DNA of 64,000 nucleotides from Gammaproteobacteria bacterium (lineage in GTDB: Bacteria > Pseudomonadota > Gammaproteobacteria > Magnimaribacterales > D2472): the NCBI GenBank assembly GCA_045564015.1, contig JBJLIB010000015.1, positions 1,913 through 65,912 of the forward strand, in the 5' to 3' direction. The notes beneath the pieces are model-generated. The model did no database searches. It was not told where the DNA came from and worked only from the letters and a program-made list of their open reading frames with translations. How positions within the stretch are numbered: position 1 is the first letter of the stretch; every line of letters starts with the position of its first letter. The position numbers and the translations under genes were made by a program. Shown here piece after piece: positions 1 through 64,000 of the stretch.

Positions 1-538
1 AGCTTCCATGAGGCACTTTAAACGCCTCCACAGATATATTTATATCTTTGAATACCAAACCCTCTTTTAAAAGATGGAAATTATATTTATAACCAATAGT
101 GTTTGATGGTTGAGTTCCATGGATTCTATAATTTATATCCTCTTCAAAAGCCTGCAGCGTTGATTCAGCCATTTTCTCTAAACCGATAGGACCAAATAAA
201 TTGATTCTTTTATTACGTCCCATAATCCAAGGCGTCAGCAATAAGTCAGCTAAACCAGCTGTATGATCTGAATGAATATGAGTTAAAAACGCATGCTCAA
301 TATTTTTGACTGTCATAGCTGTTATTTCACCTCCCCACTCTGGAGAAAAGCTAGCCATACTTCTTATTACACCGGAACCAAAATCAATTAAATATGCTTT
401 ATCATTTACTACTACCGCATAAGCAGATCCATTTCTTTGAGGATCAGGATTTGGAGTCCCAGAACCCAAGACGATTAATTTAGTTGATGCATTTAAGAGT
501 AATGGCAAAAGAATTAAAGGTAGAAATATTTTTTTCAT
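1..538 (-). CDS. MBL-fold metallo-hydrolase (RNase Z/ElaC-like), probably secreted. Truncated by the window edge.
   Basis: I translated the minus strand by hand from the ATG at 536-538. It gives MKKIFLPLILLPLLLNASTKLIVLGSGTPNPDPQRNGSAY...FLTHIHSDHTAGLADLL. The N-terminus is hydrophobic and signal-like. The HxHxDH metallo-beta-lactamase motif is present as HIHSDH. The frame stays open to position 1. Confidence 0.7.
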   Translation of the reverse strand, partial: MKKIFLPLILLPLLLNASTKLIVLGSGTPNPDPQRNGSAYAVVVNDKAYLIDFGSGVIRSMASFSPEWGGEITAMTVKNIEHAFLTHIHSDHTAGLADLLLTPWIMGRNKRINLFGPIGLEKMAESTLQAFEEDINYRIHGTQPSNTIGYKYNFHLLKEGLVFKDINISVEAFKVPHGS

Positions 539-595
539 GTTAGGTATAAGAGATTACAATTTATAATAAATCATACATTTAATTGTTTATAAACA

Positions 596-1066
596 ATGTC
601 AGAATATCAATCAATTCCAGAAATAATGCAATCAGCCGTCACCCCAGTTTTTCTATTAGCTGGAATAGGAGCATTATTAAACGTTATGACCGGAAGGCTT
701 GGCAGGATCATTGATAGGCTCAGATATCTTCAAAGTTTCCTTGTAAGAGTTTCTGAAGATGACAAAGAAATCATGTTGTTAAATCGTAAAAGGTTAATTT
801 TTCGCACAAGATTGATTAATACATCAATCTTTTTTTGCACTCTTAGTGGATTAATAGTCTGCATTGTCATTGGTACGTTATTTATTGGAGGTATTTATAA
901 AATTTCTTTAGGTGGGTTTATTTCTTTTGCATTTATACTTTGCATGCTCTGTTTAATACTGTCTTTAATTTCCTTAATCTGCGAAATTTTATTTGCAACT
1001 AGGACGTCTCGTAAAAATATACTTGCAACCGAATCAATAATTTCTAAATATCTTCATGACAAGTAA
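596..1066 (+). CDS. DUF2721-like integral membrane protein
   Basis: 156 aa. The N-terminal segment TPVFLLAGIGALLNVMTGRLGRIIDRLR plus two C-terminal TM helices resemble the DUF2721 family as I remember it. Confidence 0.5.
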   Translation: MSEYQSIPEIMQSAVTPVFLLAGIGALLNVMTGRLGRIIDRLRYLQSFLVRVSEDDKEIMLLNRKRLIFRTRLINTSIFFCTLSGLIVCIVIGTLFIGGIYKISLGGFISFAFILCMLCLILSLISLICEILFATRTSRKNILATESIISKYLHDK

Positions 1067-1568
1067 TCAAAAATCTTTACAAACATCTATTTCACTTATT
1101 GGAATGGCAGGGGCAGGGAAGTCCTCTTCAGGGCTTGCACTTGCATCAAAAACAGGCATGAATTTTGTTGATAGCGATCAATTAATTGAAACTCAATATA
1201 AAGAGAGTTTACAGAGCATCTTGGACAAATATGGCTATATAAAACTTAGAAAGATAGAGGAGTCAGTTTTATCCAATATAGATTTTCATCAAACAATTTT
1301 AGCAACAGGTGGTAGTGCGATATATAGCTCTAAAGCAATGGAGTATCTGCTAGCAAACTCATGCATAATTTTTTTAGATGTCCCACTTGAACTAATTCTT
1401 AAAAGGGTACCAAGTTTTTTAGACAGAGGTTTTGCAAAAGAGCCTTCTCAAAGCATTGAGGATGCCTTTGCTGAAAGACAAGAACTTTACAAGAAATATT
1501 CACACCACACCATTCAAAATACGCACGACATCAAGTCATGCGTGACCAAGATTATAAATTTATTTTAA
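1056..1568 (+). CDS. aroK: shikimate kinase
   Basis: Walker A is LIGMAGAGKSS, followed by FVDSDQLIE (the shikimate-binding DSD motif) and LATGGSAIY (the GGG-type motif). Size is 170 aa. It is colinear with E. coli AroK. Confidence 0.6.
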   Translation: MTSNQKSLQTSISLIGMAGAGKSSSGLALASKTGMNFVDSDQLIETQYKESLQSILDKYGYIKLRKIEESVLSNIDFHQTILATGGSAIYSSKAMEYLLANSCIIFLDVPLELILKRVPSFLDRGFAKEPSQSIEDAFAERQELYKKYSHHTIQNTHDIKSCVTKIINLF

Positions 1569-1618
1569 ATCTTAGTTAATAAATAAATTAACAGGATGAC
1601 TAATAAGCTTTATATCGA

Positions 1619-2440
1619 CTATCTTTTATTCTTGATAATATCAAGAACACCAATCACATTTCCATATTCACGTTTGTCTGCATACTGCCCTTCAATCCCA
1701 GCAAGTTTAAGCCGATTTTCAATGCCATGAATGACCATTGATAAATAAGATGTTCTTCCAAGGAAACATACTTTTTTTGAACCAATTAATAGCGCATTTA
1801 GATAGGCTACTGTTCCAATGACCTCACCAATCATATTGCATAATGCAGCCGAGGTATTTTCTATGGTATTTGCAGACGCAATTTTTGCCTGACCAAAATT
1901 TACTGCAGTTAAATCAGGCGACAAACCACCAATTTTGTTAACAACATCACCAATTAAAAAATCAAGCTTACCTTTTAACCCTTTTTCAGCAAAATGATTG
2001 ATCTCTCCTCCATCACCATTGTTAAATAATAGATGTCCAAGGCCTTCAAGCATGCCTCCACCCACAGCAATTCCACCAAGGTGGTAAAAATTATCGCCTT
2101 GGACATTAACACATGCTGTTCCTGTTCCAGCACTGACAACCAAGCAGGATTCATCTTTAAAACCATAAAGTGTCTTCGCACCTTGACCAATTGCATCTAT
2201 TTCATTAATTTTTTTAATTGGGATATTTTTAATTACATCGTCAAGATCAGATGATTTCCCTCCAGTAACACCAATAAGTTCAACCTGATTTAATGAAATA
2301 TCAATCCGTTTAAGAATATCTTCTATTTGATGTTTAGTAAGATCTTTAGTATCTGTTGGGAAGCTGTGAAAGTGAGTAGATTCTCTTTGAAATATAGCAA
2401 GGTCTGTATTTGAAATGCCAAAGTCAAAAGCAACATACAT
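1619..2440 (-). CDS. ASKHA-fold kinase, type II pantothenate kinase-like (fumble/CoaW type)
   Basis: Motifs are FDFGISNTDLA (phosphate-1), VSAGTGTAC, GGIAVGGGMLEGLGHLL, DLTAVNFG and GEVIGTVA. They lie colinear with S. aureus type II PanK (GIDAGGTL, VGTGTS, GGIGTGGGMIQGLGYLL, DLTAANFG). Confidence 0.55.
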   Translation of the reverse strand: MYVAFDFGISNTDLAIFQRESTHFHSFPTDTKDLTKHQIEDILKRIDISLNQVELIGVTGGKSSDLDDVIKNIPIKKINEIDAIGQGAKTLYGFKDESCLVVSAGTGTACVNVQGDNFYHLGGIAVGGGMLEGLGHLLFNNGDGGEINHFAEKGLKGKLDFLIGDVVNKIGGLSPDLTAVNFGQAKIASANTIENTSAALCNMIGEVIGTVAYLNALLIGSKKVCFLGRTSYLSMVIHGIENRLKLAGIEGQYADKREYGNVIGVLDIIKNKR

Positions 2441-2649
2441 TATTTTTTTGTATCACTATCTACTTCTTCAGCTTCACCTTCAATTATTTTTGAACCATCT
2501 TTGTTTTGACGGATGTTTGGCTTGCGTGAGCGGCCCCAGTTAATCCTGTCATCTCTATCCAGTTGTTTTTTTGAGGCCTTAATTTTTCCAAGGTTCATAA
2601 AAACAAACAATGAAAAAATAGCTAAAAGACTAAAAAAAATAGTATTCAT
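2440..2649 (-). CDS. small single-pass membrane protein, hypothetical
   Basis: 69 aa with an N-terminal TM helix and a charged tail. Its start abuts the stop of the upstream gene at 2649/2650. Its TAA stop overlaps the downstream ATG by 1 nt (TAATG at 2438-2442), which suggests translational coupling. Confidence 0.35.
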   Translation of the reverse strand: MNTIFFSLLAIFSLFVFMNLGKIKASKKQLDRDDRINWGRSRKPNIRQNKDGSKIIEGEAEEVDSDTKK

Positions 2650-3390
2650 TTATCTGCTTCTTAATTTCATCAAGAGACGTAGAATTTCTATATACAGCCA
2701 TACTAAAGTGACCATTAGCGAAAAAGCTCCATACCATTCCATATATTTTGGCAGACCGCGTTCAGCTCCATCTTCTATAAAATCGAAATCTAGGACAAGG
2801 TTAAGTGCGGCTATCCCAACAACAAATAATGAAAAACCGATTCCAAACAACCCATTGGAGTGAATAAAGCCTATGCTTGAGCCAAAGAAAGACATAATAA
2901 AGCTAACCAAGTACAAGAGAGCAATTCCCATGGTGGCTGAGAAAAGCATCAGTCTAAAATTTTCAGTTGGTTTAATTATGCCGCTTTTATAACAGAACAA
3001 TAAAGAAGCCAATATTCCAAAAGTTAATCCAATAGCTTGAATTCCAATTCCGGGATATTGCATTTCAGCCAGGACTGTAATTCCACCTAAGGCCACACCT
3101 TCAAAGGCAGCATAAAATGGAGCAGTTGAACCTGCTTTTGCTGGACTTCTAAATATAGTCACGAATGCCAGAATGGTTCCTATTATTAAACAAGGAATTG
3201 CTAATACTGGAATATTCCAGCCGACAAAGGCTCCACCAAAACACAAAGCAAGCAATACACCTGTTTTGTTTACAGCACCGTCAAGTGTCATCCGTTCGGC
3301 CTGAGGAAGATCTCTCGTATTTTCAAAATTTCTGACAAAGGCAGGGTTTCCAGACCTACCAAAAGTATTTAATGCAGAGTGTTTGGACAT
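2650..3390 (-). CDS. Bax inhibitor-1/YccA family membrane protein
   Basis: 246 aa with about 7 TM helices, a soluble N-terminus (SGNPAF) and a charged C-terminal tail. This architecture is typical of the BI-1/YccA family. Confidence 0.65.
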   Translation of the reverse strand: MSKHSALNTFGRSGNPAFVRNFENTRDLPQAERMTLDGAVNKTGVLLALCFGGAFVGWNIPVLAIPCLIIGTILAFVTIFRSPAKAGSTAPFYAAFEGVALGGITVLAEMQYPGIGIQAIGLTFGILASLLFCYKSGIIKPTENFRLMLFSATMGIALLYLVSFIMSFFGSSIGFIHSNGLFGIGFSLFVVGIAALNLVLDFDFIEDGAERGLPKYMEWYGAFSLMVTLVWLYIEILRLLMKLRSR

Positions 3391-3450
3391 TAATTTCTCC
3401 TTTAAAAAACTATTATGAATTATTTATGGTCTTTTAGACAAATTTAAAGA

Positions 3451-4491
3451 TCAAAGCTTATTTATCCAATTTTTAATCAGCTCAATCCCTGCTTCGTCCG
3501 CTAAGGCTCTTCCAGATTCTGGCATCATGATACCTGGATCCAATGAGTTCATTCTAAAAAGCATAATTGAATCATCTGCATGACCAGGAACTATGGAGTA
3601 TTTTAAATTACCGCTTGCTCGACCTGCTGCTACTGGTTTTTTATATATTCCTAGTTGTTCACGATTTACTTCAGTGTAATTTAAATACAATCCTGTGGTA
3701 TCTGCGGAGCCTCCAGGAATATGACAATGTCCACAATTAATATCAAGGTATGCTCTTGCTCGATCATCTAAAGATGCATTGACATCTGTGTAACTAGATA
3801 TCGAATTTGAATCAAGTTTGCTATCAATCCATCCCAATGCTGCCCAATAAAGCAATTGATTCATCTCTCCTGAGCGATAATCTAAGACTTTATTCATATT
3901 TCTTGCTTTTGGACCGATAGGAGTCATAACTTTATTAACTTGATGGCATTCTTTGCATTGATTCTGATTAGGGGCTCGATAGCGAACATCCACTATTTTA
4001 CCTGAAGAGTCTGTAAACGAAGTTGGTATTGTTGCCCCAGCAATAGCCCTCTTTGCATCAGTTTGCTCTGCATTCCATACATAGCTAGTCGCTTTCCAGC
4101 CTGCATTAGTATTAATTAAGAGGCGAGTTTCAAGCAATTGCTGTTCCATTGGACCATTGTTGTTTAGGTAGGCAAAGGTTTTGATTAGAGTAGATCCAAC
4201 AGGAAAAATAAAAACTTTATCTTTTACATAACCCAATTTCTGTCCCTCAGGAACATATACAAAACGCAGTTTATCTGTTTGATCAGAAAACAAAGGATTA
4301 ACAAGAGAGTATGGATGCACATCTTTAGATGGAATTTGATTTTGCATATCTTGAAAAAAACCAAATTCAGAAAGAAATCTTGGAGCTTTAGAAAAATCTT
4401 CTAAATTGAATGCATTGGAGGTGTAGGCTTGGGATGAAAAGCAAATCAAGAAAATAACTAGCAGGTAAGATTTTTTAAAAGGTTTCATCAA
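3451..4491 (-). CDS. exported dihaem c-type cytochrome (SO_2930/HNE_0200-like family)
   Basis: Signal peptide is MMKPFKKSYLLVIFLICFSSQAYT. There are two CxxCH haem-binding motifs, CKECH and CGHCH. The start overlaps the upstream beta-helix gene by 17 nt. Confidence 0.7.
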   Translation of the reverse strand: MMKPFKKSYLLVIFLICFSSQAYTSNAFNLEDFSKAPRFLSEFGFFQDMQNQIPSKDVHPYSLVNPLFSDQTDKLRFVYVPEGQKLGYVKDKVFIFPVGSTLIKTFAYLNNNGPMEQQLLETRLLINTNAGWKATSYVWNAEQTDAKRAIAGATIPTSFTDSSGKIVDVRYRAPNQNQCKECHQVNKVMTPIGPKARNMNKVLDYRSGEMNQLLYWAALGWIDSKLDSNSISSYTDVNASLDDRARAYLDINCGHCHIPGGSADTTGLYLNYTEVNREQLGIYKKPVAAGRASGNLKYSIVPGHADDSIMLFRMNSLDPGIMMPESGRALADEAGIELIKNWINKL

Positions 4492-5713
4492 ACTCTACTC
4501 TTGCTAGCGGTGAGATTTCTCCATTAAATTCATTAATGTTTAAGGTTGCAGGATCTAAAAACGGAACCATATATCCGATGGGTTTGATTGCTAGAAAGGT
4601 AGCATCTCCATTGTTAGTAATAATCATTTTTTCATCTTCAGGTTGACCAAAAATTATCTGAGATATTGGCACTAAGCCATCCCAAAATATATCAGGCATA
4701 TTCCCATCTGAAAGCTCAAAAAGTATTTCGGCTAATTCTCCCTTGCTCGTATCAGGGTTATATCCAGTTGGACCGAATTTATTTCCATGGATCTGAATAG
4801 ATTTCGGGTGAGGGTAGTAAGTCACATCGTCTGTTTCATTTCCGTAAGTAACAACTGCAATATTTACCGTGTCGTTGTCCCCAATTTCATTATTAAAGAT
4901 CTCCACATTTGAATTTGCTTGAATAATAACTCCTGTACCTCTTGGCACCTCGCCTACGATATTTCCTTCCGGAGCAAAGTTATCAGTATTATTTCCAACG
5001 GAGCGGTTATTAAATACTCTTATGTGATGCCCGCCTTGTTGGGGCAATCCCGGTAGATCAAAAACCAAAATCCCGCCAGTATTATTAGTTGCAACATTGT
5101 TAAAAACATCTGCATAGTATGAGTTTTCTATTTCAATACCGGCAACATTGAATTCCGCTCTACTATTCCTAACAATTATATTTTTTGATTGTCCAACATA
5201 GATCCCAGCATCTGATGCACCAATTGCAATACAACCATCAATCAATACATTAGTTGATTCAACTGGATATAGACCATAGGCTCCATTTTCTGAGTTTGGC
5301 CCGTTCGTCCATTCAGTTTTTACTCTTAAAAACTTGATGTTGGTTACACCCTTAACTTTAATGGCATCTCCTTTAGCATTTTGGATAGAAAAATCCTGGA
5401 GGGTTACGTTATCTGAAGTAACGCTGAGTCCTTGGGCGCCACTTTGTTGATCGGCAAAGTTAAGAATGGTTTGATTCATTCCCTCTCCCTCAATTTGAAC
5501 TCCTTCAACATCGAGCGATAAAGAGTCTTGCAGATTAAATATGCCTGAGGTGAGCCGAATCACATCACCGGGTTCGGCTAATATTAGAGCCTCTTGAATA
5601 TCCTCATATGCATTTTCAGATGGCTGAATAATTTGTACAGCAGGGTATATCGTGCTACTAAAAAAGAGTAACCCAACTATAATCTGATTAGATAGCTTGA
5701 GGAATTTCACCAA
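4475..5713 (-). CDS. exported parallel beta-helix repeat protein (NosD-like, TIGR03805-like)
   Basis: TTG start followed by a signal-like N-terminus (KFLKLSNQIIVGLLFFSSTIYPA). About 22-residue G/N/I-rich repeats recur (NVLIDGCIAIGASDAGIYVGQS, NIIVRNSRAEFNVAGIEIENS, ADVFNNVATNNTGGILVF...). It overlaps the upstream gene by 26 nt. Confidence 0.7.
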   Translation of the reverse strand: MVKFLKLSNQIIVGLLFFSSTIYPAVQIIQPSENAYEDIQEALILAEPGDVIRLTSGIFNLQDSLSLDVEGVQIEGEGMNQTILNFADQQSGAQGLSVTSDNVTLQDFSIQNAKGDAIKVKGVTNIKFLRVKTEWTNGPNSENGAYGLYPVESTNVLIDGCIAIGASDAGIYVGQSKNIIVRNSRAEFNVAGIEIENSYYADVFNNVATNNTGGILVFDLPGLPQQGGHHIRVFNNRSVGNNTDNFAPEGNIVGEVPRGTGVIIQANSNVEIFNNEIGDNDTVNIAVVTYGNETDDVTYYPHPKSIQIHGNKFGPTGYNPDTSKGELAEILFELSDGNMPDIFWDGLVPISQIIFGQPEDEKMIITNNGDATFLAIKPIGYMVPFLDPATLNINEFNGEISPLARVEFDETF

Positions 5714-6809
5714 ATTTTTCTAGAGGTTTTTCAAGCTCATCCCAATTACATTCGAAATCATCTGGAGCATTTTCATACTCAAGTAAACCCAATGCCTCAA
5801 ATTTTGGCCTAACTTTATCTGTTAAAAGTCCTATTCTTGCAAGGTTAGGCATAATTCTTGAGAACAAGAAATTTCTAAAAGTCGCATTAGCTGACGTTGA
5901 TAAGGCAAATTCCCTGGCTTCATCCTCAGACATTTTCAGGTATTTTTGCATCGCCGTTGTGTTGATAAGTCTCTCTCTAGAGATGACACAAGCTTCATAA
6001 GCAAACTCTGCCCTATCCTCAATCTCCTCAGGGCTTAAAGTTTTTATAAAGTCCTCAAGATAATTAATTCCAAAGGTGACATGTCTGGCTTCGTCGCGAA
6101 TTACGTAATGTAGCAGTTGAGTCAAAAGAGGATCCTTAGATAGTCCCTTTAACATTTGAAAGGCAGCTAGAGCCAAGCCCTCTATAACAATTTGCATGCC
6201 AATAAATTTGAGGTCCCATCTTTCATCTGTAAGAATTTTGTCAAGCAATAATTTTAGATTTTTATTGATAGGATAATGCATGCCTATTTTTTCCTGAAGA
6301 TACCTATTGAAAACTTCAACATGTCTTGCCTCATCAAATGTTTGTGATGCTGCATATAACTTTGCATTGTAAGTAGGTGCACATGAGGTTAGTTGAGATG
6401 CAACAAGGAGTGCCCCTTGTTCTCCATGAAGGAACTGACTTAATAATTCAGCAGTATCATGGCGGTCAAACTCAATCTTTTCTTCATCGCTTAAATTTTC
6501 GTATGCTTCAAGAGTTTCATGGGGCAAGTCTTCATCTGCCTGAATAAGTCTTTCGTTGGCTGGATGGGTATAATCCCAATTTAGGTCTATAGAACCATTC
6601 CAGTTTAACTCCTTACCAAGCTCATAAAGCTTTTTAATTCTATTGTCAGCAACAGTGTAATCCCAGTTATATGCACCAGTTAATGGTGTATTGAATATTT
6701 CAACAACATCTTCAACTTGAGCAGGAGTGAGATTTAATTCGTTTTCAACCTCTAAAGTCTTAAACTTCAAGATATCATTTGGCGGCCCGTCTGTTTTGGT
6801 AATTTTCAT
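5688..6809 (-). CDS. ferritin-like di-iron carboxylate oxygenase (AurF-like superfamily)
   Basis: The E...ExxH...E...ExxH ligand pattern is present as HGEQGAL, FDEARHVEVF, IVIEGLAL and IRDEARHVTFG. There is no signal peptide. A GAGGGAGAA Shine-Dalgarno precedes the ATG. Confidence 0.65.
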   Translation of the reverse strand: MKITKTDGPPNDILKFKTLEVENELNLTPAQVEDVVEIFNTPLTGAYNWDYTVADNRIKKLYELGKELNWNGSIDLNWDYTHPANERLIQADEDLPHETLEAYENLSDEEKIEFDRHDTAELLSQFLHGEQGALLVASQLTSCAPTYNAKLYAASQTFDEARHVEVFNRYLQEKIGMHYPINKNLKLLLDKILTDERWDLKFIGMQIVIEGLALAAFQMLKGLSKDPLLTQLLHYVIRDEARHVTFGINYLEDFIKTLSPEEIEDRAEFAYEACVISRERLINTTAMQKYLKMSEDEAREFALSTSANATFRNFLFSRIMPNLARIGLLTDKVRPKFEALGLLEYENAPDDFECNWDELEKPLEKFGEIPQAI

Positions 6810-6831
6810 TTTCTCCCTCGTAAATTCCTAA

Positions 6832-6850
6832 ATGTTTACAGTGTAAACAT
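6832..6850. promoter_or_regulatory. perfect 9-1-9 palindromic operator ATGTTTACAGTGTAAACAT (candidate TetR-family binding site)
   Basis: Read directly from the sequence. Its reverse complement is identical apart from the central base. It lies 23-41 nt upstream of the di-iron oxygenase ATG and 5 nt downstream of a TATAAT. Confidence 0.6.
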
Positions 6851-6855
6851 AGTCA

Positions 6856-6884
6856 ATTATATTCTTTTTTTCAATCATTGAAAA
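6856..6884 (-). promoter_or_regulatory. candidate sigma70 promoter of the di-iron/beta-helix/cytochrome operon
   Basis: The minus strand reads TTTTCA-N17-TATAAT, with -35 at 6879-6884 and -10 at 6856-6861. The -35 lies inside the last codons of cobT. Confidence 0.4.
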
Positions 6885-8640
6885 GTTCGGTCAGTTTATC
6901 TAGCAATGCTTCTGCTAATTCTTCCGCTCTGTTGATAGTTATTGATTTATCATAATATTTTGTCACATCGTGCCCAATACCAATTGCAAGGAGTTCTACA
7001 TTGCTTTGAGTTTCAATCGTATGAATAATTTGACGTAAGTGGTTGTCTAGAAAATTACTATGATTTGTAGATAGAGTACTGTCATCTACAGGCGCTCCGT
7101 CTGAGATAACTATTAATATCTTTCTTTCTTCATTCCGTTTACTTAATCTTTGATGCGCCCAAGCTAAGGCTTCGCCATCAACATTTTCTTTTAATAATCC
7201 CTCTCGTAACATTATGCCAAAACTTTTCCTGGCCTTTCTAAAATTATCTTCCGCTGATTTAAAAATAATGTGCCGTAAATCATTTAAACGACCAGGATTA
7301 GACGGGCTGCCTTGATTAACCCAGGCTTTCCTTGATTCGCCACCTTTCCAATGTTTTGTAGTAAATCCGAGCAGTTCTGTTTTCACGTAACACCTTTCCA
7401 GAGTACTTCCAATTATATCCCCACAAATTGCTGCCAAGGTCATAGATCGACCTCGCATTGAACCTGAGCTATCTATTAATAACGAAACAACAGTATCCTT
7501 GAACTTACTCTCGCTTTCTTGCTTAAAGCTTAGTGGATCTCCTGGTCGAGTAATGACTCTATGTAGTTGAGCTGTATCTAATAAACCTTCTTCAAGATTA
7601 TAATTCCAACTTCTGTTTTGTTGGGCCTGCAGCAATCTTTGTAACCTATTGGCTAATTTGCCAATTGTTGTTTGATGCGGGGCAATCAGTTGATCAAGTT
7701 GCAATCTTAGTCTTTGAGATTCTTCAGGAGTTGCTAATTCAATTGCATTGATAACCTCATCAAACTGAGAAGTAAATATTTTATAATCTTCATAATTAGT
7801 TTGATCTAAGTCTTCATTATAATTTCTTGTTAAATCTATTTCTTCATCAATTGACATGGAATCAATTGAAGCTTGAACTTCTTCTAGTATTTCACTTTCT
7901 TCATCAGCAGTCCCCTCTGCCTGCGATTCAATTGTTTGCTCTTCAACATCCTCTTCAGTTTGAGGTTGTTGTGATTCAGAATCTTGAGCATTCTCTTGAG
8001 ATGGTTGATCCTCAGAGGACTCTTGATCACCTTGAGTTGCTGGTTCATGCATGAGATCTAAATCCTTCATAAGATCAAGAGCGATGGATTGAAAATCTTC
8101 TTGAGAGTTCTGAGCCTCAATTAATTCCTTACCAACCTTATTAATGTTTATGGGGATAGAGGAAAGAAAAGCATTTACAGTATTCTTGCTATCCTCAGCT
8201 AAGCTTTCTCCATTAAGCTCTTTCAACCAAAGGTTTGCAGCCAATGGATTGAATGGAGGAACTTTATTGTCAATTCCCTTTTTTGCTTGAGTATTGAGAT
8301 AAGCATTTAAATTAATTTTGGCGCCAGGAAATTTTTTTCCTCCAATCATTTCAACTCTACAAAGCTCAAGTTCAGTAAAAAAATCTCTTGCAACCTTTGG
8401 CATTTTCAAAGAAGCATGCTCTTTGTGGAAGGCCTGCCAAAATGCTTGAAAATCTCCTTCCCCTCTCCATGCATCAACTTGAGAGGATGATCTTGGAGGG
8501 TATTGCAAAGAAATTTGTAATGAAGAGGGAGGGCGACTAGAAGCCTGCGATGTACTTTCTAGGTCTGAGTTTTTAGATACCGCCCTAGCAGTTGAGAGAG
8601 CAGCTTGCTTAAATTCTTCTCGATTCTTAACCCAACTCAT
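6871..8640 (-). CDS. cobT: CobT-like vWA-domain protein (aerobic cobaltochelatase subunit T family)
   Basis: 589 aa. It has a long central acidic low-complexity linker ([30 protein letters not shown]...). The C-terminal vWA domain carries the MIDAS motif [11 protein letters not shown]. It is paired with cobS immediately upstream. Confidence 0.8.
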
Positions 8641-8643
8641 TTA

Positions 8644-9627
8644 CTACGATTCAGGATTATGACTTTCCAAAAGATCTTCTCCAAAACATCTTTGAAAATA
8701 CTCAGCCACAATTGGTCTCTCAGCTTCATCGCACTTATTAAGAAATGTTAATCTAAATGAGTGCTTAATATCATTAAAAATAATATAGTTTTGTGCCCAT
8801 GTTATTACTGTTCTTGGCGACATTAATGTAGATATATCCTCATTGATAAAGCCTTGTCTGGTTAAATCTGCGAGCTGTATCATACTCTTGATGAGGGCTT
8901 TATCTTTAGCAGATTTGAGTTGAGGAACTTTTCCATGCACTACATTTAGCTCATGAGATCGCTCTAAATAATTTAATGTTGAAAGAATATGCCAACGGTC
9001 CATTTGGCCTTGATTAATTTGCTGAGTTCCATGATAAAGACCGGTTACATCACCCATGCCAACAGTATTAGTAGTAGCAAATAGTCTGAAACTATTATGC
9101 GGAGTTATCACTTGATTTTGATCAAGCAAGGTTAATTTCCCATCTACTTCAAGTATCCTTTGAATCACAAACATTACATCTGGTCTTCCCGCATCATATT
9201 CGTCAAAAACTATCGCAACAGGATTTTGAATTGACCAAGGCAGAATACCTTCTTTAAATTCTGTGATTTGCTTTTCATCTTTTAATACAATTGCATCTTT
9301 GCCAAGTAAATCAATTCTACTTATGTGACTATCAAGATTTATTCTTACGCATGGCCAATTGAGTCTGGCAGCAACCTGCTCAATGTGGGTTGATTTACCA
9401 GTTCCATGGTATCCCTGAATCATTACCCTTCTATCATGCTCAAAACCAGCTAAAATTGCTAAAGTAGTATCTTTATCAAAGATGTAAGTTTCGTCAATGT
9501 CTGGAACCCATTGTGTTTTTTCCTTAAATCCTTTGACCTCAAGATCAGAATCAATCCCAAATATTTTTTTTACATTGAATTTTTGATCAGGCCTTTCAGG
9601 CAGGTTTATTCTTTCAGAATCTATCAT
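8644..9627 (-). CDS. cobS: CobS-like AAA+ ATPase (aerobic cobaltochelatase subunit S family)
   Basis: 327 aa. Walker A is GYHGTGKST and Walker B is IVFDEYD. The sequence is colinear with CobS as I recall it (RLNWPCVRINLDSH..., RLFATTNT). Confidence 0.85.
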   Translation of the reverse strand: MIDSERINLPERPDQKFNVKKIFGIDSDLEVKGFKEKTQWVPDIDETYIFDKDTTLAILAGFEHDRRVMIQGYHGTGKSTHIEQVAARLNWPCVRINLDSHISRIDLLGKDAIVLKDEKQITEFKEGILPWSIQNPVAIVFDEYDAGRPDVMFVIQRILEVDGKLTLLDQNQVITPHNSFRLFATTNTVGMGDVTGLYHGTQQINQGQMDRWHILSTLNYLERSHELNVVHGKVPQLKSAKDKALIKSMIQLADLTRQGFINEDISTLMSPRTVITWAQNYIIFNDIKHSFRLTFLNKCDEAERPIVAEYFQRCFGEDLLESHNPES

Positions 9628-9738
9628 TACAAGTACTTTTTATTTATTGGATGACTATGCTAACTTTTGAGAGCATAAAGTTCTAGTTTTTAATGAATCA
9701 ATGTAAGATAAATTTAATTAAATATATTCCCATCATTC

Positions 9739-10599
9739 ATGAGCAAAGCGCTAAAAAATACTTTAGATTTATTTAACCTCACAAGAATAGATAGAGACTT
9801 ATATTCTTGGACCGGTCAAAGTGTTGGCTTTCAAAGAATTTTTGGCGGTCAAATCATGGCTCAATGCTTAATCGCAGGTTATCAAACTGTAGAAAAGGGA
9901 AGAATGGTGCATTCTTTTCATTCCTATTTTCTTAGGCCCGGAGACTTCAAACAAAATATTATATTTGAGGTAGACCGTATAAGAGATGGTAAAAGTTTTA
10001 CGACAAGAAGAGTAAACGCGATACAAAATGGAGAAGCAATTTTTAGTTGCTCTATCTCATTTCAAAAAAGAGAAAAGGGTTTGAATCATCAAATTAAAAT
10101 GCCAAAAATTCAAGGACCAGAAAAACTAAAAAGCGATCTAGAACTAAGAAAAGACCTTAAATCTAAAATACCCAAAGATTATTTACCAATGTGGCTTAGA
10201 GAGAGGGAGATTGAGACCAGGCAAGTTGAACCTGTTGATTTATTAAACGCAGTAAAACTTCCTCCCTACAGAAGTACGTGGATGAAACCTACTGGAAAAT
10301 TGCCAGCTGATGAAAGGATCCATCAAGCATTGCTATTGTATGTTTCTGATATGGGTCTGCTTGGAGCCGCAGTAAATCCTCATGAAGTTAATTTTATGTC
10401 TAAGAAATTCCAGAGCGCAAGCTTAGATCACGTGATGTGGTTTCATGGAAAAGTTAATTTTAATAATTGGATTTTGCATCATATGCACAGTCCGATATCT
10501 CAAAATGCCAGAGGGTTCTCTCGAGGATCAATTTATACAAAATCAGGAAAACTAGTGGCATCAACCGCCCAAGAAGGACTCATGCGTATTTGGGATTAG
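9739..10599 (+). CDS. tesB: acyl-CoA thioesterase II
   Basis: 286 aa with a double hot-dog layout. IFGGQIMAQCL matches the TesB FGGQVVGQAL region. The C-terminal SLDHVMWFH motif is present. Confidence 0.8.
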   Translation: MSKALKNTLDLFNLTRIDRDLYSWTGQSVGFQRIFGGQIMAQCLIAGYQTVEKGRMVHSFHSYFLRPGDFKQNIIFEVDRIRDGKSFTTRRVNAIQNGEAIFSCSISFQKREKGLNHQIKMPKIQGPEKLKSDLELRKDLKSKIPKDYLPMWLREREIETRQVEPVDLLNAVKLPPYRSTWMKPTGKLPADERIHQALLLYVSDMGLLGAAVNPHEVNFMSKKFQSASLDHVMWFHGKVNFNNWILHHMHSPISQNARGFSRGSIYTKSGKLVASTAQEGLMRIWD

Positions 10600-10680
10600 C
10601 AAAATAATTTGAAGGCCTGGGCTCTAGCTAAATTTATTAAAAGCTTGGTATAGTTATTTTTTAATTACTAATTACAAAAT

Positions 10681-11100
10681 ATGTTGTCACTTTTCAAAAA
10701 AAAACTATTTTCTGATATCTCTGGAAGTGCGGAAGATATGCCGCCACATGTATCTGCTGTCTTATGCTTAATGATTGAGATTGCCAGAATGGATGGAAAA
10801 ATAGATGAAAATGAAATAGATGAAATTAAAAACTTTTATTTAGATTTATATCCTAATGGTAATTTTACAGAAGCATTTGAAGAGCTTAAAGATTGGACAA
10901 GCCACAAAGAATCTTTTAATCCTTTTATCAATATTATTAACAGCAATTGCACAAAACGAATGAAAATAGAGATCCTCTCGAATATTTGGGATGTAATTTT
11001 ATCTGATGAAAATGTTGATCAATATGAAAATTCACTGTTTATGCAAATAGGCGAAATGTTGTTGATCAGCAAAGAAGAACTTTTAAATATTCAGAGTTAA
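10681..11100 (+). CDS. TerB-like (DjlA N-terminal-like) domain protein
   Basis: 139 aa, helical. The IARMDGKIDENEIDEI pattern and the later DENVDQYENSLF are typical of TerB-family repeats. Confidence 0.5.
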   Translation: MLSLFKKKLFSDISGSAEDMPPHVSAVLCLMIEIARMDGKIDENEIDEIKNFYLDLYPNGNFTEAFEELKDWTSHKESFNPFINIINSNCTKRMKIEILSNIWDVILSDENVDQYENSLFMQIGEMLLISKEELLNIQS

Positions 11101-12015
11101 TTAAGAGTTAAGCCGCAAGTGCTCTAATAGATCCTCTTCAAATTTAAGTAGAATCTCTGGTTCAATCAGATGCCTCATTTCATCAATGATCTTTAGTTTG
11201 CTATTTGGTATTAATTTATGCATTTTGTAAGCATTCTTTACTTTGATCATAGGATCTTTTTTGCCATGAATAATTAAAGTTTGTGCTTTAATCTTTTGTA
11301 TTTTTTTTAGCCTATCCTTTGAAGCCAAGATCGATAAAAGTTGCCTTGCGTAACCAGAACCATCCTGGGAGCGATTTAAGTTTTTAATTGTTTCTTCTCT
11401 AAATTCTGGAGTATCAACAACTCTACCCTCCATACCTATAAGGGTGACAATTTTAATTTCTCTGATAATTACTTCCTCAACTGATGCATTTGGATTTTTA
11501 GATCTTTCCATCATAAGATCTCTGACTGGTTTTGATGGAGCATTGATTGGGCTCGGTGTTGAAGCTGTTGAGGCAATCAAGGTAAATGATTTAACTTTTT
11601 GAGGATATTGAGCACTGATGATCTGAGCAATCATCCCACCCATTGAAGTGCCAAGAACGTGTGCTTGCTCAATGTGTAGTGTTTCAAGCAGCTTGATTCC
11701 ATCATCTGCCATATCGTCAATGTTATATTCTGCCTGAATAGGCAATCTCAAAAAATATTTAATGTAATCCAACAAAAAAGATGGAGTTCCTGAAAATCTT
11801 GAAGACAAACCAACATCTCTATTATCGTAAGTAATGGGTCTAAAATTATGTGACTGTAAAAAATGAATTAGATGGGGAGGCCAATGAACTAGTTGAGCTC
11901 CTAAACCATGTACCATGAGAATTGGATCACCATTTACAGGACCGTAGTCTCGGTAAAATATCTTGACTCCATTGTTCTCAGCAAAACCCTCCGAATATTG
12001 ATCAGCTACATTCAT
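11101..12015 (-). CDS. alpha/beta-fold hydrolase
   Basis: The HGLG oxyanion region is MVHGLGAQ. The nucleophile elbow is GTSMGGMIA (GxSxG). A C-terminal HLIEPE region follows. Confidence 0.7.
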   Translation of the reverse strand: MNVADQYSEGFAENNGVKIFYRDYGPVNGDPILMVHGLGAQLVHWPPHLIHFLQSHNFRPITYDNRDVGLSSRFSGTPSFLLDYIKYFLRLPIQAEYNIDDMADDGIKLLETLHIEQAHVLGTSMGGMIAQIISAQYPQKVKSFTLIASTASTPSPINAPSKPVRDLMMERSKNPNASVEEVIIREIKIVTLIGMEGRVVDTPEFREETIKNLNRSQDGSGYARQLLSILASKDRLKKIQKIKAQTLIIHGKKDPMIKVKNAYKMHKLIPNSKLKIIDEMRHLIEPEILLKFEEDLLEHLRLNS

Positions 12016-12108
12016 AAATTTTTAAGTACTTTCTAATATATTTTTATACTAATGCACTCTTCAAATATTACCAACCTAAGATAAGGCTGTTATAGTCAGT
12101 GAATATTT

Positions 12109-13467
12109 ATGACCTCAAACACAGTCCCAAATAAAGTAAGAGCAGCCTATGGTATAGGAGATTATGCTATTTGCTTGTATTGGAGTGGGGTGGGTTTATA
12201 CCTTCTGTATTTTTATACTGATGTGGTCGGAATAACACCATTGCTAGCAGGTTGGATATACGCTTTAGGGATAGCCTGGGATGCAATCACCGATCCATTT
12301 ATGGGATACCTTGCAGAAAGAACTAGAACTAAAATGGGAAGCTATAGACCCTATATTTTTTATGGTGCAATTCCACTGGCCTGTTCTTTTGTATTGCTCT
12401 TCTGGGTCCCTCCATTTGAGGGCCTCACACTATTTATTTTTTTACTAACAATTAATTTACTGCATAGAACCTGTTTTACTATTGTCAGTGTTCCTTATTC
12501 CTCTCTTACAGCAAGAATTACTGATGATAGTGATGAGCGGACTAAACTTACCACTGCAAGAATGATCGGAGCTTCTTTTGGCACTCTTTCAGTTTCAGCA
12601 CTAGGTTTTCCAATTGTTTTATGGTTTGGAGGAGGTGATGAAGCATTAGGCTTTATTTTTCTTGGTATGGTTTGCGGTCTTACGGCTATCCTTGTTTTAA
12701 GCATCACCATTCGATTTGTTAAAGAAAGAAAGTTTAATGTTAGCTCAGCTGAGATACCAAGTTTTTCAAATGTAGCAAGATCGGTTGCAAAGAATTATCC
12801 ATTCTGGATTGTGTTTGGATCCATTTTAATTCTCGGGTCTACCTCTATTATGTTTAACAATAACTTAATCTATTTTGTGAAATACTCTCTTGATCTTCAT
12901 GAATATCAAGGTTTAATTTTAGGAGTTAGCAGTGGAGCAGCTCTCTTAGCTATCCCTTTTTGGGCATATGCTGCATTAAAAATTGGTAAGAGGAATTCTT
13001 GGATGGCTGCAATGACATTATTATTAATAGGATTTTTGATTTTTTATTTTTATCCAATTGCTTCCCTTAACGAGTTACTGCTTGTATTAGGATTTATAGG
13101 TATTGGTAATGGGGCTACCGGAGTATTATTTTGGTCAATGCTTCCAGATACAATCGAATATGGTGAATGGAAAACAGAAGTTCGAACAGAGTCTTCTTTA
13201 TATGGGTTTATGACTTTTGCTCAAAAAGGTGCAATAGCTTTTGCTGCAATTTTGCTAGGCATCGCATTAACTCAAATTGGTTTTGAGCCTAATGAAGTTC
13301 AGTCAGAAGAAACATTGGCTGGATTAAAATTTATTATGACCTGGATACCTCTAACAGGAATTTTTATAAGTTTTGTATTAGTCTCTTTTTATCCGATAGA
13401 TAAAAAATTTCATCAAAAGTTAATTAATGAAATTGAAGCAAGAAAACTTGGTAATGCATCAAATTAA
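12109..13467 (+). CDS. MFS transporter, glycoside-pentoside-hexuronide (GPH):cation symporter family
   Basis: 452 aa with about 12 TM helices. The GPH signature region is DAITDPFMGYLAERTRTKMGSYRPY. Confidence 0.75.
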   Translation: MTSNTVPNKVRAAYGIGDYAICLYWSGVGLYLLYFYTDVVGITPLLAGWIYALGIAWDAITDPFMGYLAERTRTKMGSYRPYIFYGAIPLACSFVLLFWVPPFEGLTLFIFLLTINLLHRTCFTIVSVPYSSLTARITDDSDERTKLTTARMIGASFGTLSVSALGFPIVLWFGGGDEALGFIFLGMVCGLTAILVLSITIRFVKERKFNVSSAEIPSFSNVARSVAKNYPFWIVFGSILILGSTSIMFNNNLIYFVKYSLDLHEYQGLILGVSSGAALLAIPFWAYAALKIGKRNSWMAAMTLLLIGFLIFYFYPIASLNELLLVLGFIGIGNGATGVLFWSMLPDTIEYGEWKTEVRTESSLYGFMTFAQKGAIAFAAILLGIALTQIGFEPNEVQSEETLAGLKFIMTWIPLTGIFISFVLVSFYPIDKKFHQKLINEIEARKLGNASN

Positions 13468-15457
13468 TTGGGGAGTAATTGGCTCTGGCTCTATTGCCAA
13501 TGCATTTTCTTATTCCATCCAAGCTACAAAAAACTCTAAATTAATTAGCATCTTTGGACGAAATTCTAAGAAGGTAAATAGCTTTGCTGACAAGTTTGAT
13601 ATTGATGCTCATCATCAATTAGATGATTTTTTGTCTTCTGAGGAAATAGATGCTGTTTATATTGCAACTCCTCACAGCGAACATTTTTTTTATGCATTAG
13701 AGGCAATGAAAAATGGCAAACATGTTCTTTGCGAAAAGCCATTCACGATGAATGCTCATGAGAGCATGGTTTTATTAGATCTTGCTAATGCCAAAAATAT
13801 TTTCTTGATGGAAGCCTTTATGTACAGAATGCATCCCCAAACAAGAAATATTTTAGATAATTTAAATTTTTTATCAGATGCAAAAGATAAAATTTTGATT
13901 GAGGCTTCTTTTGGTTTTCAAGCAGATGTTCCAGTAACACATAGACTTCGAAACCCTGAACTAGGTGGAGGGGCAATATTAGATGTTGGCTGTTATCCAT
14001 TGACCATGTCAAAGTTAATAGCCGGTCAATTACAGGGCCTTGATTTTGCAGAGCCAAAAAGTCTCTCTGCAACTGGCCAGCTAGATGAGACAGGTGTTGA
14101 TCTTCAATCGAATGCACATTTAATTTTTTCTGATTCGATCGAAGCAAAAATAAGTTGCGCTATTAATGAAGACTTTTCCAATAACCTTGTTATATCAAGT
14201 GGCAAATATACTATTTCGGTGCCTGATCCATGGCATTGTGGGCAATTTCAAGCAGGCAATTCATCCATTTATCTCTCGCACGACGGCCAGATTAGCAGGG
14301 AAATTAAATGTATGGATGACATTGGTTTATTTACCAGAGAGATAGAGCATGCTGCAAAGTGTATTTTAGAATCAAAAATTGAATCCAAGCTTATTAGCCA
14401 TGCTGAGACTCAAAGCAATATGTTCTGGTTAGATAAGTGGCGACAAGAAATGAAGATTGATTGCCCTAAGGGCCTAATTAAAAATTCACCAATTTTGCAA
14501 TCAAAAGCATTTTTACTTCAGGAATCTCACCTTGAATGCAATGAACTTCCTGGCTTGAGTAAGACTGGTTCAAGACTAGCATTGGGTTGTGATAATCAGA
14601 CATCAGATCTGCATGCTTTTACAATGTTTGATCATTTCTATGGTTCTGGTGGCAGAATTTTTGATACAGCATTTATCTATAATAATGGAATGGGCGATAA
14701 GTATCTTGGTGATTGGATCAATGCCAGGAATGTTGAGGAAGCTGTTATTGTCCTTGGTAAAGGAGCTCACACTCCTAATTGTGAGCCTCATTATATTCGC
14801 CCACAAGTGCTTCAGTCTTTAGAGCGTTTGCAAATTTCAAAGCTCGATATATATTGTTTGCATAGAGATAACCCAGATATTCCAGTAGATGAATTTATTG
14901 ATGCATTGGCTGAAATAAAGAGTGAAGGCCTAGTTAATCTAATTGGTGCTTCAAATTGGGAGATGGACAGGTTTTCTAAAGCAAGAAATTATGCGAAGAA
15001 AAATGCAAAAGAGCCCTTTACTGTCCTTAGTAATAATTTTAGCCTAGCTGAGATGATCGAGCCTGTTTGGCCAGGCTGTGTTGGCATTAACGATACTTAT
15101 TTAAAATATCTTATTGAGGAGCAAATTATATTATTTCCTTGGTCTTCTCAAGCTAGAGGTTTTTTTATTAAGAAAAAAGAAATTATGTCAAATGAGCACT
15201 TTTCAAATCCCACTCTCGATGAAGAGATGAGAGTCTGGCATTATGAAAAAAATTTGAAAAGAAGACAGGTCTGTTTTGAGGTAGCTAAGGAAAGGAAGGT
15301 GCAGCCTATTCAAGTTGCCTTAGCTTATGTATTGCACAAATCAAAATTAATTTTTCCTTTGATTGGACCAAGAACAATTTTTGAATCTAACAGCTCCATT
15401 CAAGCTACTCAACTCGAATTAACTACTAGAGAACTTCAAGCACTTGCTCAAGATTAA
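13454..15457 (+). CDS. bifunctional fusion: N-terminal Gfo/Idh/MocA NAD(P)-oxidoreductase plus C-terminal aldo/keto reductase
   Basis: The N-terminal half has INWGVIGSGSIA (Rossmann) and HVLCEKPF (the EKP motif). The C-terminal half has FDTAFIY (AKR catalytic Tyr region), DIYCLHRDN and IGASNW. It is one uninterrupted frame. The ORF track starts at 13427, but the ATG at 13454 (MHQINWG...) matches typical family N-termini better. Confidence 0.7.
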   Translation: MHQINWGVIGSGSIANAFSYSIQATKNSKLISIFGRNSKKVNSFADKFDIDAHHQLDDFLSSEEIDAVYIATPHSEHFFYALEAMKNGKHVLCEKPFTMNAHESMVLLDLANAKNIFLMEAFMYRMHPQTRNILDNLNFLSDAKDKILIEASFGFQADVPVTHRLRNPELGGGAILDVGCYPLTMSKLIAGQLQGLDFAEPKSLSATGQLDETGVDLQSNAHLIFSDSIEAKISCAINEDFSNNLVISSGKYTISVPDPWHCGQFQAGNSSIYLSHDGQISREIKCMDDIGLFTREIEHAAKCILESKIESKLISHAETQSNMFWLDKWRQEMKIDCPKGLIKNSPILQSKAFLLQESHLECNELPGLSKTGSRLALGCDNQTSDLHAFTMFDHFYGSGGRIFDTAFIYNNGMGDKYLGDWINARNVEEAVIVLGKGAHTPNCEPHYIRPQVLQSLERLQISKLDIYCLHRDNPDIPVDEFIDALAEIKSEGLVNLIGASNWEMDRFSKARNYAKKNAKEPFTVLSNNFSLAEMIEPVWPGCVGINDTYLKYLIEEQIILFPWSSQARGFFIKKKEIMSNEHFSNPTLDEEMRVWHYEKNLKRRQVCFEVAKERKVQPIQVALAYVLHKSKLIFPLIGPRTIFESNSSIQATQLELTTRELQALAQD

Positions 15458-17873
15458 TACTAGCTTCTAAAAGGATACTTTCTGAGGAAGACCCAATTAG
15501 GATCCTATACGTGCCTCCTCTTATTTCCCAAGCACCTCTATCAACCGACCAATAGGAAAAATTTCTTGGCCCAAGATTAATTTCCATTTTTTTAAGTTCA
15601 TTCGCACCTATTTCCCCTTTAACAAAACCCTGCAAAGTTTTACAAGGCTGCTGAGGCATCAGATCTGAATAGCCTACATAACATTGAGCTGTTTCTAATC
15701 CAGGAATATCTCCAATGTTTTGAACTTCAAACTTACATGAGACAGCAAGATTATCATCGATTGTAACTTCTAGATTTTGATAATTAAAATTCGTAAATGA
15801 CAACCCATGACCAAAACAAAACAATGGCTTGATTGAGTTTGTCTCATACCATCTGTGCCCAACCAAAAGTTTTTCATCATAGTTCATTTGCAAATCATTT
15901 CCAGGATAGTGTTTGTAAGCAGGAGTATCTTCTATATTTGCTGGGAAGGTTGTTGGTAATTTACCTGATGGATTAACTTTTCCAGATAAAATATCAACCA
16001 AAGCATTTCCAAATTCTTGACCAGCAAACCATGTTTGAACTATAGCTTTTGCTTTGCTTACCCAAGGCATATTAACTGGAGAACCAGTATTAATTACTAA
16101 GACTGTATTTGGATTAGCTTCTAATATTGCGTCAATTAATTTATTTTGATTTGCAGGTAAATTGAAATCAGCCCTATCATTTCCTTCTGTTTCCCAATCT
16201 GAATTAGTTCCGACAATCAAAAGAACCTCATCTGCATTGGTAGCCGTTTCAATAGCCTCTTGAAAGATATCGACCTCATCAGGAGCCTGACAACCAATAT
16301 AGACTGCTGGAAAACTTCCTTCAAAATAATACTGAACTTCAATTTTATATGTTTCGCCTTTTTGAAAATTGGCAGTTCCCTTTCTTGAGGCAGAACTAAA
16401 AGTAAAAAAAGCCTCACCAGGATCTCTACTAGTCCAATTATCAATAAGCTCATTGCCATCAATTAGCAAGCGACATTGCCCAATACCAAAAATTTCAAAT
16501 TCATGTGTGCCAGAAATATCTGGCATATATTCACAAGAAAACTTTACAGAGATATTTGGTCTATCTTCTTTTGAAATTACATCTTTAGCAAAGCCTTCAA
16601 ACACCCAAAACTTATTTCCTATAAGACGCTCTTCTAAAATTAAATTTTCTTTAAATTGATTGCCATCAAAATATTCCACCAAGAAACCATCTTTGCTCCG
16701 CATGAGTTTTTCATCTATCTTTGGAAGGAATTTATGGGTATGACAGCCTTTCGAATATAAAATTTCTGTCTCATGTCCCAGTCTCTCACTTACTGCCCCT
16801 AGTGGATGAATTTGATAATGTGGCTTTAAGCTTGCGCTACCTCCGCCAATGATTTGTGCCTCTTTGGCATTAGGTCCAATAACTGCTAATTTTTTAATAT
16901 TTTTTTTCAGGGGCAGTAAACCTTCATTTTTTAACATAACCATCCCATCAGCAGCTGCTTTTCTTAATAGCAACCTGTGTGAAGATTGATCTATAGCTTC
17001 CTCATCTTTGATTTCTGATCTTTGCAAACGATTTGAGAATTCAGCAACAGTTAAAATTCTTCTAACCTTGTCATCAATCAATTCTTCGGAAACTTTTTTG
17101 GCTTCAACTGCATCAATCAATGCTTTGCCCCAAACATTACTAGGCCCAGGCATTTCAAGATCTAAGCCACCATTTGCATTTTCTATTGTTTCAAGGGCTG
17201 CTCCCCAATCACTAACCACATATCCATCAAAACCCCATTCATCTTTAAGAATACTTATCAGCAGCTCCTGATGAGAACTACAAAAAATATTATTCAACTT
17301 ATTGTATGCACTCATTACAACCTTTGCATTGCCTTCTTTAATACCCATTTCAAATGGTAATAAATAAATTTCTCTCAAAGTCTGCTCATCTATATTTGAG
17401 CTGATGGAGTGACGCTCATACTCAGTATCATTGCCAACAAAATGCTTTAAACAGGCTGCTACATTTTTGGATTGAACGCCTTGAACATAATTGGTTGCGA
17501 TCTTTCCAGTTAAAAAAGGATCTTCAGAGAAACTCTCAAAATGTCTCCCTCCTAAAGGATGCCTATGAATGTTAATAGTTGGGCCTAATAGAACATCTAC
17601 ATCTTTTGCTTGCGCTTCTTCACCCAATGCAATGCCAATATTCTTTATTAACTTGAGATCCCATGTGGAACCTATTGATATTGCACAAGGAAAACAAGCT
17701 GAAGATTTACCAGAATTTGAGTCGCCTCGAACCCCGTTGGGGCCATCTGACATTTTTATGCTTGGAATATTTTTTTTCTCAATTTTGCTCGTATACCAAG
17801 AATTAAAGCCACTTAGCAAGGAAACTTTTTCATCTAATGTTAATGTGCCTATGATCTGATCTATATTTCCCAT
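15426..17873 (-). CDS. bglX: glycoside hydrolase family 3 beta-glucosidase with inserted PA14 domain
   Basis: 815 aa. GH3 motifs are GPNGVR, KHFVGND and the nucleophile motif GYVVSDWGA. An extra beta-rich block of about 150 aa (FLVEYFDGNQF...YKIEVQYY) lies in the C-terminal half, consistent with PA14. Confidence 0.85.
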   Translation of the reverse strand: MGNIDQIIGTLTLDEKVSLLSGFNSWYTSKIEKKNIPSIKMSDGPNGVRGDSNSGKSSACFPCAISIGSTWDLKLIKNIGIALGEEAQAKDVDVLLGPTINIHRHPLGGRHFESFSEDPFLTGKIATNYVQGVQSKNVAACLKHFVGNDTEYERHSISSNIDEQTLREIYLLPFEMGIKEGNAKVVMSAYNKLNNIFCSSHQELLISILKDEWGFDGYVVSDWGAALETIENANGGLDLEMPGPSNVWGKALIDAVEAKKVSEELIDDKVRRILTVAEFSNRLQRSEIKDEEAIDQSSHRLLLRKAAADGMVMLKNEGLLPLKKNIKKLAVIGPNAKEAQIIGGGSASLKPHYQIHPLGAVSERLGHETEILYSKGCHTHKFLPKIDEKLMRSKDGFLVEYFDGNQFKENLILEERLIGNKFWVFEGFAKDVISKEDRPNISVKFSCEYMPDISGTHEFEIFGIGQCRLLIDGNELIDNWTSRDPGEAFFTFSSASRKGTANFQKGETYKIEVQYYFEGSFPAVYIGCQAPDEVDIFQEAIETATNADEVLLIVGTNSDWETEGNDRADFNLPANQNKLIDAILEANPNTVLVINTGSPVNMPWVSKAKAIVQTWFAGQEFGNALVDILSGKVNPSGKLPTTFPANIEDTPAYKHYPGNDLQMNYDEKLLVGHRWYETNSIKPLFCFGHGLSFTNFNYQNLEVTIDDNLAVSCKFEVQNIGDIPGLETAQCYVGYSDLMPQQPCKTLQGFVKGEIGANELKKMEINLGPRNFSYWSVDRGAWEIRGGTYRILIGSSSESILLEASINLEQVLEVL

Positions 17874-17914
17874 GTGTTAATCTTAATTCCTTTGAAGTTA
17901 AAATACACTCTTAT

Positions 17915-18628
17915 ATGTCTTTAGAATTTATAAGTTTTTTTGCCGCCTTATCTTTCGTAACTTCTATGCTTACTTCTATTTTTAGTCTTGGAGGAGGGTT
18001 AATTATGCTTGTTGCCCTAGCACAGTCTTTCTCTCCTGGCACTCTCATACCCTTACATGGAGCCATCCAACTTTCTAATAATTTATCAAGAACATATGTA
18101 TATAGAGAATTTTTTAGATGGCATTTAATAAAAAATATTCTGATCGCTACAACTTTTGGAGCTCTTGTAGGAATACTTTTATTTGGAGCTATGCCTGAAC
18201 AAATTTTGATATGGTTAATAGCAGGAACAATTTTATTTTTTACTTGGGCTCCTTTAGATAACCTTATTCTTTCAGTTATGCGAAATGATTGGTTCTGTGG
18301 GTTTATTTCGGGTTTTGCAGGTATTTTTATTGGCGCAAATGGACCCTTAGTTACCGCCTACATGCAAACAAAGAATTTATCTCCCGAATCATTGGTTGCA
18401 AATCATGGCGCAGTTATGATTTTTCAACACTCTATTAAAATTTTTTTATTTATGTATTTTTTTAGTTTTTCTTTAGAAGAATATCTTTTCTTTATTTTTA
18501 TTTTAGCTCTTACTGGCTATGCAGGAGCAGTTTTAGGCAAGGCATTAATCTCTTCAATTTCTTTCGAAAGTTTTAACATTGTTTTGAAGTTGCTCTTGTC
18601 ATTGCTTGCTTTAATTTTAGTTTTCTAG
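17915..18628 (+). CDS. TauE/SafE-family (sulfite exporter-like) membrane protein
   Basis: 237 aa with 7-8 TM helices. It has the internal duplication typical of the TSUP/TauE family (GGGLIMLV ... GANGPLV). Confidence 0.6.
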   Translation: MSLEFISFFAALSFVTSMLTSIFSLGGGLIMLVALAQSFSPGTLIPLHGAIQLSNNLSRTYVYREFFRWHLIKNILIATTFGALVGILLFGAMPEQILIWLIAGTILFFTWAPLDNLILSVMRNDWFCGFISGFAGIFIGANGPLVTAYMQTKNLSPESLVANHGAVMIFQHSIKIFLFMYFFSFSLEEYLFFIFILALTGYAGAVLGKALISSISFESFNIVLKLLLSLLALILVF

Positions 18629-18691
18629 GTTTTGATCTTATGTATAAAGTGCATTAGATGATAATTATTCGTACAATTAAATATACAAAAA

Positions 18692-19594
18692 ATGGATGAT
18701 TCTATGAGGTTAGTGCTAGGTCTTTTTGGGTTGGAAAACTTCTACGGTGGGGACATTTCATCTTATATTGAAATCTCTCAAATGGGTGAAGAGTTAGGTT
18801 TTGATTCTGTAAGTGTTACAGATCATGTGGTGATGGGAAAAAATCTTCATAAATATCCTTTTGGAAAATTTCCTCTTCCATCTGAGGCCCCATGGTATGA
18901 GCCATTATCTTTACTAACGATGATTGCTTCTCACACAACTAAAATTAAGTTGGCAACAGCAATTCTAATTGCGCCATTAAGAAATCCAGCATTGCTTGCC
19001 AAGACAGTCGCTACTTTAGATACTATATCTAAAGGTAGATTGGAGCTTGGAGTAGGCATAGGTTGGCAAAAAGAAGAATTTGATACTGCCGGAGTGAGTT
19101 TTGAAGATCGCTCTGAGATATTTTGGGAAACTTTAGATATTTGTAAATTGCTTTGGCAAGATAGCCCAATCTCTTTTCATGGGAAACACTTTAATTTTGA
19201 TGATATTTGGTGCCATCCTCAACCAACTCAAGGTCAAAATTTACCTTTGTTATTTGGTTTAAAGATGACTCGTGAAAATGCTCAAAGAATTTCTAAAGTA
19301 GGACATGGCTGGATTCCCATCAAAACAAGCAGGGACTTTATTTCTGCAGGAAAAGACATTTTAATGGAAGCATTTATCAAAGAGGGCAGGCAGGATCAAC
19401 CCAGAATTCGTGGGCAGCTTCCCACATGTGTTGATAATAATGGAGTCCCTAATATTGATTTAACATTAAAAGAACTTGAAAAATCTATGGCTGCTGGTTT
19501 AGATGAAGTAGAAGTTTTCCCAATTAACTTTGTTCAGTCACCTGATGATATTTATAAGGTGCTTAAAATTATTTCAGAGGTAAAACAAATATGA
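18692..19594 (+). CDS. luciferase-like (LLM class) flavin/F420-dependent oxidoreductase
   Basis: 300 aa. Typical LLM segments are FDSVSVTDHV, LATAILIAPLRNPALLAK, ATLDTISKGRLELGVGIGW and FHGKHFNF. The real start may be the ATG at 18704 (MRLVLG...). Confidence 0.7.
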   Translation: MDDSMRLVLGLFGLENFYGGDISSYIEISQMGEELGFDSVSVTDHVVMGKNLHKYPFGKFPLPSEAPWYEPLSLLTMIASHTTKIKLATAILIAPLRNPALLAKTVATLDTISKGRLELGVGIGWQKEEFDTAGVSFEDRSEIFWETLDICKLLWQDSPISFHGKHFNFDDIWCHPQPTQGQNLPLLFGLKMTRENAQRISKVGHGWIPIKTSRDFISAGKDILMEAFIKEGRQDQPRIRGQLPTCVDNNGVPNIDLTLKELEKSMAAGLDEVEVFPINFVQSPDDIYKVLKIISEVKQI

Positions 19595-20028
19595 CAAAAA
19601 ATACTATTTCTTCAAAGCTCTCCAATTTACTCGTTCCTTCAAAGTTATCTAATTTATATGCCTCTATCATTGATCAAAGAAAATTTTCTAGTTTGAGCAC
19701 TATCATGTGGGATGAATTTTCCATGAGTGGACATTTTGAAATTACTGGCTTGGAGAATTTCATAGCTGCTATGCAGCAACTTGAAAATTATCAAAGCACT
19801 ATGCACCAGATCATGAATGTTCAAGGAGAATGGAGAGAAAATTTATATACAGGAGAAACATATTGTGTAGCTAGTCATATGTTTGATCAGGACGAAAAGC
19901 CTCATAAATTAGACATGGGCATTGTCTACTCTGATGTTATTGAAGTAAGGGAGGGGACTGCTAAATTTATTTCTCGAAATTTTTTACTTAAATGGAAAAA
20001 AACTGATGTCCTAGATATTCCAGAGTGA
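19591..20028 (+). CDS. NTF2/SnoaL-like fold protein, hypothetical
   Basis: 145 aa. Size and secondary-structure pattern resemble SnoaL_4/NTF2-like proteins. Its start overlaps the LLM gene stop by 4 nt (ATGA). Confidence 0.4.
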   Translation: MTKNTISSKLSNLLVPSKLSNLYASIIDQRKFSSLSTIMWDEFSMSGHFEITGLENFIAAMQQLENYQSTMHQIMNVQGEWRENLYTGETYCVASHMFDQDEKPHKLDMGIVYSDVIEVREGTAKFISRNFLLKWKKTDVLDIPE

Positions 20029-20030
20029 GA

Positions 20031-20933
20031 TTAAATATTGTTAAATTCTTTTAAAGATCTGTTAAAAAAATTTATCAGCATCCCAATGCTTTCCATTCCA
20101 GCAAAATTTGGCCTCGTAATTAAGACAATCTCACGATGAGGCCCGGGCTCGTTTAAATGCGATATAGATAATTTGTCTTTATTTCCAATTAATTCTTTTA
20201 AGGCCATTTTTGGAACAAGGGTTGTCCCCATCTCCCCTTTTACTAATTGAATGAGTGTATTGAGACTAGATGCTTTTAAAGTGTATTGGGTAGAAGAAGA
20301 AATATTACATGCATCTAAAATATGATCTTTTAAGCAGTGCCCATCTTCTAGCAGCATCAATTCCGATTGCTCAAGTTCAGATGCTTTAATTTCAGCTTTC
20401 CCAGCATTTTTATTTAAGCGATGTGAAACCCAAAAAAAATCCTCTTCCCAAAATTTAAAGCTTATAAGATGCTCAAGATCATATGGCAGAGCTAAAATAG
20501 CCATATCTAAATCACCTTCTTTTACTTTATTTATCAGCATCTGAGACTGACCCTCCTCAATCTTTAATTTGAGATTTTGGAACTCTTTTTTAATTTTTGG
20601 CAAAATTATTGGAAGAAAATATGGGCTAATTGTTGGAATGATCCCAATCGATAAAGAATGTATCAATCCGCTTGAATTATGCTGCGCAAGTTCATGAATA
20701 GATTTCACTTCTAACTTTATATTTCTAGCCTTGACTAAAATTTTTTTTCCAAGTTCTGTCACAATGACTTTCTTATTACTTCTTTCAAATATTTTTACTT
20801 CAAGTTGTGCTTCTAAATCACTGATGGCATTACTCAAAGTGGAAGGAGAAATAAAACATTCATCAGCAGCCTTTTTGAAGTGGAGATTTTTTGCAACCGC
20901 TAAAGCGTAATCAATTTGTTTTAAAGAAATCAT
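20031..20933 (-). CDS. oxyR: LysR-family hydrogen-peroxide sensor OxyR
   Basis: The N-terminal LysR HTH is LKQIDYALAVAKNLHFKKAADECFISPSTLSNAISDLE. The redox cysteine pair sits in the E. coli context: EDGHCLKDHILDAC compared with GHCLRDQAMGFC. The gene is divergent from katG. Confidence 0.8.
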   Translation of the reverse strand: MISLKQIDYALAVAKNLHFKKAADECFISPSTLSNAISDLEAQLEVKIFERSNKKVIVTELGKKILVKARNIKLEVKSIHELAQHNSSGLIHSLSIGIIPTISPYFLPIILPKIKKEFQNLKLKIEEGQSQMLINKVKEGDLDMAILALPYDLEHLISFKFWEEDFFWVSHRLNKNAGKAEIKASELEQSELMLLEDGHCLKDHILDACNISSSTQYTLKASSLNTLIQLVKGEMGTTLVPKMALKELIGNKDKLSISHLNEPGPHREIVLITRPNFAGMESIGMLINFFNRSLKEFNNI

Positions 20934-23211
<2,278 letters not shown>

Positions 23212-23229
23212 ACAAGAGTAAACTAAATT

Positions 23230-23622
23230 ATGAAAAAACCGAATATTTTTAGACGGTTCATAATATTCATTGTTGACTCTTGGAGAGGGGTCATGGATGT
23301 GAGGTTTAATCCCCTGAAACATATAGATCCAAGCCTACAAACATACTTCATGCTAGTCCTGTTTACTATTTGGAGTATATCTTTTGGATTGATAGCAATA
23401 TTTTGGCTTGGATTTATTGGCTATAGCATTCCCATAAGTATATTGGTCCATGTAGCAATAATCATTCCTATAGCATTTACAAATGCAGTATTTGTTGATG
23501 CTGAAAGAGATGGTGAAAACTGGTTAAAAGAATGGCGTGAAGAGCAATCGAGATACAAGCTAGTTATCAATAGGCTAAAAACCAAGAACCTAGTGATATG
23601 GGATCCAAACAAAGAGGCATAA
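23230..23622 (+). CDS. hypothetical membrane protein, probably co-transcribed with katG
   Basis: 130 aa with 2-3 TM helices. It starts 18 nt after the katG stop on the same strand. I recognise no family. Confidence 0.4.
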   Translation: MKKPNIFRRFIIFIVDSWRGVMDVRFNPLKHIDPSLQTYFMLVLFTIWSISFGLIAIFWLGFIGYSIPISILVHVAIIIPIAFTNAVFVDAERDGENWLKEWREEQSRYKLVINRLKTKNLVIWDPNKEA

Positions 23623-23650
23623 TAGAAATTATTTCTAATTAAAGAAAATT

Positions 23651-23845
23651 TCAATAATGCGGTGGTTTCTCATAGTCTATTTCTGGAAAGCTGTACTTTT
23701 TGTCTTTTTTTCTCGTAGTTTTCTTTGTGTGTTTTGACATTACATCAGCCGCATCATCAACAGCACTTGGCATATCTTTTTTTCCCGACCTGAACCGATT
23801 AATATGCTCAGCTTTGACTTTTTTCATATGCTTTATTTTACACAA
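23651..23845 (-). CDS. small lysine-rich hypothetical protein
   Basis: 64 aa ORF that is strongly basic (KKTTRKKDKK). An alternative start lies at 23827 (MKKVKAEH). It may not be a real gene. Confidence 0.25.
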   Translation of the reverse strand: MCKIKHMKKVKAEHINRFRSGKKDMPSAVDDAADVMSKHTKKTTRKKDKKYSFPEIDYEKPPHY

Positions 23846-23892
23846 TCATTACAGGATTTTGCTGAATTAAGAATGTTTAGTATCATTCGATT

Positions 23893-24375
23893 ATGAAAAC
23901 AGCTATTTATCCAGGTTCTTTTGATCCAATTACTTTTGGTCATATTGATATTGTAGAAAGAGCAGCAGCTTTATTTGATAAGGTTATTATTGGAGTTGCT
24001 GAAAGTCAGTCTAAAAATCCCTTGTTCAGTGTTGACGAAAGAATTGCACTCATTTCGGAAATATTTAAAGATAATCCCAAGATTGAGGTTTTAGGTTATT
24101 CTCGTAAATTAACGGTAGATTTAGCTCGAGATAATCATGCTATTGCAATTATTAGAGGTCTTAGAGCTGTAGCTGATTTCGAATATGAATTCCAATTAGC
24201 AACCATGAATCGAAGTCTTGCCCCCGATATTGAGAGTATTTTTTTCACACCAAAAGATACTTTGATATATGTTTCATCGAGTCTTGTGAAAGAAATAGCA
24301 ACGCTGGGTGGAGATGTATCAAGATTTGTGTCTCCAAATGTTAAAGCTGCGTTACTTAAAAAGATTTCTGACTAA
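23893..24375 (+). CDS. coaD: pantetheine-phosphate adenylyltransferase
   Basis: The N-terminus is the canonical MKTAIYPGSFDPITFGHIDIVERA. Size is 160 aa. Confidence 0.9.
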   Translation: MKTAIYPGSFDPITFGHIDIVERAAALFDKVIIGVAESQSKNPLFSVDERIALISEIFKDNPKIEVLGYSRKLTVDLARDNHAIAIIRGLRAVADFEYEFQLATMNRSLAPDIESIFFTPKDTLIYVSSSLVKEIATLGGDVSRFVSPNVKAALLKKISD

Positions 24376-25184
24376 GTTTGGCATTTGCAACAGTAAAATG
24401 TTGCTCTCTGAGATTGGACAATTCTCTTAATGAACTCTTTTTTGCATGATAAGCAAGTTTCATTTGCTCGGTCATATACAGCTAAATCAATTTTAAAATA
24501 CCCTTTATTACCATCAGGCTTATAGAAGTCATTCAAAGTGGTTCCGCCAGCTTCAATGGCTCGCTCTAAAATTTTTTTAGTGAATAGAGAGATTTTGCTC
24601 GCCTCTTTTTTTGTTATTGTTTTGCTTTTTCTTGTAGGGCAAATTTTTGCTGCAAATAATATCTCATTTGCGTAAATATTTCCTATACCCACTACATTAG
24701 CCTGATTCATAAGTGCAGTTTTGATTGGCGAAGAAGATTTTTTTATTTTATGAAAAAAATATTCTCCATTGAATTCTTCAGAAAGAGGTTCGGGCCCTAA
24801 ACTATTCAATAAAAAATGTTCATTTGATTTTTGAATAAAATGCATAGATCCAAATCTTCTAGGATCATTGAAAATTAATTTCCCCTTTTGGAATATAAAC
24901 TCAATGTGATCATGTTTTTTGTAGAAGTTGGAATTTTTTTTGGCAATTCTCAGCGTTCCAGTCATTCCCAGATGAATGAGTATTTGAGATTTTTCTATAG
25001 CTATTAATATATATTTTGCTCTTCTGCTGATTCCTTTAACCTTCATTCCATTTAAGGCATAAAAAGCTGAGCTGTCTACTTTCCATCGAAGATTAGGATT
25101 ATATATTTTTATAGATTCTAAATTTTGACTAGTAAACTCTTGAATGGCTTGGACTGAGGTTTCTACTTCTGGTAATTCAGGCAT
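24372..25184 (-). CDS. mutM: formamidopyrimidine-DNA glycosylase
   Basis: The N-terminal MPELPEVE carries the catalytic Pro2/Glu3. The H2TH region is present. The C-terminal zinc finger is CLSC...CCKC. Confidence 0.9.
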   Translation of the reverse strand: MPELPEVETSVQAIQEFTSQNLESIKIYNPNLRWKVDSSAFYALNGMKVKGISRRAKYILIAIEKSQILIHLGMTGTLRIAKKNSNFYKKHDHIEFIFQKGKLIFNDPRRFGSMHFIQKSNEHFLLNSLGPEPLSEEFNGEYFFHKIKKSSSPIKTALMNQANVVGIGNIYANEILFAAKICPTRKSKTITKKEASKISLFTKKILERAIEAGGTTLNDFYKPDGNKGYFKIDLAVYDRANETCLSCKKEFIKRIVQSQRATFYCCKCQT

Positions 25185-25253
25185 TTTTGATGATCACAAA
25201 GTACGAAGTTCATGCGTTTTAATTAGGTTGGAATTATTCTGATGGAATTTCTA

Positions 25254-26057
25254 TCATTCATCTTTCCAGTCCGGCGATCTTTTATTGATAAAGGCATCAA
25301 TACCTTCTTTTGCATCATTTTTAAGAAGGTTTTCAGCCATAACCTTTGATGTATATTCGTATGCCTTAGATAGATCCATCTCAGCTTGGGCGTAGAAAGC
25401 TTTTTTCCCAGTTTTGATGGTCATAAAGGACTTACTAGCTATTTTAGTTGTTAATTCTTTTATTGCAGTATCAAGTTCATTTTTGCCAATCACATCATTA
25501 ATTAATCCTATTTCTTTTGCTTTTTTGGCTGAAATTAGATCGCCAGTAAGAAGCATTTGCATTGCATCTTTCCTGCCAACACTTCTTGAAAGAGCAACCA
25601 TTGGTGTTGAGCAAAAAAGCCCAATATTTACTCCTGGAGTCGCGAATTTAGATTCCTGCGTTGCGATTGCAAGGTCGCAACTTGCAACTAATTGACACCC
25701 TGCGGCTGTGGCAATGCCATCAACTTCAGCAATCACTGGTTGCGGCACATCAATAATAAGTTGCATCAATGTAGAGCATAAATTAAAAACTTCTTTGAAA
25801 TATTTCTCTCCCTCATCTTCATTCTCTCTAGCTGTCGTAATTTCCTTTAAGTTATGACCTGCACTAAAAACATTTCCATTTCCAGCCAAAATTATCACTT
25901 TAATAGAGCTATCCTTTGACGCATTTTTGAATTCATTTATTAAGGAGCACATCATTTCTTCTGATAATGAATTTTTCGATACCAAATCGTTCATTGTGAG
26001 ACGAAGGATTCCTTGATCAGACCTTTCCTTGATTAAGAGTTGTACGTTTTTATTCAT
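25254..26057 (-). CDS. enoyl-CoA hydratase/isomerase (crotonase) family protein
   Basis: 267 aa. The crotonase oxyanion regions are FSAGHNLKE and ATAAGCQLVASCDLAIA ... GVNIGLF. Confidence 0.8.
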   Translation of the reverse strand: MNKNVQLLIKERSDQGILRLTMNDLVSKNSLSEEMMCSLINEFKNASKDSSIKVIILAGNGNVFSAGHNLKEITTARENEDEGEKYFKEVFNLCSTLMQLIIDVPQPVIAEVDGIATAAGCQLVASCDLAIATQESKFATPGVNIGLFCSTPMVALSRSVGRKDAMQMLLTGDLISAKKAKEIGLINDVIGKNELDTAIKELTTKIASKSFMTIKTGKKAFYAQAEMDLSKAYEYTSKVMAENLLKNDAKEGIDAFINKRSPDWKDE

Positions 26058-26092
26058 TACAGATTTATTAAAAGCTATTTTATTTTTGAAGT

Positions 26093-26503
26093 CTAATGTG
26101 CATTATCTAATTCTATTTTTGGGCATCTATCCATGACAACTTTCAAGCCAGATTTTTCTGCTAATTCTGCAGCTTCTGTATTAATTATGCCTAATTGAGT
26201 CCAAATAACTTTCGCTTTAATTTCAATTGATTGCTTGGTGATCCCCATGATTGCATCTGTAGCTCTAAAAATATCAACCATATCAATTTTTTCGCTAATT
26301 GAGCTTAGATCTTTATAACAACGCTGCCCTAAAATTAAATTGCCTTCTTCATTAGGATTGACTGGAAAGACCCTATAATTATTTTCTATAAGCGATTGCA
26401 TAACCTTAAAACTATCTCTTTCTTTCTTAGCGCTAGCACCAACAACTGCAATTGTTTTAACTTCATTAAGTATTTCTCTTATGTACGATTTAGAGTAATT
26501 CAT
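26093..26503 (-). CDS. CoA-binding domain protein (YccU-like)
   Basis: 136 aa. IAVVGASAKKERDSFKV...YRVFPVNP is typical of the CoA_binding_2 family. Confidence 0.7.
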   Translation of the reverse strand: MNYSKSYIREILNEVKTIAVVGASAKKERDSFKVMQSLIENNYRVFPVNPNEEGNLILGQRCYKDLSSISEKIDMVDIFRATDAIMGITKQSIEIKAKVIWTQLGIINTEAAELAEKSGLKVVMDRCPKIELDNAH

Positions 26504-26549
26504 GACCGCCTAGTTAATATGAGAGTTAATCTCAGACTAAGAAAGAGCA

Positions 26550-27881
26550 TTAGCCGAGTAAATTATTTATTTCAATAAGATTTTCAGGACTTAGTGTACC
26601 TGCGGCCAAATGAAGACGAAGCGTCGTAATCAAATAGTCATATTTTGCATTAGAGAGATTTCTTTCCGCACTATAAAGATTTTTTTCGGCTTGCAATAGA
26701 TCGACAATATTTCTCGTGCCTACTTCATATCCAACCTTTGTTGCTTCGAGTGCACTCGATGCAGAAACAACAGCTTGCTTCTGAGCGCGAAGATTTGCAA
26801 CCAATGTCACTACATTTGAATACTGGCTTCTTACATCTTGAATAACACTTCTCTCAGCAAATAATGCATCTTCTGATGATTTATTAGATTCTGCATAGGC
26901 TTGCTTAGTTCTTGAAATTACAGCACCTCCCTGAAATATCGGCATAGATAGCTGAAGGCTATAGGTATCCCGCTTTGTTTCATCTGGAACGGTAATATTA
27001 AAGGCGCCCCCAGTATTTAATCCATCATAAGCGTATTGATTAGTTTCTGATTCAGTTTGTGCCCCGACAATATCAACCTTTGGTAAATGATTTGAAGCAA
27101 CACTCCTTGCATTATTTTTTGATGCAAGCTTTCTAAGGTTTGCAGCCTGCAATCTAAAATTATTTTCAACAGCTTTCCTTGCCCATTCTTCTTTAGAAGC
27201 AGGAATAGGATTTGATACATTTAAATCGTTTACAAGCCCATCAAGCGAAATAATTTCTCTGCCAACTAATGCATTCAAAGATTCTTTTGCGGTATAGACC
27301 TCTCCTTCAATTCTTGTTCTTGAAGCAATACTTAGATCAAAAGCTAATTGGGCTTCTTGCACTTCGGTAACAGCAGAAAGACCAACTTCATATCTTTGAC
27401 GAATTTGATCGAGTTGTTTCTTAATTGCTTTTTCCTCTGATCGAGCTGCACTTAAGTTATCAATAGCTCGTAAAACATTAAAATAAAGCTCAGCAGTTCT
27501 TACGATTAAACCTTGTTGAGAATATGCAAAATCAGCCTCTGCTGCATCTGTTAGAAATTTAGATTGTCTATATTTAAACCAAGTATCTAATCGAAGTAAG
27601 GGCTGAGTAAGACGCGCTGAAGTGCTGAAATTATTGTACTGATTTTGGAGATTTCCATTTTGATAATATTCATTCCAATTTGTTTGAGCGCTAATTGTTA
27701 CGCTTGGAAGAAGGGCTGCTCGTCCTTGAACTTTAATTTCTTTGCCTGATAAATATGAAAATTCTGCTGATCTATATTGCGGGTCATTTTCCAATGCATC
27801 ATTGTAAATATCTAGCAAGCTATCTCCTGCAGAATTAATACTAAGGGCAAGCAGCGATATAACTAGAATGTTTTTATTCAT
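26550..27881 (-). CDS. tolC: TolC-family outer-membrane efflux channel
   Basis: 443 aa with a signal peptide. The N-terminal SLLDIYNDALENDPQYRSAEF parallels the E. coli TolC N-terminus. It shows the two-fold internal repeat of OEP helices. Confidence 0.8.
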   Translation of the reverse strand: MNKNILVISLLALSINSAGDSLLDIYNDALENDPQYRSAEFSYLSGKEIKVQGRAALLPSVTISAQTNWNEYYQNGNLQNQYNNFSTSARLTQPLLRLDTWFKYRQSKFLTDAAEADFAYSQQGLIVRTAELYFNVLRAIDNLSAARSEEKAIKKQLDQIRQRYEVGLSAVTEVQEAQLAFDLSIASRTRIEGEVYTAKESLNALVGREIISLDGLVNDLNVSNPIPASKEEWARKAVENNFRLQAANLRKLASKNNARSVASNHLPKVDIVGAQTESETNQYAYDGLNTGGAFNITVPDETKRDTYSLQLSMPIFQGGAVISRTKQAYAESNKSSEDALFAERSVIQDVRSQYSNVVTLVANLRAQKQAVVSASSALEATKVGYEVGTRNIVDLLQAEKNLYSAERNLSNAKYDYLITTLRLHLAAGTLSPENLIEINNLLG

Positions 27882-27894
27882 ATTTAGATTTTTA

Positions 27895-27913
27895 ATGTTT
27901 ACAGTGCATACAT
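27895..27913. promoter_or_regulatory. operator-like site ATGTTTACAGTGCATACAT immediately upstream of tolC
   Basis: 17 of 19 positions match the perfect palindrome at 6832-6850. It lies 14-32 nt upstream of the tolC ATG at 27881. Confidence 0.5.
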
Positions 27914-28083
27914 TAGAACTCTTTTAGGGTCAGTATGTCAAGTTCACTTTACACTTAAATATTATCCTCTTATTTTAGTCTATTGTGAAAAAATCTCCTA
28001 AAATCTCTCAAATTAATAGCTTTCTTTCAATTTAGTTAGAGTAGAATACTAATTAAAAGTTTATTAGCATCAGGAAATATTAA

Positions 28084-29973
28084 TTGGCTAAAAATTATGA
28101 TTCAGAGTCGATAGAAGTTCTATCAGGCTTAGATCCGGTCCGCAAAAGACCTGGCATGTATACAGATACCTCTTGCCCAAACCATCTTATTCAAGAAGTT
28201 CTAGATAACTCAATTGATGAGGCTTTAGCTGGTCACTGCTCTAAGATCAAAGTAACTCTTCATAAAGGCGGAACTGTTTCTGTTATTGATGATGGTCGCG
28301 GTATGCCAGTGGATATTCACCCTGAGCATCAGGTATCTGGTGTTGAACTTATCATGTGTAAGCTACATGCTGGAGCAAAATTTTCTGGTGAAGATTATAA
28401 TTTCTCAGGCGGTTTACATGGCGTAGGCGTTTCTGTGGTTAACGCACTATCAAAAAAACTTTCTGTAGAAATCAAGCGTGACAGCCATAGGTTTGAAATG
28501 AACTTTGAAGGGGGCGAAAAAACCTCAGATCTCAAGAAGATAGGAGATATAGGTCCTCGAAATACAGGAACTTCAATTAATTTTGTACCCGATCCTCAGT
28601 ACTTTGAAACAATAAAGATTGATAAAAGTAATTTGAAACATCTGCTCAAAGCTAAAGCAGTCTTATGTCCAGGCTTAACCATTGAATATCATGATGAGGG
28701 AAAGAATGAGAAGGTTTCGTGGAATTATGAAAATGGACTAATTTCATATTTATCTGAATCTTCTGATGACATTGAATTACTGCTGGAGGAATCAATTTCT
28801 TGTAGCAAACTGGGAAATGATAATGCACTTGATTTTGTTTTAAATTGGTCCACTAAACCAGCAAAAAACCTCATGAACGAATCTTATGTGAATCTCATTC
28901 CAACTGCTCAAGGTGGATCGCATATGAATGGCTTTAAAGCAGGTTTATTAGAGTCAGTTAAAGAGTTTTGTGAGTTCAGAAATCTCATTCCAAAAGGTTT
29001 AAAGATAACAGCTGATGATGTTGTTCAGCACAGTACTTTTATTATTTCCTCAAAACTATCTAATCCTCAGTTTGCTGGACAAACTAAAGAGAGATTAGAT
29101 TCAAAAGATCATCAAGCATTTGTTAATACAACTACAAAAGATATTCTGAGTATCTGGTTTAATCAACATACTGAAGAAGGTGAAAAACTTGCAGAATTAG
29201 CCATTGCCTCTGCACAAGCAAGAACGAAAGAAACTAAAGTTGTCGATCGAAAAAAAACTTTTCAAGGGCCTGCACTTCCAGGCAAATTATCTGATTGCAA
29301 TAGTACCGATTTAGCAGAAACAGAATTATTTTTTGTTGAGGGAGATTCTGCTGGAGGCTCTGCAAAGCAATCAAGGGAAAGAAAATTTCAAGCAATCATG
29401 CCCCTGCGAGGTAAGATTTTAAATACTTGGGATCTTGAAAGTGCAGAGATTATAAAATCGGTAGAAATTAAGGATATTGCTACTGCAATTGGAGTGAATC
29501 CTGGAAGTGCAGATATAGATTCATTACGATATGGAAAAATATGTATCTTAGCTGACGCTGATTCTGATGGATTGCATATTGCTACATTACTTTGCGCTCT
29601 TTTTCTTCGACACTACAAACCATTAATCCTTGCAGGGCACATTTATGTAGCGATGCCTCCACTCTTTAGAATAGATTGTGCGAAAGAGGTTTTTTACGCA
29701 CTAGATGAGAATGAAAAGGAATTAATAGTTCAAAAGTTAAAAACAAAGGCTGGAAAACCAAAAATTGATATTCAAAGATTTAAAGGACTAGGTGAGATGA
29801 ATCCTTCCCAGTTACGCGAAACTGTCATGGATCCAAAAACTAGAAGACTAGTGCAACTAACAATCACTGCTTCAGATAATGTTAATAATATGATGGATTT
29901 ACTGCTTTCGAAAAAGAATGCTGGTGCAAGAAAAGAGTGGCTTGAAAAACGAGGCAAAATAGTTAGAGTTTAA
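28084..29973 (+). CDS. parE: DNA topoisomerase IV subunit B
   Basis: 629 aa, which is ParE length rather than the ~800 aa of GyrB. It has the GHKL ATPase N-terminus ([19 protein letters not shown]) and Toprim motifs EGDSAGG and [11 protein letters not shown] start. It lies directly upstream of parC. Confidence 0.9.
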
Positions 29974-29975
29974 TT

Positions 29976-32264
29976 ATGAATATGGATAAAAATTTAACTT
30001 CCATCAGTCTGAAGGAATATGCTGAGGAATCATATTTAAATTACTCAATGTATGTAATTTTAGATCGAGCATTGCCTCATATAGGCGATGGAATGAAGCC
30101 AGTTCAGAGACGAATCCTTTATGCAATGAGCGAACTGGGTTTGAATGCAGGTTCAAAATACAAGAAATCGGCAAGGACTGTTGGTGACGTGATTGGTAAA
30201 TTCCATCCTCATGGTGATAGTGCTGCATATGAAGCAATGGTGCTAATGGCACAGAATTTTTCCTTTCGGTATCCACTTGTAGATGGGCAAGGTAATTGGG
30301 GAACACAAGATGATCCTAAATCTTTTGCAGCTATGCGCTACACCGAATCAAAACTCACAGGATTCGCTGATTTACTTCTTGCTGAGTTAAAGCTTGGAAC
30401 AGTTGATTGGCAGCCTAATTTTGATGGCTCTTTGCTTGAGCCAACAATCCTACCTGCAAAAATACCTAGCATTCTCCTTAATGGAACAACTGGTATAGCT
30501 GTTGGCATGGCAACAGATATCCCATCTCATAATATAAAAGAGGTATTAGATGCTTGTATGCATGTTTTAGAAAACCCCAAAGCAAGCACAAAGGAATTAC
30601 TAAAATTTATTAAAGGACCAGACTTTAGTAATCATGCTCCAATTATTGCTTCATCTGAAGAGTTACAGGAGATGTATGAAACTGGTAGGGGAGGTTTTAA
30701 AATAAGAGCACATTGGGATGTAGAGGGCAATGATATTATTGTAAGAGCCTTGCCTCATCAGGCCTCTGGATCAAAAATACTTGAACAAATTGCAGATCAA
30801 ATGCAAAAGAAAAAACTTCCAATGGTTATTGATTTAAGAGATGAGGGTGACCATAAAGAGCCAGTTAGGTTAGTAATATCTCTGAAGTCTAATCGAATTG
30901 ATGCCACTGAAGTGATGAATCATCTCTATGCAACCAGTGATTTGCAAAAGAATTATCGCGCAAACATGAATTTGATTAGTCTTAAAGGCTCTCCAAGAGT
31001 ATTTGCTCTCAAAGATTTAATTTCTGAGTGGTTAAAGTTTAGACAGCAAACTGTCATGCGAAAACTTGAGCATAGATTAGATCAAGTTGACGATAGGATA
31101 CACATACTAGAGGGCTTATTAATTGTTTATCTTGATTTAGATAAAGTGATTCATATTATCCGTAATAGTGATGACCCCAAAAAAGAGTTGATGAAAGCAT
31201 TTAAAATTTCTGAGATTCAAACAAATGCCATTTTAGAAATTCGTCTAAGACAATTAGCGAAAATGGAGCAAATCAAGCTTGAAGAAGAAAAGGGTTTGCT
31301 CGAAATAGAAAGAGCTGAGCTAGAAAAAATAATAAAATCAAAAACTAGACTGAAGACTTATATCAAAAATGAGCTCAAGGAGATAAAAGAAAAATTTGGT
31401 GATGATCGAAATTCTCCTATTGAGTCCTCCTCAGCTGCTAAGGCATTTTCTGAGGAAGAAATGGTTACATCAGAGGCTGTAACTGTGATTTTATCTAAAG
31501 CCGGTTGGATTAGATCTGCCAAAGGCCATGATATTGATCCGACCAGCCTCACGTATCGGGGAGATGATAAGTTACAACATTTTGCAAAAGGAAGGAATAA
31601 TCAGACTTCAGTTTTTTTTGATTCTGGAGGAAAAGCATTTTCACTTTCCGCTCACTCTCTTCCATCTGCTAGAGGAATGGGAGAGCCATTGACTGGAAGA
31701 GTTGTTTCTGAATCTGGTGTAACATTCGAAGGTGTTGCAGTTGGATCAGAGGAATCTGAAATTCTAATTTCTAATACTGCAGGATTTGGTTTTATAGGCA
31801 ATTTATCTAATGCAATTTCTAACCAGAAAAAAGGTAAACAATTCATGAAAGTTCCTGAAGGCGCAAATGTTATCTCTCCAATTACCATTAATGAAACTCA
31901 TAAATTTGTTGCAGCAACATTTTCGTCTCAGGATAACAAAGGCAAAGTTAGCAATAAAATGTTAATTTTTCCAATAGAGGAATTACCTGTACTTCCAAAA
32001 GGGAAGGGTAATAAATTGATTAGTATTTCAACCAAAGCCTTTAAAGAAAAAGCTGAATATATGATGGATGTATGCTGTTTGGCTGAAGACAGTAAATTGC
32101 ATATTCATCATGAAGGCAAAACGGGCGGGAAAACTTGGACTCTAAAAGAACTAGAGGAGTATATCTCGTCAAGAGCGAAAAGAGGAAGAGTGCTCCCTAC
32201 TGGATACAATGGAATGATAAAGCTTGAAGAAATAGAAAGATCTACTGAACCTGCTCCTGAATAG
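29976..32264 (+). CDS. parC: DNA topoisomerase IV subunit A
   Basis: 762 aa. Motifs are [17 protein letters not shown] and the active-site region AAMRYTE. It starts 2 nt after parE. Confidence 0.9.
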
Positions 32265-33441
32265 TCTGTTTTAAGATTTTTAAGCCCTTCATAATTACTT
32301 CATCTTCAATAATCAAGCTAGGCGCTATGCGAATAGTATTATTGTTCGCTTTTAAAATCATCAGACCTTTTGCATAGCAACCTTTCATAACAGTATCTAG
32401 ATTAAATTTTTCAGTAGCATTTAACTTGCAACCAATCCAAAGACCTGAGCTTCTGATTGCACTAAAGCATTTAAACTCTTTATTAATGTTCTTTAATTCA
32501 GTTAAAAATATTTTTTCTTTTTTCTTTACCCCATTAAGTAATGATTTCTTAGTCAGCATGATCATGACTTGCTCAGCTACAGCACAGGCAAGTGGATTTC
32601 CACCAAATGTAGATCCATGCGAGCCTAGTTGCATGCATTCAGAAATTTTTGTAGATGTCAGAATAGCTCCGATGGGTATTCCGCCACCAATACCTTTAGC
32701 ACAACACATAATATCTGGCTTGATACCAAATTGCTCATAGGCAAACAAGGTTCCAGTTCTTCCAGCTCCTGATTGAACTTCATCAACAATAATGAGGACC
32801 TTATTTTGCTTACATAACCTTTTTATCTTTTGAACAAAGTCCTTTTTTGCTTTTATAATCCCAGCTTCTCCTTGAACAAGCTCGATAATTACAGCTGCAG
32901 TATTTTTTGTAATAACTTTTTCTAAGTCTTTTATTTCATTGTATGGATGATGTTTGATTCCCTTAGGCATAGGTCCGAATCCTTCAACAAATCTATCAGA
33001 TCCATTTAAAGCTATTGTCATCATAGTTCGACCATGAAATGCATCAGAGAATGAAACTATTTCATTCTTTTTTTTGTTTATATTAGTGTATGCATATTTT
33101 CTTGCAGTCTTTATTGCACCTTCAACAGCTTCGGCTCCTGAGTTAGAAAAAAATACTTTTTCAGCAAAAGTATGTTTGCAAAAAATTTTTGCTAATCTGA
33201 GAGCTGGCTCATTAGTTAGCAAATTTGATAAGTGCCAAATTTTTTTAGATTGATCTACCAGAGCTTTGTTAAGGATTGGATGACAATGCCCCAAGCTAGA
33301 AACTGCAATTCCAGATGCAAAATCTATATACTTTTTATTTTTTTTGTCCCAAACCCAAGATCCCCTTGCTTTAGAGGGAACAAACTCTGCCGGTTTGTAT
33401 GTCGGCATCATATATCGGTTAAAATCTGTTCTAGTGACCAT
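32242..33441 (-). CDS. argD: acetylornithine/succinyl-diaminopimelate-type class III aminotransferase
   Basis: 399 aa. Motifs are MMPTY...[37 protein letters not shown] and the PLP-lysine region CCAKGIGGG. Confidence 0.8.
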
Positions 33442-33456
33442 AAAGACAATTGTAAT

Positions 33457-33948
33457 ATGATTAGGATTGAAGAAACTACAGAAAATAATTTTTTAATAGA
33501 AATTTCTCCTAATTATTCGCTAAGAGGATGGAGTCGAGTAATTTTTTTGGGTAGCTTGGCTTTTATCTGTTTAGGTATTGGAGTTTTTTTTCTTATTATG
33601 GGCGCTGGATTAATTTTGCCATTTGCAGGTTTAGAGGTGATTATTGTTTTCATTTGTTTTGGGTTGAGTTTTCGGTGGAGTCAGCAAAAAGAAATTATTT
33701 ATATTTCAAATGATAAAATTAAATTAGAGCAAGGAAGGTTAATAAAGGAAAAGAGCTGGGAAGAGTTTAGAAGTTTTGTTGTCCTTGAGGTGGAAACTGA
33801 TCAGTACAACTCAAATCAATTTTGCTTTCAATCTAAAGGTAAAAGGTTTTATTTTGGATCGTTTTTGAATGATGAAGATAAGCTTATTCTTAAAAATGAA
33901 TTAAAAAGAATTATTGGTCACCTAAATGCATTATCTCCAGGCCTTTAA
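33457..33948 (+). CDS. DUF2244-like two-TM membrane protein
   Basis: I trimmed the ORF-track frame 33232..33948 to the in-frame ATG at 33457 (MIRIEETTENNFLIEISPNYSLRGWS...). The 5' extension would run antisense through the argD start. The protein has two adjacent TM helices and then a soluble domain, as in DUF2244. Confidence 0.5.
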   Translation: MIRIEETTENNFLIEISPNYSLRGWSRVIFLGSLAFICLGIGVFFLIMGAGLILPFAGLEVIIVFICFGLSFRWSQQKEIIYISNDKIKLEQGRLIKEKSWEEFRSFVVLEVETDQYNSNQFCFQSKGKRFYFGSFLNDEDKLILKNELKRIIGHLNALSPGL

Positions 33949-35172
33949 TTTTTTTGGGACCATTTGCATTTTGCCAGCTTGATAATTGATATTTTTGCTG
34001 TCTTCAATCTTACCTTCAATCAGAGGTTGAAAATAGCTTCGCGCTTTCTTTGTCATTCCCAATCCATCTTTTGAAATAAATGCAGCGGGCAGTTTTTTTT
34101 CAACATTTGCGATTTTTGTTAATGGGGCAGAAACAACCTCCCACTTATAAGGTGTTGAGCTTCTACGCTTGATCACAGGCATGACTCCATTTAAGCCTTG
34201 TGTAGCATATAGGACTGCCTTTCTACCAACTTCGTATGCATGAGCTCTATCTACACCTGATGATAAGTGGCTTGCGCTTCTTTGAAGGTAGTCAGCGACA
34301 GCCCAATGATTTTTTAATTTCAATTTTTGATTAATTAGATCTGCTAACCTAGGAGCTACACCTCCAAGTTGGCTGTGGCCAAACGCATCTTTTGAGTCTG
34401 ATTCAGCTAAGAATTTTCCTTGAGAATTTTTGATTCCTTCTGATGCAACAATCACACAAAAACCATTTTTTTTAACTGTCTCTTTGACCTTTGCCAAGAA
34501 CTTCTTTTGATTAAAGCTTATCTCAGGTAGCAAGATTATGTGAGGCGCCCCCGGGTGACTATCTTGAGCTAGGCAGCTTGAACCAGCTATCCAGCCTGCA
34601 TGTCTCCCCATTACTTCAAGGATAAAGACCTTTGTAGAAGTCTCATGCATTGATTCAACATCTAGAGCTGCTTCAATAGTTGAGGTGACTACATATTTAG
34701 CTACTGAGCCAAATCCTGGACAGCAGTCTGTAACAGCAAGATCATTATCTACTGTCTTTGGAATAGCAACACACTGCAAAGGATAGCCTAGCTTTTTGCT
34801 TATCTGAGAAATTTTCAAAGCAGTATCTGCAGAATCATTTCCACCGTTATAAAAAAAATATCCAATGTTATGAGCCTTAAAAACTTCAATTAACCTTTCA
34901 TATTCTTTTAAATTTTCATCTATGCTTTTAAGTTTATATCGACATGAACCAAAGACTCCTCCTGGTCTATACTTTAAGCCTTCAATAAATTTTTTTGATT
35001 CTTTAGAGGTATCTATTAACTCTTCTCTTAAAGCTCCCAATATTCCATTTTTACCTGCATAAACTTTTCCAATCTTTACTGATTTCCTTGCTTCTAATAT
35101 TACTGCGCTTGCAGAGGCATTTATTACAGATGTCACACCACCAGATTGAGCATAAAAAGCATTTTTTTTCAT
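33931..35172 (-). CDS. pfp: 6-phosphofructokinase, residues suggest the PPi-dependent type
   Basis: 413 aa. Motifs are YAQSGGVTSVINAS, GGNDS (Asp where ATP-dependent PFKs have Gly in GGDGS), IPKTVDNDL (Lys where ATP-dependent PFKs have Gly) and MGRHAGW. Confidence 0.75.
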   Translation of the reverse strand: MKKNAFYAQSGGVTSVINASASAVILEARKSVKIGKVYAGKNGILGALREELIDTSKESKKFIEGLKYRPGGVFGSCRYKLKSIDENLKEYERLIEVFKAHNIGYFFYNGGNDSADTALKISQISKKLGYPLQCVAIPKTVDNDLAVTDCCPGFGSVAKYVVTSTIEAALDVESMHETSTKVFILEVMGRHAGWIAGSSCLAQDSHPGAPHIILLPEISFNQKKFLAKVKETVKKNGFCVIVASEGIKNSQGKFLAESDSKDAFGHSQLGGVAPRLADLINQKLKLKNHWAVADYLQRSASHLSSGVDRAHAYEVGRKAVLYATQGLNGVMPVIKRRSSTPYKWEVVSAPLTKIANVEKKLPAAFISKDGLGMTKKARSYFQPLIEGKIEDSKNINYQAGKMQMVPKKLKAWR

Positions 35173-35232
35173 TAGTTTAAAAATTAATTAATTTGGTCTA
35201 TGGTATCAAATGTTACCGATAAATATTTAAAA

Positions 35233-36534
35233 ATGAAAATTCATATACTAGGCATTTGTGGCACCTTTATGGGAGGCCTCGCCCAAATACTTATTGAAAA
35301 AGGCCATACGGTTTCAGGAAGTGATAAACAGTTTTATCCTCCGATGTCCGATCAACTTAATTCTCTTGGCATAGAAATGATAGAAGGTTATGAAGAATTA
35401 AATTTACCATCTGCTGATCTTTATGTCATAGGTAACTCCCTAAGCAGAGGCAACTCATCTGTTGAATATATTTTAAATCAGAAGCTTGAGTATACATCTG
35501 GGCCTCAAATGCTAGGTGACATGATCCGTGATCGAACTGTAATTGCTGTATCAGGAACACACGGAAAAACCTCAACATCATTTTTACTTTGCGAAATCTT
35601 TCAAGCTCAAGGTATTGATATTGGATTTTTGGTTGGTGGCGTAAGTGATTCGTTTGAGAATTCTGCGCGCCTGGGATCCTCTCCATATTTTGTGATTGAA
35701 GCAGATGAATATGATTCAGCTTTTTTTGATAAGCGCTCAAAATTTGTTCATTATCATCCACATACTTTTATCGTAAATAATATTGAATTTGATCATGCGG
35801 ATATATTTAATGATGTATCAGATATCTTGAAGCAATTTCATCACGCTATCAGAACAGTGCCAGCAAATGGACATGTTCTTTTTCATGATGATGACAAAAA
35901 TATTTTAGATTTAATCGAGTTGGGTTGCTGGTCTAATAAACATCAACTAGGAAGCCAAGAAACCATTCAGCTTTCAATTGACGAAGGCGCAATAAGTTTT
36001 CAAAATCAAAAATTTGCTATTAGGGATCTTCCCCTGCATGGAGAGCACAACTTACGTAATGCAGTCATGGCTATGTATGCAGCTTTTCTTCATGGCATTC
36101 ATCCCAAGGAATCATTCTCAGCTCTGAAGCATTCAAAAGGAGTAAAAAGGAGATTTGAGACAGTGTTTCAAAATGAAGATAAGTTGGTCATTGATGATTT
36201 TGCCCATCATCCCACAGCAATAGCACATACAGTTAAAGCAGCTATCAATCATTTTCCTTCTCAAAAGATATTAGGCATTATTGAACTTGCTTCTAACACT
36301 ATGTCTCAAGGTCATCACGGAGCTGAGTTGTATGAGAGCTCTTCGGGCTTGGAAAAAGTCTTCTGGCTGAATTTATCCGGAAAAAGAAATCAGGAATTTG
36401 AGTATGATTCCATAAAGTTGCTATTAACAGATTTAAAAAAAGACATAGTTAATTTTGATGTTATTCTTATCATGAGCAATAAAGATAGTAAAAAAATATC
36501 GGAGCCAGTAATTGACCTCATCAAAAGCAAATAA
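35233..36534 (+). CDS. mpl: UDP-N-acetylmuramate:L-alanyl-gamma-D-glutamyl-meso-DAP ligase
   Basis: MKIHILGICGTFMGGLAQILIEKGHTVSGSD...YPPMS closely follows the E. coli Mpl N-terminus (MRIHILGICGTFMGGLA). The Mur ligase P-loop is GTHGKTST. The ORF track offers an upstream start at 35200. Confidence 0.85.
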   Translation: MKIHILGICGTFMGGLAQILIEKGHTVSGSDKQFYPPMSDQLNSLGIEMIEGYEELNLPSADLYVIGNSLSRGNSSVEYILNQKLEYTSGPQMLGDMIRDRTVIAVSGTHGKTSTSFLLCEIFQAQGIDIGFLVGGVSDSFENSARLGSSPYFVIEADEYDSAFFDKRSKFVHYHPHTFIVNNIEFDHADIFNDVSDILKQFHHAIRTVPANGHVLFHDDDKNILDLIELGCWSNKHQLGSQETIQLSIDEGAISFQNQKFAIRDLPLHGEHNLRNAVMAMYAAFLHGIHPKESFSALKHSKGVKRRFETVFQNEDKLVIDDFAHHPTAIAHTVKAAINHFPSQKILGIIELASNTMSQGHHGAELYESSSGLEKVFWLNLSGKRNQEFEYDSIKLLLTDLKKDIVNFDVILIMSNKDSKKISEPVIDLIKSK

Positions 36535-37111
36535 ACTTCCAGTATTTCCATTGGGATTAGTCGTTTTGCCTGGCACCATACAAACACTACAGATTTTTGA
36601 GCCCAGATACCTCTCCATGGTTAAAAACTGTATGAGCAGCGATACCGGCTTTGTTATTACTCTTAGTAAAAGCAATCAATCTGGCGAGAGCTTTATGTCC
36701 CAGGGAACTTTTGTAGAAATTATTGATTTCAATCAACTGCCTAATGGATTATTAGGCATTACGGTAAGAGGATCACAAAAAGTATCGATTAAATCTGTTG
36801 AGCAACTTGAGTCAAGGCTTTATTACGCATCCATCTCTCCAATTGCAGAACCCGTTGTTGATGATCAAGCAGTGCTTGCTCAATTCCCGGAGTTAATAAA
36901 TGTCCTTAGTCAGCTAAAAGAGCATCCGCAAGTAAAATCTCTACCTTTAGAAATTGATCTTTTATCTGCTGAATCTGTAAGTTATCAATTGGCAGGTTTA
37001 ATTCCAATTACCCCTTCGCAGAAGCAGTCCTTGCTTGAAGCGTTTGATTCAAAACAGCGAATGAATCTTCTTGAAAAATTAGTCAATCAAATTTCAGAAA
37101 ACTCAGCTTAA
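36512..37111 (+). CDS. LON substrate-binding (Lon N-terminal) domain protein
   Basis: 199 aa. LPVFPLGLVVLPGTIQTLQIFEPRYLSMV is the typical start of a Lon N-terminal domain. There is no ATPase or protease part. Confidence 0.65.
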   Translation: MTSSKANKLPVFPLGLVVLPGTIQTLQIFEPRYLSMVKNCMSSDTGFVITLSKSNQSGESFMSQGTFVEIIDFNQLPNGLLGITVRGSQKVSIKSVEQLESRLYYASISPIAEPVVDDQAVLAQFPELINVLSQLKEHPQVKSLPLEIDLLSAESVSYQLAGLIPITPSQKQSLLEAFDSKQRMNLLEKLVNQISENSA

Positions 37112-38118
37112 ATTTTTAGTAACTGTTTACCCTTGTTTTCTCCGGTAAAAAGCCTATTAAGAGTTTGCGGGCAGTTTTCAATTCCCTCCTGAATATCTTC
37201 TCTATGTTGAAGTTTTCCCTCCATGACCCAAGTAGCTATTTCTTCTAAGGCTTGTTGGGAGCGAGGCAAATAATCTAGAACTAGAAATCCCTGCATTGTT
37301 GCTCGTTTAATAATTAAAGAAAATAAGTTATTTGGCCCATCTGGTGGTCTGGTTGCATCATATCCTGAAGAAATCCCACCACATAAAAGAACTCGAGCAT
37401 TTATATTTATTAGATAAAGAACAGTTTCAAGTATCTCTCCGCCGACATTATCGAAATATATATCAATTCCATCTTTTGCAATTTTAGGAAGCTCTTCATG
37501 AACATCTGAATTCTTATAGTCAATTACATCATCAACACCAGCTTCTTTGAGCCAATCGCATTTTTCCTTACCTCCAGCTATTCCTATGACATGACATCCC
37601 TTAAGTTTAGCTATTTGAACTACTACCGAACCAGTAGCACCAGCGGCTCCAGATACTAAAACCGTTTCACCAGGCTGAGGATCACCAAGTTCTATTAATC
37701 CATAGTAGGCCGTGATGCCAGTTGTACCCATTACATTTAACATTGTGGGTATTGGCAGCAGATCAGGAATTACCCTAAATCTGTCATCAGCTTCAGGCTT
37801 AGTTACGCAATGAGATTGCCAACCTACAAAACCAAAGGTTAAATCACCAACCTTATATTCAGGATTCCTGGATTCCAGCACACGACCCACGCCACCTGAT
37901 CGAATAACTTCACCTATTTGGACAGGAGGAAGATAGCCAGGGACATCATTCAACCATCCTCTTTGAGTAGGATCAAAAGAAAGATAGATATTTTCAAGGA
38001 GAATCTCACCTTCATCTATTTCTGGAAGAACTTCAGTAATTAATTCAAAATCTGAATCTTTTACCAGACCTTGTGGCCTGTTTTTCAAAACCCATTTTTT
38101 ATTTGAAATTCCCATCAT
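37108..38118 (-). CDS. NADP-dependent medium-chain oxidoreductase (YncB/CurA, alkenal/one reductase-like)
   Basis: 336 aa. Motifs are WVLKNRPQG...DFEL, YLSFDPTQRGW and the cofactor loop VSGAAGATGSVVVQIAK. Confidence 0.8.
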   Translation of the reverse strand: MMGISNKKWVLKNRPQGLVKDSDFELITEVLPEIDEGEILLENIYLSFDPTQRGWLNDVPGYLPPVQIGEVIRSGGVGRVLESRNPEYKVGDLTFGFVGWQSHCVTKPEADDRFRVIPDLLPIPTMLNVMGTTGITAYYGLIELGDPQPGETVLVSGAAGATGSVVVQIAKLKGCHVIGIAGGKEKCDWLKEAGVDDVIDYKNSDVHEELPKIAKDGIDIYFDNVGGEILETVLYLININARVLLCGGISSGYDATRPPDGPNNLFSLIIKRATMQGFLVLDYLPRSQQALEEIATWVMEGKLQHREDIQEGIENCPQTLNRLFTGENKGKQLLKI

Positions 38119-38172
38119 CTCTCCTCTAGTTTAAATTTTTTATTAGATTATTAGTTTTATTTTACTTTATTA

Positions 38173-38607
38173 CTAGTTGGCATTTCTCTTAAGTGGAGGT
38201 TTATTTGCTTTAACTCTAATCCAATTTAAAGCTCTAAAAATAGAAGGTATTGCAACTAGTTTTTTTTCTAATTTATATTTACCTGGATAGTTTGCTAATA
38301 ATAATCCCGTCACTATTGTTAGCAATCCTTGGCCAGGCAAAACTAACATTAATAGACCTCCAATAATCAGGGAGAATCCAATTATATTTTTTCCAAATAT
38401 AACTGCCAATCTTAAAATCGGTTTTTGCTCTTGCCACTTAGAGGGTTTTCTCTTTGTTGATAGAAAATAATCTTCAGGTATTTGAGCAATAAACCAACTA
38501 ATACCCAAAATACTGAGTATAAAAATAAGAATAGAAGATATTCCTAGGCCTATTAAAACTCCTGGATGATTTGAAAACCAAGAGATGAAAGCATTTACAT
38601 AATTCAT
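38173..38607 (-). CDS. hypothetical membrane protein (PGPGW-like)
   Basis: 144 aa with 3-4 TM helices. LVLPGQGLLTIVTGLLL resembles the PGPGW motif family. The assignment is weak. Confidence 0.4.
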   Translation of the reverse strand: MNYVNAFISWFSNHPGVLIGLGISSILIFILSILGISWFIAQIPEDYFLSTKRKPSKWQEQKPILRLAVIFGKNIIGFSLIIGGLLMLVLPGQGLLTIVTGLLLANYPGKYKLEKKLVAIPSIFRALNWIRVKANKPPLKRNAN

Positions 38608-38766
38608 TTATCTATCTTAATCAAAAGATTTGTTGAAAGAATATATAAATTAGAAATATTTAATAGATTTATTCATTTAAGTTAGATATTCTGCTTGTTT
38701 AGCTGGAATGGAATATTAAAATTAATTCATACAATTTAAACAAGCATCATAAGGTCAAAAACTGCT

Positions 38767-39105
38767 ATGGAAACCCCTGATTTACAAACAATCTGTTGTG
38801 AAGCGCTGGATGATTTAAAGGCTCAGAATATTCTTGTTCTAGATATTCGGGAGATCTCAGATTTTGCTCATTGGTTTATAATAGCCACCGCTTCTTCCTC
38901 AAGAAATGCAAAAGCAATTTCTAATAAATTGATTGAATCACTCAAGCTGCAAAAGCAGAATTTAGTTGGTGTTGAGGGTCAGGATGATTCAGAGTGGATC
39001 TTGGTTGATTGTGGAGATGTTGTTGTAAATATAATGCAACAAGAAACCCGTGAGTTTTATGACTTAGAGAGTTTATGGGGTGAAAAAACTCTTGTTTCTG
39101 CCTGA
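38767..39105 (+). CDS. rsfS: ribosome silencing factor
   Basis: 112 aa. ALDDLKAQNILVLDIREISDFAHWFIIATASSSRNAKAI is typical of RsfS/YbeB. It lies upstream of rlmH as in other Gammaproteobacteria. Confidence 0.85.
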   Translation: METPDLQTICCEALDDLKAQNILVLDIREISDFAHWFIIATASSSRNAKAISNKLIESLKLQKQNLVGVEGQDDSEWILVDCGDVVVNIMQQETREFYDLESLWGEKTLVSA

Positions 39106-39569
39106 TGAAATGCAAAATTATCAGCATTAGTCATAAGGCATCTGACTGGGAGCAAAAAGCTTTACAATTTTATACCAAACAATTGCCTAATCACTTTCAA
39201 GTTTCGAATGTTGAGGTGAAGCCTTTTGTCTCAAAATCTATAAATAGAGATTCTATATTAGAGGCCGAAGGTTTGGAAATCTTAAAAAATGTTGACCAAG
39301 ATGCCACCGTAATTTTATGGGATAGGCAAGGGCAAAAGATTGATAGTCTTAATTTTGCTAGCCTTTTGCAGGAACAAATTGATCATGGGAAAAATATTAA
39401 CTTTGTTATTGGCGGTTCTCATGGTGTGTCAAAGAGTATATTTGAAAACTCAAAATTAACTTTATCGGCTTCAGAATTAACTTTTCCTCATAGGCTTTTT
39501 AAAATATTTTTAATGGAACAAATTTTTAGAGCGAGCACAATTCATCGAAATCATCCGTATCATAAATAA
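39105..39569 (+). CDS. rlmH: 23S rRNA (pseudouridine1915-N3)-methyltransferase
   Basis: 154 aa SPOUT protein. It has FVIGGSHGV and the C-terminal FPHRLFKIFLMEQIFRA...NHPYHK signature. Confidence 0.85.
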   Translation: MKCKIISISHKASDWEQKALQFYTKQLPNHFQVSNVEVKPFVSKSINRDSILEAEGLEILKNVDQDATVILWDRQGQKIDSLNFASLLQEQIDHGKNINFVIGGSHGVSKSIFENSKLTLSASELTFPHRLFKIFLMEQIFRASTIHRNHPYHK

Positions 39570-41404
39570 TGATTTTTGAAGAGAGACAGATTGAAAAAAA
39601 TAACTTTTCTTCAAGAGCAATTTTACTTTTTAGTGTAATCATCCTCGTGCTAATTCTCGTGCTCATACAGGTTTTTACCTTGCAAATTTCCGGCTACACA
39701 GATTATCAGCTTGCCGCATTAAAAAACAAAAATTATGAAGTCCCTGTTCAGGCTCTCAGGGGTGAAATTTTTGACAGAAACGGAAGAGCACTTGTTAAAA
39801 ATGAACCAACTTTTGATTTAATTACTCAACCCAGTCTTATCTTAGATATAGATTCTTTTTTAGAAAAGATTCAACCAGTTATCTATCTATCTGAAACTGA
39901 AAAAACAAGATATCAAAATCTCCAAAAAGAAAAAGCATTTGTAAATAAAGAACTGGTTTTAAAAAAAGATCTTTCTGACGAGGAAATTGCTAGATTCAAT
40001 GTAAGAAGTTTTAATTTTCAGAATGCATTCATTGCAAAACGCTATAGAAGAATTAGTGATTATCCAGATATTTTTTCTCATGTTTTAGGTTATACCTCAA
40101 GAACAGAGGATTATTTTAATTCAGTCCCTGAAATTCCCCGAAGTCATTGGAAGGATGCAGAATTAGAATACGCTCATGGTCTTATTAGAGGTAAGACAGG
40201 ATTAGAGGAAATATATGATGATCTTTTGAGAGGTCAGCATGGGCAAAGGGTGTATGAGATGAATGCAAGAGGACAATTTTTGCAACCATTATCTTTTATT
40301 AAGCCTAAAAAAGGATCTGATTTATATACTAATTTAGATATTGATGCTCAAAAAAGTGCAGCACAATTTCTTGGAAACAGAAAAGGTGCGGTTGTCGCGA
40401 TAGACCTAGATTCTGGAGGTATTAATGTTTTATACAGCTCACCTGCATACTCAATAAATAAGTTATCAAATGGTATGACTGAAAATGAATTTCAAACTTT
40501 AATTAATGATCAGAATAAACCTTTTTTTAATAGAGCATTACAAGGAAGGTATCCGCCAGCATCAACAATAAAGCCTGCGATTGGTATGTATGGATTGTTA
40601 AATAATATTGTGAGTTGGGACTTTGAGATGAAGGATCCTGGATTTTTTACGTTACCTGAGACTGGCAGAATCTTTAGAGGGTGGCGTAAGGGAGGTCACG
40701 GCAAAGTAAATATGCATAAAGCATTCTTGGTGAGCTCCAATGCTTACTTCTTCTCACTTGCATATCAAGCTGACATTGCAGAATTATCTGATCATTTATC
40801 TAGTTTGGGATTTGGGCAAAAAGTCTGCTTAGATTGCTTTGATGAAGATCAAGCATTTGTACCAACTCCTGAGTGGAAATACAGCCTGATGAATGCAGGT
40901 TGGGTAAAGGGCGATACGGTTAATTTAGGTATTGGACAAGGCTATTTAGTGGCAACTCCTATGCAGTTAGCAAACTATGCATCTCTTCTTGCTACCAAAG
41001 GACAATTTACTGAGCCCTCAATAGTGACTCTAGGTAATCAAAAAAAATCTTTAAAAGTTTGGCAAGATAGTAGATTTGATGACTCGGATTGGATAAAAAT
41101 GCATCAAGCTTTACTTGGAGTCATTGAAAGTGATTATGGAACTGCCAGGAGCATACGAGATCTTGCAAAATTTCAAGTAGCTGGAAAATCAGGCACTGCA
41201 GAGCTTGTTAGTTTAGATAGCAAAGAAGCCTATCAAGATTTAAGAACGACAGAGTCACTTAGAGATCACTCGATTATTGTTGCTTTTGGACCAATGCCCA
41301 ATCCAAGGTATGCAGTTTCTGTGGTGATCGAGAATGGTGAGAGTGGAGGCGCAGTTGCTGGGCCCGTAGCAATAGAGGTTTTAAAGAGTTTAATTAATGA
41401 ATAA
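39569..41404 (+). CDS. mrdA: penicillin-binding protein 2 (elongasome transpeptidase)
   Basis: 611 aa with an N-terminal TM anchor. Motifs are SxxK (ASTIKP), SxN (SSN) and KSGT (GKSGTAE). It sits in rlmH-mrdA-rodA synteny. Confidence 0.9.
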   Translation: MIFEERQIEKNNFSSRAILLFSVIILVLILVLIQVFTLQISGYTDYQLAALKNKNYEVPVQALRGEIFDRNGRALVKNEPTFDLITQPSLILDIDSFLEKIQPVIYLSETEKTRYQNLQKEKAFVNKELVLKKDLSDEEIARFNVRSFNFQNAFIAKRYRRISDYPDIFSHVLGYTSRTEDYFNSVPEIPRSHWKDAELEYAHGLIRGKTGLEEIYDDLLRGQHGQRVYEMNARGQFLQPLSFIKPKKGSDLYTNLDIDAQKSAAQFLGNRKGAVVAIDLDSGGINVLYSSPAYSINKLSNGMTENEFQTLINDQNKPFFNRALQGRYPPASTIKPAIGMYGLLNNIVSWDFEMKDPGFFTLPETGRIFRGWRKGGHGKVNMHKAFLVSSNAYFFSLAYQADIAELSDHLSSLGFGQKVCLDCFDEDQAFVPTPEWKYSLMNAGWVKGDTVNLGIGQGYLVATPMQLANYASLLATKGQFTEPSIVTLGNQKKSLKVWQDSRFDDSDWIKMHQALLGVIESDYGTARSIRDLAKFQVAGKSGTAELVSLDSKEAYQDLRTTESLRDHSIIVAFGPMPNPRYAVSVVIENGESGGAVAGPVAIEVLKSLINE

Positions 41405-42485
41405 ATCGTTTCAAAAAATATATTTCGATCCTTATATATTTTTTAGCCTATTCTTATTGTCCACTCTTGGTTTATTTTTTTTATTTTCCGCCTCAAATGC
41501 TGATGTAACTATTGTTTCAAAACAATTTGTTTATGTTATAGCTGGATTCATTATTATGATTTTGGTTAGCCAGCTAGATCCTGATATTTTTAGAAGGATG
41601 TCTGGATTATTTCTTTTTTTTGCATTAATACTTTTAGGCATTACATATTTATTTGGTCCTGAAATTAATGGTGCACAAAGATGGGTAAGGGTAGGCCCTT
41701 TTTCTTTTCAATCTTCAGAATTACTAAAATTGGCAGTGCCAATTTTTTTAGCTAATTTTTTATTTGATAAAAAGTTACCAATACAGAAAAAAGAGATAAC
41801 TATCAGTTTATTAATAATTTTCTCGTGTTTTGGCTTTGTTTTCCTACAGCCTGATTTAGGAACTGGATTAATTATTGCTTGTTCCGGATTATTTGTATTG
41901 TTTCTTTCAGGTTTGAGTTGGAGCTTTATAGGCGGATCTTTTATTTTATTAATTATCAGCTCTCCTTTTATTTGGAATATTTTGTTGCAGCCTTTTCAGC
42001 GTCAGAGGATTGCAACATTTTTTAATCCTGAGTCGGATCCATTTGGAGCAAGTTGGAATATCATTCAATCAAAAGTTGCCATTGGATCTGGAGGTTTGTT
42101 AGGTAAAGGTTTTGGTGAAGGCTCACAAACACAGCTCAATTTCCTTCCAGAAACAGAGACAGATTTTATCTTTTCTGTAATTGGAGAGGAATTTGGATTT
42201 CTAGGCGTGCTGTTATTGCTAAGTATTTATTTATTTATATTATTGAGATGTTTTTATCTAGCATTAAGTGCCAGAGATAGATTCTGCAGATTGGTTATAG
42301 GAGGCTTATGCTTAACTTTTGCTACAAATTTAATTATAAATTTATGTATGGTGGTAGGTTTACTGCCAGTTGTGGGCATGCCTTTACCATTTATTAGCAA
42401 AGGTGGTTCTTCTTTAATATCATTATTTCTTGCTTTTGGCATAATTATATCTATGGGCACGCATAAAAAATTCTTACCTCAATGA
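41397..42485 (+). CDS. rodA: SEDS-family peptidoglycan glycosyltransferase RodA
   Basis: 362 aa polytopic SEDS protein. Motifs are GAQRWV, QPSELLKLAV, LQPDLGT, TDFIFSVIGEEFGF and LPFISKGGSS. Confidence 0.9.
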   Translation: MNKSFQKIYFDPYIFFSLFLLSTLGLFFLFSASNADVTIVSKQFVYVIAGFIIMILVSQLDPDIFRRMSGLFLFFALILLGITYLFGPEINGAQRWVRVGPFSFQSSELLKLAVPIFLANFLFDKKLPIQKKEITISLLIIFSCFGFVFLQPDLGTGLIIACSGLFVLFLSGLSWSFIGGSFILLIISSPFIWNILLQPFQRQRIATFFNPESDPFGASWNIIQSKVAIGSGGLLGKGFGEGSQTQLNFLPETETDFIFSVIGEEFGFLGVLLLLSIYLFILLRCFYLALSARDRFCRLVIGGLCLTFATNLIINLCMVVGLLPVVGMPLPFISKGGSSLISLFLAFGIIISMGTHKKFLPQ

Positions 42486-43510
42486 AATATCTTTTTTTAC
42501 TTTGCTTTTTGCTTTCAAATAATATTATTGCAAATTATTCCCAGCATCCTGAAGCGAAGGACGTTATTGAAACCTTGGTCATGGATCATGGGTTTGATGA
42601 AAATTATATTATTGAGATTCTTGAAACTGCAAAGAAACAAGATCGAATTTTAGAATCGATGTCATCACCTGCTGAGTTTACTTGGACCTGGGATAGATAT
42701 AAAAAACTTTTCTTAGAAGATAAGCGAATTGCGAATGGCAAAAAATTTATCAAGGAAAACTCTACTTTATTTGATCAAGTTGAAAATGAGTTTGGAGTAC
42801 CTAAGGAAATTATTACTTCTATTTTAGGAGTGGAAACTAGGTATGGAAAAATCAAAGGCAGCTACAGGGTACTAGATAGTTTAACAACACTTGGCTTTGA
42901 TTTTCCTAGAAGATCAAAGTTTTTCAAAAGTGAACTCATACAATTTTTTATTCTAACAAGAGAAAACAATTTAGATATAAATTCAGTCCAAGGATCTTAT
43001 GCCGGTGCTATGGGATACGGCCAGTTTATTTCATCTAGCTATCGAGCTTATGCAATAGATTATGACGATGATGGATATGCAGACTTGTTTAATTCAATCC
43101 CAGATGCTGTAGCTAGTATTGCTAATTATCTTAAAAAACATGGCTGGAAAAGAGATGGGGTTATAGTTACACAAGTTGAACTCAATAAAGTAAACAAGAC
43201 CTATAAGCATCCAAGTAATTTAAATAAATTCATCCCTCTACAATTTACAGAAGGCCTTGAAGGTACATATCTTATTCAAGAGGGAGATAGCTTATTATCA
43301 ATAGCAATCAATAATAATATTAAATTAGAGCAACTTATGAGTATGAATAATATTAAAGATCCAAATCTTATTAAAAGTGGGCAAACCCTTTTATTAATTA
43401 AACCGAAGGATTTATATTTTATAGGTGATGATAATTTTATTGCGATTACTAAATATAATCGTAGTCATTTTTATGCTAAAGCCGTGTATGATTTATCCTT
43501 AGAATTTTAG
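42482..43510 (+). CDS. mltB: lytic murein transglycosylase B with C-terminal LysM domain
   Basis: The catalytic region is ILGVETRYG and a YAGAMGYGQF motif is present. The C-terminal YLIQEGDSLLSIAINNNIKLEQLMSMNNIKDPNLIKSGQTLLL is a LysM repeat. Confidence 0.8.
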   Translation: MKYLFLLCFLLSNNIIANYSQHPEAKDVIETLVMDHGFDENYIIEILETAKKQDRILESMSSPAEFTWTWDRYKKLFLEDKRIANGKKFIKENSTLFDQVENEFGVPKEIITSILGVETRYGKIKGSYRVLDSLTTLGFDFPRRSKFFKSELIQFFILTRENNLDINSVQGSYAGAMGYGQFISSSYRAYAIDYDDDGYADLFNSIPDAVASIANYLKKHGWKRDGVIVTQVELNKVNKTYKHPSNLNKFIPLQFTEGLEGTYLIQEGDSLLSIAINNNIKLEQLMSMNNIKDPNLIKSGQTLLLIKPKDLYFIGDDNFIAITKYNRSHFYAKAVYDLSLEF

Positions 43511-43520
43511 TTATATTGTT

Positions 43521-44678
43521 ATGAAAAAAATATTTTGTTTTATCCTTCTTGCTCCTTTTTGTATAGACGGACTTGCTCAGTCCATGGTCCCAAAGGCGCC
43601 CAAATTAAATTTAGATAGCTATATATTGCTTGAAGCTAGCACTAACACTGTAATAGCTGAGTTTAATTCGGATAATCAAATTTCTCCTGCAAGCATGACC
43701 AAGGTTATGAGTGGATATGTTATTGCAGATCAGATTGCCAGCGGAGCTATTAGTCTAGATGATGAAGTCTTAGTTAGCGAAAAAGCTTGGAAAACTGGTG
43801 GTTCTAAAATGTTTATTGAAGCAGGAAAAAGAATTTCTGTTCGCGATTTATTATCAGGCATAGTAATTCAATCTGGAAATGATGCGACTGTTGCAATGGC
43901 AGAGTATGTTGCAGGCTCTGAAGAAGGGTTTGTTGATTTTATGAATGCCTATGCATCTGAGTTAGGCCTAAACAATACCTTATTTCAAAATGCAGTGGGA
44001 TGGACGGACCCCAATCATTTTTCATCAGCTAAAGATCTAGCTTATTTATCGAAAGCGCTCATTAATAATTTTCCTGATCATTATGCAACCTATAAAGAAA
44101 AAGAATTCACCTTTAGTGATATTCGACAGCTTAATCGCAATAAGCTTTTGTGGAGAGATGATTCAGTTGATGGAGTAAAAACTGGTCATACTGAATCTGC
44201 TGGCTATTGTTTGATTTCTTCCGCTATACGTAATGATATGAGACTAATAGCAGTGGTCGCAGGCAGCCCCTCAGAAAATGAAAGGCTTACTTCGTCACAA
44301 AGACTCCTGGAGTATGGGTTTCGATTTTTTGCAACGCAGAAACTAATTTCAAAAGATTCAGAGATCACCGTTGCGAAGGTGTGGGGCGGCAAAATGGATG
44401 AGGTTGCATTAGGGACTAATGAGGATATCTTATTAACTTTGCCTCGATCAGATTTTAAAAATATAAAAGCAAATTATAAGTTTAAAAATAATATACAAGC
44501 GCCAATATCTGAGGGCGATGTAATAGGTGATATTGAATTCATCTCTAAGGATAGGGTGGTACTATCGACTCCACTTATAGCCATTGAGTCAGTTGAGGCA
44601 AAAGGTTTCTTTGGAAGAATTTGGGCTCGCATAGTTTTTTGGATCATGAGTCTATTCTCCATGGGTCAAAATGCCTGA
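43521..44678 (+). CDS. dacA: D-alanyl-D-alanine carboxypeptidase (PBP5/6 class)
   Basis: 385 aa with a signal peptide. Motifs are SxxK (PASMTKVM), SGN (IQSGNDA) and KTG (VKTGHT). It has a C-terminal amphipathic anchor. I cannot decide between dacA and dacC. Confidence 0.85.
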   Translation: MKKIFCFILLAPFCIDGLAQSMVPKAPKLNLDSYILLEASTNTVIAEFNSDNQISPASMTKVMSGYVIADQIASGAISLDDEVLVSEKAWKTGGSKMFIEAGKRISVRDLLSGIVIQSGNDATVAMAEYVAGSEEGFVDFMNAYASELGLNNTLFQNAVGWTDPNHFSSAKDLAYLSKALINNFPDHYATYKEKEFTFSDIRQLNRNKLLWRDDSVDGVKTGHTESAGYCLISSAIRNDMRLIAVVAGSPSENERLTSSQRLLEYGFRFFATQKLISKDSEITVAKVWGGKMDEVALGTNEDILLTLPRSDFKNIKANYKFKNNIQAPISEGDVIGDIEFISKDRVVLSTPLIAIESVEAKGFFGRIWARIVFWIMSLFSMGQNA

Positions 44679-45519
44679 TATCGCTGCTATATATCAGGGT
44701 AAATTAAATACGCTTGATCAAATTAGAGTATCGCCATTATCACGGGCTTATACGTTTTCAGATAGCATCTATGAAGTTATTCCATATTTTTCAGGAAAAT
44801 CTTTATGCTTTAAAGAGCATGTTGATCGAATGACCCAAAGCGCTCTTCTAATGGAGTTAAAGGTTAATTTTGAGAGCGTAATTGATGATATTCATAAACT
44901 TGCTAATACTTTAAATAACCAAGACGGTTATGTGTATTATCAAATTTCAAGAGGTGTTGATATGGTTAGATCACACCTTTATCAAGATGATCTTGAGATA
45001 GAGAGATTTGGTTATGCAATGCCTATAAGTTTTCCCTCTTCTTCTATTAGTGCGATGTTGTGTGACGATGACCGCTGGGGAAAATGTAATATTAAATCGA
45101 CTTCTTTGTTAGGCAATGTTTTGGCCATGAATAAGGCAAAATCATTGGGTTGCCAAGAAGTTGTCATGCATAGAGGAGGCTTTATGACTGAGGCAGGAGC
45201 AAGCAATGTGTTTTATTTTGATTCTACTGGAAAAGTTAGAACTTCATCTTTGTCTGAAAATATCCTTCCTGGTATTACTAGGGCAATTTTAATCAATGCA
45301 CTTAAAGATACTCCTTACTCTGTTGAAGAAGGTTGTTGCGCTATTTCAGATTTTAATGATTCACCTTGTATATGGTTAACCAGTTCAACAAAAGGTTTAT
45401 TGCCTCTTACAAACTTGATTGGAACAGAGTATCAATTTGAAGAAAATTTTAATGGTTATAAGGATGTTGCTAAATTATTTAATTCTGCAATGCAGTCGCA
45501 TCTTGCAGCTTCAGAATAA
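44671..45519 (+). CDS. dat: class IV aminotransferase, D-amino-acid transaminase-like
   Basis: 282 aa. The catalytic lysine region CNIKSTSLLGNVLAMNKA parallels Bacillus Dat CDIKSLNLLGAVLAKQ. EAGASNVFY and the ILPGITR motif are present. Confidence 0.7.
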   Translation: MPDIAAIYQGKLNTLDQIRVSPLSRAYTFSDSIYEVIPYFSGKSLCFKEHVDRMTQSALLMELKVNFESVIDDIHKLANTLNNQDGYVYYQISRGVDMVRSHLYQDDLEIERFGYAMPISFPSSSISAMLCDDDRWGKCNIKSTSLLGNVLAMNKAKSLGCQEVVMHRGGFMTEAGASNVFYFDSTGKVRTSSLSENILPGITRAILINALKDTPYSVEEGCCAISDFNDSPCIWLTSSTKGLLPLTNLIGTEYQFEENFNGYKDVAKLFNSAMQSHLAASE

Positions 45520-46477
45520 CTCTTTCAATTTGCTCCCAGGTCTCAGCCCTCATTAGACCTTTGTTAATGAGATCAATTTTTAGGATCTCTTCATTTAAAC
45601 TTAGAAATTCTTTTACCTTTGCTTGTTTTATTAAGTTTAAGTAAAGACTAATTTTAGATGACCATACCCCACTGTTCATTAATGCGGATTTTTGATTTCT
45701 AGCCTTAAGTGACTCTAAACAAGAATTAATAACTTTAGCGATTATCCAGATAATTGGAGCAGAGTTTTGACGATCATGCTCCCGCATGAAATTAATTGTC
45801 ATAAGCGCTTTTCTAAAATCTCTATTGATTAGAAGATCTTCAAGCTCAAAAGCACTGATTCCAGACCCAAAGATTATATGATCTGTTTTGGTTTCTATGA
45901 CTTCATCTTGATTTAAAAATAAAAGCCTTAGCAAGGCAACTTCATTTCTTTGACCCAAAAGATTGGCTTCATTATTTTGAAAAATTGATCCTCCAAAGAT
46001 TGGCAGTAAATCTTTTGGTAAAAAGTTTAACTGTCTTTTAAGCCATAATTTTTCTTCCATTATCTTTAATTTACCGCAATTCACGATCAAACCATGAGCA
46101 TCAAAATTTTTAATCCATGCCCCACTTGCTGGAACTTTTTCAATACTAGATTCAATAATCAATGCAATGTTTGCAGATTTAAAAATATTTTCGTCCTCAA
46201 GAAGAGATTTGATTTTTTCAGGAAATTTTCCTGAAGTATGTTTGATGTGAACAATTAGATTTTCTTGGAACAAAGAACCTCCCATATTTCTTGAGACTAT
46301 TTCTTGGGTTTTATCTAGTTCATCTTGAGATATTGATACCTTTTCATTGAATCCACTTTGCTTTAAATTATCTAAGATCGTTTCAACTGCATCTTGCTTT
46401 AAAATAAATTCTCCCCCGGTGATTAAAAAGTATTTATGATCCTTGGGATCAAGAAAATTTAAAAAATTAACTTTCAA
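45479..46477 (-). CDS. holA: DNA polymerase III subunit delta
   Basis: 332 aa. The N-terminal KYFLITGGEFILKQ pattern is delta-like. Its position directly after lptE follows the conserved leuS-lptE-holA order. Confidence 0.75.
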   Translation of the reverse strand: MKVNFLNFLDPKDHKYFLITGGEFILKQDAVETILDNLKQSGFNEKVSISQDELDKTQEIVSRNMGGSLFQENLIVHIKHTSGKFPEKIKSLLEDENIFKSANIALIIESSIEKVPASGAWIKNFDAHGLIVNCGKLKIMEEKLWLKRQLNFLPKDLLPIFGGSIFQNNEANLLGQRNEVALLRLLFLNQDEVIETKTDHIIFGSGISAFELEDLLINRDFRKALMTINFMREHDRQNSAPIIWIIAKVINSCLESLKARNQKSALMNSGVWSSKISLYLNLIKQAKVKEFLSLNEEILKIDLINKGLMRAETWEQIERVILKLQDATALQN

Positions 46478-46931
46478 TTAACCAATACTCCTTTGAAAGG
46501 CCTTCTAGTAATGAGAATTCTAACTCTTCAATAATCTTTTTCTGCGCCATCACTTCTGATTGTGGGTTAGTCTCATTAACTGAAATCCAGTCTGAGACTT
46601 GAAGCTTGCCACTTTTATTGGAGTTAATTTGCGTGAAGGTATATTCAACTTCGCCAATAATTTTTATCTGTTGCGCTCTTGCAGCAGAGCCCCCATAAAA
46701 GTTTTTCTTTTTAAACTGAAGATTTGATATTTTGAGGCTGTAATTATTATTAGATGGATCTTGCGAAAAATATTTTATTGATTTTTGTTTGAATGAATCC
46801 TTGATATTTAATCCAAACTCAATTTTATTTAAATTTATATGTCGCTCTTCAATCAAGCTAAGCTGACAACTAGAAATTATAAAAAAAGATATGAGTATTA
46901 AGAAATACTTATAAAAATTATTTTGCTCCAT
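46467..46931 (-). CDS. lptE: LPS-assembly lipoprotein LptE (called from position and lipobox)
   Basis: I trimmed the ORF-track frame to the ATG at 46931 (MEQNNFYKYFLILISFFIISSCQL), which gives a lipoprotein signal with Cys. It is about 150 aa and lies between leuS and holA. The sequence itself is not diagnostic for me. Confidence 0.55.
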   Translation of the reverse strand: MEQNNFYKYFLILISFFIISSCQLSLIEERHINLNKIEFGLNIKDSFKQKSIKYFSQDPSNNNYSLKISNLQFKKKNFYGGSAARAQQIKIIGEVEYTFTQINSNKSGKLQVSDWISVNETNPQSEVMAQKKIIEELEFSLLEGLSKEYWLIES

Positions 46932-48042
46932 CAAAAAAATCTTCAAAGCCAGATGGATCATGTCTACCAACCACTAGGTTCTCTAACATTCCAATACCCT
47001 GATCTGAGCCTAATGTTGCCTTAGCAATTTGATGCGTATGAAAAAACGTATAATCCCCTGGATCGATTTCGGATAAGTCCCAAACTTCGTAGCCGGTTTC
47101 ACTTTCACCTTTCCAGATGCCATGTTTCCATTCATCATGCTGATAGCCAATCCCTTTACAAAAGAATATTGGCCCTGTAGTTTCTAATTCTAGATCAAAC
47201 TTCTCTTTATTTTTTAGCATGCCTGATATATTTGCGCCAGTGGCCCATCGTGATCCTTTTTGCCAGTTCACAGAGTGGTGTAGAGAATGAATAGTTTCAA
47301 CTTCAATATGAGATGGAGCAGAAGACATCTTGTTATATAACGGCAATTTATGACCAGAAATTTGTGTGGTATTGCCATCTCTATCTTCGAATGTTCCAAA
47401 TTGTGTACAGAATCCGTCAAAATGAACAGGAGCCCAACACCAATAAACGCCAGGTTCTTGATTAAGCATCCCAGGAGCCCCACCTTCTGGTTCTCCTACG
47501 GGCCTGACACCCCATGATCTATCTCTGATTGCATATATTTCTTTCGGATTGAGTTTTCCAGCTTCTGTCGATATTTCACCTGTCCATTTGCCGAGTTGGG
47601 TAAATCTAATTGTATTCATGATCGTTCTAGTGCCTTCCATTAATAATGACCGAGGCTCTTGGTGCGCAATAGAGTTAGCCGTGAATTTAAGATTACAATT
47701 TAGTTTATTATCAGGATCTTTTAAGGAAAATGTAAGTTCGTTCATTGGCTCATCAATTGTTAAGCACATAGGACCAATTTTGATTGGGGTTCTATTTTGA
47801 TTTAGGCGTTGACTAGCATGATATGAATATTGTTTACCTTTATAGGAGATACTGAAGTGAGCATCAATTACATGTCTATTTGGATAGAGCCCAATGCCTA
47901 TTTCAAAAATGTATTCATTTTCAGGATCCATGCCATTGAAAAAGTATCTATCATAAAAGTTTCTATCAGTGGAACCAGGGATAGTAATTGGCTCTATTGC
48001 TTGATGAATTGGGTAGTCGTCGTATGGAGTTATGTAGTTCAT
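46918..48042 (-). CDS. conserved-looking hypothetical cytoplasmic protein, family not recognised
   Basis: 374 aa clean ORF with no signal peptide or TM helix. It is rich in W/H/D/G (RDRSWGVRPVGEPEGGAPG, GIGYQHDEWKHGIWKGE). Its ATG at 48042 directly abuts the leuS TAA at 48043-48045. Its 3' end overlaps the lptE start by 14 nt. Confidence 0.6.
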   Translation of the reverse strand: MNYITPYDDYPIHQAIEPITIPGSTDRNFYDRYFFNGMDPENEYIFEIGIGLYPNRHVIDAHFSISYKGKQYSYHASQRLNQNRTPIKIGPMCLTIDEPMNELTFSLKDPDNKLNCNLKFTANSIAHQEPRSLLMEGTRTIMNTIRFTQLGKWTGEISTEAGKLNPKEIYAIRDRSWGVRPVGEPEGGAPGMLNQEPGVYWCWAPVHFDGFCTQFGTFEDRDGNTTQISGHKLPLYNKMSSAPSHIEVETIHSLHHSVNWQKGSRWATGANISGMLKNKEKFDLELETTGPIFFCKGIGYQHDEWKHGIWKGESETGYEVWDLSEIDPGDYTFFHTHQIAKATLGSDQGIGMLENLVVGRHDPSGFEDFFDGAK

Positions 48043-49176
48043 TTAAATTACGAAATTAATTAATTTTTCTTTTATATAGATTACCTTTTTTATAGGCTGG
48101 TTAGCTAGAATTTTTTTAACATTTTTATTTTCCTTAGCTATTATCTCTATTTCAGCTTCTTCACTTTCAACTGAAATATTTTCTTTTCCTCTTACTTTTC
48201 CATTCACTTGAATGATTAGTTGAAACTCTTCTAATTGAAGAAATTCTTCATTAAATATTGGCCAAGAATTTTCAAAATCATCTCCGTCAGACTCTGTGTA
48301 TTGCCTCCACAAATAAAGACTTATATGAGGAGTGATTGGAGATAACATTTTCAACGTAAAGTGAATTACCTCATCTAAACAAAATTTTTGTCCTTTAGAT
48401 GCATCATCAGCCTTAAATGACTCAGGCACAGCATTCAATAACTCCATTATTGATGCTATAGCTGTATTAAATGAATTACGTTCTGCGTAATCATGAGAAA
48501 CCTTTTTAAGGGTTTTATGACTTTTCTGACGAAGCCCAAGCTCAAGTTTTGTAAATTCATTTGGCTGTTTTTCGTCAAATTTCTTTCTTTGCGATGCAAG
48601 ACTCCAGACTCGTTTGAGAAATCTGTATGAACCCTCGATTGCTGTATCTGACCATTCAAGAGACTGCTCAGGCGGTGATGTAAACATCATGTAAAGCCTA
48701 ATTGTGTCTGCTCCATATTGATCGATAAATTTTTGTGGATCCACAGTATTGCCTTTTGACTTTGACATTTTGTAACCATCTTTTAATACCATGCCTTGTG
48801 TAAGCAGCTTTTTGAAAGGCTCATCACCATCCACCAGACCGATATCCCTCATTGCTTTATGAAAGAATCTTGAATAAAGAAGATGTAATATTGCGTGCTC
48901 AATCCCACCAACATATAAGTCTACGGGGAGCCAATGCTTTGAATTTTCGTCTAACGCTTGTTCATTATTTTCTGCAGATGTAAATCTTGCGTAGTACCAT
49001 GATGAATCTACAAAAGTATCAAAAGTATCGACTTCACGATATTTGCCATCGCCTAGATCAAAAAAATCACTATTTTGGCTCAATGGTTTTGGAGATTCTC
49101 CATCTTTTATCTTTGGCAGCTTAACCGGCAGATCGTTATTCTCTAGAAAAGTATGGGTTGCCATTCTCATAGACAA
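48043..49176 (-). CDS. leuS: leucine--tRNA ligase, C-terminal fragment (frame-shifted relative to the N-terminal fragment)
   Basis: Contains DTFDTFVDSSWYYARF, LPVDLYVGGIEHAILHLLYSRFF and the KMSKS loop (YKMSKSKGN). The anticodon-binding and C-terminal domains follow. Confidence 0.85.
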   Translation of the reverse strand: MSMRMATHTFLENNDLPVKLPKIKDGESPKPLSQNSDFFDLGDGKYREVDTFDTFVDSSWYYARFTSAENNEQALDENSKHWLPVDLYVGGIEHAILHLLYSRFFHKAMRDIGLVDGDEPFKKLLTQGMVLKDGYKMSKSKGNTVDPQKFIDQYGADTIRLYMMFTSPPEQSLEWSDTAIEGSYRFLKRVWSLASQRKKFDEKQPNEFTKLELGLRQKSHKTLKKVSHDYAERNSFNTAIASIMELLNAVPESFKADDASKGQKFCLDEVIHFTLKMLSPITPHISLYLWRQYTESDGDDFENSWPIFNEEFLQLEEFQLIIQVNGKVRGKENISVESEEAEIEIIAKENKNVKKILANQPIKKVIYIKEKLINFVI

Positions 49177-50449
49177 CAGGTATTGGACAACCCCAAAATC
49201 TCTGTCTGCTAACTCCCCAGTCTCTTAGTCTAAAATTCTCAATACTTTTACCAATCTTGTTCTTTTCCAAGTGACTATTAATATTGAGAATTGCTTCATC
49301 TGATTTTTGACCAGTAAAATCATTAGAGTTAAGCAGTATTCCTTTCTTCGAAGATGGCAATTCATCCGCTTCAATTACTTTCTTAATCTCTATATTATAT
49401 TTTTGGGCAAACTCATAATCCCTATCATCGTGAGCGGGAACACCCATCACAACTCCTGTTCCGTAGTCCATCAAAACATAATTTGCAATCCACACATCAA
49501 GATTCATATCTATGAATGGATGCTTAACCTTTAAATTTGTTTTGAACCCTAATTTTTCTGCCTTAGCCATATCAGCTTCAGCCATTTTCGTTGCATTACA
49601 TTTTTTAATAAATTCATTAATTTCCGAGTTATCAGTTGCAAGATTTTGAGCTAGTGGATGATTTGGAGAAATAGCTATATAAGTTACGCCATAAATAGTA
49701 TCTATTCTTGTGGTAAAAGCAGTTAATTCCTCCTCATTGAGCAAGGAAAACTTTATTTCTGAGCCAAATGACTTACCAATCCAGTTTTTTTGCATAGATT
49801 TTACATTTTCTGGCCAGTCCAAACTTTCAGCTGATGTCAGCAATTCATCGGCATAATCAGTTATCTTTAAAAACCATTGATCAATTTCTTTTAATTCAAC
49901 AGTTGCTCCAGATCTCCATCCTTTTCCATCGATAACTTGTTCATTTGCTAAAACTGTTTCATCAACAGGATCCCAATTAACCAGAGATTTCTTTCTATAT
50001 ACAAGACCTTTTTTATGAAGCAATGTAAAAATTTCCTGTTCCCATCTAAAATAATTAGGATCACAGGTTTTCAGTTCTTTTGACCAATCATAACTAAAGC
50101 CCAATCTTTTCAACTGTGATTTCATATTTTCAATGTTTTGTTCAGTCCAGCTTTGTGGATCGACTTTATTTTTAATAGCAGCATTCTCAGCTGGCAAGCC
50201 AAATGCGTCCCATCCCATTGGTTGAAAAACGTTAAAGCCCTGCATTCTCTTAAATCTAGAAATTACATCTCCAATCGTATAATTGCGAACATGACCCATA
50301 TGCAATTTTCCAGAAGGATATGGAAACATTGAAAGACAGTAGAACTTTTCTTTTGTTTTTGAGGGCGAAGCCTTATATGAATTGTTTTGCACCCAAGATT
50401 CTTGGATTAGATTCTCTACTTCAGCAGGATTATATTCTTTGCCACTCAT
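49136..50449 (-). CDS. leuS: leucine--tRNA ligase, N-terminal fragment (HIGH motif plus CP1 editing domain)
   Basis: Contains MFPYPSGKLHMGHVRNY (the HIGH motif) and the CP1 editing region. It ends ...RDWGVSRQRFWGCPIPVVYENGN, then 5 out-of-frame residues and a stop. Confidence 0.85.
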   Translation of the reverse strand: MSGKEYNPAEVENLIQESWVQNNSYKASPSKTKEKFYCLSMFPYPSGKLHMGHVRNYTIGDVISRFKRMQGFNVFQPMGWDAFGLPAENAAIKNKVDPQSWTEQNIENMKSQLKRLGFSYDWSKELKTCDPNYFRWEQEIFTLLHKKGLVYRKKSLVNWDPVDETVLANEQVIDGKGWRSGATVELKEIDQWFLKITDYADELLTSAESLDWPENVKSMQKNWIGKSFGSEIKFSLLNEEELTAFTTRIDTIYGVTYIAISPNHPLAQNLATDNSEINEFIKKCNATKMAEADMAKAEKLGFKTNLKVKHPFIDMNLDVWIANYVLMDYGTGVVMGVPAHDDRDYEFAQKYNIEIKKVIEADELPSSKKGILLNSNDFTGQKSDEAILNINSHLEKNKIGKSIENFRLRDWGVSRQRFWGCPIPVVYENGNPYFSRE

Positions 50450-51789
50450 TTTTCTAAAAAAGATCCTTCAAGATAGTTGATATTATGTCTATTCTCACAG
50501 AATGTTTGATCTTTTAAGAGTTTTTGATGCAAAGAGTGATTTGTATTTATGCCATCAACAAAAAATTCATCCAAAGCGCTTAACATTCTTTTTATACATG
50601 ATTTTCGGGTATTTGCAGTTGTAATAATTTTTGCAAGCAGGGAATCGTAGTGGGGAGGCACTACATATCCTGAATAGATATGGGAGTCAAATCTTACTCC
50701 AAATCCACCAGGCGGATGCATCTTATTGATAATCCCTGGAGCGGGAACAAAAGTTTCAGGATCTTCAGCATTTATTCTGCACTCTATTGCATGCCCTCGG
50801 AATATAATTTCATCTTGATCAAGGGTTAGCTCCATCCCCAGAGCAATTTTTAATTGAGCTTTAACAATATCGAAGCCAGTAATCATTTCAGAAACAGGAT
50901 GTTCAACTTGAATTCTGGTATTCATTTCAATGAAATAAAATTTACCATCTTCATAAAGAAACTCGAGTGTTCCTACTCCAGAATAATTAATTTTTTTACA
51001 AAGAGTTAAGCATGCTTTTAACATTTTTTCTAAGGACTTTTGATTTATGTTAAGAGCAGGAGCCTCTTCAATAATTTTTTGGTGTCTTCTCTGCATGCTG
51101 CAATCTCTTGTACCAAGATGAATAGCATTTCCTTTGCCGTCAGCAACAATCTGGACTTCTACATGACGGGGATTTTGAATAAATTTTTCAAAATATATGG
51201 TGTCATTTCCAAAAGCATTTTTTGCCTCTTGTTTGGTGAGTTGCAATGATGAGATTAACTCAGACTCTTCTTGGACAACTCTCATTCCTCTTCCACCACC
51301 TCCTGCAGATGCCTTAATTATTAAAGGATAGCCGACAGCTGAAGCTATTTTTTTAATTTCATCATCACTTTCAGGAATTTCTCCTTTATAACCCGGCACT
51401 ATAGGAATATTTGAATCTTCAGCAAGACCCTTTGCAGTAATTTTATCTCCCATTTGCCGGATAACATTTGAAGAGGGACCGATGAATTTAAACCCACTAG
51501 CTTCACATCTTTCAGCAAAATCTGCATCTTCTGCAAGAAAGCCGTACCCAGGATATATTGCATCTGTATTCGTAAGCTCGGCAGCTGAAAGAATAGCTGG
51601 GATATTAAGATAGCTTTCCAAGGGACTTTCCGGTCCAATGCATACAGTTTCATCTGCTAGCCTTAGATGCTTTAGGTCTTTGTCTCCAGACGAATAAATT
51701 GCAACTGTTTCTATGTCAAGCTCTTTGCAGGCTCTCAGAGCTCGCAGAGCAATCTCTCCTCGATTGGCAATAAGGATTTTTTTAGACAT
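50446..51789 (-). CDS. accC: acetyl-CoA carboxylase biotin carboxylase subunit
   Basis: 447 aa. It has KILIANRGEIALRALRACKEL and ATP-grasp motifs. It follows accB. Confidence 0.95.
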   Translation of the reverse strand: MSKKILIANRGEIALRALRACKELDIETVAIYSSGDKDLKHLRLADETVCIGPESPLESYLNIPAILSAAELTNTDAIYPGYGFLAEDADFAERCEASGFKFIGPSSNVIRQMGDKITAKGLAEDSNIPIVPGYKGEIPESDDEIKKIASAVGYPLIIKASAGGGGRGMRVVQEESELISSLQLTKQEAKNAFGNDTIYFEKFIQNPRHVEVQIVADGKGNAIHLGTRDCSMQRRHQKIIEEAPALNINQKSLEKMLKACLTLCKKINYSGVGTLEFLYEDGKFYFIEMNTRIQVEHPVSEMITGFDIVKAQLKIALGMELTLDQDEIIFRGHAIECRINAEDPETFVPAPGIINKMHPPGGFGVRFDSHIYSGYVVPPHYDSLLAKIITTANTRKSCIKRMLSALDEFFVDGINTNHSLHQKLLKDQTFCENRHNINYLEGSFLEK

Positions 51790-52220
51790 TAATCTATAAC
51801 AATTAAAGATTGATCAAATTCAACAGGTTGACCGTCTTCAATATTAATAGCCGAAACCTTGCCAGTAAATTCTGATTTGATCTCATTCATCATTTTCATT
51901 GCTTCAACTATGCACACAACGTCCCCAGCATTTACCTGACTGCCAATTTCAACAAAAGGAGGCTGATCAGGACCTGGCTTTCTATAAAAAGTTCCAACAA
52001 TGGGAGATTTGATTGAGGAGCCTGATGCATTGTCTAATACTTCGTTATTTTCTGATTGAGCATTAAGTGAATCAGCCGTGATGAAAGAAGATTTAACTTC
52101 TAGCGGTTGAGCATTCCCTCGGACAATTCTTACTGACTCTTCGCCTTCTTTAACTTCAATTTCGTTGAGATCAGAGTCTTGCAGCATTTCTATTAATTTT
52201 TTAATTTTTCTAATATCCAT
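51789..52220 (-). CDS. accB: acetyl-CoA carboxylase biotin carboxyl carrier protein
   Basis: 143 aa. The biotinylation motif is VEAMKMMNEI. Confidence 0.9.
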   Translation of the reverse strand: MDIRKIKKLIEMLQDSDLNEIEVKEGEESVRIVRGNAQPLEVKSSFITADSLNAQSENNEVLDNASGSSIKSPIVGTFYRKPGPDQPPFVEIGSQVNAGDVVCIVEAMKMMNEIKSEFTGKVSAINIEDGQPVEFDQSLIVID

Positions 52221-52660
52221 TATTTCTTATCCTTATATTCATCAAGGATATGCCTAAGAGCTAAGTCATATCCTTGTGTCCCAAGCCCGCAAATAACTCC
52301 ATTCGCAATATCAGAAAAATAGGATTTATGTCTAAACTCTTCCCTAGAAAAGATATTGGATATATGAACTTCATAAAACGGAATCCCAATGCCAAGAAGG
52401 GAATCTCTAATTGCAATGCTAGTATGGGTCAGTGCTCCAGGATTTATTATTATGAAATCTATTTGATTCATTGAATCTTGAAGTTTGGTAACAATTTCAT
52501 GCTCGGCATTACTTTGAAAGGCTTCTATTTGAATATTGTTAGAGCTTGCCCTTTTTTCCAAACCTTCGTTAATTTCTTCCATTGTTACTGAGCCATAAAC
52601 CTCAGGCTCTCTAATACCAAGTAGATTTAAATTAGGACCATGTATTACTAATATTTTCAT
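52220..52660 (-). CDS. aroQ: type II 3-dehydroquinate dehydratase
   Basis: MKILVIHGPNLNLLGIREPEVYG is the canonical N-terminus. HISNIFSREEFRH is present. Confidence 0.9.
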   Translation of the reverse strand: MKILVIHGPNLNLLGIREPEVYGSVTMEEINEGLEKRASSNNIQIEAFQSNAEHEIVTKLQDSMNQIDFIIINPGALTHTSIAIRDSLLGIGIPFYEVHISNIFSREEFRHKSYFSDIANGVICGLGTQGYDLALRHILDEYKDKK

Positions 52661-52702
52661 TTTTATTGATTTTATAATGTTTTTTACAGAAATTAAACGA
52701 TT

Positions 52703-53116
52703 TTAAAGACTTTTAAGGATTTTTGGATAACAGTACTTACCTTCAGCACACCCTTGATAAATAACCTCAATGCTCTGAGGTTTGCCTAGATTAACATGTA
52801 AAAGCTCAGCTTCAACCTTTAGAACATCCTTAAAAATAATTGAGTCTCCAAAAAATTCATCAGAAATTTTAGATTCATTCTTGATAATGTGATTGTGTTC
52901 AAGAATATCATCACCAGCCTTAACTACAATTGACTTTTTATACAGGTAATATCCAGGTTTAATATCCCATGATACAAATATTTTATTTTCTAAAATCAGT
53001 GAACTTAAAACGAAGGCTTCATCAGCATTTAAAATATCCTTTTGTGAAAATTGGACATTGCTAAATATAAATCCGGATAGAAAAACAAACGAGTATAATA
53101 AATATCTAGAATTCAT
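52703..53116 (-). CDS. stand-alone DsbD N-terminal (alpha) domain protein, periplasmic
   Basis: 137 aa with a signal peptide. DEAFVLS...WDIKPGYYLYKKSI...DEFFGDS...YQGCAEGKYCYP is colinear with E. coli nDsbD (DQAFAFD...WQIKDGYYLYRKQI...DEFYGKS...YQGCADAGFCYPP). Both active-site Cys residues are included. Confidence 0.75.
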   Translation of the reverse strand: MNSRYLLYSFVFLSGFIFSNVQFSQKDILNADEAFVLSSLILENKIFVSWDIKPGYYLYKKSIVVKAGDDILEHNHIIKNESKISDEFFGDSIIFKDVLKVEAELLHVNLGKPQSIEVIYQGCAEGKYCYPKILKSL

Positions 53117-53137
53117 TAACGCATTATAAAAGAAACC

Positions 53138-54169
53138 ATGGCCATTAAATTATTTTTAAAAATTTTCTTTTCAATCCCAGTTTGGTTGTTAAAATGCCTT
53201 ACTTTTCAGAAAAGTATTGTCATTAATAATCAAATTCTAGATTTTCAAACCCAAGTCTTTTTATGGCTGCAATCTTCGCAACCGAATCCTTTTGATGATT
53301 TAGATTCACTTAATTCTGCTAAAGATTTGAGAAACAAAATAGAAGGTAGCAGAGAAGATCTTTATCAGCTTTTAAATTCAAAGCCGCAGGAAGCTATTAA
53401 AGTTACAGATCATTTGTTACCAAGTGATTTTGGGAAGCTGAAATTAAGGGAGTATTGCCCTGATAAAGTTTTAATAAGTTCCCCAATTCTATATTTTCAT
53501 GGCGGTGGTTATGTCATAGGCAGCATCAATACTCATGATGCATGGTTGAAGTTCTTTTCAGCATATATGGGAGTAAAGATTTTTTCACTTGAATACAGAT
53601 TGGCACCAGAGAATAAATTTCCTTCCTCGCTTGTTGATTCAAACATAGCCCTCGAATGGCTAAGTGATAAATTGAATTTACGCATAGGAGATATCAGCGT
53701 TTGTGGTGACAGCGCTGGGGCACACTTGGCAGCTTCTCTTTCAACGTATAGAGCTATCAATAATTTAGAATTACCTTTGTCACAATGTCTTATTTACCCA
53801 ATGACAGATCCATTGTGCAATTCTAAATCACATGATGATTTTGCAGATGGATTTATGTTAAGCCAAAAAGCGATGATTTGGTTTTGGGAACAATTAATGA
53901 GTTCAAGAGATAATCTTAATAACCCAGTATTTAACTTAACTATTGATCCAAACAAAACTCTTCCAAAAACCTTAATAATTACAGCAGGTTTTGATCCCCT
54001 TGGTGATGAAGGAGAAGCATATGCCAGGCTTCTTGATAATACTGGAAATGAAGTACAGCAAATTCATTATCCCCATCTAATTCATGGTTTTGTAAATATG
54101 ACTGCTTTGAACGCTGCAAAAGATGCAACTAAAGATTTACTTAAAACATACAAAAAATTTTTAAAATAA
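53138..54169 (+). CDS. alpha/beta hydrolase, hormone-sensitive-lipase-type esterase
   Basis: The oxyanion motif is HGGG (YFHGGGYVIGS). The nucleophile elbow is GDSAGAHLA. The C-terminal region runs DPLGDEG...HGF. Confidence 0.75.
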   Translation: MAIKLFLKIFFSIPVWLLKCLTFQKSIVINNQILDFQTQVFLWLQSSQPNPFDDLDSLNSAKDLRNKIEGSREDLYQLLNSKPQEAIKVTDHLLPSDFGKLKLREYCPDKVLISSPILYFHGGGYVIGSINTHDAWLKFFSAYMGVKIFSLEYRLAPENKFPSSLVDSNIALEWLSDKLNLRIGDISVCGDSAGAHLAASLSTYRAINNLELPLSQCLIYPMTDPLCNSKSHDDFADGFMLSQKAMIWFWEQLMSSRDNLNNPVFNLTIDPNKTLPKTLIITAGFDPLGDEGEAYARLLDNTGNEVQQIHYPHLIHGFVNMTALNAAKDATKDLLKTYKKFLK

Positions 54170-55767
54170 TGAAATCATTACTTCAAATTTCTAATTTATC
54201 TATTAATTTTCAAGTAAGAAAAGCTGAGTTTTGTGCTGTGAAGAATTTAGACCTAGAAATTAAAGAGAATCAGATCGCTGGCCTTGTTGGAGAATCTGGG
54301 TCAGGTAAATCTGTCACGGCAATGTCTATCATGCGATTGCTTCCTGAGCCAAAGGCATCATTCGGCGATCAGTCCTCAATCAAATTTGATGGAGAGGAAA
54401 TCCTCAGCGCTGATAAGAACACCTTAAGAAAGATTAGAGGAAATAAAATTTCAATGATTTTCCAAGAACCTATGACCTCATTGAATCCATATCATAGAGT
54501 TGGCGATCAAATAGTTGAATCGATCCTATTGCATGAGAAACAAGTTAAATCTGCAGCTATATTAGAGGCAAAAAATCTGATGAATCTCGTTGAAATTCCT
54601 GAGGTTGAAAGAAGATTTTCTTCATATCCCCATGAGCTTTCAGGTGGTCAGCGACAAAGAATTATGATTGCAATGGCGTTGGCTAATAAACCTAAATTAC
54701 TCATTGCAGATGAGCCAACAACTGCACTTGATGTAACTATACAGGCTCAAATTCTTGATCTAATGACAAAGTTAAAGGATGAAGTAGGAATGTCTATATT
54801 ATTCATTACCCATGATTTAGGATTGATTGAGAAATTTTCAGACACTATCACAGTTATGCAGGAGGGAGTTGTTGTAGAACAAGGAGATACAAAAGCAGTA
54901 TTTTCAAATCCACAGCATGCATATACAAAAAAACTCATCAATTCAGAGCCATCAATTAAGCAAGAGCTTTTAAATGAAGAGCCTCCTTTGATTGCAGTCA
55001 AGGATCTAAATATTTTTTATCCTTTACCAAATAAAACATTTTTTAAAAAAGAATTTTTTCATGCAGTGAAAGATGTAAACTTTTCGATCCCCAGAAAATC
55101 AACAATAGGATTAGTTGGAGAATCCGGATCCGGCAAATCAACTTTGGGTAAAGCCCTTGCTGGACTAATTAATTATGAAGGCTCAGTTCTTTATGGTGGT
55201 TTAGATATTGCTCAATTAAGTTCAAAGGAATCTAAGTCAATTAAAAAAGATATTCAGATCGTGTTTCAAGATCCTTATGGCTCTCTTTCGCCTCGAATGA
55301 CTGTAGGTGAAATAGTTGGTGAAGGCTTAGATGTGCATTTTGATCTTAATACAAAACAAAAAGACGAACGCATTGCAGATTGTCTTAAGGCAGTCGAGAT
55401 CAATCCAGATAATAGATTTAAATATCCACACGAGTTTTCTGGTGGACAGAGGCAGCGAGTTGCGATTGCAAGGTCGCTAATTTTAAACCCCTCATTTATG
55501 ATTTTAGATGAACCTACTTCCGCCCTAGATAGATCGATTCAAATTCAGGTTATTGAGCTCTTAAAAAATATTCAGACAGAGTATGAATTAACATATTTAT
55601 TTATTAGCCATGATCTCAAGGTAGTTAGATCAATGTCAGACTATATATTTGTGATGCAAAATGGACTCATCGTCGAATCAGGCCCTGCTAAACAAGTTTT
55701 CTCAAGCCCAGAAGAAGACTATACTGATAAACTTCTTAATGCCGCATTACGTTATTCCACCGTTTAA
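54169..55767 (+). CDS. ABC transporter ATP-binding protein with duplicated ATPase domains (YejF/DppDF-fusion type)
   Basis: 532 aa. It has two Walker A motifs (GESGSGKS twice), two ABC signatures (LSGGQRQR and FSGGQRQR) and two Walker B motifs (LLIADEPT and FMILDEPT). Confidence 0.85.
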
Positions 55768-55769
55768 TT

Positions 55770-57431
55770 ATGTCAAATAGAAAATTTTCAAAGAATCTTG
55801 TGGATGGGCCTCTTCAGGCCGCTTCTCGATCTATGCTTAGAGGGGTTGGTTTTGAAACGGCTGATTTCTCAAAGCCATTAGTTGGCATAGCTTCAACTTG
55901 GTCAAAAGTAACTCCTTGTAATATGCATATAAATGAATTGGCAGAACTGGTAGAAGGGTCTATCGATGCTTCCGATTGCAAGGGAGTTCTTTTTAACACT
56001 ATTACAGTTTCAGATGGTATATCCATGGGAACCCAAGGAATGAAATATTCATTGGTTTCAAGAGAGGTAATAGCAGACTCTATTGAGACTGTTGTAGGGT
56101 GTTTAGGCTACGATGGAGTGGTGGCGATTGGCGGGTGTGATAAGAATATGCCAGGAGCTTTAATAGGCTTGGCAAGATTAAATAGACCTTCAATATTTAT
56201 TTATGGTGGCTCTATTCAACCAAGTTCTATAAATACTGATTATGTTACTGTTTGTGAAAAAGTTGGTGAATATGCAAAAGGCAGTATTAGTGAGGAAGAT
56301 TTGATAGCAGTTGAGAAAGTTTCAGTCAAAGGTCCTGGATCCTGTGGGGGCATGTATACCGCTAATACTATGGCATCAAGCATCGAAGCTCTTGGGATGA
56401 GTTTGCCAGGAAGCAGCAGTCAAGATGCAGTGTCCAATGACAAAAAACAAGATTGTCAGGATGCTGGAGCTGCCATTAAAAACTTGTTAGACCTTGATAT
56501 CAAGCCAAGCGATATCATGACAAAAAAGGCCTTTGAGAATTCAATAGCAGTTGTTATTGCCTTAGGGGGCTCAACAAATGCTGTGTTGCATCTGCTTGCT
56601 ATGGCTCACTCTATCGGTGTTGATCTTGATCTAGATGATTTTACGCGCATTGGAAAAGTCACTCCTGTGTTGGCAGACATCAAACCTTTCGGAGTCCACT
56701 TTATGTCTGAGCTTAACGCAATTGGTGGAATTGCCCCTATGATGAAGTTGATGCTTGAAAATGGACTGCTGCATGGAGATTGCCTTACTGTTACCGGAAA
56801 AACCTTAGAAGAAAACCTTCAAGAAGTGTTGCCATATCCTGACGGTCAAAAGATTATCCTACCCTTTTCTAAACCGGTTAAAGATTCCAGCCATTTAAGA
56901 GTACTTTATGGAAACTTAGCTCCAGAAGGAGCAGTAGCAAAAATTACTGGCAAAGAGGGAACTTTATTTACAGGTAACGCAAAGGTTTTTAATTCTGAGG
57001 AAGATGGCATGGCAGCGATTCTTGAGAAAAAAATTACAGAGGGTGACGTTGTTGTGATTAGATTCGAGGGTCCTCAAGGCGGTCCAGGAATGAGAGAAAT
57101 GCTTAAGCCTACTTCTGCAATTATGGGGCAAGGCTTAGGAGACAAAGTTGCTTTCATCACTGATGGTAGATTCTCTGGTGGGACCCATGGATTTGTGGTT
57201 GGACATATCAGTCCTGAGGCAGAGATGGGTGGTCCTATTGCACTGATTCAAGATGGGGATGAAATTACAATTGATGCTAATGCAGATATTTTATCTCTTA
57301 ATATTAGTGACGAAGAAATGAAAAAAAGATCAGAAAGCTGGAAAAACCCAAATTCGTCCCCAAAAAGTGGTGTGTTGGCTAAATACAAAAAAACGGTCCA
57401 GTCAGCATCAAAAGGCGCTATCACTGATTAA
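55770..57431 (+). CDS. ilvD: dihydroxy-acid dehydratase
   Basis: 553 aa. Motifs are [27 protein letters not shown] and [10 protein letters not shown]. Confidence 0.95.
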
Positions 57432-57436
57432 TTTTT

Positions 57437-58429
57437 ATGATTAAAAGAACATACCCCCAATCAAGACTTCGAAGAACACGCTCAAAAGGCTTCCTAAGAG
57501 ATCTTGTTGCTGAAAATCATTTAAGTACCAATGACTTGATTCAGCCAATTTTCATTGCAGATCAATCAGAGCTGAAAGTTGAAATACCTTCTATGCCTGG
57601 AATATTTAGGCACAACCTAGAATCACTTTATGTTGAAACCGAGGAACTAGTCAAAAAAGGTATAAAATCTGTTGCTATCTTCCCAGCGATTGACTCAAAT
57701 AAAAAAGATCAAAAAGGCTCACATGCTTTTGATGAAAACAATATAGTATGCATGGCATTAAGAGGTTTAGCAGACAAATTTCCAGATGTTATTAAAATTG
57801 CTGATGTCGCGCTAGATCCCTTCACAGATCATGGGCATGATGGAGTTTTACTTGATGGCAAAGTAGATAATGATCAAACTCTAGAGTTGCTTAAAGATCA
57901 AGCTCTACTTTTAGCTCAATCTGGAGCAGATGTGCTTGCTCCCTCAGACATGATGGATGGAAGAGTGAGGCTGATTAGAGATACTTTAGAATCAAACCGA
58001 TTCGTGGATACTGTCATATTATCTTACGCTGCTAAATATGCTTCTAGTTTTTATGGACCATTTAGAGAAGCCGTAGGATCCTCTGCCAATCTTGGCAATG
58101 CTTCAAAGAAAACATATCAGATGAATTTTGCAAACCTTGATGAGGCTCTCCATGAAACAGCCATGGATATAGAAGAGGGTGCAGATATTGTTATGGTTAA
58201 ACCAGGTACAGCATACCTTGATGTTGTGCATGCAATTAAATCTGAGTTTCAAATACCAACATTTGTTTATCAAGTGAGTGGCGAATATTCAATGCTTAAG
58301 TTAAGTATTGAGAAGGGGTGGCTTGATAAAGATGTTATGTTAGAATCTTTATTGTGTTGCAAAAGAGCTGGCGCTGATGCCATCTTAACCTACGCAGCAA
58401 AGCAAATAGCATCGGAGTTAAATTCATGA
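57437..58429 (+). CDS. hemB: porphobilinogen synthase (aspartate-rich type, not the Cys/Zn type)
   Basis: 330 aa. Motifs are RRTR, VALDPFTDHGHDGV (Asp-rich metal site instead of CxCxC), MVKPG and YQVSGEY. Confidence 0.95.
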   Translation: MIKRTYPQSRLRRTRSKGFLRDLVAENHLSTNDLIQPIFIADQSELKVEIPSMPGIFRHNLESLYVETEELVKKGIKSVAIFPAIDSNKKDQKGSHAFDENNIVCMALRGLADKFPDVIKIADVALDPFTDHGHDGVLLDGKVDNDQTLELLKDQALLLAQSGADVLAPSDMMDGRVRLIRDTLESNRFVDTVILSYAAKYASSFYGPFREAVGSSANLGNASKKTYQMNFANLDEALHETAMDIEEGADIVMVKPGTAYLDVVHAIKSEFQIPTFVYQVSGEYSMLKLSIEKGWLDKDVMLESLLCCKRAGADAILTYAAKQIASELNS

Positions 58430-58752
58430 GTGACAACGTCAAAGAAATTACATCTGCAAATTTTAATCAGGAAGTTTTAGAATCAGATATACCAGTTCTA
58501 ATTGATTTTTGGGCAGAATGGTGTGGTCCATGCAAACAACTTGCGCCTACAGTCGAAGAAGTTGCAGATGCGATGGTTGGTTCAGTAAAGGTTTGCAAAA
58601 TGGATGTAGATTCCAATCAGGATTTAGCAGTTCAATATGGGGTCAGATCAATCCCAACTCTTTTAATCTTTAAAAATGGTGAAGTAGCCTCAACTCAAAT
58701 AGGCGCTATCAGTAAGCAACAATTGGAGGATTTTATAGCAGCAGAAGTATAA
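58426..58752 (+). CDS. trxA: thioredoxin
   Basis: 108 aa with the WCGPCK active site. It lies upstream of rho as in other Gammaproteobacteria. Its ATGA start overlaps the hemB stop. Confidence 0.95.
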   Translation: MSDNVKEITSANFNQEVLESDIPVLIDFWAEWCGPCKQLAPTVEEVADAMVGSVKVCKMDVDSNQDLAVQYGVRSIPTLLIFKNGEVASTQIGAISKQQLEDFIAAEV

Positions 58753-58768
58753 AAACTTTGCATCTTAC

Positions 58769-58792
58769 GGGAAAAGGAATTATCATTTTCCC
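58769..58792 (+). terminator. hairpin GGGAAAA-N10-TTTTCCC between trxA and rho (weak terminator or attenuator candidate)
   Basis: A 7-bp perfect stem, read directly from the sequence. It begins 17 nt after the trxA stop. No strong U-tract follows (ATCTTAGCTTT). Confidence 0.3.
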
Positions 58793-58857
58793 ATCTTAGC
58801 TTTATAGCTACCTATCAAATCACAATCTTTTACTCCTAAACAACCAGAGAACAATTT

Positions 58858-60138
58858 ATGAATTTAACCGAAATGAAAGCCAAACCAATTAATGAATTGG
58901 TAGATATAGCCGAAAGTCTAGGAATTGAAGATGTTGGAAGGCTTAAAAAACAAGAAATTATTTTCCGCATATTTAAACAACAAGCCAAAGAAGGCGTAGA
59001 TATTTATGGTGGAGGTGTCTTAGAAATTTTAAATGATGGATTCGGCTTCTTAAGATCTCCTGAAGGATCTTATTGTTCGGGTCCAGATGATATTTATGTA
59101 TCTCCTAGCCAAGTTAGAAAATTTAGCCTCAGAAAAGGAGATGAAATTCATGGAAAAATTAGACCTCCAAAAGATAGCGAAAGATATTTTGCTTTGGTCT
59201 ACGTTGACACAATCAATAAAGAAGCTCCCGAAAAAACAAAAAAGAAAATTCTTTTTGAGAATTTAACACCTCTTTTTCCAACATCTCGCCTCACGCTTGA
59301 GCAGGGCAGTGGATCTGCTGAGGATCTTTCCTCAAGAATTATTGATCTTGCTTCGCCAATTGGAAAAGGACAACGTGGATTAATTGTATCCCCACCAAAA
59401 GCAGGTAAAACACTCATGCTTCAAAGCATCGCTCACTCAATTACTAAAAATAATCCTGAAGTTGAATTAATAGTATTGCTTATTGACGAACGACCGGAAG
59501 AAGTTACAGACATGTCTAGAACAGTCAGAGGTGAAGTTGTAGCAAGCACATTTGATGAGCCTCCTACAAGACATGTGCAAGTAGCTGACATGGTTATTGA
59601 AAAAGCTAAAAGACTAGTTGAGCACAAAAAAGATGTTGTGATTTTATTAGACTCTATTACTAGACTGGGTAGGGCATATAATTCGGTTCAGCCTGCCTCA
59701 GGCAAAATCCTTTCAGGTGGTGTTGATTCAAATGCTCTTGAGAGACCAAAAAGATTCTTTGGAGCAGCAAGAAATTTAGAGGAGGGCGGAAGTCTTACCA
59801 TTATTGCAACCGCTCTAGTAGAGACTGGCTCAAAAATGGATGAAGTGATTTATGAAGAGTTTAAGGGAACTGGGAACATGGAAATTCACTTAGAAAGAAA
59901 AATTGCTGAAAAGAGAATATACCCTGCTATCAATATTAGACGCTCAGGAACTAGAAGGGAGGATCTTCTTACCAGTCCTGAAGAATTGCAGAGAATGTTT
60001 ATTCTTAGAAAGATTCTGGATGACATGGAAGACTCTCAAGCAATTGAATTTTTAATTGAAAGATTGAAATCCTCCAAAACAAATGACGAATTCTTCAGCG
60101 CCATGAAAAGTGGCAATGGGAATGGAAAGAAGAAATAG
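58858..60138 (+). CDS. rho: transcription termination factor Rho
   Basis: 426 aa. It has the N-terminal [15 protein letters not shown]..., the RNA-binding GFGFLR, Walker A PPKAGKT and LIDERPEEV. Confidence 0.97.
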
Positions 60139-60144
60139 TTTAGT

Positions 60145-60843
60145 TCAAGCTTCTGCTAAAGCTGCTTCAACCATTTCCTTATCATGAGGAGATTCTGATA
60201 AGACGCTATTTTTAAAACCGTACTCCTTCGCAAATCCTTCTATTCTCTCAGATGCAACAACCAAAACCACTTTTTGCTTTTGGTTAACTGGCAATTTTTT
60301 TATCAATACCTTTAAACTCTGATGAGTGTAGATCAAGATTACTAATTTATCTTTATCTCTAATTTGTGAAACATCAATATTTGTTTCGTCGTTAGATGCA
60401 TAACAAGGAAATGTATCTATATCTGCATCGGTCATAGTCATAATGCGAGGATTTTTCTCTCCACAAAAGACCAAACATTTTTTGTAACCCATTTCTTTAA
60501 TTACATTTGCTATACCAACTGAATTAAATGTTGGTGGAATTGTTGAGCTAAGATTAAATTTTTTAAGTGTTTTTTGAGTTGCCAGCCCAATCGCAAGAAT
60601 AGGCATATTTTTATTAGCAAGCAAAGCCTCTTGATAAAATTTAGCGCCACAGGTCACCGCTGATTGGCTAGTAAATATAACAACATCATAATCTTTAATA
60701 TTATCGATATGTTTCAAGGCCTCAGAAGGAGGTTGAGTTTTAACAATCTTGGTGAGTGGTATGTGAATAAAATTTTGCTTGGATTTTTCAAGCAAAGAAT
60801 TAGTATTTTGACTCAGATCTCCCGGCCTAGTATTTACAATCAT
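60145..60843 (-). CDS. hemD: uroporphyrinogen-III synthase
   Basis: 232 aa. It starts immediately after hemC (stop/start at 60844/60843). It shows the HEM4-like alternating pattern (VIFTSQSAV). The call rests mostly on synteny. Confidence 0.7.
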   Translation of the reverse strand: MIVNTRPGDLSQNTNSLLEKSKQNFIHIPLTKIVKTQPPSEALKHIDNIKDYDVVIFTSQSAVTCGAKFYQEALLANKNMPILAIGLATQKTLKKFNLSSTIPPTFNSVGIANVIKEMGYKKCLVFCGEKNPRIMTMTDADIDTFPCYASNDETNIDVSQIRDKDKLVILIYTHQSLKVLIKKLPVNQKQKVVLVVASERIEGFAKEYGFKNSVLSESPHDKEMVEAALAEA

Positions 60844-61755
60844 TTATTGTTGAATAATTTCTTTTGCACCATTGCGAATTAATGTCTCAATAAAACCTTT
60901 CAAAGCATCGGTTTTATTTTCTAGATTGAATCTGACTGCCTCATTATAAACTTCGGTTCCATCTTGATTTGAGACTCTAACTTTAAGCTCGGTATCTTTG
61001 CTACTGATTTTACATAGCGCAGAGATTGGTGATAAACAATTACCTTCCAAGGAAGCAACAATTTTTCTTTCAATTTCTGTAGCTTGATAAGTAGGTTGAT
61101 CATTGATCAATTTCAACAAATTGCGAATATCAGATTCCAACTCCATTGAATTAACTTCTATGCCAATTGCCCCTTGAGCTGCTGCTGGCAACATTTGATT
61201 TTCTGAAAATGCATACATGTTCGGATAAACGATTTCTAATCTATTTAATGCCGCTTTAGCCACAATCAAACCATCAAGGTTTTCAGCTTCTATTTTGTTA
61301 ATTCTGGTTTGAATATTTCCCCTTATCGGCACTATGTTTAATTCAGGGTTGATGGCGAGTAACTGAGATTTTCTTCTGGGTCCAGATGTTGCAATTTTTA
61401 GATTTTTTGACAAGTCATTGATAGTTAAGCCTTCTCTTAAAAGAAGAGCATCTCCATAATCCTCTCTTGGCAAAGTTGCCACAATGCTAAATTGAGAATC
61501 TATCATTGCAGGCACATCCTTTAAGCTGTGAACAGCTATGTCAGCCACCTTATTTGCTAGAGCAGTCTCTAACTTAGATACAAATAACCCTTTTCCACCA
61601 ATAGTATGCAAAGGTGCATCTGTAAGATCACCTTCTGATTCCATTTCAATAATCTCACAAATACACTCAGGATTAGATAGTTTAATCCGCTCTACGACTT
61701 CATTGGTTTGAAGCATTGCAAGTGGAGAGCGCCTAGTTGCTATTCTAATCTTCAT
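60844..61755 (-). CDS. hemC: hydroxymethylbilane synthase
   Basis: MKIRIATRRSPLAMLQT is the N-terminus. GNIQTR is present. The C-terminal domain carries the cofactor Cys (LEGNCLSPI). Confidence 0.9.
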   Translation of the reverse strand: MKIRIATRRSPLAMLQTNEVVERIKLSNPECICEIIEMESEGDLTDAPLHTIGGKGLFVSKLETALANKVADIAVHSLKDVPAMIDSQFSIVATLPREDYGDALLLREGLTINDLSKNLKIATSGPRRKSQLLAINPELNIVPIRGNIQTRINKIEAENLDGLIVAKAALNRLEIVYPNMYAFSENQMLPAAAQGAIGIEVNSMELESDIRNLLKLINDQPTYQATEIERKIVASLEGNCLSPISALCKISSKDTELKVRVSNQDGTEVYNEAVRFNLENKTDALKGFIETLIRNGAKEIIQQ

Positions 61756-62300
61756 TGTAAAATCATGAGCCTCACATCTCCAATGGTTTTATCTTTAAGA
61801 ATATCCTGAGTTTTACTCAATTCGAGCTCAGTATGCTTATTGGTTTCAAGAAAGACTTTACCACCTTCATTTAAAACATTACTTTGAAAGATTGTTCTAA
61901 TTAAAATTTTATAGTCAATCTGATCAAATGGAGGATCTAAAAAAATAATATCGAACTTTTGCTTATTTGTTTTAAGCCACTTGAAAGCATCACTGCACGC
62001 AGCTTGAATTTTATTGTCATAACCGAGATGACTAATATTTTTGACGATGTTTTTATACAAACTTTTTTCTTTCTCTACAAATGTGACATGTTGTGCGCCT
62101 CTTGATAAGGCCTCCAAACCTAAACCACCTGTGCCAGCAAATAAATCGAGACAAGATTTATTTTCTAATTCAAACTGAAGCCAACTAAATAAAGTTTCTT
62201 TTGCTCGATCGGAAGTTGGCCTTAAGGCGGGCGAAGCTTTAAAAACTATTCGATAGCTCTTGTGTCTACCTCCAATTATTCTTATGCTTGACGTGTTCAA
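61752..62300 (-). CDS. rsmD: 16S rRNA (guanine966-N2)-methyltransferase
   Basis: 182 aa. Motifs are IRIIGG, RPTSDRAKETLF, LDLFAGTGGLGLEALSRGA and the FLDPPF motif. Confidence 0.85.
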   Translation of the reverse strand: MNTSSIRIIGGRHKSYRIVFKASPALRPTSDRAKETLFSWLQFELENKSCLDLFAGTGGLGLEALSRGAQHVTFVEKEKSLYKNIVKNISHLGYDNKIQAACSDAFKWLKTNKQKFDIIFLDPPFDQIDYKILIRTIFQSNVLNEGGKVFLETNKHTELELSKTQDILKDKTIGDVRLMILQ

Positions 62301-62337
62301 TTTTTAAAATTTTTAAAGAGTATAAATTATAACGTCT

Positions 62338-62802
62338 ATGTCTAAAGAACAATTTATAATTGCAATGAGATTTTTAGCTTCTTCTGTTAGCGTTATCTCA
62401 ACAAAAGATCAATCTGGCAATTTATATGCTATGACAGCATCATCTGTAACCTCCTTAACTATTGATCCGCCATCAGTTTTAGTTTGTGTGAACAACGAAG
62501 CTAGTATTCATGATGTTCTGATTCCTGGAGCGGACTTATGCATCAATATTCTTCAAAAAAATCAGCAAGAGATCTCTAATTTATGTAGCTCAAAGCAACT
62601 TGAGTCTCATAGATTTGAAAATGATTTTTGGAATTCCAGTCACACTCCTTTCATCCAAAATGCTCAATCAAATATTTTTTGCAAAGTTGATGAAACGATT
62701 GCTTATCATACTCATAAAATTGTTATTGCAAGTGTTGAAAGCTCCCAAAGTGCAGATACATTTAACACCTTGATGTATGCAGATGGAGGATACCTAGATT
62801 AG
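62338..62802 (+). CDS. flavin reductase-like domain protein
   Basis: 154 aa. FIIAMRFLASSVSVIST...YAMTASSVTSLTIDPPSVLVCVN is typical of the Flavin_Reduct (HpaC/RutF-like) fold. Confidence 0.7.
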   Translation: MSKEQFIIAMRFLASSVSVISTKDQSGNLYAMTASSVTSLTIDPPSVLVCVNNEASIHDVLIPGADLCINILQKNQQEISNLCSSKQLESHRFENDFWNSSHTPFIQNAQSNIFCKVDETIAYHTHKIVIASVESSQSADTFNTLMYADGGYLD

Positions 62803-63207
62803 ATGAGATATTTATTTATTTTTTTACTTTCATGTTCATTGCATGCAATAGAATTATCACCAAGCACTGACAATGCTTCTGTGTATTTCATTTCTCCAAA
62901 TAATGGAGAATCTATCTCAGGAAAAATTAGAGTACGATTTGGTTTAGAAAACTTTGGTATTGCTCCAGCTGGAACTCAGATCATGCATACAGGGCATCAT
63001 CATTTAATTATCGATACCGATCTACCCCCACTCAACCTTCCAATACCAGCTGATAAAAATCATGTCCATTTTGGGAAGGGGCAAACAGAAGTTGAGATTG
63101 AGTTAAGCCCTGGAACTCACACACTTCAATTACTATTGGGTGATTTTCGCCATATTCCCCATAGTCCTCCAATCATTTCAAAGAGAATCACGGTTCAGGT
63201 AGATTAG
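62803..63207 (+). CDS. DUF4399-like secreted His-rich protein
   Basis: 134 aa with a signal peptide. The HTGHHHLIID motif and a later FGKGQTE..L..G.H.L match the DUF4399 family as I remember it. Its ATG directly follows the flavin reductase stop. Confidence 0.55.
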   Translation: MRYLFIFLLSCSLHAIELSPSTDNASVYFISPNNGESISGKIRVRFGLENFGIAPAGTQIMHTGHHHLIIDTDLPPLNLPIPADKNHVHFGKGQTEVEIELSPGTHTLQLLLGDFRHIPHSPPIISKRITVQVD

Positions 63208-63800
63208 AGTTCTAAGGAGTCAACAAGAAAAGATCTAAAATCTTTTTTCACTATGGACATAGCATCAGCCGCATTTGAGCCTATATCCGGATCTATTTTC
63301 ATATCTAATAAACCTACCAAGCCATGCATCATTGCCCAGAATTTTATACATTTTTTACCTAGGTCATCTTCAGATATTCCTGGAAATAGCTCTGTTAGAA
63401 TTTGTACTAGCTCATCAAATGCTCCTTGAGCAGCATTCAATAGCTCAGGAAATTCAACTTTATCAATGATTGGGCTATGCATTAGATCGTAAGTCTTTCT
63501 TTTCTCTAATCCAAATTCGAGATAGGCAAGCCCCATTTCAAGAAACCTATCTTTTGCAGATTTACTATTTTCTTTGTTAATTGCCAATCTCATTTTATCT
63601 GTTAAGTCTTCAAAACCTCTCCTTGATACTTCTGCAAGAAGACTTTCTTTTGTTTTAAAGTGCCTGTAGGGGGCTGTTTGCGATACATTAGCTTCTTTAG
63701 CAATAGATCTTAAGCTCATGTGATCATGACCATTAGCTTCACATATTATGCAAGCGCTAGAGATTAGCTCCTCTTTTAAATTGCCATGATGATATTTCAT
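63204..63800 (-). CDS. TetR/AcrR-family transcriptional regulator
   Basis: The HTH is MSLRSIAKEANVSQTAPYRHFKTKESLL. I place the start at the ATG at 63800 (MKYHHGNLKEEL, a typical family N-terminus). The ORF-track start at 63827 would bury an operator-like palindrome in the coding sequence. Confidence 0.85.
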   Translation of the reverse strand: MKYHHGNLKEELISSACIICEANGHDHMSLRSIAKEANVSQTAPYRHFKTKESLLAEVSRRGFEDLTDKMRLAINKENSKSAKDRFLEMGLAYLEFGLEKRKTYDLMHSPIIDKVEFPELLNAAQGAFDELVQILTELFPGISEDDLGKKCIKFWAMMHGLVGLLDMKIDPDIGSNAADAMSIVKKDFRSFLVDSLEL

Positions 63801-63808
63801 AATTTTTA

Positions 63809-63858
63809 ATGTTGACAGTGAATACATTAAATATATACTATGTTTACGCTGCTAACAT
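63809..63858. promoter_or_regulatory. two tandem operator-like sites (ATGTTGACAGTGAATACAT at 63809-63827; ATGTTTACGCTGCTAACAT at 63840-63858) in the TetR divergent spacer
   Basis: 16/19 and 15/19 positions are identical to the perfect palindrome at 6832-6850. Both keep the ATGT...ACAT ends at the same 19-bp span. They lie between the TetR gene and the divergent + strand gene. Confidence 0.5.
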
Positions 63859-63882
63859 TATTAGCATATCATATTAAATTTT

Positions 63883-64000
63883 ATGAAGAAATTTTTGAAC
63901 CTGTCACTCTTTTTACTTTTAGCATTTGATTTATCATCGAATGCATCTTTAGAAATTACAACGATTGAAATTCAAGACTCTTACAATACTATCCAGCGTT
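63883..64000 (+). CDS. secreted protein, 5' fragment. Possibly an efflux-pump periplasmic adaptor.
   Basis: ATG at 63883 gives MKKFLNLSLFLLLAFDLSSNASLEITTIEIQDSYNTIQR..., a signal peptide followed by a beta-strand-like segment. It is divergent from a TetR gene. The functional guess comes from context only. Confidence 0.3.
   Translation, partial: MKKFLNLSLFLLLAFDLSSNASLEITTIEIQDSYNTIQR

Follow-up and report, generated by a model that had tools for sequence, protein, structure and literature searches.

Genes of the families TIGR03805 and TIGR03806 form a described pair, exemplified by SO_2931/SO_2930 of S. oneidensis, in which a beta-helix protein accompanies an SO2930/HNE_0200-type cytochrome. 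The families are without a demonstrated function, and the Shewanella members are listed merely as putative outer-membrane cytochromes. R2-like ligand-binding oxidase (R2lox) and the cyanobacterial aldehyde-deformylating oxygenase (ADO), which have a four-helix-bundle di-metal carboxylate core, both bind fatty-acid-like ligands, as the titles of their PDB entries also indicate. The N-oxygenases AurF and CmlI are distinguished by an additional His ligand, located four residues ahead of the glutamate of the second ExxH motif. In the AcrR/TetR RND regulons of the acrR-acrAB plus tolC type, the TetR gene and an MFP-RND operon are transcribed divergently, their common promoter region contains palindromic operators, and the motif recurs at an unlinked tolC-like gene.

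Here we describe three adjacent genes, g1, g2 and g3, in a 64-kb stretch of DNA from a marine SAR86 bacterium that was analysed as a whole (the window). g1 is an uncharacterised gene for an iron-dependent oxygenase, and g2-g3 is the known but unexplained TIGR03805/TIGR03806 cassette. With moderate confidence, we read the three as a lineage-specific composite operon that was recruited into an AcrR-type efflux/detoxification regulon, and not as a conserved three-component system. A weak thread common to the observations hints at aldehyde or lipid chemistry.

Gene organisation

The ORF calls place g1, g2 and g3 tightly packed on the minus strand at positions 3451-6809 and preceded by a single promoter and a perfect 19-bp palindrome. 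g1 (5688-6809, ATG start, 373 aa) encodes a cytoplasmic ferritin-like di-iron (or Mn/Fe) carboxylate oxidase/oxygenase, g2 (4475-5713, 411-412 aa) an exported right-handed parallel beta-helix protein of TIGR03805, and g3 (3451-4491, 345-346 aa) an exported SO2930/TIGR03806 dihaem c-type cytochrome. Two starts are available for g2 (GTG at 5710 or TTG at 5713) and for g3 (ATG at 4488 or TTG at 4491), and the gene calls of close relatives imply the GTG and the ATG, respectively. Accordingly, the g1/g2 overlap is 23 nt from the GTG or 26 nt from the TTG, and the g2/g3 overlap is 14 nt from the ATG or 17 nt from the TTG. A preliminary description of this DNA had taken the chained overlaps as a mark of one translationally coupled transcript. 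The three ORFs and their overlaps are real, but overlapping is the norm in this genome: it is seen in 21 of 42 same-strand neighbour pairs in the window when the longest ORFs are used, and the window is 96% coding. The trio would nevertheless fit a single transcript, as there is one promoter and a scan found no internal promoter-like or terminator-like sites within the operon. Since g2-g3 lacks a promoter of its own, it would be read from the g1 promoter. This differs from the usual TIGR03805/TIGR03806 pair in that the cassette stands behind a di-iron oxygenase gene and under a TetR operator.

Promoter and operator

The best minus-strand promoter-like match in our scan (10 of 12 positions) lies at 6856-6884, with a -35 box TTTTCA (6884-6879) that overlaps the end of cobT, a 17-nt spacer and a -10 box TATAAT (6861-6856) that is kept in relatives with 95% g1 identity. 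The operator ATGTTTACAGTGTAAACAT (6832-6850), a perfect 19-bp palindrome with half-sites ATGTTTACA-G-TGTAAACAT, begins 5 nt downstream of the -10 box and spans the position where transcription is expected to start; 22 nt separate its end from the g1 ATG. All 19 of its positions are conserved in three relatives, while the flanking intergenic bases vary.

When up to three mismatches were allowed, the operator was found four times in the 64-kb window, against 0.08 expected, and each time in a promoter region. The second copy (27895-27913, two mismatches) is located 14 nt upstream of a minus-strand gene (26550-27881) for a TolC-like outer-membrane efflux protein of 443 aa (Pfam OEP, E 4.5e-55), which is a putative regulon member. 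The other two copies (63809-63827 and 63840-63858, three mismatches each) lie in a divergent promoter region, between a minus-strand gene for a TetR/AcrR-family repressor (63204-63827; TetR_N and TetR_C_33), the candidate operator binder, and the 5' end of a plus-strand gene for an RND membrane-fusion protein (MFP; 63884-64000), which heads the efflux operon and is cut by the window end. The called start of the repressor falls inside an operator copy, so its true start is probably the ATG at 63794. In longer contigs that encode an identical TetR protein (L101-L103), genes for an MFP, an RND pump, Cupin_2 and TauD run divergently from the TetR gene and make up the full operon. The palindrome is therefore common to the g1 promoter, the repressor's own gene, the divergent RND efflux operon (MFP, RND pump, cupin, TauD-like) and the unlinked tolC-like gene. 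A dedicated repressor-type operator had been proposed for the trio; an operator of the repressor type is indeed present, but it is not dedicated, recurring as it does at the tolC-like gene and the TetR/RND efflux locus.

The arrangement of a repressor gene divergent from an efflux operon, with matching operators at its own and at target promoters, is that expected of a TetR/AcrR-type efflux regulon, and the best reading of the four sequence matches in this one 64-kb window is that g1-g2-g3 would belong to an AcrR-type efflux/detoxification regulon. Compared with the acrR-acrAB/tolC regulons, this one apparently also takes in an oxygenase operon, and has predicted cupin and TauD-like genes behind the pump. 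The g1 promoter would be blocked when a TetR/AcrR-type repressor occupies the 19-bp palindrome. Because the trio and the efflux genes have a common operator, the trio would be induced together with efflux by the repressor's ligand, a compound that is probably hydrophobic or toxic.

The di-iron protein g1

The metal ligands of g1 are E130, E160-x2-H163, E210 and E240-x2-H243. In a 39-sequence alignment reaching down to 25% identity, five of them show no variation, and E130 is conserved to at least 90%. The N-terminus holds no hydrophobic segment (maximum Kyte-Doolittle 12-mer score 0.91), and hence both the full E/ExxH/E/ExxH set and the lack of an export signal, as originally described, stand. 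g1 is a member of Pfam PF11583 (AurF), scoring 44.5 bits against a gathering score of 29.6 (E 1.4e-11). It passes this gathering score in common with AurF/CmlI. There is no biosynthetic-cluster context around g1. We rejected an AurF/CmlI-type N-oxygenase on the grounds that no conserved His occupies the extra-ligand position; H235 is five residues before E240 and thus out of register, and relatives have D, T, R or others in its place.

The best PDB fold matches of the g1 AF2 model (pLDDT 76) were RNR R2 class Ie, R2lox and ADO, with TM-scores to R2lox/ADO of only 0.4-0.7 (up to 0.72 for ADO when normalised by target length). A profile of the g1 family matched R2lox in the PDB at E 1.6e-11, over the metal-site helices only, and ADO at 4e-10. 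R2lox and ADO, the best matches by both sequence profile and fold, have the four-helix-bundle di-metal carboxylate core and the E/ExxH/E/ExxH ligands in common with g1, whereas g1 has an additional conserved N-terminal region of ~100 aa (W49, Y51, LYE, W70, W78). Neither name can be given to g1: the R2lox equivalog models (NF006200 and related ones) were matched partially and with 33.7 bits against 194, and the ADO equivalog TIGR04059 gave 17 bits against 222.65, so that the likeness to ADO is one of fold only. Within the ferritin-like superfamily, g1 is placed in a large branch that is uncharacterised and lies closest to R2lox and ADO.

Some members of the g1 family are fused to AMP-binding, carrier and thioester-reductase modules, to ABC1 kinase or to FNR-like reductase domains, and in other phyla the gene found most often upstream of a g1-family member is a TetR gene (19/74). 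The g1 substrate would most likely be hydrophobic, lipid-like or an aldehyde. In the composite-operon reading, to which our moderate confidence applies as a whole, g1 stands alone, as a strongly conserved O2-activating enzyme of the cytoplasm with a di-iron (possibly Mn/Fe) site.

The beta-helix/cytochrome pair

g2 matches TIGR03805 along the entire model (positions 1-314 of 314) with 408 bits against a curated cutoff of 141.5 (E 2e-122), and g3 matches TIGR03806 with 354.7 bits against 313.3 (E 4e-106). Together with the PF11583 match of g1, the HMM searches thus bear out all three family assignments that had been suggested. As in SO_2931/SO_2930, both products are predicted to be exported and the g2-then-g3 order is kept; g2 has the predicted signal peptide and the immediately downstream TIGR03806 gene that characterise TIGR03805. 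The signal-peptide-like N-termini of g2 and g3, also part of the preliminary description, consist of a Lys-rich stretch followed by a hydrophobic core, with maximum Kyte-Doolittle 12-mer scores of 2.35 and 2.48, respectively, versus 0.91 for g1. g3 would be an exported dihaem protein, with the two haem sites reported before, CKECH at 178 and CGHCH at 252, preceded by an N-terminal domain of ~170 aa. Both CxxCH motifs, H254 and M322-P323 are invariant in 26 sequences and conserved in 80/80. With a pLDDT of 30, the AF2 model of g3 lends no structural support to the role proposed below for the pair. A search of the literature and the PDB found no characterised orthologue of g1, g2 or g3, in keeping with the earlier statement that no biochemical role is known.

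g2 also matches Pfam Beta_helix and NosD and, weakly, the PL6 alginate lyase family (E 1e-4). Its conserved residues are only Asp, Glu, Asn, Tyr, Lys and Trp, and its conserved surface is acidic and carbohydrate-enzyme-like. Copper had been named among the possible ligands of the beta-helix; the lack of any conserved His, Cys or Met in g2 makes this unlikely. Elsewhere, the neighbours of the pair are AraC regulators, TonB-dependent receptors and aldehyde dehydrogenases, or else HupE_UreJ_2 membrane proteins, all of which are absent here. From its gene context, the pair with AraC and a cytoplasmic aldehyde dehydrogenase may be likened to E. coli tynA-feaB-feaR, a periplasmic aldehyde-forming oxidase system. 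MauG/MADH and MbnH/MbnP, in which a dihaem c-type protein has a partner, recall g3-g2 by analogy only; no redox cofactor is known for g2, and neither sequence nor fold gave evidence that g3 is MauG-like.

An unlikely alternative is that g2-g3 handles metal, as an acquisition or metallocofactor module in which a NosD-like periplasmic scaffold and an electron donor work with outer-membrane receptors and HupE/UreJ-type permeases, rather than serving as a catabolic redox enzyme. HupE_UreJ_2 genes immediately ahead of the pair in 7-8 marine loci, adjoining TonB-dependent receptors in many loci, CobN upstream of the pair in one locus, and CobS and CobT just upstream of the operon in the window would all suit such a role, as would the weak NosD similarity of g2. 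However, g2 falls far short of the NosD model (TIGR04247; 32.9 bits against a cutoff of 300), and the residues that are invariant in it are not the His, Cys or Met that would serve Cu, Ni or Co. Moreover, the AraC and aldehyde dehydrogenase neighbours point to catabolism of an organic substrate, and a riboswitch search of the window gave no hit, for cobalamin or otherwise. No nos genes appear among those listed for window positions 1-12000. We consider that g2-g3 most likely serves in the periplasm as a redox or processing unit, acting on a substrate taken up through the outer membrane.

Distribution and synteny

The pair and g1 were each surveyed in the best 80 matches to a chosen query, a depth at which less frequent co-occurrences may have escaped. 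The pair loci have a GC content of 37-72%, and ORF calling was crude in those of high GC. g2 is directly upstream of g3 in 76 of these 80 diverse pair loci. None of the 80 has a g1 relative within ~8 kb, and none of the best 80 g1-family loci from other phyla has the pair nearby. In SAR86 and related marine Gammaproteobacteria, g1 orthologues of 58-67% identity stand in other contexts without the pair, namely alr-g1-pyrG, MFS-g1-queH, tesB/SDR-g1-merC, AraC-g1-VWA, CobS-CobT-g1-PanK and g1-BaxI. The three-gene module that had been proposed is thus not conserved.

Other SAR86 genomes do keep the trio, down to 86% identity in g1 and 56% in g3. The preliminary description would have been contradicted by a di-iron gene syntenic with the pair in no other genome, and taken literally it escapes this; what these genomes keep, however, is an inherited neighbourhood. 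Because the whole surrounding gene order is kept as well, the SAR86 trio is inherited synteny and not independent evidence. As the three sit together only in this small SAR86 lineage, g1-g2-g3 is not a conserved three-part machine. Between the window and relative L001, identity is 86% for g1, 69% for g2 and 56% for g3, so that the genes evolve at differing rates, g1 far more slowly than the other two. In one SAR86 subclade, g2-g3 is located between g1 and a downstream BaxI-like gene (encoding a Bax-inhibitor-1-like membrane protein). The shared regulated promoter ties the trio together in this lineage, and a functional link may exist here.

Such a link could take the form of a real, lineage-specific trans-envelope pathway, which we regard as rather improbable: in the periplasm, g2/g3 would oxidise or otherwise process a compound taken up by the cell, yielding an aldehyde or a lipid-like product, and hand this over to an ADO/R2lox-like g1, which would convert it in the cytoplasm in place of the aldehyde dehydrogenase that adjoins the pair in soil bacteria. 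The common promoter and operator, the overlapping reading frames and the persistence of the trio in SAR86 genomes whose g3 differs by 44% are consistent with this pathway. By clustering, an aldehyde dehydrogenase adjoins the pair in 7/80 pair loci, and one does so on a Novosphingobium plasmid; g1-family proteins occur as fusions with carboxylate-reductase-like A-T-R modules, which make aldehydes, and the modelled g1 fold is nearest to ADO and R2lox. Yet co-occurrence outside the subclade is 0/160 in the two best-80 surveys, conservation of the trio coincides with that of the whole neighbourhood, and closely related lineages hold g1 without the pair at the same locus. The slow evolution of g1 relative to g2 and g3 also speaks against the pathway, as does the occurrence of g1 on T4-like phage contigs, where the pair was not found within 6-kb flanks.

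It is very improbable that g1 works instead with the upstream CobS (AAA+ ATPase) and CobT (VWA protein), which would insert or repair its metal cofactor much as NorQ/NorD or CbbQ/CbbO act on their clients. SAR86 lineages retain the order CobS-CobT-g1 both with and without the pair, a VWA_CoxE gene follows g1 in one locus (L100), and a CobS homologue (25% identity, E 1.8e-17; phrog_249) is encoded two genes upstream of the g1 homologue on one contig of a T4-like phage. Against this, g1 is served by a promoter and operator of its own after cobT, a CobS/CobT match lies nearby in 0/80 viral g1 loci and in 0/80 g1 loci of other phyla, and in other SAR86-like lineages g1 is found beside alr/pyrG or merC.

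Lastly, relatives of g1 are present on at least 136 contigs of a viral-contig collection, and those examined belong to T4-like marine phages.

Three overlapping minus-strand genes in one probable operon

The window has a low GC content (~36%) and is 96% coding, pointing to an extremely compact genome. Going by the sources named for its best protein matches, it belongs to SAR86, a cluster of marine Gammaproteobacteria. The genes for the ferritin-like di-iron protein (g1, 5688–6809, an ORF of 373 aa), the exported β-helix protein (g2, 4475–5713, 412 aa, TTG start) and the exported dihaem cytochrome c (g3, 3451–4491, 346 aa, TTG start) all lie on the minus strand, and the preliminary description had them chained by overlapping ends. 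Indeed, we find overlaps of 26 nt (g1/g2) and 17 nt (g2/g3) with the TTG starts, or of 23 nt with the GTG start of g2 implied by the gene calls of close relatives and of 14 nt with an ATG start of g3. Such overlaps are the rule in the window, where they join 21 of the 42 same-strand neighbour pairs, so those of the trio carry little functional weight.

In a scan of 2400–9800, the top minus-strand match was a promoter-like site (TTTTCA-17-TATAAT, 6884–6856), and from the start of g1 to the last third of g3 the scan returned neither a promoter-like nor a terminator-like match. The operator, ATGTTTACAGTGTAAACAT, is a perfect palindrome at 6832–6850 that begins five bases past the −10 box. Three relatives whose g1 is 95% identical keep all of its 19 positions, with intergenic flanks that vary at several positions, and a different inverted repeat is found at the operator position in L001, a more distant SAR86 genome. 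An Rfam scan of the 64-kb window gave no RNA family at the gathering threshold, which argues against riboswitch control. The trio is a real operon of two separable units, g1 and the g2–g3 pair, which are probably co-transcribed in one SAR86 subclade.

The di-iron gene and the pair part company in other genomes

The preliminary description had gone further and read the trio as a three-gene, two-compartment module. In SAR86 relatives with 80–95% g1 identity, the order CobS-CobT-g1-g2-g3-BaxI (BaxI encoding a Bax-inhibitor-1-like membrane protein) is held, but these genomes retain the entire neighbourhood and not the trio alone, so the gene order is inherited synteny. The association of g1 with the pair is gone at loci with 58–67% g1 identity, of which the first listed alone carries a SAR86 source name. 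These have the arrangements alr-g1-pyrG (L093 and L094, 58%), MFS-g1-queH (L096, from a sponge-associated gammaproteobacterium, 58%), tesB/SDR-g1-merC (L097, 59%), g1 with a pilin-like gene and a prepilin peptidase gene nearby (L098, 62%), AraC-g1-VWA (L100, 66%), CobS-CobT-g1-PanK (L099, 64%) and g1-BaxI (L264, 67%). In L099 and L264 the pair is absent from the exact slot that it fills in the window.

What lies between g1 and the type II pantothenate kinase gene differs from one SAR86 lineage to another (window 1619–3390 compared with L001, L007, L099 and L264): this slot holds the pair, BaxI and a 69-aa ORF in the window, additionally a 742-aa DUF305 protein in L001 and an M1 peptidase in L007, and is empty in L099. 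L264 is a 3-kb contig with Lys-rich upstream ORFs, and whether it derives from a cell or a phage is uncertain; the start of its 5′-terminal ORF (3–70, ...GDVYKRQ) resembles translated sequencing adaptor.

Homologue searches with g1 and g3 of the window as queries gave SAR86 sequences of ≥80% identity only, and more distant context was obtained through a 50%-cluster search and locus scans seeded by distant relatives. Distant g1 relatives were used to seed a genome scan, and its best 80 g1-family loci come from Binatia, Myxococcota, Acidimicrobiia, Streptomyces and others. Within 8 kb, none of these loci carries a homologue of g2 or g3, the only β-helix matches being two insignificant ones. Conversely, g3 relatives served as seeds for a metagenome scan, whose best 80 loci (GC 37–72%) include no g1-family gene; in 76 of them g2 immediately precedes g3, and the remaining four have at most ~200 bases upstream of g3, too short to show g2. 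On a Novosphingobium plasmid, likewise, the pair is flanked by TonB-dependent receptor genes and g1 is absent. The three genes have also evolved at very unequal rates, with identities between the window and L001 of 86% (g1), 69% (g2) and 56% (g3).

At the loci surveyed outside the SAR86 subclade, g1 thus occurs without the pair and the pair without g1, and this genomic comparison argues against a conserved three-component system. The proposed module comes down to genes placed side by side locally in a gene-dense genome, a result that warns against over-reading operon overlaps in SAR86-like genomes. The three genes add members to families that are known but uncharacterised, and their arrangement is specific to the lineage; the families named in the preliminary description were the right ones for all three.

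g1, a di-iron protein of a large family

The di-iron ligand set attributed to g1 is complete (E130, E160xxH163, E210, E240xxH243); in an alignment of 39 sequences reaching down to 25% identity, five ligands are invariant and E130 is ≥90% conserved. As had also been noted, g1 has no N-terminal hydrophobic segment that could serve in export. The protein matches Pfam AurF (44.5 bits, cutoff 29.6), falls far under the cutoff of all curated equivalog models, and belongs to a family of 2079 clusters (50% identity) at E ≤0.001. An AF2 model (pLDDT 76, N-terminus disordered) gives a ferritin-like helical bundle with class Ie RNR R2, R2lox, aldehyde-deformylating oxygenase (ADO) and a VlmB-like protein as top PDB matches, the TM-score against ADO, normalised by target length, reaching 0.72; in a profile search of the PDB, the family matched R2lox (1.6e-11) and ADO (4e-10). 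The extra His of AurF-type N-oxygenases is not a conserved position in the family.

Fusion proteins of the family (P0161, P0222, P0160, P0156, P0148, P0236, P0256) provide leads on substrate class and electron supply. One type, of ~1400 aa, joins AMP-binding, PP-binding (carrier) and NAD_binding_4 (thioester-reductase) domains to the di-iron domain, the first three making up an aldehyde-generating architecture; others carry an ABC1 (UbiB-like) kinase or an FNR-like FAD/NAD-binding reductase domain. In other phyla, g1-family genes have heterogeneous neighbours downstream; upstream, a TetR gene is by far the most frequent one (19/74). We take g1 to be an O2-activating enzyme that stands alone and is often under TetR control; it probably acts on a hydrophobic or lipid-like compound or on an aldehyde. 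A literature search gave nothing on SAR86 di-iron proteins.

The β-helix and cytochrome pair is a self-contained cassette

g2 matches TIGR03805 (408 bits, cutoff 141.5) and g3 matches TIGR03806 (354.7 bits, cutoff 313.3). Both have N-termini like the signal peptides ascribed to them, with a Lys-rich n-region and a hydrophobic core, and the two CxxCH haem sites of g3 are present as CKECH at 178 and CGHCH at 252. The residues of g2 conserved in ≥93% of 64 sequences are Asp, Glu, Asn, Tyr, Lys and Trp (for example D116, K119, W135, Y146, Y149, D168, Y172, E194, E196 and N197), and most of them are invariant in a 25-sequence alignment. Neither comparison revealed a conserved His, Cys or Met in g2, which rules against the copper site that had been among the options for the β-helix. 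By its residue conservation, the g2 surface appears acidic and resembles that of carbohydrate-active β-helix enzymes; the sole PDB match of its profile was a weak one to the N-terminal part of a PL6 alginate lyase (E 1e-4). The g3 profile gave only weak similarity to class I cytochromes c. Single-sequence PDB searches with g2 and g3 returned HIV protease and phosphoglycerate mutase, which we discarded as chance matches, and the AF2 model of g3 (pLDDT 29.7), built on an alignment of 80–99% identical sequences only, was unusable.

The pair is widespread, with at least 568 confirmed relatives among the 600 candidates listed in the metagenome scan. In high-GC loci, an AraC gene (Arabinose_bd type) is recurrently followed by g2, g3, a TonB-dependent receptor gene and an aldehyde dehydrogenase gene; in marine ones, a PPIase gene is followed by HupE_UreJ_2, g2, g3 and a 4HBT thioesterase gene. 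Most economically, the pair would be read as a periplasmic unit that processes, or does redox chemistry on, a compound taken up through the outer membrane; a role in metal handling is the weaker alternative. In agreement with the earlier statement that the pair has no described function, a literature search found no functional study of TIGR03805/03806; SO_2930 and SO_2931 appear only in lists of putative outer-membrane cytochromes. The search for a function is nonetheless narrowed to a self-contained cassette with an acidic g2 surface and recurrent partners, namely TonB-dependent receptors, AraC regulators, and aldehyde dehydrogenases or HupE-like permeases.

A common AraC regulon for g1 and the pair was considered and dropped, the regulators beside g1 (L100) and beside the pair (L114) being only 30% identical. 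On a Pseudoalteromonas plasmid (L089 6610–13083), a domain resembling g3 (26% identity, 89% coverage) forms part of a protein of 2157 aa whose annotation reads 'starch-binding protein', and a DUF1552 gene follows; the TIGR03806 fold is thus also a module of giant exported proteins.

The operator recurs at efflux genes

The operator had been described as dedicated to the trio. If up to three mismatches are allowed, the window has four copies of the motif where 0.08 would be expected: besides the one before g1, a copy lies 14 nt ahead of a TolC-like gene (Pfam OEP match), and two lie between a TetR-family gene (63204–63827) and a divergent gene that runs past the window end. On contigs encoding an identical TetR protein, the divergent operon comprises genes for a membrane-fusion protein, an RND pump, a Cupin_2 protein and a TauD-like protein; in L101–L103 (4489–9945), the Cupin_2 and TauD-like 2-oxoglutarate/Fe(II) oxygenase genes stand behind the RND pump in this putative TetR-controlled efflux operon. 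Given its copies at efflux sites, the operator is real but not dedicated. Judged from motif recurrence, it would mark out a regulon of the AcrR type to which the efflux genes, tolC and the g1-g2-g3 operon belong. The trio would then stand under an AcrR-type repressor alongside the RND pump, TolC and two further oxygenase-type genes, and the regulon would unite efflux with three different oxygenase-type enzymes. Such a regulon in an abundant uncultured ocean bacterium possibly outweighs the original claim of a module.

In its longest ORF, the form adopted in public gene calls, the TetR gene starts (ATG 63827) within an operator copy (63809–63827); a start at the in-frame ATG 63794 (MKYHHGNLKEE...) is more plausible.

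A possible aldehyde link between the two units

A lineage-specific metabolic hand-over, in which the periplasmic pair would make an aldehyde that g1 consumes, is conceivable. It is thinly supported by the aldehyde dehydrogenases that adjoin the pair elsewhere and by the fusion of g1 relatives to aldehyde-forming reductase modules. In its fullest version, g3 would be a catalytic dihaem enzyme rather than a simple electron carrier: its conserved residues comprise both CxxCH motifs, an invariant extra His (H254) in the second, and a single M322-P323, so that only one conserved Met is available as sixth haem ligand and one haem is maybe five-coordinate or unusually ligated. g3 might install or exploit a protein-derived cofactor at one of the invariant Trp, Tyr or Lys residues of g2 (W135, Y146, Y149, Y172, K119), and the two together would act as a periplasmic β-helix dehydrogenase that converts the imported compound into an aldehyde. 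In the SAR86 lineage, the ADO-like g1 would then take the place of an aldehyde dehydrogenase as consumer, and the entire pathway would be switched on jointly with efflux. We regard this combination, a new type of dehydrogenase feeding g1 and co-induced with efflux, as very improbable.

Homologues of g1 in T4-like phages

Full-length g1 homologues (53–57% identity) are present on at least 136 IMG/VR viral contigs (among them L184–L263; further phage loci are L091 and L092 7001–8065). The phage contigs examined are genuine T4-like myophages, with genes for Gp23, UvsY, PhoH, ThyX and the clamp loader near the g1 homologue, and in 10 viral contigs an AOX/PTOX gene lies directly upstream of it. A search of GenBank phage genomes at E ≤1e-10 was negative for g1, no PHROGs family covers it, and a BFVD fold search returned weak R2-like matches only. 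The phage-borne gene looks like an undescribed auxiliary metabolic gene. That many uncultivated T4-like marine phages carry, apparently as an auxiliary gene, a member of a strongly conserved, uncharacterised family of di-iron oxygenases possibly also outweighs the original claim.

Lastly, CobS/CobT-like AAA+ and VWA genes (6871–9627 in the window, scoring slightly under the equivalog cutoffs) immediately precede g1 in SAR86 lineages, both in those that have the pair and in those that lack it. A chaperone-client relation between CobS/CobT and g1 is possible, if weakly indicated. In one phage type, a CobS homologue (phrog_249; L091 5491–6678) is found two genes upstream of the g1 homologue.

Follow-up and report, generated by a model that had tools for sequence, protein, structure and literature searches.

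The window analysed here, a stretch of 64,000 nucleotides from a SAR86 gammaproteobacterium (G+C content 35.5%, very compact genome), carries an operon headed by a gene for a ferritin-like protein, a gene for a TolC-family channel and, at its far end, a TetR-family regulator gene divergent from an efflux operon. Immediately upstream of the ferritin-like operon, and on its strand, are cobS- and cobT-like genes. The operon is preceded, at positions 6832-6850, by ATGTTTACAGTGTAAACAT, which inspection of the 64-kb sequence confirms to be a perfect 9-1-9 inverted repeat, as the sequence-only reading of this DNA had claimed. We refer to this 19-bp site as O-fer. The promoter of the operon occupies positions 6856-6884 of the minus strand, with a -35 element TTTTCA (6884-6879) that sits within the 3' end of cobT, a 17-nt spacer and a -10 element TATAAT (6861-6856), together giving 10 of 12 consensus matches. 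Along the minus strand the -10 is followed by TGACT, the palindrome, 12 nt, GAGGGAGAA, a single A and the start codon (ATG at 6809); all elements of the layout read earlier from the sequence are there, although the stretch after the palindrome, given as 13 nt, is one nucleotide shorter. A distance of 5 nt separates O-fer from a good -10, so that the expected start of transcription falls within the site, and the repressor geometry that had been proposed for it is borne out.

The operon itself, previously left as unknown, can be assigned from profile matches to genes for an AurF-family ferritin-like protein, a TIGR03805 beta-helix protein and a TIGR03806 dihaem cytochrome c, all on the minus strand. 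The first gene (5688-6809) encodes a ferritin-like di-iron-carboxylate protein of 373 aa, which matches the AurF family of Pfam (PF11583) with 44.5 bits against a cut-off of 29.6, over model positions 7-281 of 282. In this nearly full-length match it resembles the AurF and CmlI arylamine N-oxygenases and the ferritin-like di-iron oxidases, as it does in having two ExxH motifs, each with an upstream glutamate. These motifs (HGEQ...DEARH and IEGL...DEARH) are invariant among 23 homologues, and with them a di-iron carboxylate ligand set of two E...ExxH motifs is present. No signal peptide was found in the protein. Its AlphaFold model is of moderate confidence (pLDDT 69), with a core predicted to be a ferritin-like helical bundle. 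Unlike AurF and CmlI, the protein has no close solved relative by sequence, and the predicted model gives generic matches (ADO, PaaA/C-like proteins, RNR R2, R2lox and VlmB) with E-values of about 1e-2 and query TM-scores of 0.30-0.46. Since the fold matches are generic and the model is moderate, they point to no particular substrate.

The other two genes encode proteins with hydrophobic N-termini. The beta-helix reading frame (4475-5713) overlaps the end of the ferritin-like gene and codes for a secreted parallel beta-helix protein of the NosD/Pel9A-like type with a signal-like N-terminus (TIGR03805, 408 bits against a cut-off of 141.5), and the adjacent gene (3451-4491), whose reading frame overlaps that of the beta-helix gene, codes for a secreted SO2930-family dihaem c-type cytochrome (TIGR03806, 354.7 bits against a cut-off of 313.3) with two CxxCH haem motifs, CKECH and CGHCH. 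Both members of the pair are thus above the cut-offs of their models. The literature on TIGR03805, TIGR03806 and SO2930 that we searched contains passing mentions, none of which that we found reports on the function of the pair.

The perfection of the palindrome is not significant by itself. The window is AT-rich and contains four perfect 9-1-9 palindromes against 0.65 expected, and at least one such palindrome occurred in 47% of simulated sequences; we therefore rejected this argument, and the significance of the site rests on its recurrence and conservation. A search of the whole window with ATGTTTACAGTGTAAACAT, allowing up to three mismatches, returned exactly three further sites, at 27895-27913 (two mismatches), 63809-63827 (three) and 63840-63858 (three), while dinucleotide shuffles gave an expectation of 0.01 matches. 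These are the close variants that had been noticed by eye, one upstream of tolC and two in front of the TetR gene. In a position weight matrix (PWM) scan of the 64 kb the four sites score between 23.8 and 28.8 bits, the highest being O-fer, and the next-best 19-mer scores 7.1 bits, so that the matrix scan and the shuffled controls, both suggested by the sequence-only reading as checks, leave the four sites far above background. Non-coding sequence makes up roughly 2.4 kb (3.8%) of the window and contains all four, which agrees with the earlier impression of a non-random recurrence in 5' regions. The three imperfect sites keep the outer ATGT and ACAT and the inner C8 and G12, with arm pairing at 6-7 of 9 positions. 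When 0.95 Mb of other SAR86 DNA was scanned at 12 bits or above, the PWM returned orthologous sites only, plus one match of 14 bits. Within 1.36 Mb the pattern ATGT-N11-ACAT occurred 208 times, of which 202 had a central CAsTG, and the operator consensus can be written ATGTT-nn-CAsTG-nn-AACAT, with the outer ATGT/ACAT and the inner C8/G12 invariant.

That perfect 9-1-9 palindromes are fairly common in this DNA might favour a chance resemblance among the four sites, or else a small dispersed repeat of the REP or MITE kind with no regulatory role. Against this stand the three extra sites where 0.01 were expected, the 17-bit gap to the next PWM match and the confinement of every site to the non-coding 3.8% of the window. 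Moreover, the sequences that flank the four sites have no similarity to each other, which rules out the copying of a longer repeat, and across species the sites are conserved while their flanks diverge. We regard chance or a repeat as extremely improbable.

The site nearest in sequence to O-fer, O-tolC (27895-27913, ATGTTTACAGTGCATACAT, 27.0 bits), lies 13 nt upstream of the ATG of a gene for a TolC-family outer-membrane channel of 443 aa (26550-27881, minus strand). The protein matches TIGR01844 with 304.7 bits against a cut-off of 225.15, and it scores below the cut-off of the stricter E. coli TolC equivalog (327 versus 495). The candidate promoter of the gene (27912-27941, minus strand) consists of a -35 element TTGACA (27941-27936), an 18-nt spacer and a -10 element TCTAAT (27917-27912), the last 2 nt of which are overlapped by O-tolC. 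The promoter scan did not call TCTAAT as a -10, since it is without an A at position 2. Conservation was read from the TolC homologues listed, all with at least 92% identity, so that the footprint at tolC is that of three close lineages. In these, CTTGACAT and TCTAATGT are invariant and the 18-nt spacer between them varies, and O-tolC itself is invariant but for two positions (92-94% TolC identity). An alternative promoter, TTCACA-17-GATAAT, was set aside in favour of TTGACA-18-TCTAAT, its -10 not being conserved in relatives. The conserved hexamers place O-tolC over the end of the likely -10 and the transcription start.

The remaining two sites lie in tandem in the 82 bp that separate the TetR gene from the membrane-fusion protein (MFP) gene of the divergent efflux operon. 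O1, proximal to TetR (63809-63827, ATGTTGACAGTGAATACAT, 23.8 bits), holds the -35 element of the pump promoter (TTGACA, 63812-63817), and O2, proximal to the pump (63840-63858, ATGTTTACGCTGCTAACAT, 24.4 bits), starts at the base after the pump -10. Their centres are 31 bp apart and together they fill most of the spacer. The MFP-RND pump promoter (63812-63839, plus strand) is made up of TTGACA, a 16-nt spacer and TATACT, with 11 of 12 consensus matches. Nearly all the related TetR loci retain the GTCAACAT arm of O1; the location of the pump -35 inside O1 explains why TTGACA is found in O1 of nearly all relatives. The promoter scan and inspection did not convincingly place a promoter for the TetR gene itself within the 82 bp. 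Any TetR promoter that lies in this spacer must overlap the operators.

The regulator gene (63204-63800, minus strand) encodes a TetR-family protein of 198 aa with TetR_N and TetR_C_33 domains, the putative binder of the four operators. Its true start is the ATG at 63800 and not that at 63827, since public assemblies give the protein a length of 198 aa and every homologue starts with MKYHHGNL. TetR_N (PF00440) is matched with 35.7 bits against a cut-off of 24, over residues 24-67 of the 207-aa reading frame, and TetR_C_33, in the place of the family's all-helical C-terminal domain for ligand binding and dimerisation, with 35.4 bits (cut-off 26.8). Among solved structures the closest is the chain 3on2, a TetR-family regulator that is itself uncharacterised. 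As is typical of the family, a palindromic operator is found beside the regulator's own gene and overlaps promoter elements. On the other side of the spacer, the 5' end of the MFP gene (63883-64000, plus strand) is the first gene of an efflux operon that leaves the window. Public contigs with an identical TetR protein show the rest of this divergent operon, which encodes an MFP of 330 aa and an RND protein of 1016 aa, followed on the same strand by cupin and TauD-family genes.

We then asked how far O-fer is conserved across SAR86. The ferritin-like gene was matched in at least 578 genome stretches, and the sample consisted of 80 SAR86 species-representative loci, chosen as carrying the gene (73-96% identity). 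In 78 of these 80 loci the gene follows cobS and cobT, and the remaining two are truncated on that side. Most of the 78 retain TTTTCA and TATAAT-like hexamers, whether or not they have the operator. Conservation in relatives, which the earlier reading had proposed as a check, gave a divided result: an operator is found between the -10 and the start codon, the same promoter position as O-fer, in 34 of the 78 species loci, where it begins 2-13 nt past the -10, and is absent from the other 44 despite the same promoter. Control of the ferritin-like gene through the operator is consequently not universal in SAR86, and the link varies with lineage. When the loci are anchored on the site, the information content is 1.77 bits per column within the 19-mer against 0.5-0.7 in the flanks, with partial conservation of the base on either side (A-ATGT...ACAT-T). 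On a tree of the ferritin-like protein the presence of the operator tracks clades, and at least two clades nested among operator-bearing lineages are without it. A few spacers resemble decayed sites, such as ATGTTTTTAAAGTTTAAACAT, which has 2 extra bases.

Of the 76 species loci in which the downstream pair could be scored, 33 contain the beta-helix and cytochrome genes (34 of 77 with the window). Counting the window, the operator is found in 26 of the 34 loci with the pair and in 7 of the 43 without it, and these counts indicate that the operator belongs primarily to the ferritin-like gene. Among the retrieved loci none carried both the TetR gene and the ferritin-like gene.

Several species carry O-fer variants in which both arms have changed symmetrically (ATGTTAGCAGTGCTAACAT, ATGTATGCAGTGCATACAT and ATGTTTGCACTGCAAACAT), as expected if a homodimer reads the site. 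Such changes also preserve the pairing of the arms, and together with the perfect arm pairing at 6832-6850 and the location of that site after cobT and ahead of the next gene in the same orientation, they would suit a nucleic-acid hairpin, be it a stem-loop in the 5' leader RNA, a terminator for cobT or a DNA cruciform. The predicted folds speak against this: the RNA hairpins have low stability, -3.6 to -6.1 kcal/mol, and with z-scores from -0.4 to -1.9 are not unusual, and at 63840-63858 the predicted minimum-energy fold does not pair the palindrome arms with each other. No terminator-like site was called and no T-run follows the stem, and there were no Rfam matches anywhere in the window. 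At the three imperfect sites it is the sequence that is kept and not the pairing (6-7 of 9), and at all four transcription units the site holds a fixed place with respect to the -35 and -10 hexamers. Since the folds are weak and no terminator was called, we rejected the hairpin or terminator reading, which we consider very unlikely, and read the sites as protein-binding operators.

The identity of the protein was addressed at the TetR loci. We collected 80 metagenomic loci with relatives of the window TetR (48-95% identity), 73 of which include the upstream region, and scored tandem sites with the pattern ATGT-N3-C-N3-G-N3-ACAT. Two upstream sites are found in 68 of the 73 loci, one in three and none in two. 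Of the three loci with a single site, one is cut off and two have a degenerate second copy, and one of the two loci without a site (L159) has a different upstream gene in place of the pump. The 68 tandem pairs comprise 21 distinct sequences, with a centre-to-centre spacing of 31 bp in 48 cases, 27 bp in 15, 28 bp in four and 29 bp in one. An apparent third operator in one locus (L010) was discarded as a scaffolding artefact, in which a run of N is followed by duplicated sequence. In the distant TetR groups the divergent gene is again that of an HlyD-type membrane-fusion protein. A scan of viral contigs with ATGTTNNCASTGNNAACAT gave at least 120 single matches, close to the number that 14 specified bases would yield by chance on a rough estimate, and the approximately 1 Mb of flanking sequence retrieved contained no tandem pair.

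The protein is conserved in a matching way. Residues 28-59 of TetR, which form the helix-turn-helix, are essentially invariant over the whole range of 48-95% identity, and the mean identity to the window TetR is 0.89 over residues 1-65 against 0.68 for the rest, with a diverging C-terminal domain. A constant reading head next to a constant operator core is the usual basis in comparative genomics for assigning a site to a regulator, and paired operators in a divergent regulator-pump spacer are a standard signature of TetR-family autoregulation. With the tandem pair kept in 68 of 73 loci, among proteins as little as 48% identical, and an invariant helix-turn-helix, the link between the TetR protein and the sites that had been suggested from the window is supported.

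It might still be argued that the sites are real operators read by another transcription factor, either a paralogous TetR or an unrelated dimeric regulator, and that the adjacent TetR gene is merely one of its targets. The TetR gene is linked to only two of the four transcription units, and the 9-1-9 layout of the operator would, by analogy, recall the Fur-type 19-mers, which are global-regulator boxes of that layout. The operator sequence, however, is not known to resemble the consensus boxes of Fur, Zur, LexA and CRP. The tandem sites track TetR across 48-95% identity and occur only where the pump adjoins it, the helix-turn-helix is invariant alongside the operator core, and the pairing of operators in a divergent spacer is what TetR autoregulation typically produces. 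A different reader of the sites is, in our judgement, unlikely.

Given four sites that are restricted to promoters, set at defined positions relative to -35 and -10 elements, conserved across species and co-conserved with a TetR gene, we propose that they are the operators of an AcrR-like, ligand-released and autoregulated repressor encoded at 63204-63800, a reading drawn from sequence comparison to which we assign a probability of roughly 0.78. The adjacent TetR protein is the most likely binder of all four sites, as suggested by adjacency and co-conservation, and from the arrangement we infer repression, relief by a ligand and one dimer per site. The interpretation offered by the sequence-only reading is supported, every element of it that could be checked having held.

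Mechanistically, this regulon is of the well-known TetR-family efflux type and has a textbook arrangement. In E. coli, AcrR is the TetR-family local repressor of the RND efflux operon acrAB. Like AcrR, the window TetR is a protein of about 200 aa encoded divergently from an MFP-RND operon, with a palindromic operator over the pump promoter, and by analogy it would be expected to be autoregulated and ligand-released. It differs from AcrR in scoring 22 bits against an equivalog cut-off of 271 (NF007949), with a match to the N-terminal helix-turn-helix alone, and in having a TetR_C_33 C-terminal domain. Its operator also differs in sequence and length from the 24-bp AcrR site, and is found in addition before tolC and before the unlinked operon of the di-iron protein; in E. 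coli, tolC is under the control of MarA, SoxS and Rob and is not known to be a target of AcrR.

The tandem sites recall the TetR-tetA system of Tn10, in which tetO1 and tetO2 lie in tandem in the divergent spacer. Here too, two tandem palindromic operators occupy a short spacer between a repressor gene and a divergent export gene (82 bp, with centres 31 bp apart), where they overlap the pump promoter and would overlap that of the repressor gene as well. The protein, in contrast, scores 23.2 bits against the cut-off of 265 for Tn10 TetR (NF010319), the sites are 19-bp 9-1-9 repeats and not the 15-bp core of tetO, the exporter is a tripartite RND system and not an MFS protein, and the regulon reaches unlinked loci.

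In this last respect the system resembles two TetR-family pump repressors whose control extends to unlinked genes, MtrR of Neisseria gonorrhoeae and CmeR of Campylobacter jejuni: a pump-adjacent TetR gene is accompanied by operators at unlinked promoters, including those of genes for envelope or periplasmic proteins. MtrR (NF051852) is also the top NCBIfam match of the window TetR, with 39.1 bits against a cut-off of 280 over residues 9-82; the score below the cut-off and the partial coverage indicate that the two are not orthologues. The scores of the window TetR thus lie below the equivalog cut-offs of AcrR, MtrR and Tn10 TetR, the N-terminal domain alone being matched. We know of no counterpart in the MtrR and CmeR regulons for tolC or for the ferritin-like, beta-helix and dihaem cytochrome targets. 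In the literature searched we found no published description of the operator and no occurrence of its 13-mer cores, and matches to the 9-mer cores were mostly to unrelated papers on eukaryotic microRNA (miR-30).

According to the proposed mechanism, a TetR dimer would sit on each 19-bp site and, as long as its ligand (probably a lipophilic compound) is absent, the bound repressor would block RNA polymerase at four promoters. It would repress the promoter of its own gene, and it would repress the divergent MFP-RND operon, with O1 holding the pump -35 and O2 placed over the pump transcription start. The same block would apply at the unlinked tolC, through the site that overlaps the -10 and the start, and at the unlinked operon of the ferritin-like, beta-helix and dihaem cytochrome c genes, through the site 5 nt past the -10. 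Binding of the ligand in the C-terminal domain would then release the repressor, and the four units would be switched on together.

A broader interpretation, which we advance tentatively and consider improbable, is that these units form a dedicated and hitherto undescribed SAR86 response module, in which one ligand-sensing TetR protein would co-induce an RND-TolC exporter (perhaps with the downstream genes for a cupin and a TauD-family dioxygenase), a cytoplasmic di-iron oxidase and, depending on the lineage, the secreted pair. If this doubtful reading were true, a specific natural compound would be either transformed and expelled or made and exported by the module, and the gain and loss of the operator would amount to ecotype-specific rewiring among SAR86 lineages.

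The 2011 genome paper on SAR86 mentions macrolide efflux and no regulator. The present analysis provides a concrete candidate regulon for SAR86, in which four transcription units share a defined 19-bp operator and a probable repressor. SAR86 is among the most abundant bacterial groups of the surface ocean, and the regulation of its genes is very poorly known. Two sets of genes of uncharacterised function, that of the ferritin-like di-iron protein and the TIGR03805/TIGR03806 pair, are tied by the operator to efflux, and knowing which ligand TetR senses would give a lead to the substrate of these efflux-linked proteins. Finally, the presence or absence of an operator in front of a conserved promoter offers a natural example of regulatory rewiring in streamlined genomes.

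In the window, perfect 9-1-9 palindromes are in mild excess (four observed vs 0.65 expected in 64 kb). Besides the operator at the promoter of the ferritin-like gene, these are TTCTTGATAATATCAAGAA (1629-1647), AAATTGGCAGTGCCAATTT (41727-41745) and TTCAGGAAATTTTCCTGAA (46217-46235), each of which lies inside an annotated reading frame; the first stands in a Fumble-family gene (1619-2440, minus strand), only 10 nt short of its 3' end. The two longest stretches without an assigned gene, 33442-33930 (489 bp) and 23623-23892 (270 bp), gave no tRNA or Rfam match. The former is overlapped by an ORF on the plus strand (33232-33948), which may be a real, shorter gene.

Among the database loci carrying the TetR-family regulator or its homologues, L159 (1-1137) encodes a TetR homologue with 65% identity, upstream of which a gene of 145 amino acids on the same strand replaces the divergent pump; synteny downstream of the homologue is otherwise unchanged, and the operator is absent throughout this locus. 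An apparent third operator in L010 (2680-2779), a metagenome scaffold, was rejected as an assembly artefact, since the spacer sequence is duplicated there after a 100-N gap. The locus L007, which extends beyond the right-hand end of the window, shows what follows the MFP-RND pump genes: a Cupin_2 gene and a TauD/TfdA-family dioxygenase gene (within 4462-9918), on the same strand as the pump and separated by gaps of 31 and 29 nt. No terminator-like site was found in the gaps among the pump, Cupin_2 and TauD/TfdA-family genes, and both genes may belong to the same putative TetR-controlled transcript as the pump.

Database searches returned 657 TetR relatives at an E-value of 1e-10 or better, out of 755 candidates, at least 8000 candidates for the ferritin-like protein, and 2935 TolC matches among 8000 scored candidates. 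Relatives are thus far fewer for TetR than for the other two proteins, a low count that fits with the TetR-pump locus being patchily distributed in SAR86, in a comparison confounded by protein length and word-based sampling.

The surroundings of the ferritin-like di-iron protein gene (5688-6809) were compared across SAR86 species-representative loci. Between this gene and a BaxI-family gene, the window carries an inserted pair encoding a beta-helix protein (TIGR03805) and a dihaem cytochrome (TIGR03806) (3451-5713). Among the 76 scorable loci, only 33 were scored as carrying this pair; where it is missing, the BaxI-family gene, if found, directly follows the ferritin-like gene. On the other side, cobS- and cobT-like genes lie directly upstream of the ferritin-like gene in 78 loci, that is, in all those that include this side. 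Identity across the species loci is 73-96% for the ferritin-like protein vs 45-92% for CobT. Because the position after cobS/cobT is kept and conservation is well above that of CobT, the comparison suggests a core function for the ferritin-like protein, possibly one tied to the CobS/CobT-like AAA+/VWA pair.
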